A stretch of 37,391 nucleotides of DNA from Planctomycetaceae bacterium (GTDB lineage: Bacteria; Planctomycetota; Planctomycetia; Pirellulales; PNKZ01), in assembly GCA_016794255.1 (NCBI GenBank), contig JAEUIL010000258.1:1-37391 (forward strand). The letters run 5' to 3'. The translations under genes were made by a program, and so were the position numbers. This document shows positions 1-37,391 of this stretch, one piece after another (positions within the stretch are counted from its first letter, which is position 1; the number at the start of each line of letters is the position of its first letter). The notes under the pieces are model-generated. The model searched no databases and was not told the origin of the DNA. It saw nothing but the letters and a program-made list of their open reading frames with translations.

Positions 1-3134
<3,134 letters not shown>

Positions 3135-3137
3135 ATC

Positions 3138-4760
3138 ATGACAACGTGCGACAAGGCCAAAATCCTGATCGTCGACGATGTCCCCGAGAAGCTGCTCTCC
3201 CTGCGAGTGGTGCTCGAGGGGCTCGAGCAAATTCTGATTTGCGTCAACTCGGGCGAAGCGGCATTGCGGCGGCTGCTGACCGATGACTTTGCAGTCATTC
3301 TGCTCGATGTCAACATGCCGGGGCTCGACGGTTTTGAAACGGCCACGCTCATTCGCCAGCGTCAGCGGTCCGAGCACACGCCGATCATTTTTCTCACGGC
3401 CTTTCCCGACGACACGTTTGCCGCGCGGGGCTATTCGTTGGGCGCGGTCGACTACATTTTAACGCCGGTCATTCCCGAGGTGCTCAAGGCCAAGGTGTCG
3501 GTGTTCGTCGATTTATTTCGCATGGCGCAACAAATCAAACGCCAGGCCGAGGAACGGGTCGCACTGGCTCAAGAACACGCCGCGCGTGTGGCCGCCGAAC
3601 GCGCCAGCCGTGCCAAGAGCGAGTTTCTCGCGAATGTCAGTCACGAGCTACGGACACCCATGAACGCCATCATCGGCATGACCGATTTGGCACTCGAAGA
3701 GGACGTTTCCATGCTCGTCCGCGAGCATTTGGAGATGGTGCAATCCAACGCCCGGGTGTTGCTCGAGTTGCTGAACGAGATTCTCGATTTCTCCAAACTC
3801 GAGTCGGGCAAGTTCACGCTCGATTCGGTGCCCTTTAACTTGCGCGAGGTGATTCACGAGTTGAGCGAAACGCTCAGTTATCGCGCGGCCGATAAGGGCT
3901 TGGAGTTCGTGACGCGGATCACCGATGATTCGCCCGACTCGTTGCGCGGTGATCCGCTGCGATTGCGGCAGGTGCTCATGAATCTGCTCGCCAATGCGAT
4001 CAAGTTCACCGAGGCGGGCCGGGTGTCGCTGGATGTGGCGATCGAGAGTCAAAGCTTGCGTGAAGTGCGACTACGATTCACCGTCACCGACACGGGCATC
4101 GGCATTTCGCCGCAAGATCAGGAGCGTATCTTTGCACCGTTCACTCAGGTGGATGCTTCGAGCACGCGGCGTCACGGCGGCACCGGATTGGGGTTGGCGA
4201 TTGCCTCGGATCTCACGCGCGCCATGGGAGGCACGCTGTCGCTCAAGAGCGAGTTGGGGCGCGGCAGCGTGTTTTCTTTCGTGTTGCCGCTCGCGATTGA
4301 ACCGGCGACGCCGCAGCCGGCACCGTCGCGAACTCCGGTCGAATCCCCCGCGCCGCGAGATGGCAAACCGTCGAACGGACGAAACGGCCAACAGATGCGG
4401 GTCTTGCTCGCCGAGGACATGCCGGCCAATCAGAAATTGATTTTGCAGGTGCTCGGCAAGCGGGGGCATGTCGTCGAGGTGGCCGCGAATGGTCGCGAGG
4501 CGGTCGAACTGGCGACGCACGCCCATTTCGATCTGATCTTGATGGATTTGCAAATGCCGACGATGGATGGCTTCCAAGCCACGGCGGACATTCGCAAATC
4601 GCCCCTGAACGCCCAGGTGCCTATCGTTGCCCTCACGGCTCACGCCATGCCCGGTGATCGCGATCGCTGCCTCGAAGCCGGCATGGACGATTATCTTGCC
4701 AAACCGCTCGATGTGCGTAAGCTCGTGACCGTCGTCGAATCGTGGGCCCACGGCCGCTAA
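3138..4760 (+). CDS. Hybrid histidine kinase/response regulator (REC - HisKA - HATPase_c - REC)
   Basis: N-terminal receiver (ILIVDD...LLDVNMPGLDG). H-box SHELRTPMNAI, G boxes DTGIGI and [10 protein letters not shown]-terminal receiver (VLLAEDM...LMDLQMPTMDG...LAKP). The ATG lies 3 nt after the upstream stop, so the two genes are probably co-transcribed. Confidence 0.9.
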   Translation: MTTCDKAKILIVDDVPEKLLSLRVVLEGLEQILICVNSGEAALRRLLTDDFAVILLDVNMPGLDGFETATLIRQRQRSEHTPIIFLTAFPDDTFAARGYSLGAVDYILTPVIPEVLKAKVSVFVDLFRMAQQIKRQAEERVALAQEHAARVAAERASRAKSEFLANVSHELRTPMNAIIGMTDLALEEDVSMLVREHLEMVQSNARVLLELLNEILDFSKLESGKFTLDSVPFNLREVIHELSETLSYRAADKGLEFVTRITDDSPDSLRGDPLRLRQVLMNLLANAIKFTEAGRVSLDVAIESQSLREVRLRFTVTDTGIGISPQDQERIFAPFTQVDASSTRRHGGTGLGLAIASDLTRAMGGTLSLKSELGRGSVFSFVLPLAIEPATPQPAPSRTPVESPAPRDGKPSNGRNGQQMRVLLAEDMPANQKLILQVLGKRGHVVEVAANGREAVELATHAHFDLILMDLQMPTMDGFQATADIRKSPLNAQVPIVALTAHAMPGDRDRCLEAGMDDYLAKPLDVRKLVTVVESWAHGR

Positions 4761-4764
4761 CGAA

Positions 4765-5160
4765 TTAGCTCGCGGGTCCTTCTTGTCGAGCGACCTGATA
4801 CTTACGCAAGGCCGCCTTCAATTGAGTGACGGCCGATTCAAGCTCGCCGACAATTGCACTGGCCGATCGCGACTGCTTTGCACGAGCCGATTCTTCGAGC
4901 GCCATCGCGGCATTGACAGCCCGTTGGGCCCCGAAGTTGGAACAGAAGCCCTTCAAGCTGTGAGCGGCGAGCACGACCGCGGCGTTATCGCCATTGGCCA
5001 GACCATCACGGATCCGCCCCAATAGCATGTCGCCATCTTCCATAAAGAAGTCGATCAAGTCGGTGAATAAACCCTGATCGCCGCCCAAGCGATGCAGCGT
5101 CCCTTGATAGTCGAAAATGTTCGAGGTGCCCGTCTGGTTGGTTTTTGGTTCGGTAGGCAT
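4765..5160 (-). CDS. Histidine phosphotransfer (Hpt) domain protein
   Basis: Classic Hpt motif AAHSLKGFCSNFGA, preceded by LGGDQGLFTDLIDFFMED. ATG start with an AAGGAG Shine-Dalgarno 5 nt upstream. Confidence 0.85.
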   Translation of the reverse strand: MPTEPKTNQTGTSNIFDYQGTLHRLGGDQGLFTDLIDFFMEDGDMLLGRIRDGLANGDNAAVVLAAHSLKGFCSNFGAQRAVNAAMALEESARAKQSRSASAIVGELESAVTQLKAALRKYQVARQEGPAS

Positions 5161-5189
5161 GGTAACTCCTTCGGGCGGATCAGAGCATG

Positions 5190-5570
5190 TTATACCGGCA
5201 CTTCGGGTCTGCCGACGAGACTTTCGACCAGGGCAATCAGTTCATCACGCCGCACTGGCTTTGGTAAGACCCGTTCCACACCTGCCGCAATCGCGGGAAA
5301 CACCGTATTGATCGTCGTAAAAGCGGTCAAAAAGATGCCAATCGTCTCGGGATGCAGGTCATGGATGCGGCGAAAAAGCTCGACACCATCCATTTCGGGC
5401 ATCTCGAAGTCCAGTACCACGAGCGCATATGGTTGCTTTTCGACCAGCTTGAGCGCTGCTGCACCACCATCAGCCACATCCACGGTGTATCCCTGATCGG
5501 CCAGGATTTTGCTCGCGAGTAATCGATTGATACGATCATCATCGACCACCAGCAGACGGATCGGGGACAT
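5190..5570 (-). CDS. Single-domain response regulator (CheY-like receiver)
   Basis: 126 aa. LLVVDDD acidic pocket, VVLDFEMPEMDG phospho-acceptor context, FLTAF, LPKP. ATG with an AAGGAA SD. It lies 29 nt upstream of the Hpt gene, so they form a likely two-gene operon. Confidence 0.9.
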   Translation of the reverse strand: MSPIRLLVVDDDRINRLLASKILADQGYTVDVADGGAAALKLVEKQPYALVVLDFEMPEMDGVELFRRIHDLHPETIGIFLTAFTTINTVFPAIAAGVERVLPKPVRRDELIALVESLVGRPEVPV

Positions 5571-5624
5571 AACCTGTTCCTTGGCCAGTGAAATACTACG
5601 GATAGTCTGCGTATGTCAGGCTGG

Positions 5625-5639
5625 GCAAACGATGTGCCA
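5625..5639 (-). promoter_or_regulatory. Sigma-54 (-24/-12) promoter for the receiver-Hpt operon
   Basis: The minus strand reads TGGCAC-ATCGT-TTGC, an exact match to TGGCAC-N5-TTGC. It ends 54 nt upstream of the ATG at 5570. A sigma-54 activator gene is divergently adjacent. Confidence 0.6.
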
Positions 5640-6084
5640 GCGGGAACACGCGGATTACGCTGGCCCTTTCACCGCTGTGCGTGTGGCAGGTGCCCCGTTC
5701 TGCCGATGTGAAAAATAAGTTGAATTGCCCGTACCATTCGTGCGCTCAAGTAACTTCTCCCATTTCCCACTTCACAGCTGCCATTGAATGTTTACGACCG
5801 TGCGTCGAAGAGTCAGAACACGCTTTGCATCATTTGACACCAACAAGCGCGATTGGCTCGCCATTTGCATCGCCCACCCCCCGACACAATTGCCGAGTGC
5901 CCCGGTCAACGATGCGCGGCCGCTCGGAAGTACGGGGAGTGAGTGCCTATGGTGAGAACGATTTGGGGGTAAAGACGGCTTCTGGCTTCTTACCTCGACC
6001 ATGCTAATAATTGTCTTTCGATAGGCTCGTCCCCGAAGCAATCGTCCCCTTCTTTCGATTGAACTAGGACCAGGACTGAAAGTT

Positions 6085-7578
6085 ATGCCCACATTGCTCG
6101 CGATCGACGACGACCGCGCCGTGTTGCACATGATCCGTGAGACGTTCAAGAACCTGCCCATCACCGTGGTCACGGCGGGCGACGTCGAAGATGGCATGGA
6201 GCTGGTCAACCGCGGCGTGGATGTTGTGCTGCTCGATATCATGTTGCCCGACATCTCGGGTCTCGAAGCGGCAGAAAAGCTACACGCTTTGGACCCGAAG
6301 TTGCCCGTGATCTTCATGACCGCGATGGGCACCAGTCATACCGCGATCGAAGCCATGAAGCTGGGCGCGTATGACTATCTCATCAAGCCGCTCGACTTGC
6401 CGAAGCTGCGCGACCTGGTCATGCGGGCCCTCGAGATTCGCCGGCTGATGAGCGTGCCGGTCGAGATGGCCCAGAGCGTGCCGGCACCAGTCGATAGCGA
6501 CCACATCGTCGGTCGCAGTCCGATCATGCAAGAAGTGTTCAAGGCGATCGGCCGTGTGGCACCGCAGAATGTGACGGTCCTCATTCATGGCGAAAGCGGC
6601 ACGGGCAAAGAGCTCGTGGCCCGCGCGATCTATCACCACGGCAAACGGGCCGATAAGCAGTTTCTCGCCGTCAACTGTGCGGCCATTCCCGACTCGCTGC
6701 TAGAAAGTGAATTGTTCGGCCACGAGAAAGGCTCGTTTACCAGTGCCGACTCGCGGCGGATCGGCAAGTTCGAGCAGATCTCGGGCGGAACGATTTTTCT
6801 CGACGAGATCGGCGACATGTCGCCCCTGGTGCAGAGCAAAGTGTTGCGGGTGCTGCAAGAACAACGCTTCGAGCGCGTCGGTGGTACTGAGACGATCAAG
6901 ACCGACGTGCGGATCATCGCCGCTACGAATCGCGATCTCAAACAACTCGCGGCCGAGGGGAAGTACCGCGAAGACCTGTACTACCGTCTCAACGGCTTCA
7001 CGATCAAGCTGCCGCCGCTGCGTGAACGGGGCGACGATATTCTGTTGCTCGTGCATCACTGTTTGCAACGGTTCAAACGCGAGCTCAACAAGCCCGAGGT
7101 GCATAGCATTTCGCCCGAGGCGATGGAGTTGCTCGCCGATTACTCGTGGCCCGGCAACATTCGTGAACTCGAAGCGGTGATGCGCCAAGCGTTGCTGCAA
7201 ACGACGGGCTCGGTGATTTTGCCTGAGTTTCTGCCCGATTCGGTGTTGAGCGGCGACTCGCAACCGGCGCCGATCGAATTGGAATCGATCACGGAATGCG
7301 ACATGCGTTCGTTCCTCGACGCGCGGTTGCGAGACGATTCGGCCCGCGATATTTACGCCGAAGCTGTCGAGACCATGGAACGCTACGTCGTGGCCCGGGT
7401 GCTAAGTCATACCAAAGGAAATCAATCGCGGGCTGCCAAGTTGCTCGGCATCACACGCGGCAATCTGCGCAAGAAGATTCGCACGCTGCACATTTCGTTG
7501 GGGACGACCGTCTCGGTCGAAGACGAAGATGACGAGACGGGTGCGGTTGCGGTCGACTCACCTGCGGTCACATCCTGA
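6085..7578 (+). CDS. Sigma-54-dependent Fis-family response regulator (REC - AAA+ sigma-54 interaction domain - HTH_8), NtrC-like
   Basis: Receiver (LLDIMLPDISG, FMTA, LIKP). Walker A GESGTGKE, Walker B IFLDEIGDM, RFERVGG, RIIAATN, YREDLYYRL. Fis-type HTH (GNQSRAAKLLGITRGNLRKKI). The sigma-54 contact loop reads GSFTSA instead of GAFTGA. Confidence 0.92.
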   Translation: MPTLLAIDDDRAVLHMIRETFKNLPITVVTAGDVEDGMELVNRGVDVVLLDIMLPDISGLEAAEKLHALDPKLPVIFMTAMGTSHTAIEAMKLGAYDYLIKPLDLPKLRDLVMRALEIRRLMSVPVEMAQSVPAPVDSDHIVGRSPIMQEVFKAIGRVAPQNVTVLIHGESGTGKELVARAIYHHGKRADKQFLAVNCAAIPDSLLESELFGHEKGSFTSADSRRIGKFEQISGGTIFLDEIGDMSPLVQSKVLRVLQEQRFERVGGTETIKTDVRIIAATNRDLKQLAAEGKYREDLYYRLNGFTIKLPPLRERGDDILLLVHHCLQRFKRELNKPEVHSISPEAMELLADYSWPGNIRELEAVMRQALLQTTGSVILPEFLPDSVLSGDSQPAPIELESITECDMRSFLDARLRDDSARDIYAEAVETMERYVVARVLSHTKGNQSRAAKLLGITRGNLRKKIRTLHISLGTTVSVEDEDDETGAVAVDSPAVTS

Positions 7579-7600
7579 ACCGCGGTGGTGTCTGAGAGCA

Positions 7601-10600
7601 TCAACTGACATCCGGTTCCATCTGCGCTTGCGGTCGGCTCCGCGTCGCCAACGAAGCGAGCAGATCGCGCAACGCGTGGAAGTCGACGGGTTTGATCAGA
7701 TGGTGATCGAAACCGGCTTCGAGGGCTTCGCGGCGATCGCTGTCTTGGCCGTAACCGGTGAGCGCTACGAGAATCATGTCGGCCAACTGCGGCTCGCGGC
7801 GGAGTCGTTGAGCCAACTGATAGCCATCCACGCCGGGCATCGCGACGTCCGAGATCACAATATCGGGCCGTTCTGAGCGGGCCAGATACACAGCCTCGGC
7901 ACCATCAAAGACGACCTTGACCTGTTGCCCCATCGCTTCGAGCAACCGACCGAGCGTATAGGCCGCGGCGCGCGTGTCGTCGACAACCAAGATGCGTCGC
8001 ACGGGCAGTTCGCATTGCGGGACGGGAGCGGAAGCAGCCGGCGCTTTGGGCCGCGGTCGAACTGACTCTTCGACGAGCGGCAAGCGCACGATGAATTCGC
8101 TGCCGGTGCCGGGGCCCGCGCTGTGAGCCTCGATCCGGCCGCCGTGCAATTGCACGAGGCTCTTGGCGAGCGCGAGACCAATGCCCAGCCCGCCTTGCGA
8201 ATGACTCAGATTGCGGTCGGCCTGCGCGAACATGTCGAAGACCCGCGGCAGCATCGACGGCGGAATGCCCAACCCGTTGTCACGCACCGAGATCACGGCT
8301 TCGTCCCCTTCTTGTCGCACATGCAGCCAGATTTGTCCGCCGTGATTCGTGTACTTGGCCGCGTTGTTGAGCAAATTGGCAATCACTTGAGCGAGACGCA
8401 CCAGGTCGGCATCGAGCATCATCGGCTGCGGCGGCAGCGATATCGCCAGCTGATGACCGGCGGCGTCGATCGCGGGCCGACTGGTTTCGACGGCGCTGCT
8501 GATGACCGCGGCCAGATCGACACGCTCCTTGCGCAGTTCGATCTTGCCACGGGTGATCCGTGAGACCTCGAGCAAATCGTCGACGAGTCGGACCATGTGA
8601 TTGACTTGCCGCTCCATGATGTCGCGCACACTTTCGACCACCGGCGGCAAATCGGTCGACAGACGCAGCAGATGCAGCGAGTTGCTGATCGGCGCGAGCG
8701 GGTTGCGAAGTTCATGTGCGAGCATCGCTAGAAACTCGTCCTTGCGGCGATCGGATTCGCGCAATTGAGCGTAGAGCCGGGCGCTCTCGATGAAGTCGAC
8801 GGCCTGACGCACGCACAGATCGATCAGGTGCAACTCGCGATTACTCGGATAGTGCGGTTCGCGGAAGTACATCGACAGCACGCCCAATACGTCACCGGAG
8901 TGCGTGACCAGCGGCGTGCAATGCACCGCGCGAAAGCCGGCGATCCGCGCGGCCTCGCGATGCGGCTCGAACAACGGATCGCTATCCGTGTCTTCGATTA
9001 CCACGCGGCGCGCTTCGCGAAAACTCAGTTGGCACACACCCTCGGCGGTGGTCAGCGGTTCGAGCAGCCGCCGGGCTTCGTCACCCAGGCCGATATAAAC
9101 TGTCGTGTGCAGCGCGTGCCCGTCGTTATCACACAGCGAAAGCTGGCCTAGTTCGGTCCCCTCGATGGTCGCGGCGGTGCGCAGCGTTTCGTGCAGAATC
9201 TCGTCGAGTTCCAAGGTCTTCGACAAATGCAGGCTCATCTGATGCAGCCGCCGCAGGTCGGCCAACTGCACGCCCAGTTCGTCTTTCAAAGAGGTAATCG
9301 CATCGGACGAGCGTTTCATGTCGTCGATGTCGATCGAACAGCCCATCAAGCCGAGGAACTTGCCATCGGGCGCGAACCGTGGCACGCCCGATGAACGCAG
9401 CCAACGGTATTCGCCATCGGCGCGACGAAAGCGGAACTCGGTCTCGAACGGCTCGTGTCGCTCCAGAGCGCGTTGATAGCCATGCATATAGCGCGGGCCA
9501 TCGTCGGGATGCACGAAGTCGCTCCAGTTCAGCCCCTGGACTTGTTCCAAGCTGCGACCCACATAGCGCAGATACGCACTGTTGACGAACTCACAGCCGT
9601 GCGTGCCATGGACCCAGATCAGCGCCGGCGCGTTGTTGGCCAAGTTGCGGAACCGGGCCTCGCTTTCGCGCAGCGCCTCTTCGAGTTCTTTCGACCGTGT
9701 GATGTCGTGGATCACCGCCACCCAACCATCCGGCCGCGCGGGCGGAATATCAGGATACGTCGGGACATAGACCGCCTGGACCCAACGATTGCCGATCGTG
9801 CGAAACGGCACGGGCATATCGAATTCGACCCGTTCGCCCGCCAACGCGCGGTCGACATAGCCGCGAATGGCGTCGTAACCCTCTTGGCCCACAATGTCGA
9901 CAATCGATTGCCCGACGATTTGCTCGGGCGACAGGTTGAGCCACGCGGCAAAGCGGCGGCTGACCCACGTGTAGCGGCCCGCGGCGTCGCACTGAGCGAC
10001 GGCAGCGGCCATCGTATCGGTCACGATCTGCAGTTGGCGCTCGCTTTTTTGCAGCGCGGTCTCGGCCCGTTTTTGCCGTGTGATGTTGCGTGCGATCTTG
10101 GACGCCGCGACGATCTGATTCGAGGCATCGCGAATGGGTGAGATCGTGACGGAAATGTCGATGAACTCGCCGGACTTGGCGACCCGCACGGTCTCGTAAT
10201 GTCGGATCGGCTCGCCATGGCGCAAATGCGAGAGAATCGTCTGCTCTTCGTGAATACGATCGGCGGGAATGATCAGCGTGATCGGTTGGCCCACGGCCTC
10301 GGCGGCGGTGTAGCCGAAGAGCCGCTCGGCGCCCTGATTCCACGACAAGATCACGCCATCGAGCGTCTTGCTGACGATCGCGTCTTCCGAGGACTCGACG
10401 ATCGACGCCAAGTGGGCTTGTTCGATGCTCGACGCTTTTTGCGTCGTGACATCGACGAGCACATTCACCGCACCGATTACGCTACCCGCAGCATCGCGGA
10501 GCGGCGTGGCATGAGCCAGCACAAACACGCGCGTCCCGTCAGGCCGCTCGATGATGATTTCCTGCTGATGGTATTGCTCGCCGGTTTCGAGTGCCTGCGC

Positions 10601-10849
10601 CATCCAGCACTCGGCATGATCGAGCGGCGACCCCGCGGAGTTGTAGAGCCTGAACGAACCGCAGAATCGTTCGCTGGGATCGTTCAAGCGCGGCTCACGC
10701 CCCCAGAGGCGCGCTGCTGCGGCGTTGAAATACGTGATCAGACCGGCACGATTACAGGTATAAGCGCCGACCGGCAGGTGTTCCCATAAGCGGCGAAACT
10801 GCAACTCCGTCGAGTTGGCGTTCTCAGGCGACAGAGCATCCCCTTCCAT
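7601..10849 (-). CDS. Multi-PAS / GAF hybrid sensor histidine kinase with C-terminal receiver
   Basis: Several PAS/PAC-like segments (e.g. SIVESSEDAIVSKTLDGVILSWNQGAERLFGY). A GAF-like region. H-box AHELRNPLAPI, HATPase boxes (NLLNNAAKYT, DNGLGI, GGLGIGLALA). Receiver (ILVVDD...ISDVAMPGVDG...LIKP). I prefer the ATG at 10849 (AAGGAC SD about 8 nt upstream) over the ORF-track TTG at 10855. Confidence 0.9.
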   Translation of the reverse strand: MEGDALSPENANSTELQFRRLWEHLPVGAYTCNRAGLITYFNAAAARLWGREPRLNDPSERFCGSFRLYNSAGSPLDHAECWMAQALETGEQYHQQEIIIERPDGTRVFVLAHATPLRDAAGSVIGAVNVLVDVTTQKASSIEQAHLASIVESSEDAIVSKTLDGVILSWNQGAERLFGYTAAEAVGQPITLIIPADRIHEEQTILSHLRHGEPIRHYETVRVAKSGEFIDISVTISPIRDASNQIVAASKIARNITRQKRAETALQKSERQLQIVTDTMAAAVAQCDAAGRYTWVSRRFAAWLNLSPEQIVGQSIVDIVGQEGYDAIRGYVDRALAGERVEFDMPVPFRTIGNRWVQAVYVPTYPDIPPARPDGWVAVIHDITRSKELEEALRESEARFRNLANNAPALIWVHGTHGCEFVNSAYLRYVGRSLEQVQGLNWSDFVHPDDGPRYMHGYQRALERHEPFETEFRFRRADGEYRWLRSSGVPRFAPDGKFLGLMGCSIDIDDMKRSSDAITSLKDELGVQLADLRRLHQMSLHLSKTLELDEILHETLRTAATIEGTELGQLSLCDNDGHALHTTVYIGLGDEARRLLEPLTTAEGVCQLSFREARRVVIEDTDSDPLFEPHREAARIAGFRAVHCTPLVTHSGDVLGVLSMYFREPHYPSNRELHLIDLCVRQAVDFIESARLYAQLRESDRRKDEFLAMLAHELRNPLAPISNSLHLLRLSTDLPPVVESVRDIMERQVNHMVRLVDDLLEVSRITRGKIELRKERVDLAAVISSAVETSRPAIDAAGHQLAISLPPQPMMLDADLVRLAQVIANLLNNAAKYTNHGGQIWLHVRQEGDEAVISVRDNGLGIPPSMLPRVFDMFAQADRNLSHSQGGLGIGLALAKSLVQLHGGRIEAHSAGPGTGSEFIVRLPLVEESVRPRPKAPAASAPVPQCELPVRRILVVDDTRAAAYTLGRLLEAMGQQVKVVFDGAEAVYLARSERPDIVISDVAMPGVDGYQLAQRLRREPQLADMILVALTGYGQDSDRREALEAGFDHHLIKPVDFHALRDLLASLATRSRPQAQMEPDVS

Positions 10850-11284
10850 CCGCAAAGTCCTTGCACCCCGGTTCTCGTTTTCAATCGCATGACGGTTGAC
10901 CGCATGTCAACCCGCGCTCCAACGTAAACGACATTATATCGCCCGCCGCGGCGCGTCGATGGACAACGTCCCCATTCGCTGCACTTTTAGGAGATTTCAC
11001 GGCTGCTGAACGCAGCGCGAGCAGTGGTCGATTTATTACCAACTTGGCCGTGCCGTGAACAGCCAGCGCGAGCGCGACCGGTGCCCGGATAAAAAGTCAA
11101 TTGGGCAACCGTTACTTCCAATTGCATAGCCCGCTACGACTTCTGCCACGACATCTCACTTGGTACACCGCAGTATGCTACGAGCCCGGATTGCTTTGTC
11201 GCAGTTCGGAATACCAATTGCACGTTCACGACGGCCCGTCATGGGAGCCTGTTTGTTCATCTCGAATCAAGGAAGTTATCGAAC

Positions 11285-11536
11285 ATGTCATTGTCCACGC
11301 TCGAGTTGCCAGAGGTCACGTTCGCACCTGTCGATAGTCAAATTCGCGAACGTGTGCAGCGAGCCTTGCAATCCAGTGGATATCGCCCGTTGCAGCGGAT
11401 TCGTTGCCACGTCGATGGTGGAGTCGTCGAACTGCAAGGTCGTCTGCCGACCTTCTATCTCAAGCAATTGGCCCAATCGCTGGTGGTCAAGTTGGGGGAA
11501 GTGCAGGCCGTGAACAACACGATCGAAGTCGGTTGA
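11285..11536 (+). CDS. Small single BON-domain protein
   Basis: 83 aa. BON-like pattern IRERVQRAL...IRCHVDGGVVELQGRLPTFYLKQLAQSLVVKLGEVQAVNNTIEV. ATG with an AAGGAAG SD. Paralogous to 15927..16160. Confidence 0.75.
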   Translation: MSLSTLELPEVTFAPVDSQIRERVQRALQSSGYRPLQRIRCHVDGGVVELQGRLPTFYLKQLAQSLVVKLGEVQAVNNTIEVG

Positions 11537-11574
11537 TCGATCGGCCCGCGGCGAGAGCGGCAGCTCCCCAACTT

Positions 11575-11590
11575 TGGCATGCGATGTGCC
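11575..11590 (+). promoter_or_regulatory. Possible weak sigma-54-type promoter (palindromic, orientation ambiguous)
   Basis: TGGCAT-GCGAT-GTGCC has the correct GG-N10-GC spacing. It lies 52 nt upstream of the ATG at 11643. The reverse strand reads TGGCAC-ATCGC-ATGCC, also GG-N10-GC. Confidence 0.3.
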
Positions 11591-11642
11591 ACCTCTCGAT
11601 GATGTCGGATGGATCGTACATCACCAGTCGAGGAGCTCAGCC

Positions 11643-11999
11643 ATGGACACGCGCATCTTGTTGATGATCGGCATCGTGATCGCGAGCGGCCTGCTGGTCG
11701 CTGCCGCCCCGCTCAACCCGGCCGAGAAAAGTCACTCCGGCGTCGTCATCTCGGTCGGAGTGGGCAAGCTCGTCTTGGCTGATTCAGAGGGAAACAACGA
11801 GGTCGCGCTGGCCATCTCGGACCGGACCTCGGTGACGCTGGATGGCGCGCCCGCCAAGCTGCTCGATCTCATGAAAGGGGACATGGCCGCGGTCACGATT
11901 GGCGACGACGGCGTGGTCGTGAGTGTGAATGCCAAGCGCGACAAGAAGAATGTGGTTCGCGCTTCCGATGATTCGGATCACGCCCTAGCGAGCTACTAA
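11643..11999 (+). CDS. Hypothetical small secreted/membrane-anchored protein
   Basis: ATG at 11643 preceded by GAGGAG. Hydrophobic N-terminus MDTRILLMIGIVIASGLLVAAAP. I recognise no family. The ORF-track start at 11574 is less likely. Confidence 0.5.
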   Translation: MDTRILLMIGIVIASGLLVAAAPLNPAEKSHSGVVISVGVGKLVLADSEGNNEVALAISDRTSVTLDGAPAKLLDLMKGDMAAVTIGDDGVVVSVNAKRDKKNVVRASDDSDHALASY

Positions 12000-12008
12000 A
12001 CTCGTGCG

Positions 12009-13019
12009 TCACGGCTGACCGCTGTTCTCCCCCACCAGTGCCTCGCGGACTGGCTCGCGCAGCACATTCGCAAACCCATCGCGGAGCCATGTCGTCGCCA
12101 GCGCCATCGCCCCGCGGGTCGCACTCGTTTGCGCCAGGCTGTTGAGCATGACGAAGTCGTGGATCGTTCCTTGAAACCGCGCGGCGATCACGGCGACGCC
12201 CGCGTCGCGCAGTTGGTCACCATATGCTTCCCCTTCGTCGCGTAACACATCGACTTCGGCCGTGATGATCAACGCCGGTGGCAATCCGCGCAGCTCGTCG
12301 AGCGTGGCGCGCAGCGGTGACGCCGTGGGCAACGCCCGTTCGGCAGGGGCCGTGGTGTATTGATCCCAGAACCACATCATCGCATCGCGGCGCAAGTAGT
12401 TTCCCGCGGCGAATTGCCGATACGACTCGGTTTCGAACCCCGCGTCGGTCACGGGATAGAACAGCAATTGGCGTTCAAAATTGAGTTCACCCCGCTGTTT
12501 GGCCATGATCGTCAGGGCCGCGGCCAGATTGCCGCCGACACTGTCGCCCGCCACTGCTAAGCGGGATGGATCCAGATTCCACTCCTGACCATGCTCCGCG
12601 ATCCAGGCGGCGACCGCGTAGCACTCTTCGAGCGCCACCGGATATTTCGCCTCGGGCGACAAGCTGTAATTGGGAAACACGACGGCCGCTTGCGAACGCA
12701 CGCACAACTCGCGAATCAGCCGGTCATGAGTCTGGGCGCTGCCAAACACCCAACCGGCTCCGTGGATGTACAGGATCACCGGCTGTGCGATTCGCGAGTG
12801 CAACGGTCGCAACACGCGGATCGAAACGTGTCCGCGGGGACCGCCGTCGATGTGGAGATCCTCGACGATCACGTCCGGTTTGGCGATCGGCCCCGACTGC
12901 AATTGCTCGAGAAACTCGCGCCCCTTTTCGGGACCCAAGTCGAACAAATACGGCGGATTCGCGGTTTGGTCGACCACGACTTGGGCTTCGGGTTCGAGTT
13001 GAAATTCGATTTTGGACAT
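12009..13019 (-). CDS. Alpha/beta-hydrolase, family IV (HSL-like) esterase/lipase
   Basis: HGAGW (HGGG-type oxyanion motif), GDSVGGN (GDSAG nucleophile elbow), DVLRDEG and HDF catalytic Asp/His contexts. I chose the ATG at 13019 (MSKIEF...). The ORF-track N-terminal extension to 13103 looks non-coding. Confidence 0.88.
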   Translation of the reverse strand: MSKIEFQLEPEAQVVVDQTANPPYLFDLGPEKGREFLEQLQSGPIAKPDVIVEDLHIDGGPRGHVSIRVLRPLHSRIAQPVILYIHGAGWVFGSAQTHDRLIRELCVRSQAAVVFPNYSLSPEAKYPVALEECYAVAAWIAEHGQEWNLDPSRLAVAGDSVGGNLAAALTIMAKQRGELNFERQLLFYPVTDAGFETESYRQFAAGNYLRRDAMMWFWDQYTTAPAERALPTASPLRATLDELRGLPPALIITAEVDVLRDEGEAYGDQLRDAGVAVIAARFQGTIHDFVMLNSLAQTSATRGAMALATTWLRDGFANVLREPVREALVGENSGQP

Positions 13020-13190
13020 CGTCGCACCCCTGTTCGGGTCAAAGTGTGGAGTCGAGCAAGCCATCACGGCGTGCAACCGTCGTACCAAGCGACCCGTGAG
13101 CAAGTCGCATGGACTTACCAGCGGTGGTCGGTCAAAATGCTGGGGCTCGCCGGTCTAACTCTCCCACCGTATTTGCCCGAGGAACCTGTC

Positions 13191-14318
13191 ATGCCATCGC
13201 GAATTTGCACCTCTGCACTCTTAATGCTCGCGGCGTTGACGCTCCTGCCGGGGTTGGTTTGCGGCGACGAAGGCTTGTGGCTCACCGACTTTGAGAAGGC
13301 TCAGGCTCAAGCCAAAGCGGAGAAGAAGTTGCTGCTGGTCGACTTCACCGGCTCGGATTGGTGCCCGCCGTGCATGCGGCTCAAGCAAGAAGTGTTCGAC
13401 GGCGCGAAGTTCCAGGCCGAGGCCCCGAAGCAGTTCGTGCTCGTCGAGTTGGACTTCCCCAACTCGAAGGAACAGCCCGAGGAGTTGAAGTTGCAAAACC
13501 GCTTGCTGCAACGTCGCTACGGCATCACCGGTTTTCCCTCGGTACTCATCATGGACCCCGCGGGCAACAAGATCACCAAGACCGGCTATCGTCCCGGCGG
13601 CGACGAAGCGTATGTGAAGCACTTGCAGGAACTCGTCGCCACGTACGAGGGACTCGCCGCGCTGCGGGGCAAGCTCGACGGGCTCACCGGTCTGGCTCGG
13701 GCCAAGCAGCTTGACGATATCGTGGCGAGCATCGAGAAACTTGGCAGCGAGGGAGACGAGGCGCAGAAGCTGAGCCAAGAAGTGATCGAACTCGACAAGG
13801 ACAACCAGGCCGGTCTGAAGGTCAAACACGCGTATCGGCTCGTGATGGCCGAGGCGAAGAATCTGCTGCAACAACGCAAGACCGACGAGGCGCAGGTGGC
13901 CATCGACAAGGCGTTGGCCTTGGAGGGGATCACGCCCGAGCAGAAGCAGCAAGCACACTTCAGTCTCGGCGAGTGCTACTTTGCCTCGAAAAATTATGCC
14001 CAGGTGCTCAAGTGTCTGGAGAATGCCCACGCCGCCGCGCCGATGAGCGACATTGCCGCGAACCTCAAGCAAATGATCGAACGTTTCGCCCCGTTGGCCG
14101 AGGCTCAGGCGAAAGTCAACGCATTGAAAGTGAAGCTCGCGTCGGCCGAGGGACTCGAGCGCGCGAAGCTGCTCGATGAATTGATCGAGGCGACGAAGAA
14201 GTCGGGTCGCATCACGCCCAACTCGCCCGAGACGCAACAAATCGAGGCGTGGAAAGAAGAGATTCTTGCGCTCGATAGCGACAACAAAGCCGGGCTCAAA
14301 GACAAGTACTCGAAGTAA
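13191..14318 (+). CDS. Secreted thioredoxin-like (Thioredoxin_7-type) protein with duplicated helical C-terminal region
   Basis: Signal peptide MPSRICTSALLMLAALTLLPGLVCG. LLVDFTGSDWCPPCMRL CxxC motif. The C-terminal half contains two similar units ending LDKDNQAGLKVKH and LDSDNKAGLKDKY. The ORF-track extension back to 12591 is antisense to the esterase gene and is rejected. Confidence 0.8.
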   Translation: MPSRICTSALLMLAALTLLPGLVCGDEGLWLTDFEKAQAQAKAEKKLLLVDFTGSDWCPPCMRLKQEVFDGAKFQAEAPKQFVLVELDFPNSKEQPEELKLQNRLLQRRYGITGFPSVLIMDPAGNKITKTGYRPGGDEAYVKHLQELVATYEGLAALRGKLDGLTGLARAKQLDDIVASIEKLGSEGDEAQKLSQEVIELDKDNQAGLKVKHAYRLVMAEAKNLLQQRKTDEAQVAIDKALALEGITPEQKQQAHFSLGECYFASKNYAQVLKCLENAHAAAPMSDIAANLKQMIERFAPLAEAQAKVNALKVKLASAEGLERAKLLDELIEATKKSGRITPNSPETQQIEAWKEEILALDSDNKAGLKDKYSK

Positions 14319-14330
14319 CCGGTCAACCGC

Positions 14331-15731
14331 TTACAACGCGCGGCGATACCGCTTGCCCTTCTTCGCCGGTCGCGAACCATTGTCGTCGCCCGGCGGGTTG
14401 TCGGCGGGAGTCGGCGACTCGGCCGCGGGTGCTTCGGCGGCTCGTGATTCCGTGGGGGTCGAGCCGTCGTTGACGCGATACTTCGACGGGATCGTTGCCG
14501 CGGCAGCGTCGGAAGCGGCGTTCGCGGCTTGGCGTGCCTGATGATCGCGCTGACGAGCATGATCGCCCACGCCCGGCATCTCGGCCCGTTCGAGCAGGCG
14601 GTTGATCCGCACCTCGATCCGCGTCAGTTCAGCCCCTTCCTCCGGCGTGACAAACGAGTACGCTACCCCTTCGCGTCCCATCCGGCCCGTGCGACCGACG
14701 CGATGCACATAGTCGTCGCAGAACTCGGGAATATCGTAGTTAACGATGTGCGAGATGTTGCTCACGTCGATGCCACGCCCCACGACGTCGGTAGCAACCA
14801 AGTAGCGCATCTTGCCTTCGCGGAAGCGGAGCATCGCTCGATCGCGCTGACTCTGATTGAGATCACCGTGAATCGCGCCGACGTGATCGACCCCCAGATG
14901 CTTTTGCAGCCGGGTGTAGACTTTCTCAGTGCCGCGCTTGGTGCGACAGAAGACGATCGCCTGCCGAGGTTGCTCGCGTTCGAGCAGTTTGAGCAGCAGC
15001 TCGAATTTTTGTTCGCCAGGGACCGTGAAGTAGTACTGATCGATCGTTTCCACGCTGACTTCGTTGGCCGAGAAGTTCAACGTTTCGTTGTCACGCATAT
15101 AGCGCTTGGCGAGACGTTCGACTTCCTTGGGCACCGTCGCACTGAGCAGCAAAGTCTGACGCGATTGCGGACAGCGGCGGAGGATGTTTTCAATGTCGGG
15201 CCGAAAGCCGATGTCGAGCATGCGGTCCGCTTCATCGAGCACCGCGAGCCGCAAGTGGTCCAACTGCAACGCTTGGCGATCGAGCAGATCGATCACTCGG
15301 CCCGGCGTCCCCACGACCACATCGGCACCCTTCTTGAGCTTCTCGATCTGGCCGCGAATCGGCTTGCCGCCGTAGGCTGCCATCACATGCACGCGGCGAC
15401 CATGGCCGAGCTTGATGAACTCGTCGCGCACTTGCACGGCCAACTCGCGGGTCGGCACGAGCACAATCGCCTGCGGACCTTGCGAGTGCTTGTGCAGTTC
15501 GAGCTTCTCGAGAATGGGAATCGCAAACGACGCGGTCTTGCCGGTGCCCGTGCGGGCCTGGGCCATCACGTCGACTCCGGCCAAGGCACGCGGAATCAAA
15601 CCGGCTTGGACGGGGGTGGGCTGCTCATATCCGGCCAAATTCAGGGCCGACAGCATGACAGCAGACAAACCGAGCGTTGCAAATCCAGAGGGCTCGGAGG
15701 AATTGGGGTCTTCTGGCTGGGGCGGCTTCAC
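14331..15731 (-). CDS. DEAD-box ATP-dependent RNA helicase with basic C-terminal tail
   Basis: Q motif (F...GYEQPTPVQ), motif I AQARTGTGKT, motif II VLDEADRMLD, motif III SAT, motif VI HRVGRTGR. Arg/Lys-rich tail. GTG start at 15731 is required to retain the Q-motif Phe. Confidence 0.93.
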   Translation of the reverse strand: MKPPQPEDPNSSEPSGFATLGLSAVMLSALNLAGYEQPTPVQAGLIPRALAGVDVMAQARTGTGKTASFAIPILEKLELHKHSQGPQAIVLVPTRELAVQVRDEFIKLGHGRRVHVMAAYGGKPIRGQIEKLKKGADVVVGTPGRVIDLLDRQALQLDHLRLAVLDEADRMLDIGFRPDIENILRRCPQSRQTLLLSATVPKEVERLAKRYMRDNETLNFSANEVSVETIDQYYFTVPGEQKFELLLKLLEREQPRQAIVFCRTKRGTEKVYTRLQKHLGVDHVGAIHGDLNQSQRDRAMLRFREGKMRYLVATDVVGRGIDVSNISHIVNYDIPEFCDDYVHRVGRTGRMGREGVAYSFVTPEEGAELTRIEVRINRLLERAEMPGVGDHARQRDHQARQAANAASDAAAATIPSKYRVNDGSTPTESRAAEAPAAESPTPADNPPGDDNGSRPAKKGKRYRRAL

Positions 15732-15853
15732 CGCACTCGTCTCAAATTAGGGGACGGCTCACGTTTAACGCTTCCACCCAGATTACCCCGTAGCTGGGGG
15801 TTGGTCAACGGGCGAACGTGGGAAGTCGGTCCGGAACGGCTGTCCGGGCAAAG

Positions 15854-15880
15854 AAAAAGCCGGCCCGTTTCGCGCCGGCT
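15854..15880 (-). terminator. Rho-independent terminator downstream of the BON gene
   Basis: The minus strand reads AGCCGGC-gcgaaacgg-GCCGGCT followed by TTTTT. That is a 7-bp GC-rich stem plus a T-run, lying 46 nt past the stop codon at 15927-15929. Confidence 0.55.
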
Positions 15881-15926
15881 GGGTGTGAATGCATCGTAAC
15901 CGAGGGGAGCGTAGCGCTTCCGATCG

Positions 15927-16160
15927 TTAGCTCACGGTGACTTCATCGACCACATTCACCACGCCGGCCACGCGGCGAATGGCGTGATGGCAAAGCTGCT
16001 TCTCGTAGAAACTGTTGACCCGGCCACGCAGCACAACCGTGCCGCTGTTGGCCTCGACGTGCAAATGTCGCAAGCCCGGGACATGCCGCCCGTGCAAGAA
16101 ATTGACCACACGGCGTTCCAAATCACGATCCGATTGCGCTGTTGCTACCATCGCCTGCAT
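15927..16160 (-). CDS. Small single BON-domain protein (paralog of 11285..11536)
   Basis: LERRVVNFL...LHVEANSGTVVLRGRVNSFYEKQLCHHAIRRVAGVVNVVDEVTV aligns along its length with the other BON protein. The start is uncertain: ATG at 16160 or 16151 (AAGGTG just upstream) versus the ORF-track GTG at 16208. Confidence 0.7.
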   Translation of the reverse strand: MQAMVATAQSDRDLERRVVNFLHGRHVPGLRHLHVEANSGTVVLRGRVNSFYEKQLCHHAIRRVAGVVNVVDEVTVS

Positions 16161-16270
16161 CACCTTGTTGATTCGAATTCCTGAATCATCCCGGCGACGT
16201 TGGCACACACGGCCAACTCGCTCGCCTCAGGACATACGTCTATCGGCAACTCATCTCCGACACATGATCT

Positions 16271-16286
16271 TGCAAGCAACGTGCCA
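16271..16286 (-). promoter_or_regulatory. Sigma-54 (-24/-12) promoter upstream of the BON gene
   Basis: The minus strand reads TGGCACG-TTGC-TTGCA, an exact match to the extended consensus TGGCACG-N4-TTGCW. It lies 62-110 nt upstream of the candidate start codons. Confidence 0.6.
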
Positions 16287-16562
16287 CATCGCGTCCTGAA
16301 TCAAACGTGGCTCGCAAGACCTTTCGTATCATACGGTGCGAAGCGAGATTAGCTCAGTCAGCTTTTAATTAGCTTGGAATCAGCCCGCGATGAAATGGTG
16401 CGCGCTAGCGTGCAAGCATGCCACATCGCTGGGCTCGCAGTGAGACGTTTCTAAGCAAACGTGCTCAGCAAACGGGGGAGTCCACCAATGGCGAGATGCG
16501 AGCCCATCACGCGAATCCATCAGGCGATGAGCACGCAGCGCGCCGCAGGGCTCAAGTGTGCG

Positions 16563-17558
16563 TTAACGCTTGAGCTTCGCCAGCGTCTCGATCGCCTGCG
16601 CTTTGACCGGTGCTGGCGCGTCGCCGGTCGCGAGTGACTCGACAGCTTTCTGCAACGTGTCGAGCGGCAGCTTGCCGTCGGGCTTCGCCAGCATCTCGAT
16701 CGTGCGCAGGGCGTTGATCTGCACGGCCATGCGCTTCTGGGGAATGTCCTGTTTGTCCTCGTCGGTCTCGGCCGACACCGGAGCGTCGGCCGCGAGCATT
16801 TCCGTGAGGACGTCAACGGCCCGGGCGTCGCCCCGCCGGGCGAGCATCAGCGCCGCGTTGTAACGGACATCGGGCGTCGAGTCTTGCAGCAAACGGCCCA
16901 AACCGGCTCGGGCGGCTTCGGTATCGAGCGCACTGTAGGCGAACGCGGCCGTCGAGCGGAGCAGCGGTTTGTCATCTTGCGCCGCTTGATCGATCACGGC
17001 CTGAATCTTGTCGGCCGAGGCTGCACGCTCCGCCGGATTGGCGTCGATGTACACGGCAATCGATTTCAACGCCGCGAACCGAACCGACTTCTCGGCTTCG
17101 CCCTTCTCTTTGGTCGAAGCCTCGAGCAGTGCCGGCAACACGTCGGGCACGCGGAACTCACCGAGCGCGTTGCACAAATATGCCCGCAACTGCAAGGCCG
17201 GTTCGTCGGTGCGACCGTTGGTGAGTTCCTGATGCAGAATGTCTTTCAACTGCTGCGCGACCTGGGCATCGCGGCGAATCCCTTCGTCGCCACTCGATCG
17301 AACGAGATCGGCGAGACTGACCGCCGCTTGCCACCGAGCCGGAGTGTCACGTCGCAGTGCAACGAGGTACGAATCGACGTCGTTACCCTTTTGCGCCAGC
17401 CACGTGAACATCGTCCAGACGACGACGATGATCGCCACGATCACTGCCGGGATGACGAACAGCTGCACCAAGAACCCCGGCGATGGCGGCTCGACCGGCG
17501 GCAGCGATTCGTTCGGCGGAATGGACGGCGAGTTTGATGGCGATTCGGGAGCGGTCAT
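16563..17558 (-). CDS. HEAT-repeat protein with Pro-rich N-terminus and one predicted TM helix
   Basis: TM segment LVQLFVIPAVIVAIIVVVWTMFTWL. Repeated HEAT/PBS-lyase-like units follow (VRFAALKSIA, LRSTAAFAYSAL, VRYNAALMLARRGD). ATG start. Confidence 0.7.
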   Translation of the reverse strand: MTAPESPSNSPSIPPNESLPPVEPPSPGFLVQLFVIPAVIVAIIVVVWTMFTWLAQKGNDVDSYLVALRRDTPARWQAAVSLADLVRSSGDEGIRRDAQVAQQLKDILHQELTNGRTDEPALQLRAYLCNALGEFRVPDVLPALLEASTKEKGEAEKSVRFAALKSIAVYIDANPAERAASADKIQAVIDQAAQDDKPLLRSTAAFAYSALDTEAARAGLGRLLQDSTPDVRYNAALMLARRGDARAVDVLTEMLAADAPVSAETDEDKQDIPQKRMAVQINALRTIEMLAKPDGKLPLDTLQKAVESLATGDAPAPVKAQAIETLAKLKR

Positions 17559-17669
17559 CCGACAGACTTTGCTAGAGGCGATGAGTGGGTCACACGCTTG
17601 AGTTTAGGTCGATGGCCGGGGGCGTCAACCCGTGGCGAATAGGCTCACTCCCGTCGAAAAGCCCGATTT

Positions 17670-17794
17670 TCAACACGGAGAACACGGAGGTCACAGAGAT
17701 TTTAGATCCGATGAATTAACAGGCCATTCGGTCACTTGCAAACCCCAACGCTTCTCCTGCCTTGGCTCCGTGTTCTCTGTGCTCTCCGTGTTGA
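17670..17794. repeat. Intergenic palindromic element A: inverted arms built from tandem 9-mers
   Basis: Left arm tcaacacggagaacacggaggtcacagag (17670-17698). Right arm ctccgtgttctctgtgctctccgtgttga (17766-17794). They are reverse complements at 24/29 positions by hand count. Each arm is 3 x (A/G)(A/T)CAC(G/A)GAG. Confidence 0.65.
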
Positions 17795-17812
17795 ACCCGT
17801 CTACGTTCCCGC

Positions 17813-19057
17813 TCACTTCGGCGCTTTCAGCTTCTTCAGTGGGCCGATCGCCAGCGTTGTGCTCTTCGAGAGCGGATAACGCTTCAGCACCTGGGTGATG
17901 TCGTCAAGTTGAATCGAGTCGACCAGAGCCAGATCGTCTTTCACCGTGCGATATTCGCGGCGGTACGTCCAGTTTGCACCGACGACAAACAGTCGCCCGC
18001 GCGGCTTCTCGCTGCCGAGAACGATCCGCGAGGCGAGCTTGTTCTTCGCCAGCGACAGTTCTTGTGCGGTGACGCCGTGCTTCTCAACCTCACGGTAAAT
18101 GGCGAGCACGGCTTGCAGATTCTTCTCAGCGTACTCTGGATCTTGAGCGAGATAGGTGATGTACACGCCGCTGCCGAAGTATTCGTGATGCGAGAGCGAC
18201 GCGTGTTCGGCGATCCCCGGGTCGACCAGTTCCCAATACAATCGGCTGCCCGAGTCGTCGCCGACGATCGTCGTCAGGATCTTCGCCGCCACGCGATCAT
18301 CGTCCGCCACGGCAGGCGCGTCGGCCAACTGGATCACATACTCCTGCGTTGCCGCTTCTTTATGGACGCACTCGAAACCGGTCTGGCCCACGGCCCGTTC
18401 GACGACACGCCCAGCGTCGGTTCGCTGCCAAGCACCGCAGGCCCGCTCGGCGGTTTTGACCAGATCCTCGAAGTCGATCTTGCCCGCCGCGGCGAGCACG
18501 ATGTTGTCGGGACTGTACCGTTGCTGAAAATACGCACGCATCTGCTCGACATCGAGCGCGCCGACCGTATCGATCGTGCCCAGTACGCTACGGCCGAGCG
18601 GATGTTTGCCGAAGTGCGTGGCGCGAATGCGATCGTCGCCCCCGAACGGCGGTTGATCCTCGTACATCTTAATTTCTTCGAGGATCACCTGCTTTTCGGT
18701 CGTGAAGTCCTCGGTTCGCAAGCTCGGCCGCAACACATCGGCCCATAGCTCGACGGTCGGTCGCACATACTCGGGCAGCACCGCGGCGTAATACACCGTT
18801 TGCTCTTCACTCGTGTACGCGTTGTAGTGCGCACCGAACTCGTCGAACTCGCGGTTCACATCTTCCGCCGAGCGCGACGGTGTTCCTTTGAAGACCATGT
18901 GCTCGAGAAAGTGACTGACACCGGACACCTCGTCGGTCTCGTCGCGAGCGCCGGTCTTGACGAAGAACCCGACGGCCGACGTATTGGCTTCGTCGTTGCA
19001 TTCGGCAATCACTTCCAATCCGTTGGGCAACGTGTGATTAAGAAATCGCATTCGCAT
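17813..19057 (-). CDS. M16 (pitrilysin/insulinase) family zinc peptidase, catalytically competent subunit
   Basis: HxxEH zinc motif in SHFLEHMVFKGT, with a downstream NAYTSEE segment. The ATG at 19057 (or 19051) overlaps the end of the upstream partner gene. Confidence 0.88.
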   Translation of the reverse strand: MRMRFLNHTLPNGLEVIAECNDEANTSAVGFFVKTGARDETDEVSGVSHFLEHMVFKGTPSRSAEDVNREFDEFGAHYNAYTSEEQTVYYAAVLPEYVRPTVELWADVLRPSLRTEDFTTEKQVILEEIKMYEDQPPFGGDDRIRATHFGKHPLGRSVLGTIDTVGALDVEQMRAYFQQRYSPDNIVLAAAGKIDFEDLVKTAERACGAWQRTDAGRVVERAVGQTGFECVHKEAATQEYVIQLADAPAVADDDRVAAKILTTIVGDDSGSRLYWELVDPGIAEHASLSHHEYFGSGVYITYLAQDPEYAEKNLQAVLAIYREVEKHGVTAQELSLAKNKLASRIVLGSEKPRGRLFVVGANWTYRREYRTVKDDLALVDSIQLDDITQVLKRYPLSKSTTLAIGPLKKLKAPK

Positions 19058-20285
19058 CCACTTTCAAAGGCTGAGAACCCAGCGTGACGATTGTAAACTG
19101 CTGCGGCGGATTGGCCGTCAGATAGGCGTTGATCGAATCGGCTGTGAGACCATCGACCAATCGATTGGTCTCTTCCATCGTGCGCGGCGCACCGAGATAG
19201 TAGTAATCACGAACCAGCGAGCCGCTACGAGCCGAGCTCGATTCTTGCTGCATGACCAGTGCGCTCTTCATGCGGGCCCGCAAACGTGCGAGTTCCTCGG
19301 GCAGCACACCCTCTTTCAATCGCCGCAACTCGCCGAGGGTTACATCAAGCGTTTCCTGCGCTCGTTCGGCGCTCGTGCCGGCGTAGCAAATCACGCTGCC
19401 TCGATCGCGCAGCGTGGTTTGACTGGCGAACACGCTGTAACACAGCCCGCGTTTCTCACGCACTTCGGTGAACAACCGCGAGCTCATGCCGCCGCTGAGC
19501 ACGCCCACCGCGCCCCAAGCTTGAAAGTAATCCTTATCGCGATAAGCCACGCTCGGATACGCAATGCCGATCTGAGTTTGATTCGACTCGTGGGCAATGT
19601 GCGTGACGCGATCACCGGCGGGCCGCTCGGTAATCGTCAGCTCGGGCTGCGCTTTCCACTTGCCGAACAGTCGTTCGACGTCACAGCGCAGTTGATCCCA
19701 ATCGACACGACCGGCGACACCCAAAATCGCGCCGCGCGGTTGATACGTGCGGGCCACGAACTGCCGAATGTCGGCGATCGACGTCGACACGACCCCCTGT
19801 TCCGAACCGTGACTCGGCCGACCCCACGGATCAGGAAAATGTTGGCGACGCAACTCGAGCATTACCTTTTGGCTCGGCTCGTCTTCGATCGCGCTGATTT
19901 CTTGCAGCACGGTCATCTTGCACGCTTCGAGCTCATCGTCCGGCAGCGTCGGTCGTTGCACAAGATCGGCAAAGATTTCGAGAGCTGGTGTCAGTTTGCG
20001 AGCCAAAGTCGCGCCGCTGTAGCTGGCATGCGAATCGAACACGCTCTCACCGCGCTCGACGCCCAGGTTGTCGAGATCTTCGACGAACTGGCGATTGTTG
20101 CGCGAGCCACAGCCGCGGATGGCTAACTCTTGGGCAAGCGTGGCGAGGCCGGCGCGGTCGGCGGGCTCGTAGGCATTGCCGCCGGGGACCCGCAACGTGA
20201 ACGCGGCCGACTCGAGCGACTCCATCGGCTCGGCGAGCAGCACCAGGCCGTTATCGAACGTATGAGTGAAGATCTGACTAGACAC
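19038..20285 (-). CDS. M16 family peptidase-like protein lacking HxxEH (probable non-catalytic partner subunit)
   Basis: Same fold signature (FDNGLVLLAEPM..., NASYSGATL-type region). The position corresponding to HxxEH reads LATLAQELAIRG. GTG start with a GGAGAG SD. 20-nt overlap with the downstream M16 gene. Confidence 0.85.
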   Translation of the reverse strand: MSSQIFTHTFDNGLVLLAEPMESLESAAFTLRVPGGNAYEPADRAGLATLAQELAIRGCGSRNNRQFVEDLDNLGVERGESVFDSHASYSGATLARKLTPALEIFADLVQRPTLPDDELEACKMTVLQEISAIEDEPSQKVMLELRRQHFPDPWGRPSHGSEQGVVSTSIADIRQFVARTYQPRGAILGVAGRVDWDQLRCDVERLFGKWKAQPELTITERPAGDRVTHIAHESNQTQIGIAYPSVAYRDKDYFQAWGAVGVLSGGMSSRLFTEVREKRGLCYSVFASQTTLRDRGSVICYAGTSAERAQETLDVTLGELRRLKEGVLPEELARLRARMKSALVMQQESSSARSGSLVRDYYYLGAPRTMEETNRLVDGLTADSINAYLTANPPQQFTIVTLGSQPLKVDANAIS

Positions 20286-20388
20286 AAGGCTCTCCGCAGG
20301 AACAGCCTAACGAGGCGAACGACACCGCCGAATTCTACCGCCCCGCGTGGTGAGAAGATAAGGGGGAAATGAGGTGGCGGGGGAAGGG

Positions 20389-20565
20389 AACGCAGATGAA
20401 CGCAAATGAAGGGGTTGAATGGAGATCAGGCAAGTGCGGAATGCGGAGTTCGGAGTGCGGAATAAAGAACGATGTGAATTCTGGCCGGTCACACCACTCC
20501 CCACTGATCTACCATCATCTCTGCATTATCCCCGTTCATCCCCTTCCTCTGCGTTCATCCGTGTT
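20389..20565. repeat. Intergenic palindromic element B: inverted 34-nt arms, internal 4 x 7-nt tandem repeat, core shared with element A
   Basis: The arms are 20389-20422 (aacgcagatgaacgcaaatgaaggggttgaatgg) and 20532-20565. They are reverse complements at 28/34 positions by hand count. Heptamers gcggaat/gcggagt/tcggagt/gcggaat occupy 20436-20463. There is an inner 7-bp inverted repeat agatcag/ctgatct. Confidence 0.6.
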
Positions 20566-20568
20566 CTC

Positions 20569-21669
20569 TTAACTCTCCATCGGTACCACTTCGCTCAAGT
20601 GTCTCGGACGCACCTTGAACAGCGCCATGTACTCGTCGTACGTCGGCTTGAGCCGCACGGCGACTTTCGCCTCGTGATGCAACGCGATGTCGCTTAACTT
20701 GTGGCTCAGATACGGATTGCGTAGCCGATCAAACGCTTCGTCGGCAAACGCCGCGACGTCCGGCACCCGATACGCGATCGTCGGCACGATCTCTTCGTAC
20801 AACAGTCCGCGCACCCAACGCGTCGCCGCGCGGTCGGCCAACACTTGTTGCACGGTCTCGAAACCCACGGGCCGAAACTTGGCCGCCATCGCCGTGTGGA
20901 CACCATTGAGAATTCGCACTTTCCGCAGATAGTACGGCGCGAGATCGTCGGTGATGCAGATGGCCGGATGCTGCCACAAGGGCGGCATCTGCGGCACACG
21001 CTCGATCGCCCACAGCGTGTACGGCTCGGCTTGAATCAAGAGCGGATCGCTCTTAGCCAGCGCGTGATCGGCGGGGCCCGGCGTGACGATACAGTCGACC
21101 AGATTGCACAGCCAAACGCATTGATTGACCAGATAGTCGACAAACTCGCGCGGCAGTTGCCAACGCTCGGCCAGCGACACGACCAACGCCCGCAACTTGT
21201 CGGCATTTCGCTCGAAGAGTTCGCACGGAATGATGGTCACCGGGGCGCCGCCCGCTTGAAAACGTTCCCACAGCACGCGTGTGAGCTTGGCCGGAAACGC
21301 TTGCGGTGGCGCGGCCGAGACTTGATCGGCATCGTCGAGCGCGTAGCCCGCCTCGGTGGTGTTCGAGATGATGTACTGCAACTCGGGCGAGCGGGCAACT
21401 TCCAGCACGGCCGACCACTCGCTGTTGGCGTTCAACGCGCGACGGATGCTCGTGACGCGCTCCACCCGATCGACGAGCTCGCCATTCTCGTAACCGCGCA
21501 CGACCACATGGTAAGCGCCACCTTGCTTGCCGAGGGCATCGGCCCTCGACGACGCGGTTGATTGCACGACGACGATCCCGCCGAGATCGTGGCCCGCGTC
21601 CTGGGCATGTTGCACGAAACGATCGACAAACGCGCGCAGAAACCGACCGGTACCAAACTGCAAAATCAT
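20569..21669 (-). CDS. uxaB: Mannitol-dehydrogenase-family enzyme, tagaturonate (altronate) reductase-like
   Basis: The N-terminus ILQFGTGRFLRAFVD matches the UxaB signature IIQFGEGNFLRAFVD as I recall it from E. coli. ATG at 21669. The protein is shorter than E. coli UxaB, so the exact substrate is uncertain. Confidence 0.7.
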   Translation of the reverse strand: MILQFGTGRFLRAFVDRFVQHAQDAGHDLGGIVVVQSTASSRADALGKQGGAYHVVVRGYENGELVDRVERVTSIRRALNANSEWSAVLEVARSPELQYIISNTTEAGYALDDADQVSAAPPQAFPAKLTRVLWERFQAGGAPVTIIPCELFERNADKLRALVVSLAERWQLPREFVDYLVNQCVWLCNLVDCIVTPGPADHALAKSDPLLIQAEPYTLWAIERVPQMPPLWQHPAICITDDLAPYYLRKVRILNGVHTAMAAKFRPVGFETVQQVLADRAATRWVRGLLYEEIVPTIAYRVPDVAAFADEAFDRLRNPYLSHKLSDIALHHEAKVAVRLKPTYDEYMALFKVRPRHLSEVVPMES

Positions 21670-21774
21670 GGTGTGAATCGCAAATTCAAGGAGCGTGTCC
21701 AGCCCGGCACTATACCGCAATCGCCCGGCTTAAGTAACCGACAACGCACCCCGGTAGTGATACGGTTCGGTATT

Positions 21775-21850
21775 GTGTGCCATGTCCACGTCTTCGTGGG
21801 CATGCGTGTTCACCAGGAAACATGCCCACGCGGACGTGGGCATGGCACAC
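21775..21850. repeat. 76-nt nested-hairpin palindromic repeat, copy C1
   Basis: gtgtgc-[catgtccacg tctt cgtgggcatg]-spacer-[catgcccacg cgga cgtgggcatg]-gcacac. A 6-bp closing stem encloses two 10-bp hairpins. 70/76 identical to copy C2. Confidence 0.75.
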
Positions 21851-21894
21851 GAGATTGTCAAAAGGCATCACTACTGGCACAAACATCATTACGA

Positions 21895-23199
21895 CTACGC
21901 CAGATCGCTCCAACTCCATGGCTGGCGATACTCCTTGGTCAACCAGCGAGCGGCGTCGGTGTCGCCGACAATCGTTTCCGATTGCGGATCCCATTGGATC
22001 TTCTTGCCCGAGCGGACGGCAATGTTCCCCAAGTGGCAGACCGTTGCCGAGCGATGCCCGATGCTGACGTCAGCAGCCGGCTTGGCTCGCGACTTCACGC
22101 AGTCAAAGAAGTTGTTCACGTGCGCGATGTTCGCCTGCGAACTGACGATCTTCGGCAGCTCGATCCCCTTCACCAAATCCAACGGCTTGGCGACGATCCC
22201 GCCGCGATAGACGAACAAGCTCCCCTTATCGCCGACGAACTCGGTTCCCTGCTCAGGCCCCTTGGCGTTCATTTTCTGGCGACAGGTCATGACCACGCCG
22301 TTGGCATACGTGTAGCGAATGTCGGTCGTGTCGGGCGTTTCGTACCAACCGTCGGCATTGTAGACCGCCGAACCCTCGACACTTACCGGGCCGCTCTCGT
22401 CCATGCCGAGTCCCCATTGGGCAATGTCGAGATGGTGAGCGCCGAAGTTCGTCTGCTGACCGCCGCTGTAGTCCCAATAGAAGCGGAACAAATAGTGGAC
22501 GCGATTCTTGTTGAACGCGCGTTGCGGAGCTGGGCCGAGCCAGCGATTGAAATCGAAGCCCTCCGGCGGAGCGCTGTCGGGCACCGGCATGCCAGCCCGG
22601 GCGATCCAGTTCGGGCCGGGCAGCGTGACGTTCACCGCGTGGACTTTGCCGACGATTCCCTTTTGCACGAGCTCGACGGCCAGCTTGAACTCGGCACCGC
22701 TGCGCTGCATGGTGCCGGTTTGCATCACTCGGCCGTACTTGCGAGCGGCGGCGATCATCGGCTTACCTTCGCCAATTACCAGCGTGAGCGGCTTTTCGCA
22801 GTACACGTCTTTGCCCGCCCGACAGGCTTCGATCGACATCAGTGCATGCCATTGGTCGGGCACGGTCACGACGACGGCGTCGATATCCTTGGCATCGAGC
22901 AGTCGACGGTAGTCGTCGGTCTGCACGGCCGAGAGATTCGCCTGTTTATCCAAAAAGTCCGCCGCCTCGGCGAGGTAGTTCTTGTCGAGATCGCAGAGCG
23001 CGACGATGTTCTTCAAGAAGTACTTCATGTTGTTCTTGGGCCCGCCCTGATTGCCCACGCCGATCATGCCGACGCGGACACGCTCGCTGGGGGCTTCATC
23101 GGCCGCAAAGATCGCGCGGTAACTACGGGGCGACAGTCCCAGCAGAGCGCCGCCGGCCAGAGTGGTTTTCAAGAACGAACGACGAGACGAACGCGACAT
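21895..23199 (-). CDS. Gfo/Idh/MocA family oxidoreductase with twin-arginine (Tat) signal
   Basis: MSRSSRRSFLKTTLAGGALLG matches the SRRxFLK Tat consensus. Rossmann motif VGMIGVGNQG. Typical Gfo/Idh/MocA C-terminal domain. ATG at 23199. The ORF-track extension to 23283 runs into repeat C2. Confidence 0.88.
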   Translation of the reverse strand: MSRSSRRSFLKTTLAGGALLGLSPRSYRAIFAADEAPSERVRVGMIGVGNQGGPKNNMKYFLKNIVALCDLDKNYLAEAADFLDKQANLSAVQTDDYRRLLDAKDIDAVVVTVPDQWHALMSIEACRAGKDVYCEKPLTLVIGEGKPMIAAARKYGRVMQTGTMQRSGAEFKLAVELVQKGIVGKVHAVNVTLPGPNWIARAGMPVPDSAPPEGFDFNRWLGPAPQRAFNKNRVHYLFRFYWDYSGGQQTNFGAHHLDIAQWGLGMDESGPVSVEGSAVYNADGWYETPDTTDIRYTYANGVVMTCRQKMNAKGPEQGTEFVGDKGSLFVYRGGIVAKPLDLVKGIELPKIVSSQANIAHVNNFFDCVKSRAKPAADVSIGHRSATVCHLGNIAVRSGKKIQWDPQSETIVGDTDAARWLTKEYRQPWSWSDLA

Positions 23200-23253
23200 G
23201 ATAAGCGAACTCCGCGAGGAGATAAGAAAGCAGGACGTGATTCCGTGGATTGA

Positions 23254-23329
23254 TGTGTGCCATGTCCACGTCTTCGTGGACATGCGCGATCACCGGGGAA
23301 CATGCCCACGCCGACGTGGGCATGGCACA
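23254..23329. repeat. 76-nt nested-hairpin palindromic repeat, copy C2
   Basis: Same architecture and orientation as C1. Six substitutions: four in the central spacer, one in the loop of hairpin 2, and one that turns the T.G pair of hairpin 1 into T-A. Confidence 0.75.
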
Positions 23330-23445
23330 CGATGTGGGTTAATAGGCATCTTGACGACAAAACGGGAACGCAGTCGATTATCTCACGCCGCCAGTTGATC
23401 GTCTACCGGATGTCATCCGTGTCTCGCGAACGATCCATGGGCGCA

Positions 23446-26400
23446 TTACTTGCGGAAGTGAAAATCCTCGAATGCCTGCGGCTGCAAGCCGATGTCGCGG
23501 CGAATCAGCTCGGGATGCTGCGCGTAGAACGACGGAAAATCGACCGGAAACGTCGCATCCATCATCCGATCGGGCGAGAAGCCGGACTTATCGCTCGGAT
23601 TGCCTTTGACCCCCGGATCGCCAGCGAATTGCGGATCGACGAAGATCGGGTCAATGACATAGGCACTCAATTGCTTCGCGGTTTGCGTTCCTTGCAGCAC
23701 ACGCTCTTCGAGCGGAATGCAATCGCGCAGATAGAAACAGTTGTTCGGCGTGCGGAAGGCATCGATATCGCCATCGCAACAGAGAATGCCCAGGTTCAGC
23801 CGCGCTTTCTTGTCGAGCATGTCGGTAAAGATGCAGTTGCGCAATGTGGACGATTGCTGCTTCGTGTTTCGCAATACGAACGCCATGATCATCGGCTCGG
23901 CGAAGACCGTGTTCTCGATCACGAGATTCGGACAGCGCCAGAAATACATACCGCCAAACTTGTACGTGTTGACGCAATTCTTGATCAGCAAATCCTCGAC
24001 AAAATACGCCGCCACGGGACTCGCCGAGTAACCGCCACGCCCTTCGGAGAAGCAGCGTGTGATCTGAATATCCTTGCCGTGATAGAGATGGAACTCGCCG
24101 CTGTTGAGCAAGCTCCACTTATCGTTCGGGAACAGATTGAAGGCCGCGAAGTACAGACCATCAAAGCGGAGATGACTCTTGCCGCCGGCGACAAAGCCGC
24201 TGTTCAAAGTCATGTCGTGGCCGTTGAGTTCCACACGCTCGCCGGGTAACGCTTGGAACGTGATCGGCTGACCCGGCGCGCCGGTGACTCGCAACCGAAT
24301 GCGTTCACGGTAAGTGCCTCCCGCGATCAAGACCGTGTCACCGGGTGCGACTTGCGTGGCGGCGTGACGAATGGTTCGCCACGCCTGTTGACGGTCGCGA
24401 CCCGAGCGCTGATCGTCGCCGTCATTCGCCACGTAAAACGTCCGTGGCTTCGGCGGCTCGCTCTGCGTGGTGAATGCGAGCGGCTCGTCGGACAAAGGTA
24501 CCGACGCGTAATGATCCGGCTTGGGGAGCATGTCGGCCGGGGTTTCGAGCTTGGTAATGCGAAAGTAATACTTCGTCGCGGGTTTGAGCCCGGTCAGGCT
24601 GTAAGAGCCGAAGCAATTGACGTTGAACGGCAGTGACTGTTTACACTCGGGCGTGGCGCCCCAACTCAACGAGCAAGTCGCCGGCGCGGTCGTGATCCAT
24701 TCCAAGTTGGCGGTCGTGTCGCTGACTGAGAACACGCTCGGCTTGACCGCCAACCGTAGGTCGGTCGCCGGCAGCTCATCGCGATACGGACCGAGCGGCT
24801 TGCCGAAGGGCCCGCCCCCGGCCAAGTGCGGACTCGCCGCGTCGAGCGCTCGCGATTGTGGCTCGTGGGTCGTTTGCAGCTTGGCGAGCGAGACGGGCTC
24901 GCCGTTCACCTGCCACGCTTGTTCTGCCCGCGCGTAGCCATTGTAGTTCGCGTACCGAATCTGTTCCAACTCTTGCAGTTGCACGGCGGGACCATTCGTC
25001 GCCAGAAACGCATTGCCGCGGAGATCGAGTTGAGTTGAATCATCGAGCTGCAACGACGCGCCAATCGTGTTGGCGAAATGACAGTGCGATACGGTCAGCC
25101 CGGCGACTCCGGTAGCCACGAGACGACCATTGCCCGAGAACGTCGCTTGATCAACAGTCAAATCACGCCCGGTGGCGAGTGTCACCGGCGCGGTGAACGT
25201 CAGTCGTTCAAGTCGCAGGTGATTGCACTCGACGAGTTTGAGCGCGCCATGGATCGTGACGGGGCCGACGCCTCGACCACGAATCGTGATCGGTGAGTCG
25301 GTTTTACCCACGGCGGTAATACTAACATCGCCCGCATACTCGCCCGGTTCGAGATACACGGTCGCCCCCGGCTGCAAATTCTTGACAGCTCGCGCGAGCG
25401 TTTTCCAAGCGTGGGACACCGACAGACCGTCGGCCGCATCGTCGCCATCGGGTCGCACATAGAAAATGTTCGGTTGATACGGAAACGCACCGCGATCGCT
25501 GGCCGAAGACGGATCGACGCTGCGGAACTGTGACGTGGCTTGCAGACGATAGTCGTGATTGTCGGGATCGGCGAACTCGGCCCGAGGGTCGAGCGTCGGC
25601 ACGTCGCTCAGCAAGATGTGCTGTTTCTCGGTGATCGCCTTGGACGCGGCCGAGCGGCCGATGGTACCGCGAATCACGTTCGCCACACTCCACAACCCCG
25701 GCGCGACGCACGACTCGGCGATGTGATGGTACTCGTAGCCGGTCTTGATCTTGAGGTCGGCCGTGTCGTTACCCCAAGCGTAGTTGCGGACGAGCATACT
25801 CTTATGCTTCGGGTCGTTGCCGCCGTCGTCGCCATGCGGCGGGGCACCGCCCGTGCCGTAGATGTTGATGCCGTACATGCCGTTGCGATACGCCACGCAA
25901 TCGCGAATCGTGTCGCGTCGCCCGTTGAAGACCGTGATCCCGCCCATGTCGCCATTGGCGAACGTCGACTTATTCGCCCACGAGACACAGCGTTCAATCA
26001 CGTTGTCGCCGCTCGCTTGCGAGATCGAATTGAAACCAATGCCCCAAGCGTTCAGGTAAGCCCGGCAATCGCGAATCACGCACTGCTTGCCATGCACGAC
26101 AAACAGGCCCCAGATGCCACCGGCGGTCTCTTCGCGATAGTGGATCAACTCCATGGCGCTAAAGCCGGTGAAAGCGAGCCCTTCGACCGTCACGCGCTTT
26201 GGCCGAATCAGGTGCAGGCCGGTGCGAGGAATGACCGACACGCTGTACGTGTGCGCGTCGGCCGGTCGCAGGTCCGTGGTCGAAATGTACAGCTTGCTTG
26301 TCTGAGCGTCGTGGAAGAACGTGCCGGGAATGAACTCGAGCTCGGCGGCGTTGGGCATCCGTTTGAGAATCTTGAGCGTATCGATCTCGTTGACCGCGGG

Positions 26401-26784
26401 AATCTGGCCGTCGAACGCGAAGTCGGCGACGTACACGAAGCGTTGTCCCGGCACGGGCCTAAACTGGGGCGCAGGCCGGTCGCCGCGCACGATCACCGTT
26501 CCCAATAACTCGGCGCGAATCTGGGTGTCGTGCTCCAGATCGCCAAGGTCGGCGCGCTTGATGCTCTCGAAATACTCACCGGGCGCGATGGTTAACGCAT
26601 CGCCCGGTTGCAGCGCGTCGACCCCCTTTTGGATCGTGGCCCAGGCCGTGGCGCGGGTGGTGCCTGTGTTGTTGTCCGAACCTTGCTTGGTGACGAAGTA
26701 CTGGGTCGCCGACACGACGGTGGTCACTGATAGGATTGCGATCCACACGGCGGCGACGAGCCAACGAGTCTGTCGAGTCAACAT
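23446..26784 (-). CDS. Large secreted right-handed parallel beta-helix (pectate-lyase-fold) protein with three DUF1565-like modules and an FN3-like domain
   Basis: Signal/anchor MLTRQTRWLVAAVWIAILSVTTVVSA. The cap motif occurs three times: YFVTKQGSDNNTG...AWATIQKGVDALQPGDALTIAPGEY, FYVRPDGDDAADG...AWKTLARAVKNLQPGATVYLEPGEY and FYVANDGDDQRSG...AWRTIRHAATQVAPGDTVLIAGGTY. FN3-like segment LEWITTAPATCSLSWG...LKPATKYYFRI. Confidence 0.8.
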   Translation of the reverse strand: MLTRQTRWLVAAVWIAILSVTTVVSATQYFVTKQGSDNNTGTTRATAWATIQKGVDALQPGDALTIAPGEYFESIKRADLGDLEHDTQIRAELLGTVIVRGDRPAPQFRPVPGQRFVYVADFAFDGQIPAVNEIDTLKILKRMPNAAELEFIPGTFFHDAQTSKLYISTTDLRPADAHTYSVSVIPRTGLHLIRPKRVTVEGLAFTGFSAMELIHYREETAGGIWGLFVVHGKQCVIRDCRAYLNAWGIGFNSISQASGDNVIERCVSWANKSTFANGDMGGITVFNGRRDTIRDCVAYRNGMYGINIYGTGGAPPHGDDGGNDPKHKSMLVRNYAWGNDTADLKIKTGYEYHHIAESCVAPGLWSVANVIRGTIGRSAASKAITEKQHILLSDVPTLDPRAEFADPDNHDYRLQATSQFRSVDPSSASDRGAFPYQPNIFYVRPDGDDAADGLSVSHAWKTLARAVKNLQPGATVYLEPGEYAGDVSITAVGKTDSPITIRGRGVGPVTIHGALKLVECNHLRLERLTFTAPVTLATGRDLTVDQATFSGNGRLVATGVAGLTVSHCHFANTIGASLQLDDSTQLDLRGNAFLATNGPAVQLQELEQIRYANYNGYARAEQAWQVNGEPVSLAKLQTTHEPQSRALDAASPHLAGGGPFGKPLGPYRDELPATDLRLAVKPSVFSVSDTTANLEWITTAPATCSLSWGATPECKQSLPFNVNCFGSYSLTGLKPATKYYFRITKLETPADMLPKPDHYASVPLSDEPLAFTTQSEPPKPRTFYVANDGDDQRSGRDRQQAWRTIRHAATQVAPGDTVLIAGGTYRERIRLRVTGAPGQPITFQALPGERVELNGHDMTLNSGFVAGGKSHLRFDGLYFAAFNLFPNDKWSLLNSGEFHLYHGKDIQITRCFSEGRGGYSASPVAAYFVEDLLIKNCVNTYKFGGMYFWRCPNLVIENTVFAEPMIMAFVLRNTKQQSSTLRNCIFTDMLDKKARLNLGILCCDGDIDAFRTPNNCFYLRDCIPLEERVLQGTQTAKQLSAYVIDPIFVDPQFAGDPGVKGNPSDKSGFSPDRMMDATFPVDFPSFYAQHPELIRRDIGLQPQAFEDFHFRK

Positions 26785-26838
26785 CGCATGCAGCTTCCAA
26801 TTAGATGGATGATCTAGTGTCCGTTGCCACCCAGCGAC

Positions 26839-28971
26839 CTAACTCAAACCATCGTGGGCTCCCCACGGTTCGAGCTGTTGCAGATTACGCGACTCGAGCG
26901 CTCGATAACAGTCGGGCAAGTCAAAATGGAGCAAAACACCCGGCAGCAGCGACGCATACGGCCAGCGATAGTCCTCGGTCTCGGCGATCGTGGCGAAGGA
27001 GTTGAGCGCGTGTTTGAAGGTGATCTGCCGCGGGGCACGATGCAGTAAGGCCGCGAACGTCGCCGCGAGCGCACCCCAACCACGAGCGACGAGATGAATC
27101 TCGCCGTGCCCCAGATCGGTCAACCAATCCAGGACACGCAGGACATCGAGCACCTTCTGACCCAGATACGGTCGGTCGAGCATCACGCCATTGGCGGCGT
27201 AGAAGTAGTCGGCATCGAAAGGCAATCGCAAACGTCCGCCGACCGCGCCGATGTTCGGCCGTGACTCGCCCGTGCCACGAACGTCGCACACGTAACAGGC
27301 CGAGTCGGGCTCGCGCTGGCGAATCTCGCCGATGAGCGGCTCGTGCCTGAGTTCCAGATCGGCCGACTGATGCGAGACGTACAAAATGGCTCGCCGTGGA
27401 CCGCGAGGCGGGGCCGACAACCAGAACTCGTCGTACAACCGAGTCACTGCGATCTCGATACCCGGCTCGGTTTGCACGGCGTAAGTGCAGTAGCCCGCGA
27501 TGCCCGGGTAGCGGTCGCGACCCGCGCTGCGCAGGATGCTGTAGTCGGGCACGCCGGTGAGTTCGGGCAGCTTGAGCACCGTGCGGGCGGCGTTCTGCAG
27601 CGCCTCGCCGGTAAGCGGAGCGCGTGATTGGGCCAAATGTTGACTCTTCTCGCGCGTGTAGGAAAAGATCGACCGCGAGTTCTCGAACGTCACTTGGCCT
27701 CGCGGAGTACACCACAACGCCGCATCCGGTGCGACGTCGGCGGGCACCTCGTCGGTCGAGGCCGTAATGCCTGTCGTGCGTTGAAACCAACGGTAGGTTG
27801 CCTCGCGGCTGGGTTGCGGATACGAGTGCGTATTCGGTCCGACGTGCAACTGCACATGGTCCGGCTTGCCGAGCAGCGCGTACAAATGTTGCAGGCGAGC
27901 GAACGCCTCGCGGGTACCGCGGATGTCGAAAAAGTCGCGTTCTTGTGCCTGAATGATGAGCGGCTTCGGTGCGAATGCGGCGAGAAAATCGTTGTGATCC
28001 AGACCGGCGGCCAACACGCGCGGCGCACATTGCTCGGTGTCTTGCGTCAATTCGTTCTCGACGTTGCGGCGGATGGTGGTGACCCAACCCGATGGCGCGG
28101 CCATCGTGAAGCGCGGTTCCAATCCGCACAAATAGGTCGTCTCCATGCCACCGCCCGAGTTGCCGGTTAAACCCACGTGACGCGGGTCGACCTCGGGACG
28201 CGACAAGAGATAGTCGAGAGTACGGATGCCGTCCCAGGCGAACCAGGCGCTCGACGACTCGCCCACGAGCACCTGCTGGTTCCCCGCTTGGGCATGTTCG
28301 AACGTGGCATAGTTGTACCGCGACTTGAGCGGCTCGCCGGGATCAACGTATTGATAACGCTCGCCTTGACCGGGCGGATCGCAAACCAACACGACGTAAC
28401 CTTGCCGGGCGAAACTTTGCGCGAGCGCCGTTTCATTCGCGGCACACTTGGCATTCTCTGAATGACCGCAGGCCACGAGCACCGCGGGCGCGGGCTGTTT
28501 CAAGTCGCGCGGCAGATAAACGTGCCCGGTCACAAGAAAACCCGGACGGCTCTCAAAAATCACTTTCTCGATACGATACGCCGCGCGCTCGACGACTCCG
28601 GTCACCCGAGCATTGAGCGGCGTCTTGGCAGGCTCCGGGCCGAAGCAATCGCGAATGCGTCGTTGCACCGACCGGACATACGCCTCAGCGTCAGCCTTGG
28701 TTTTCAACGTCGCTCGTTGCAGGTTGGCGTGCTGTTCGATCTCGCGGACCTGTCGCGCGAGCCAGTCTTGCATCATCCGCGGAAAACGGTTGAGCGGCTC
28801 GACATTTGCGCCGGTCGCAGGCTTTGTTGGTTCAGCAGCCTGAATACGTTCCACGTTTGCGACGTCAAGCCAATGCCCACTCGCACAACCGAGGCCGGCA
28901 AGCTGCAAGAAGCGACGACGATCGGCGAACGGTGACGAAGCCATGTACGACGGGACCTGCGCGAGTGTCAT
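26839..28971 (-). CDS. Tat-signal alpha/beta-hydrolase (acetyl-xylan-esterase / dienelactone-hydrolase-like), two-domain
   Basis: DRRRFLQLAGLG twin-arginine motif. GNSGGG nucleophile elbow (GxSxG) in the first domain. The second alpha/beta-like region has ARGWG at the elbow position. The start is ATG 28971 or ATG 28944. Confidence 0.72.
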   Translation of the reverse strand: MTLAQVPSYMASSPFADRRRFLQLAGLGCASGHWLDVANVERIQAAEPTKPATGANVEPLNRFPRMMQDWLARQVREIEQHANLQRATLKTKADAEAYVRSVQRRIRDCFGPEPAKTPLNARVTGVVERAAYRIEKVIFESRPGFLVTGHVYLPRDLKQPAPAVLVACGHSENAKCAANETALAQSFARQGYVVLVCDPPGQGERYQYVDPGEPLKSRYNYATFEHAQAGNQQVLVGESSSAWFAWDGIRTLDYLLSRPEVDPRHVGLTGNSGGGMETTYLCGLEPRFTMAAPSGWVTTIRRNVENELTQDTEQCAPRVLAAGLDHNDFLAAFAPKPLIIQAQERDFFDIRGTREAFARLQHLYALLGKPDHVQLHVGPNTHSYPQPSREATYRWFQRTTGITASTDEVPADVAPDAALWCTPRGQVTFENSRSIFSYTREKSQHLAQSRAPLTGEALQNAARTVLKLPELTGVPDYSILRSAGRDRYPGIAGYCTYAVQTEPGIEIAVTRLYDEFWLSAPPRGPRRAILYVSHQSADLELRHEPLIGEIRQREPDSACYVCDVRGTGESRPNIGAVGGRLRLPFDADYFYAANGVMLDRPYLGQKVLDVLRVLDWLTDLGHGEIHLVARGWGALAATFAALLHRAPRQITFKHALNSFATIAETEDYRWPYASLLPGVLLHFDLPDCYRALESRNLQQLEPWGAHDGLS

Positions 28972-29087
28972 CGAGGCGTGTAAAGCAGCGGAGTCGCGGC
29001 GTCGATTGTAATCAACGGCTTGCGATCAGGGGCCTCAATTCGGATCAACGACCGGGCGAAAACCCGTCTCCATTTTGCTCGCGACAC

Positions 29088-31271
29088 CTACTTGGCCCAC
29101 CCGCGGAACAGCGCCTCCAGTTCGCGCGCGAAGCCGACGTTCTCGTACAGCACGCCGCACGAGGCGAGAATTTTTTCGCGCACCTCGGCACGCCAGGCGG
29201 GATCGTTGCCCAACCGCAGCGCAAGCCGGACGTAATCATCACGGTCGCGAGCTACGAGATCGAGCACGTTGATGAGCCGGTAGCAACCGTGGGTTACCTG
29301 GCTGCGTTGGAACGGGCCCGGCAATGTGACGACCGTCGCGCCGATCCCGAGCGCGTCGCAACTCGTCGTACCGCCCGAAAACCGCGGCGTGTCGAGCACG
29401 GCGTGAGCGTGGTCCATCACCTGCAAATACTCGGGACCGATCATCCGCGGCAAGAACGCGATCCGGTCGTACACGTCGGGCAACGCACGACGCAAACGTT
29501 GTTGCATCAGCGCGGTCCACGACGGATGCCGGCCGCAGAAGAAGTACAACTTGCCCAGAGGGTCTGCGCGGAGAATTTGGCCGAACAGTTCGTCGTCTTG
29601 CGGATGATACTTGAACAACGTCTGAGCGGTGACGTAGCGATGCGCGTCGGCGTCGAGGCCCAACTCGGCCAGCGTCTTGCGAACCTCGGGCAAACGCGGA
29701 CGGCGGTAGAACGACGGCAGCCGATCAAGCAACACCAGCCGTTCGCTGTAGTGCTCTTGAGCGTTGTCCGGTTCCATCAATCGGGATGACACGAAGTAGT
29801 CGATCGTGGGAACACCGGTGGTCACGGGATGTCCGCCAAGCACGCACTGCACCGGCGCCAACCGGGCAAATGCCAGATAGTTCGTCCACGGGTCCATACC
29901 CAAATCGGCGAACACCAGCACGTCGAGCTCCAACGCGGCAATCTGTTCGCGAGCGCGGGGCAAAGCGAAGTCGAGTTCCACGCAGCGGTGACCGGCCTGA
30001 GCGATCTCACGGGCCACGGCGTCGTCGGGCGTGGTGGGCCGAAGCACGATCAACTCGAATTCATCGTGCGACATCGCGCCGATCATCCCGGCATAGTGCT
30101 TGCCCACGGGGTGATCGAAAAAGTACTTCGACACAAAGCCGATGCGCGGCTTGCGATTCGACGGACGCGGCGCGGCGCCGGGTTGACAATGCGGCGCGAC
30201 AAACGCCAGCGACGGCGTGGCATGCAGCAGCAACTTGGCAAGCTGCTGCTGAAACGCCTTCTCGTTCAAGCCTTGATACGACAGATAAAACGGCGTGATG
30301 CCGATGTCTTGCACCGGATCGTCGACACGCAGCGGTCGGGCGAGCAACGCGGCAAAGTCGGCCTCCATCCGCTGCCGGGTTTCGACCATCTCGGCTTCAC
30401 TTTGCGACACTACATACGTTTGCAACGCAATGCGGATGCGCAGGCCATCGTTCGGTTTGATCTCGAGCGCGCGGCGATAAGCCTCCGCCGCCTCGTCGAC
30501 TTTGCCTTGCTGTGCGAGCACCGACGCCAGTCCGGTCGCCGCGTCGTACAGCGTGGGATCGATTCGCAAAGCCTGTTCGTAGGCGATCCGCGCGGGCTCG
30601 GCCTGGTTCTGCTCGAAACACAAGCTGGCCAGATTGTTGTGCGCGACTGCGTACTTGGGGTTAATAGCGATGGCCCGTTGATAACACGCCTGGGCCTCGC
30701 CGGGTCGACCGAGCTTTTGATGAATCCAACCCAAATTCGTGTGCGCACGCACATAGTTGGGATCGAGGGCGATCGCTTGCTCGAACAGACGCTGCGCCTC
30801 GGCCGTTTCGCCGCGCTCGAGGATCGCGGTGCCGAGGTTGTTGAGCGCTGGAGCGTAGTTCGGCCGCAGTCGCAAGCTCTCGCGCAAGTCGGCGATCGCC
30901 TCGGTCGTGCGTCCGAGCGCTTTGAAGACATTGCCGCGATTGTAATAGACATCGGCACTTTGCGGCGTGAGCTGCACGACCTCGTTATAACATGCGAGCG
31001 CGCGTTGATTGTCGTTCAGCCCGGTGTACGCTGCGCCGAGATTGCCGAGCATTTGCGACGTGCGTCCACCGAGTTGCATCGCGGCCTGGATCAATTCGAC
31101 CGCCCGAGCGGCGCGGCCCGATTGATACTCGACCACGCCCAGCAGATGGAGTGCGTCGATATTGCGAGGTTCTTGATTGAGCACCGCCTGATACAGCGGC
31201 CCGGCCTCGGTGAACCGCCCCGCGGTGTGATGCTGGAAAGCCTGTTGCAGCAGTTCGGCAGCGGTGGGCAT
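29088..31271 (-). CDS. TPR-repeat protein fused to a GT41 (O-GlcNAc-transferase / SPINDLY-like) glycosyltransferase domain
   Basis: About 300 aa of canonical TPRs (A..Y..AL...P....A...LG). A COG3914/GT41-like C-terminal half follows (IGFVSKYFFDHPVGKHYAGMI..., VTLPGPFQRSQVT...). ATG start. Confidence 0.85.
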   Translation of the reverse strand: MPTAAELLQQAFQHHTAGRFTEAGPLYQAVLNQEPRNIDALHLLGVVEYQSGRAARAVELIQAAMQLGGRTSQMLGNLGAAYTGLNDNQRALACYNEVVQLTPQSADVYYNRGNVFKALGRTTEAIADLRESLRLRPNYAPALNNLGTAILERGETAEAQRLFEQAIALDPNYVRAHTNLGWIHQKLGRPGEAQACYQRAIAINPKYAVAHNNLASLCFEQNQAEPARIAYEQALRIDPTLYDAATGLASVLAQQGKVDEAAEAYRRALEIKPNDGLRIRIALQTYVVSQSEAEMVETRQRMEADFAALLARPLRVDDPVQDIGITPFYLSYQGLNEKAFQQQLAKLLLHATPSLAFVAPHCQPGAAPRPSNRKPRIGFVSKYFFDHPVGKHYAGMIGAMSHDEFELIVLRPTTPDDAVAREIAQAGHRCVELDFALPRAREQIAALELDVLVFADLGMDPWTNYLAFARLAPVQCVLGGHPVTTGVPTIDYFVSSRLMEPDNAQEHYSERLVLLDRLPSFYRRPRLPEVRKTLAELGLDADAHRYVTAQTLFKYHPQDDELFGQILRADPLGKLYFFCGRHPSWTALMQQRLRRALPDVYDRIAFLPRMIGPEYLQVMDHAHAVLDTPRFSGGTTSCDALGIGATVVTLPGPFQRSQVTHGCYRLINVLDLVARDRDDYVRLALRLGNDPAWRAEVREKILASCGVLYENVGFARELEALFRGWAK

Positions 31272-31364
31272 CGGGGTAATGGCTGAGTGTGAGGTGAGGA
31301 GCCGGGCAACAATATTGAGGACTCGCTTCGGTTCGCTGCCGGAACTGCGCGGACTTGTTCCGCC

Positions 31365-32588
31365 CTACGGCATGGCTGCGGCGCGCTCTTTGATTCGGGC
31401 ACGAACGCGGGCTGGATCCAAAAGACCTAGACGCATGATCGCGCAAATCGCGTCGATGTCGCTCGGGCCAATCGCCGTGCCGGTCGGCAACACGATCACT
31501 TTCGCGGCCACGCGCTCGGTCTCGCTCAGCATCAAATGGGCGTTCGGAAAGTACGAGCGGTACGGCTCCATGCGATGCGCACCGGGCCAAAAGTATCGCC
31601 GAGCCCGAATGTTTTCGGCAAACATCAGCTCGATCAACTCGTCGCGGGACAAGCCGGCTGCTGGTTCGTCGACCTCGATGACCACGTACTGATAGTTGGG
31701 CGTCTCGGCCGAGTCGTACGCGATCGGCGTGATGCCGCGGACCTGGCGAAGCTGCTCGCAATAATGCAGATAATTACGACGGTTGACCGCCACGAAGTCG
31801 CCACAGCTATCGAGTGACGTGAGCCCCATCGCGGCCGAGAGTTCGCACATCTTGCCATTCGTACCGATGTGATTCACTTTGTCGAAATGGACGAAGCCGA
31901 AGTTACGCATCAGCCGCATCTTTTCGGCCAGCGCGTCGTCGTTTGTGACCACCGCGCCACCTTCGCCCGAGTTGACGAACTTCGTGGCATGAAAGCTCAG
32001 CACCTCGGCCCGACCAAAGCCGCCGACCCGCCGACCTTGATGCGTGCAGCCAAACGCATGAGCCGCGTCATACAACACGGCCAAGTTGCGTTTGGCGGCG
32101 ATGCTCTCGATCGCATCGGTATCGCAGCCGCGACCCCAGAGATGCACGCCGATGATGCCCGTGGTGCTGGGCGTGATGAGCGCTTCGATCTTGCTCGGGT
32201 CGATGTTGTGCGTCGCGGGATCCATGTCGCAAAAGACCGGCGTGATCTCTTGCCATTGCAGGGCATGGGCCGTGGCGACGAACGTATAGCTGGGCAAAAT
32301 CACCTCGCCCGACAGGTCAAGGGCGCGAATCGCGATCTCGAGCGCGATCGTGCCGTTGCACATCGCCAGACAGTGTTTCACGCCACACGCCTCGGCCACG
32401 CGGCGTTCAAACTCGCGTACCAGCGGACCATCGTTCGACAGCCAGCGATTGGCGAGCATCGTGTTGATACGCTCGTGCAGTCGCTGCGGATCGCCGACAT
32501 TCGGCCGACCGACATGCAGCAGATCGTCGAACGCCGGCGGAGCGCCGAACAGGGCGAGATCGTCGAACGCTAATTTAACTCGTGTCAT
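31365..32588 (-). CDS. DegT/DnrJ/EryC1/StrS-family PLP-dependent sugar aminotransferase
   Basis: GPLVREFERRVAEACGVKHCLAMCNGTIALEIAIRAL and the PLP-lysine context LSFHATKFVNSGEGG. The ATG at 32588 overlaps the upstream stop as ATGA. The ORF-track TTG at 32600 is less likely. Confidence 0.9.
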   Translation of the reverse strand: MTRVKLAFDDLALFGAPPAFDDLLHVGRPNVGDPQRLHERINTMLANRWLSNDGPLVREFERRVAEACGVKHCLAMCNGTIALEIAIRALDLSGEVILPSYTFVATAHALQWQEITPVFCDMDPATHNIDPSKIEALITPSTTGIIGVHLWGRGCDTDAIESIAAKRNLAVLYDAAHAFGCTHQGRRVGGFGRAEVLSFHATKFVNSGEGGAVVTNDDALAEKMRLMRNFGFVHFDKVNHIGTNGKMCELSAAMGLTSLDSCGDFVAVNRRNYLHYCEQLRQVRGITPIAYDSAETPNYQYVVIEVDEPAAGLSRDELIELMFAENIRARRYFWPGAHRMEPYRSYFPNAHLMLSETERVAAKVIVLPTGTAIGPSDIDAICAIMRLGLLDPARVRARIKERAAAMP

Positions 32589-33442
32589 ACGTGATCCCAA
32601 AGCACGACTTTCACAATCCCATCAACGCATCGCACGAGCAGTTTATTCTCGTACTCCATCATCACCTGTCCGGGCAAGCCATTACTGAACCGCGCGAGCA
32701 CATGCGAATTCGTTATCGGTTGGGCCTCAAAAATGCGAATCACTCGATCGAGCAAAGTTGCCTTTGTACCCAGGCTGCGCACGCCGAACGCCCGGATGCG
32801 GTTGAGTATCGGGACAGCCTGCATTTTGCAAAAGTTGACCTCGGCATCTCCGGGTTTGCGACTGTAATAGGACCCTGCGCCCGTCTGGGTGATTCCTCGA
32901 TAGCGAAAGTTCGAATCGACTAGTAGTTTCATTCCCTCGCTGAAGACAGCTCCCTCGAAATCAAACAGCAATCGATACAGCAGGCCAAGATCGACATCAG
33001 GCGTTAATTCAAAACGATCCTGATAAACAATCGGTCCCGTATCAATGCCTTGATCCATGAAATGCATGGTAGCGCCGGCGAAAGACTCGTCAAACAGCAG
33101 CGCGCCATTGATGGGATGGATCCCTTTCAACCACGGCAGATAGGAAGGGTGTACGTTGAGAAAAACGCGACGTTGGTCGGCGAGTTGATCGATCGGGAGC
33201 TTGAGCGGACAACCGTTTGAAATCAGTACATCAAATGAACAGGCATGGAGTTCCGCGAAAATGGCTTTCTTGTCGGCCACTTTGAAGGGAGTGAAAGGAG
33301 TGCCAGACGCCGCCAAGTGTTTAGCCAAAAAGCTGTCCTCGACCGCAAACACCCGTTCGATCTGCAGTTCACTAAACTGGGCGCATTGCTTCCAGACAGC
33401 GGTGCGATTGCCGATGAATGCGACGCGAAAGGTTTGTGACAT
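32585..33442 (-). CDS. Formyltransferase-fold enzyme, probable sugar N-formyltransferase
   Basis: FLNVHPSYLPWLKGIHPI (catalytic Asn/His as in Fmt/PurN/ArnA) and MDQGIDTGPIV (catalytic Asp context). Its stop overlaps the start of the adjacent DegT aminotransferase gene (ATGA). Confidence 0.85.
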   Translation of the reverse strand: MSQTFRVAFIGNRTAVWKQCAQFSELQIERVFAVEDSFLAKHLAASGTPFTPFKVADKKAIFAELHACSFDVLISNGCPLKLPIDQLADQRRVFLNVHPSYLPWLKGIHPINGALLFDESFAGATMHFMDQGIDTGPIVYQDRFELTPDVDLGLLYRLLFDFEGAVFSEGMKLLVDSNFRYRGITQTGAGSYYSRKPGDAEVNFCKMQAVPILNRIRAFGVRSLGTKATLLDRVIRIFEAQPITNSHVLARFSNGLPGQVMMEYENKLLVRCVDGIVKVVLWDHV

Positions 33443-33501
33443 GGAAGCGGTCGACTAGCGATGCGAAACGAACATTATTACGCGAAGGTGGCAGCGGGGT
33501 T

Positions 33502-34410
33502 TCAAGCCAGTTCGCCGTCACGATACAAGGGGAAATACGACGAGGACAAGTTCTTGTCTCGACAGAGTTCTTGATATCTTCGCGGATCGAGGATCTTGCC
33601 GGCGAAAAACACGCGTCGCGTACAGTTTGACCAGCCACGTTTGAAGCGCGACAAGCCATCGTCACTGGCCGGGTCGAGTCCGGCGCTGGCTCCCAAATCG
33701 AGCCAGCGTACGCGTTGAAAAAAATAGTCTAATGAGTAGTGGTACAAAGCGTAGGACGCGTTTGCCTTATAACCCTCTGGCGTAAACGCTGCGAGATGAT
33801 TGTAAGCATAGTCACCTTGAACATACCACAATTGCGCTCCTACGGTTCCGGACGCATCGTAGGCGCGAAAGGCAACGATCCCCGGAACGGCCAACTGCTG
33901 AGCAAATGCAGTCGGCGAGAACCGCTTAATACCCCGGAGATTGTGACGTTGAGCCAAATGGGCATACAGTACGTCCCATTCGTCGAGAAACGCCGCGGGC
34001 TGTTCAATGACCTCGACTTGCACGGTTCGCTGGGCGACACGCGTGTAGTATCGATGATGACTGGACACAAACTCGGCCGGCGATTGGCTCAAGTCTACGG
34101 TGAAGTGCGTCTTGAATGGCTTGCAACGGTCGGAAAAGCAACTCGTCAATTCCGATTCGTTCAAATCCGCGAAAGGATCAGTTACCAGTGCCACACTTAC
34201 GAGCGGTTGAGTTGCTTCAGTGAGTATTTGCAAGTCATCTGCCAATTGACTCCAGTCCTGGCAGCAAAAGCGGGGATACAAACCCATCGCATCGCGCTCG
34301 CCGCCTTGAATGCCGCGCACAAGTAACCAACCGCCAGACCGCGGCAATTCGAGCGGCACGCCCCATTCACCCAGCGACTCGGCATATTCACGACTCAAGT
34401 AGCCGGTCAT
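33502..34410 (-). CDS. FemAB/CelD-like (Acetyltransf_6, GNAT-fold) acyl- or aminoacyl-transferase
   Basis: The C-terminal pattern YNHLAAFTPEGYKANASYALYHYSLDYF...WLDLGASAG...DGLSRFKRGW resembles the FemAB/BioF2-like acetyltransferase family. The ATG at 34410 overlaps the upstream stop as ATGA. The ORF-track extension to 34617 overlaps the upstream gene and is rejected. Confidence 0.62.
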   Translation of the reverse strand: MTGYLSREYAESLGEWGVPLELPRSGGWLLVRGIQGGERDAMGLYPRFCCQDWSQLADDLQILTEATQPLVSVALVTDPFADLNESELTSCFSDRCKPFKTHFTVDLSQSPAEFVSSHHRYYTRVAQRTVQVEVIEQPAAFLDEWDVLYAHLAQRHNLRGIKRFSPTAFAQQLAVPGIVAFRAYDASGTVGAQLWYVQGDYAYNHLAAFTPEGYKANASYALYHYSLDYFFQRVRWLDLGASAGLDPASDDGLSRFKRGWSNCTRRVFFAGKILDPRRYQELCRDKNLSSSYFPLYRDGELA

Positions 34411-35429
34411 CGTGCCACCTCGCGCTCGACAATCGTCGCCAGACGCTGCATCACCGTGGCATCGTAACGCTGATCGCACGGCAGGGTCATGATGCGGCTC
34501 GCGAGTCGATGTGCCGCAGTGCACTCGGCTGGAACGGAACTCCCAAGCGGCCAATGCACCGGCGGGAAAATTTCCTCGGCAAACAACGCCTGCCGGACGG
34601 CATCGCGATGGTCGCACACCAAGGGAAACCCGATCGGCACGACGTCCGCGGGTAACTCAGGATAGAGGGCCCAGTCGGCGAGTCGTTCGAGCAGGACGCG
34701 ATAATTCTCCCGGCGACGAGCCGCGATGCCGGGCCAATCGATCTCGCTCCAGAGCATGTCGCGCGACGCCTCGCTGATCGTACACGGAACTCGCGGCTGT
34801 TCCGCCTCGGCCCTTTGAAAAAGCGTGAACCAGCGACGCTCGCCACCGACGCGATCGAACTCGGCACGTTCGTCGGCCGCTTGTGTGGCGAGTGCGAGCC
34901 AGTCGCCGGGTGGTTCGGGCAGCGTGATGTGTGGCAACGATGCACCGCGACGCGCACCGAGCAACCCGCCGTCGATCACGCCGAGAAACTTGCGAAAGCT
35001 GTAGACGACATAGTCCGCCTCGTGACCCACAAACGGACTGAGTAGCGCCTGCGCGGCATCCTCGACGATCACAGCACCGCGCGAACGCAAGTCACGCATT
35101 AACTCGCGATCGGCCGGAAAACCAAACTCGTCCAGCACCACGACCAATTCGCCCGCGTTCACTCCACCTGACCAATCGACTTCACCGCGATCATAGAAGC
35201 GAATCGCGGACGCATGGGTCGCCAAGGCACCGATCACCAGGGGACAGTTGAACGCCGGCAGCCAAATCCGCTTCGGTTGCAAATGCTCTGCCAGCACCAT
35301 GAATGCCGAGCGGGCGTTGACCAACCACAGATCACCGGCGCGCACAAACGGAGGCGTGCGACGAACCGTGGCCAGTGCCACGGGCTCTCGCCCGAACATG
35401 CCGCCGACGATTCGCGGTGGTTGGATCAA
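34407..35429 (-). CDS. DegT/WecE-like PLP-dependent enzyme (second aminotransferase-fold gene)
   Basis: IVGGMFG N-terminal motif, NARSAFMVLAEHL...IWLPAFNCPLVIGAL, VEDAAQAL, and the PLP-lysine context YSFRKFLGVIDGG. TTG start with an AAGGTAG SD 6 nt upstream. Confidence 0.7.
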   Translation of the reverse strand: MIQPPRIVGGMFGREPVALATVRRTPPFVRAGDLWLVNARSAFMVLAEHLQPKRIWLPAFNCPLVIGALATHASAIRFYDRGEVDWSGGVNAGELVVVLDEFGFPADRELMRDLRSRGAVIVEDAAQALLSPFVGHEADYVVYSFRKFLGVIDGGLLGARRGASLPHITLPEPPGDWLALATQAADERAEFDRVGGERRWFTLFQRAEAEQPRVPCTISEASRDMLWSEIDWPGIAARRRENYRVLLERLADWALYPELPADVVPIGFPLVCDHRDAVRQALFAEEIFPPVHWPLGSSVPAECTAAHRLASRIMTLPCDQRYDATVMQRLATIVEREVAR

Positions 35430-35530
35430 GCCGACTACCTTACATAAAGAGCGAAATATCGTGGCGCGAGTGCATGTCGTGAAATCGGTTTCACCCGCCA
35501 GTGCTTGGCAAACGAATCAACTCGTCAGGC

Positions 35531-36268
35531 CTAACGCTTGCAAACTAAATATATGCTGGCCGTGAGTTGCGGGTATTCATCGCCCAACTGGTAGCAGGCT
35601 TCCATGAACTCATCCGAGATCAGGTTCCCACCCACGAGGGCGTCGAACTGAAAATTCGCTAGTGCCTTAAAAAAGACACCTCCCGATCGCACGATGGTCA
35701 AACCGGCGGCGCGGGCATCTCGTTGAAACGTGTCCATGACATAGATTCGCCGATGACCACCACGATGATCGGCGGGTGCAAAGTCAGTCAGTTCTTTCAA
35801 GAGTCCCATCTTGACGGCGATTTGCCGCGACACGGCGTTGCCGTTCGGAACGATTGCGTGAATGCGCCCTTGAGGAGATAGCAGATCGCTAGCCTTCCGC
35901 AACACCTCAACGGGATCGATCAAGTGCTCGAGCACGTGCATCAGAAAAATATTGTCGTACTTGCGATCGGACGTGAAGTCCTCGAACAGCGCTTGATGAT
36001 AGACTGCCTTGTCACCCACGCGTTGCCGTGTGATCTCAAGAAACTGCGCGGCCGCGTCCACCACGGTCAGGTCTGAGTAGCGTTCGGCCAACAGACTCGT
36101 GAACTCGCCGTACATGCACCCCATTTCCAAGGCGCTACCCGGAACGAGAAACGGTTCGAGCGAACGCAACATCCAATGCCGCATCAGACGATCAAAATTC
36201 GAGTTGTCATATCCGGCGGCAAGTTGATTCAGATTCTGAAACTCTGCAGCCAATTCCTGACGGGACAT
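35531..36268 (-). CDS. Class I SAM-dependent methyltransferase
   Basis: Motif I ALEMGCMYGEF, acidic loop LTVVDAA, motif post-II DNIFLMHVLEHL, LLSPQGRIHAIVPN. ATG start with a GGAG SD. Confidence 0.85.
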   Translation of the reverse strand: MSRQELAAEFQNLNQLAAGYDNSNFDRLMRHWMLRSLEPFLVPGSALEMGCMYGEFTSLLAERYSDLTVVDAAAQFLEITRQRVGDKAVYHQALFEDFTSDRKYDNIFLMHVLEHLIDPVEVLRKASDLLSPQGRIHAIVPNGNAVSRQIAVKMGLLKELTDFAPADHRGGHRRIYVMDTFQRDARAAGLTIVRSGGVFFKALANFQFDALVGGNLISDEFMEACYQLGDEYPQLTASIYLVCKR

Positions 36269-36319
36269 GAGAGAAGCTCCGAAACTGGTTGAAATGCAAG
36301 GGAACGCGTCAATCGCTCG

Positions 36320-37099
36320 CTAATCTTGATCTGCGCGGTACGTCCGCTGCTCAGCGGGTTGGTACCATTCGTCTAGATTGGCTGGAACTCGAGCGTTGTA
36401 GCCCAATAGTTGCCGCGTGTCGTCGTCGAGGCCTTGTTCGTATTCGCTACTCAAATAGCGAGGATAATCCAATTGCTGTTTGAAGAAGGGACGCGTGTAA
36501 GTCAGCGTTAATCCCCGACGTTTGACGCCCACCCGATTCTCGCCCGCGGCGTGCCAAATCGCCGAGTCGAACACGCCCAACGAACCGCGCCGTCCCACGA
36601 GGCGCGCCGAGTACTTCTCAAACCATTCGTCGCTGGGCCGATCAACGACGTGATGAGAACTGGACAGCAAATGGGTCGCTCCGTTGTCCAGCGTAAAGTC
36701 GTCGATTAACACCATCACGGTTACCATCATCGGGTGTCCCGGAAAACAGACACGCACGTCCCGATGGGGACGTTTGTAGTAAGTCGTATCCGAGGTTTGG
36801 TTCGCAATTCCGCCATACGAATTGAGGATGATCTTTCCACCCAGGTAATGGGAAATCTCTGCATTCAAATAGTTTCGCCGCAACAGTTCGTCGAGACTGT
36901 CGTTGAAGCCAAAGACATGATGGGCTGAACCTTCCGAGCGCTCCAACAATCCACGCCGCGCACGATAGTCGTGTGATCGTGCGATCGCCTTCTCGAGGTC
37001 CTCGCCTAGGCGATCCAGAAACGCGGGCTCAATCATATTCTCGATGATGAGCCAGCCGCGAGTTCGCATTAGATAATCAAACTCAAGCGCATCAAGCAT
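36320..37099 (-). CDS. Phytanoyl-CoA dioxygenase (PhyH) family Fe(II)/2-oxoglutarate oxygenase
   Basis: RPHRDV (HxD facial-triad part), distal His in AIWHAAGEN, Arg in KRRGLTLTY. Typical PhyH N-terminus GWLIIENMIEPAFLDRL. Confidence 0.85.
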   Translation of the reverse strand: MLDALEFDYLMRTRGWLIIENMIEPAFLDRLGEDLEKAIARSHDYRARRGLLERSEGSAHHVFGFNDSLDELLRRNYLNAEISHYLGGKIILNSYGGIANQTSDTTYYKRPHRDVRVCFPGHPMMVTVMVLIDDFTLDNGATHLLSSSHHVVDRPSDEWFEKYSARLVGRRGSLGVFDSAIWHAAGENRVGVKRRGLTLTYTRPFFKQQLDYPRYLSSEYEQGLDDDTRQLLGYNARVPANLDEWYQPAEQRTYRADQD

Positions 37100-37127
37100 G
37101 TGATGAACCTCAAATGGTGCTCATGAA

Positions 37128-37391
37128 TTAAGCGGCGCTAGTTTCGGCAACCTTCGCCGTCAAGAATTGCTCCAACTCGCGAATGAATCCCTGTTGTTCG
37201 TAGACCAGATGCTGGCCAGCCAAAATCGCCTCGCTGATCCGCTTGCGGAACTCGGGCTCGGTTCCTAGGCGAACGGCGATCCGCACGTAGTCGTCGAGGT
37301 CGCGGGCCACGCAATCGGTCACGCCGAGCTTTTCGTACAACGCTTTGGTCACTCGGCCGCGCATGAACTCGCCGGGCAACGTGACAATCGG
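37128..37391 (-). CDS. C-terminal end of a second GT41/SPINDLY-like transferase (3' part only; the gene continues beyond the window)
   Basis: LPGEFMRGRVTKALYEKLGVTDCVARDLDDYVRIAVRLGTEPEFRKRISEAILAG...YEQQGFIRELE aligns ungapped with the C-terminus of 29088..31271. 37 of the first 70 positions are identical by hand count. The frame is open to the window end. Confidence 0.7.
   Translation of the reverse strand, partial: PIVTLPGEFMRGRVTKALYEKLGVTDCVARDLDDYVRIAVRLGTEPEFRKRISEAILAGQHLVYEQQGFIRELEQFLTAKVAETSAA

Follow-up and report, generated by a model that had tools for sequence, protein, structure and literature searches.

What kind of sugar is built by a compact set of tailoring genes lying between two soluble glycosyltransferases, and onto which acceptor is it placed? 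The question is raised by a 37,391-nucleotide stretch of DNA from a Planctomycetaceae bacterium (hereafter the window), which is the entire contig. Its minus strand carries, from 29088 to 37391, an eight-gene island whose intergenic distances range from -4 to 101 nt (28, 51, 101, -4, 59, -4 and 93 nt in the direction of transcription). With moderate confidence, we read this island as a cytoplasmic protein O-glycosylation system, most likely for flagellin, in a Planctomycetaceae-like bacterium, and its product is probably an unusual N-formylated, amino-acid-decorated amino sugar that is put on protein. In order of transcription, the genes are:

37128..37391, minus strand, partial GT41, the C-terminal 87 aa of an upstream TPR-GT41 paralogue truncated at the edge of the contig (PF13844, 2.6e-9)
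36320..37099, minus strand, PhyH-family Fe(II)/2-oxoglutarate dioxygenase, 259 aa (PF05721, 7.4e-13)
35531..36268, minus strand, class I SAM-dependent methyltransferase, 245 aa (Methyltransf_23, 2e-18; NodS-like, 4e-10)
34407..35429, minus strand, predicted divergent DegT-fold PLP enzyme, 340 aa, partner of the FemX-like gene (AF2 model, homologues)
33502..34410, minus strand, predicted FemX-like double-GNAT transferase, 302 aa (PF13480, 23.3 bits; AF2 model)
32585..33442, minus strand, N-formyltransferase, 285 aa, in a variable acyl slot (Formyl_trans_N+C)
31365..32588, minus strand, DesI-like NDP-4-keto-6-deoxyhexose 4-aminotransferase (PF01041, 5.5e-106)
29088..31271, minus strand, TPR + GT41 glycosyltransferase, 727 aa (TPR families and PF13844, 1.4e-24)

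Island organization and conservation

All eight consecutive genes were found where the original prediction had placed them, and the families it had named (GT41, PhyH, methyltransferase, DegT, FemAB and formyltransferase) are supported by profile or structure matches. Its statement that the window encodes no Wzx, Wzy, initiating phosphoglycosyltransferase, nucleotidyltransferase or 4,6-dehydratase agrees with our scan of every large ORF. GC content is low (0.52-0.545) in the PhyH, methyltransferase, FemX-like and formyltransferase genes, the last being the island minimum at 0.519, and 0.60-0.63 in the DegT and GT41 genes; the DegT-like gene (0.632) is unlike the low-GC genes.

The same bracketed gene order recurs in three other loci (L011, L014 and L086), thus the arrangement is not due to chance, and the idea of a conserved, self-contained island holds for these genomes. 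A near relative (L086), whose downstream GT41 protein (P0241) is 92% identical to the one described here, harbors a complete island between two full-length TPR-GT41 genes (ECF sigma, GT41-PhyH-MT-DegT-like-FemAB-GNAT-DegT-GT41, GDPD, DUF1501), L011 has LpxA, FabG and FabF, then the same island, then PSP1 and Acs, and three further loci (L001, L085 and L087) possess a version with a single GT41. The genes flanking the L086 island are unrelated and include neither Wzx nor Wzy nor an initiating transferase, and lipid-carrier machinery is absent from the flanks of both complete islands (L086 and L011), i.e., the surroundings of an ordinary O-antigen/EPS locus, which the original prediction had named as evidence that would speak against it, were not found in these relatives. 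At the DNA level (blastn against L086) the DegT and downstream GT41 genes are 86-89% identical, the methyltransferase, DegT-like and FemX-like genes 73-74%, and PhyH has no match. Close relatives exchange the central cassette, as would be expected if diversifying selection acts on a surface glycan.

The TPR-GT41 transferases

The GT41 assignment is solid: the catalytic domain of the downstream enzyme matches human OGT (2.6e-26) and also T. terrenum OGT, XcOGT, SPINDLY and HMW1C/NGT, with H387 aligned to the His of the OGT motif 'GNHPTS' and K554 to the Lys of 'LYKIDP'. The two C-termini, for which an earlier hand count had given 37/70 identical residues, are indeed paralogues (39/73 identical, E 3e-24). 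Two conserved lineages, 'up' and 'down', can be told apart, as the partial upstream copy scores higher against the upstream than against the downstream copies of L002, L011 and L014, and its orthologues are full-length TPR+GT41 proteins of 704 aa (L086) and 695 aa (L011). Inspection of the GT41 N-termini revealed no apparent signal peptide or membrane sequence. Other TPR-GT41 paralogues are abundant in planctomycetes in unrelated contexts, and we know of no GT41 enzyme that transfers a viosamine-type sugar, both of which count against our reading.

Predicted assembly of the sugar

By homology, the DesI-like aminotransferase would convert dTDP-4-keto-6-deoxy-D-glucose to dTDP-4-amino-4,6-dideoxyglucose (viosamine type), the keto sugar presumably being supplied by RmlA and RmlB encoded elsewhere; no gene for either precursor enzyme was seen, which counts against our reading. 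The aminotransferase scores 524 bits against the TIGR04427 DesI model, under the cutoff of 650, matches the DesI structure 2po3 at 1.7e-120 and carries K207 within an SFHATK motif, and it probably starts at the ATG at 32588, which gives a 4-nt overlap with the stop of the formyltransferase gene. An amine would then be capped by the enzyme of the variable slot, here the N-formyltransferase using N10-formyl-THF, as both homology and the variation of the slot suggest: in relatives it is filled by a GNAT acetyltransferase (e.g., the GNAT of L086) or by an epimerase with PHP and ATP-grasp ligase genes. The Asn/His/Asp motifs described as intact are present (N96/H98/D134), the best PDB matches (ca. 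1e-12) are sugar N-formyltransferases (5uin/5uij, QdtF 4xd1, WlaRD and PseJ), and Fmt scores lower (9e-9) than these sugar-type enzymes. With the formyltransferase of a Chloroflexia flagellin island (L030) the protein shares 44% identity.

A second decoration, most likely an aminoacyl group passed from aminoacyl-tRNA to a sugar amine, would be added by the translationally coupled DegT-like and FemX-like enzymes, judging from their folds; that the sugar is doubly N-substituted is a guess. The DegT-like protein itself lacks a Pfam or NCBIfam match, its homologues, spread over many phyla, give weak PF01041 matches, and D124 and K147 are invariant. A Foldseek comparison of its AF2 model (pLDDT 92.8) gives matches to sugar aminotransferases, among them Pcryo_0616, WbpE, WecE and DesV, at probability 1.0 and TM 0.6-0.68, which points to a divergent DegT-fold enzyme. 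The gene described as FemAB/CelD-like spans 33502-34410 rather than the 371-aa ORF and encodes 302 aa, as in the recorded product, with an ATG overlapping the DegT-like stop by 4 nt. Its PF13480 score of 23.3 bits lies above the cutoff of 22 bits, and more than 2000 relatives at ca. 50% identity occur across phyla. The best match of the AF2 model (pLDDT 93.5) is W. viridescens FemX (TM 0.70), followed by MprF/A-PGS/L-PGS and by the aminoacyl-tRNA-dependent Sba18/Sbb17 bound to streptothrisamine. Based on these models, the FemX-like transferase is probably dependent on aminoacyl-tRNA, and the pair may aminoacylate amino sugars from this donor. We consider this widespread, uncharacterised pair the most interesting part of the island.

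The methyltransferase and the PhyH enzyme might subsequently methylate and hydroxylate the sugar or its side chain. The former matches a solved, uncharacterised structure (2p7h/2p7i, 1.9e-62). PhyH has the HxD motif (H112/D114), with H183 as the candidate distal His by position, and weak PDB matches (e.g., TlxJ, 7e-8); in the planctomycete loci examined it is present where the upstream GT41 is also present, and it is also found in a polysaccharide locus (L006).

Acceptor of the glycan

The finished nucleotide sugar would be moved onto protein by the two soluble TPR-GT41 paralogues, acting in sequence or on different acceptors, as suggested by the acceptors of GT41 enzymes and by flagellin-linked relatives, and the TPR domains would choose the acceptor, most likely flagellin before export. 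Neither flagellin nor any other flagellar gene adjoins the island, either within the window or in the planctomycete loci that were examined, which counts against flagellin; the acceptor is thus inferred from other phyla, where the sugar genes are again coupled to TPR-GT41: a Caulobacteraceae MAG (L074) has the same seven families in a different order with a TPR-GT41 (PF13844, 1e-59), and GT41 catalytic-domain matches lie beside the module in L038, L063, L067 and L075. In the last three (two Terriglobia MAGs and one gammaproteobacterial MAG) the TPR-GT41 genes directly adjoin flagellin, which lends support to the proposed protein acceptor. In L063 and L067 flagellin is followed by TPR-GT41 and next by the FemX-like and DegT-like genes, while L075 has two TPR-GT41 genes beside the flagellin gene and, ca. 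4 kb beyond them, methyltransferases and a FemX-like/DegT-like/DegT set. In two Chloroflexi loci (L030 and L033), genes for flagellin, FliD and a GT2 fusion protein precede the DegT, DegT-like, FemX-like, formyltransferase and methyltransferase genes, and a Pseudomonas flagellin island (L084) encodes a distant DegT-like homologue and an 1180-aa GT2 protein.

A protein acceptor other than flagellin (such as a pilin, adhesin or other protein of the cell surface, or a regulator in the cytoplasm, with a different one for each GT41) seems rather unlikely. Besides the missing flagellar link in planctomycetes, it draws on the conservation of both GT41 lineages, on a cyanobacterial GT41 homologue needed for pilin glycosylation (bioRxiv 10.1101/2021.07.06.449578) and on the HMW1C/NGT enzymes of GT41, which modify adhesins (PMC3012730). 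However, flagellins are the only acceptor genes adjoining GT41 plus cassette in any phylum examined, no pilin or adhesin gene recurs beside the island, and the beta-helix protein and hydrolase genes downstream in the window are not conserved there in relatives.

Ordinary tailoring of LPS O-antigen, capsule or EPS, with the GT41-like enzymes adding the sugar to a glycan or lipid-linked intermediate and the export and initiation genes encoded elsewhere, we regard as improbable. The sugar cassette is not confined to protein glycosylation: classical polysaccharide loci harbor its core together with Glycos_transf_4, Polysacc_synt, GT2, GT4 and sulfotransferase genes (L003) or with an ABC-2 transporter (L004), in L006 the PhyH-MT-DegT-like-FemAB-DegT set is accompanied by a GT2 gene and by an initiating transferase of the Bac_transf type, and across the 84 loci of the pair the most frequent neighbours are GT2 genes, at 26 loci, and genes of ABC transporters, at 17 and 12. 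Given that it also occurs in ordinary polysaccharide loci, the cassette is a portable sugar-tailoring module, and since it serves lipid-linked pathways elsewhere, it is by itself silent on the acceptor. What argues against polysaccharide tailoring is the absence of polysaccharide machinery from the flanks (ca. 2-6 kb per side) of L011, L074 and L086, the TPR-GT41 genes next to flagellin and the GT41 N-termini devoid of apparent membrane or signal sequences. To our knowledge, characterised GT41 enzymes all act on proteins, which likewise counts against it.

It is highly improbable that the DegT-like, FemX-like, methyltransferase and PhyH enzymes make or modify an aminoacylated metabolite or peptide, with incidental GT41/DegT adjacency, for although FemX-fold enzymes occur in natural-product pathways (VlmA, DhpH-C, PacB and Orf11; PMC12945691) and the DegT-like protein is too divergent for the Pfam threshold, the pair lies nearly always among sugar genes (DegT at 50/84 loci, GT2, GT4, Wzx/Wzm/Wzt), the DegT-like fold specifically matches nucleotide-sugar aminotransferases, and the GT41 + DegT association is kept across several phyla and gene orders.

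Comparison with known systems

Flagellin glycosylation remains our preferred reading, and among the closest counterparts are the enterobacterial flagellin islands, whose GT41 (SPINDLY/COG3914) glycosyltransferases are described from comparative genomics only (De Maayer and Cowan 2016, PMC4875605). As these catalogue GT41 with DegT, formyl-, acetyl- and methyltransferases, to call the system undescribed, as the original prediction tentatively did, goes too far. Both have one to three soluble GT41 enzymes clustered with such genes and no lipid-carrier machinery, and the formyltransferase/acetyltransferase swap between close enterobacterial strains parallels that between the window and L086. In contrast, the enterobacterial islands lie between flagellar genes, most of their GT41 enzymes carry a fused methyltransferase domain, and the description of them names neither a FemAB-like nor a PhyH gene (PMC4875605), whereas the present island is unlinked to flagellar genes and has N-terminal TPR arrays and the DegT-like/FemX-like/PhyH set.

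In architecture, the island transferases resemble FlmG of Caulobacter and Brevundimonas, a soluble cytoplasmic two-domain enzyme whose N-terminal TPR domain binds flagellin and whose C-terminal GT-B domain sets the donor and transfers the sugar (PMC7591256; bioRxiv 10.1101/2022.03.25.485807). FlmG (596 aa) uses CMP-activated pseudaminic/legionaminic acid, whereas the donor predicted here is a dTDP-6-deoxy amino sugar. This predicted sugar resembles that of the P. syringae and P. aeruginosa PAK islands, in which N-acylated, methylated 4-amino-4,6-dideoxyglucose is made on dTDP and put on flagellin glycans (P. syringae flagellin bears modified viosamine; vioA, vioB, vioM, vioR, vioS, acp and vioT island; PMC3927599). 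Those islands likewise rely on an aminotransferase of the DegT type, on a methyltransferase and on an N-acyl module, but there the acyl group is 3-hydroxybutanoyl, made via FAS-like enzymes, instead of formyl plus probable aminoacyl, and the P. syringae transferase is the 1173-aa VioT (with a GT2-type counterpart in L084) instead of a GT41.

With eukaryotic and bacterial OGT, SPINDLY and HMW1C/NGT (CAZy GT41) the island enzymes share a homologous catalytic domain (E 2.6e-26 to 4e-10) with aligned catalytic His and Lys, together with an N-terminal TPR array, while the His in the nucleotide-binding motif 'NGHTT' of OGT is Gly here ('SGGTT'). Owing to the dedicated amino-sugar genes of the island, UDP-GlcNAc, GDP-fucose and UDP-glucose are all unlikely donors. 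Finally, the predicted double-GNAT fold of the FemX-like protein superposes on FemX and on Sba18/Sbb17, the latter with an amino-sugar compound, and Orf11 aminoacylates an amino-sugar amine with Gly-tRNA (PMC12945691). Sequence identity to FemX/Orf11-type enzymes is only ca. 15-17%, and whereas those belong to cell-wall or antibiotic loci, the FemX-like genes described here occur in glycan loci, always paired with a DegT-like gene.

Gene content of the island

Eight tightly packed minus-strand genes are present at 29088-37391, as the original prediction had it, and nearly all of the family assignments that it proposed for them were upheld by profile searches.

Genes of the island in transcription order, with the evidence for each assignment
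37128-37391 (-): partial GT41 C-terminus; PF13844 2.6e-9, 36.3 bits (cutoff 25)
36320-37099 (-): PhyH dioxygenase; 7.4e-13, HxD motif H112/D114, candidate distal H183
35531-36268 (-): class I methyltransferase; Methyltransf_23 2e-18, weak NodS similarity
34407-35429 (-): DegT-like PLP enzyme, 340 aa; fold and invariant residues
33502-34410 (-): FemX-like double-GNAT protein, 302 aa; fold, PF13480 23.3 bits against a cutoff of 22 (marginal)
32585-33442 (-): formyltransferase; Formyl_trans_N and C, N96/H98/D134, PF00551 68 bits, PF02911 32 bits
31365-32588 (-): DegT aminotransferase; PF01041 5.5e-106, DesI (PDB 2po3) 1.7e-120
29088-31271 (-): TPR array and GT41 domain, 727 aa; PF13844 86.7 bits (cutoff 25)

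The intergenic gaps are, in transcription order, 28, 51, 101, -4, 59, -4 and 93 nt. The FemX-like gene starts at an ATG at 34410, a start backed by homologues, which overlaps the stop codon of the DegT-like gene as ATGA (the mechanical 371-aa ORF at 33502-34617 runs with ca. 69 N-terminal codons over the DegT-like gene). The formyltransferase and DegT genes are joined by the same 4-nt overlap, and both overlaps suggest translational coupling. The methyltransferase matches PDB 2p7h/2p7i over its full length (1.9e-62); these entries, termed "hypothetical protein" and functionally unannotated, provide a ready structural template for the family. The classical DegT scores 524 bits against the DesI model TIGR04427, under the equivalog cutoff of 650.

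The remainder of the window codes for two-component regulators, hydrolases, peptidases and oxidoreductases. Profile searches of the window recovered no Wzx, Wzy or initiating phosphoglycosyltransferase, in line with what had been read from the sequence, and no ABC transporter of such a locus; neither RmlA nor RmlB is encoded in it. A promoter and terminator scan returned fewer sites than shuffled sequence. Signalling genes are densely packed at positions 6-10855: a pair of hybrid histidine kinases bearing receiver domains at 6-3134 and 3138-4760, a response regulator of the sigma-54-dependent kind at 6085-7578 and, on the minus strand at 7601-10855, a hybrid kinase of 1084 aa with multiple PAS/GAF domains. 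Two large genes at 23446-28971 follow the island immediately downstream. One encodes a beta-helix protein of 1112 aa (Beta_helix, Chondroitinase B-like, DUF1565) that apparently carries a signal peptide, the other a double alpha/beta-hydrolase of 710 aa (AXE1/glucuronoyl-esterase-like) whose N-terminus is TAT-like. The secreted beta-helix protein and the hydrolase were rejected as acceptors, as neither is kept beside the island in relatives.

Complete islands in planctomycete relatives

The window takes up its contig from end to end (37,391 bp). A near relative (L086, a 1.82-Mb contig of NCBI GCA_036704275.1), whose downstream GT41 is 92% identical to that of the window, carries the complete island in the order TPR-GT41 (704 aa)-PhyH-methyltransferase-DegT-like-FemX-like-GNAT-DegT-TPR-GT41 (727 aa), flanked by an ECF sigma factor on one side and GDPD and DUF1501 genes on the other. 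The neighbourhood singled out in the original prediction is thus conserved, its bracketed order recurring in L086 and in two Planctomycetaceae MAGs (L011 and L014), and the O-antigen/EPS genes that the same prediction held would speak against it are absent around the island in L086 and L011 (the L011 flanks are LpxA/FabG/FabF and PSP1/Acs). No flippase or polymerase, ABC transporter or initiating transferase occurs in the flanks of these two complete islands, and the island is self-contained. Three other loci (L001, L085 and L087) carry a shorter island that lacks both PhyH and the upstream GT41; in the planctomycete loci compared, these two genes co-occur.

The TPR-GT41 glycosyltransferases

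The downstream gene is, by its sequence, a clear member of GT41 (PF13844). Its catalytic domain matches human OGT (2.6e-26) and also 5djs, Thermobaculum OGT, XcOGT, SPINDLY and HMW1C/NGT in the PDB. In the HMMER alignment to 6q4m, H387 ("FFDHP") is aligned with the His of OGT "GNHPTS" and K554 ("LFKYHP") with the Lys of OGT "LYKIDP", which we take to be the catalytic H498 and the phosphate-binding K842. To our knowledge, the GT41 enzymes of known function act on proteins. The two GT41 C-termini of the window, proposed from the start to be paralogous, share 39 of 73 residues, and since complete islands of relatives carry a full-length TPR-GT41 at the upstream position, the partial gene is almost certainly a full-length TPR-GT41 cut by the contig end. 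The paralogues may work in sequence or on different acceptors. As some islands combine the same sugar genes with a single GT41, one GT41 is enough for transfer. In P. syringae, Fgt1, Fgt2 and VioT act in sequence (PMC3927599).

A further 728-aa TPR-GT41 (P0250; locus positions 9610-12187 in L088-L090), 46% identical to that of the window, comes from the metagenome that also yielded L001. It immediately follows a single-domain response regulator and has no sugar genes around it. Evidently, Planctomycetes also carry other GT41 paralogues in regulatory contexts.

The DegT-like/FemX-like pair

The more original lead is the DegT-like/FemX-like pair rather than the island as a whole. Profile searches with the DegT-like protein gave no Pfam or NCBIfam match, PF01041 included, and its homologues, which form a large family, match PF01041 weakly or faintly. 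The sole match in a PDB sequence search, NO66, is spurious. Its AlphaFold2 model (pLDDT 92.8) has as its best 38 Foldseek PDB matches DegT-type sugar and aminoglycoside aminotransferases, all at probability 1.0, with ca. 15% identity and TM 0.6-0.68 to the sugar aminotransferases. D124 and K147 ("S-x-R-K-F") are invariant in 25 DegT-like sequences. The protein is thus predicted to adopt the fold-type I sugar-aminotransferase fold, with K147 as the putative PLP lysine and D124 as the putative pyridine-binding Asp. The FemX-like model (pLDDT 93.5) likewise predicts a double-GNAT fold like that of FemX; its closest match is Weissella FemX (TM 0.70, E 3.6e-12). Next come MprF, with its aminoacyl-phosphatidylglycerol synthase domains, and the aminoacyl-tRNA-dependent Sba18/Sbb17 in complex with an amino-sugar substrate. 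Among species-representative genomes, 256 relatives of the DegT-like gene were recovered from many phyla; the FemX-like protein has > 2000 relatives.

The DegT-like enzyme could itself make the amine that the FemX-like protein acylates; several full-length loci (L013, L018 and L031) have the pair but no classical DegT within 10 kb of it. Another possible role of the DegT-like enzyme is to remodel the aminoacyl side chain. A WbqC-like protein (PF08889) replaces the FemX-like one beside the DegT-like gene in some loci, e.g., in L034 and in a Pseudomonas locus (L084, 3025-14460); it was found in 10 of 84 loci and may be an alternative partner for an analogous acylation step.

Slot variation and mosaicism of the core

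The slot between the FemX-like and DegT genes differs among islands. It is filled by the formyltransferase in the window, by an Acetyltransf_3 GNAT in five relatives (L086, L011, L001, L085 and L087) and by an epimerase/RmlD-like gene, PHP and a PylC-like ATP-grasp gene in a contig of JGI 3300059473, which reads [partial 592 aa]-methyltransferase-PhyH-methyltransferase-DegT-like-FemX-like-epimerase/RmlD-like-PHP-PylC-like ATP-grasp-DegT-[partial 643 aa]. Two more loci (L002 and L074) also have an Acetyltransf_3 GNAT beside the cassette. The remaining genes differ widely in their DNA identity to the near relative:

DNA identity of island genes to L086 and their GC content in the window
DegT: 89%; GC 0.609
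Downstream GT41: 86%; GC 0.625
Upstream GT41 C-terminus: 81%; GC 0.598
DegT-like and FemX-like (one alignment): 74%; GC 0.632 and 0.545
Methyltransferase: 73%; GC 0.541
PhyH: no blastn match; GC 0.544
Formyltransferase: no counterpart (GNAT instead); GC 0.519

The GC content of the PhyH, methyltransferase, FemX-like and formyltransferase genes (0.52-0.545) lies below that of their neighbours, the DegT-like gene (0.632) being the exception. This uneven identity and GC suggests recent cassette exchange, a pattern as in surface-glycan loci. In enterobacterial flagellin glycosylation islands, Fmt and acetyltransferase genes are swapped between strains (PMC4875605).

By its core, its triad and its closest similarity, the formyltransferase is predicted to be a nucleotide-sugar N-formyltransferase of the WlaRD/QdtF/VioF type, its best PDB matches (ca. 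1e-12) being 5uin/5uij, QdtF (4xd1) and WlaRD (4lxq), with PseJ (6ci2) also among the best. Action on aminoacyl-tRNA like Met-tRNA formyltransferase (Fmt, 9e-9) is less likely, as the sugar N-formyltransferases match better. What the formyl/acetyl/ATP-grasp slot caps would be either the amine of the sugar or, once an amino acid has been added, the alpha-amine of the latter. Such a swappable slot in a mosaic core would amount to glycan diversification between near relatives, like the antigenic variation of O-antigens and flagellin glycans, and the modular parts are possibly useful for glycoengineering of cytoplasmic O-glycosylation.

The cassette in other loci

Searching the window proteins against six-frame ORFs of 84 loci placed the DegT-like and FemX-like genes side by side in most of them, with a classical DegT near in 50. 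The commonest other neighbours are GT2 (26/84), ABC transporter ATPase (17), permease and Acetyltransf_3 GNAT (12 each), a TPR cluster that is mostly TPR-GT41 (11), WbqC (10), GT4 (9) and Wzx (7). All neighbour counts are approximate, as greedy ORF picking gave spurious antisense ORFs in high-GC loci. This spectrum of neighbours designates the cassette as a portable nucleotide-sugar tailoring module. Flippase, ABC-transporter or initiating-transferase contexts of the cassette are seen only in other phyla. In one locus (L006) the PhyH-methyltransferase-DegT-like-FemX-like-DegT set has a GT2 gene and an initiating transferase (Bac_transf) for neighbours, and we therefore take PhyH and the methyltransferase to act on the sugar rather than on an acceptor protein; given this polysaccharide context, a Skp1-like scheme, in which PhyH hydroxylates the acceptor and so provides the upstream GT41 with its attachment site, was rejected as the main reading. 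Another locus (L003, ENA contig_904, 1-21044) has the DegT-like/FemX-like/DegT trio among polysaccharide genes, which include a Wzx-type flippase, GT2, GT4, Glycos_transf_4 and sulfotransferases (at least six genes), and may encode a sulfated glycan with the same modified sugar. A Caulobacteraceae MAG (L074), where GT41 is the transferase beside the cassette, combines the same seven families in another order, with unrelated genes on either side.

The acceptor

Flagellin genes lie within 10 kb of the cassette in six of the 84 loci, a proximity that we judge, rather than compute, to be far above chance. Two Terriglobia loci (L063 and L067) read flagellin, TPR-GT41 (PF13844 about 1e-42), FemX-like, DegT-like, and in a gammaproteobacterium (L075) flagellin adjoins two TPR-GT41 genes, with methyltransferases and the FemX-like/DegT-like/DegT genes ca. 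4 kb on. Two Chloroflexi loci (L030 and L033) read flagellin(s), FliD, GT1/GT2 fusion, DegT, DegT-like, FemX-like, formyltransferase (44% identical to that of the window), methyltransferase. The flagellin island of Pseudomonas (L084) holds a distant DegT-like gene, WbqC, ATP-grasp and a GT2 protein that, at 1180 aa, is as large as VioT/OrfN. Loci in which the cassette neighbours a GT41 transferase thus point to a protein, specifically flagellin, and by analogy we infer a protein acceptor for the island, most likely flagellin. The TPR domain of FlmG binds flagellin (PMC7591256).

The flagellar location is seen only in these six relatives from other phyla, and no flagellin or flagellar gene lies beside the island in the window or in any planctomycete locus compared, so that pilins or other surface proteins are also possible acceptors; in a cyanobacterium, glycosylation of pilin requires a GT41 homologue (bioRxiv 10.1101/2021.07.06.449578). 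Weighing both, we consider it fairly probable that this is a protein glycosylation island with flagellin as the most likely acceptor.

A proposed mechanism

From homology, the DesI-like DegT would transaminate dTDP-4-keto-6-deoxyglucose to a viosamine-type sugar, the formyltransferase would N-formylate an amine and a GT41 enzyme would transfer the product from its nucleotide sugar. The FemX-like protein, judging from its fold and the precedent of Orf11, which transfers an aminoacyl group to the streptothrisamine amine in BD-12 biosynthesis (PMC12945691), may move an aminoacyl group from aminoacyl-tRNA to the sugar amine. More tentatively, and with some doubt, we propose that the DegT-like/FemX-like pair marks a widespread uncharacterised pathway that places an amino acid from aminoacyl-tRNA on the amine of a nucleotide sugar, followed by formyl or acetyl capping, methylation and hydroxylation, and that in Planctomycetaceae two TPR-GT41 enzymes place this sugar on proteins. 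If so, it would explain how amino sugars that bear amino acids, as reported from O-antigens and flagellin glycans of bacteria, can be made, the donor chemistry of GT41 would reach beyond GlcNAc, glucose and fucose, and a two-gene module may tie the tRNA pool to glycan decoration. We know of no GT41 (OGT-family) enzyme described with a dedicated, heavily tailored 6-deoxy amino sugar donor, which the island would then provide. Among the papers that we searched, there was no study of protein glycosylation by GT41/OGT-type enzymes in Planctomycetes, and the island would also give a genetic handle on protein glycosylation in this group. The predicted aminoacyl-tRNA-dependent sugar decoration and non-canonical GT41 donor would both be notable if borne out.

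Comparison with known systems

With its soluble glycosyltransferases and nucleotide-sugar tailoring, and without flippase, polymerase or initiating transferase, the island would work like a flagellin glycosylation island but is not classed as one, because it lacks a defining feature, location among flagellar genes. In function, it resembles FlmG with Pse/Leg and the viosamine islands of Pseudomonas; FlmG of C. crescentus is likened to the TPR-GT41 enzymes by architecture, TPR and GT-B being common to both (PMC7591256). The closest described systems are the GT41-bearing flagellin glycosylation islands that comparative genomics, so far the only source on them, has revealed in Enterobacteriaceae: 14 of the 42 island types contain GT41, of which there are eleven types, alongside DegT, Fmt and methyl- and acetyltransferases (PMC4875605). 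Compared with these, the present island belongs to another phylum and is unlinked to flagellar genes. The original claim of an undescribed system thus holds in part: the framework of GT41 and flagellin islands was already known (PMC4875605), whereas the island is set apart by its paired TPR-GT41 paralogues and by the DegT-like/FemX-like/PhyH set, the latter not being mentioned in that study.
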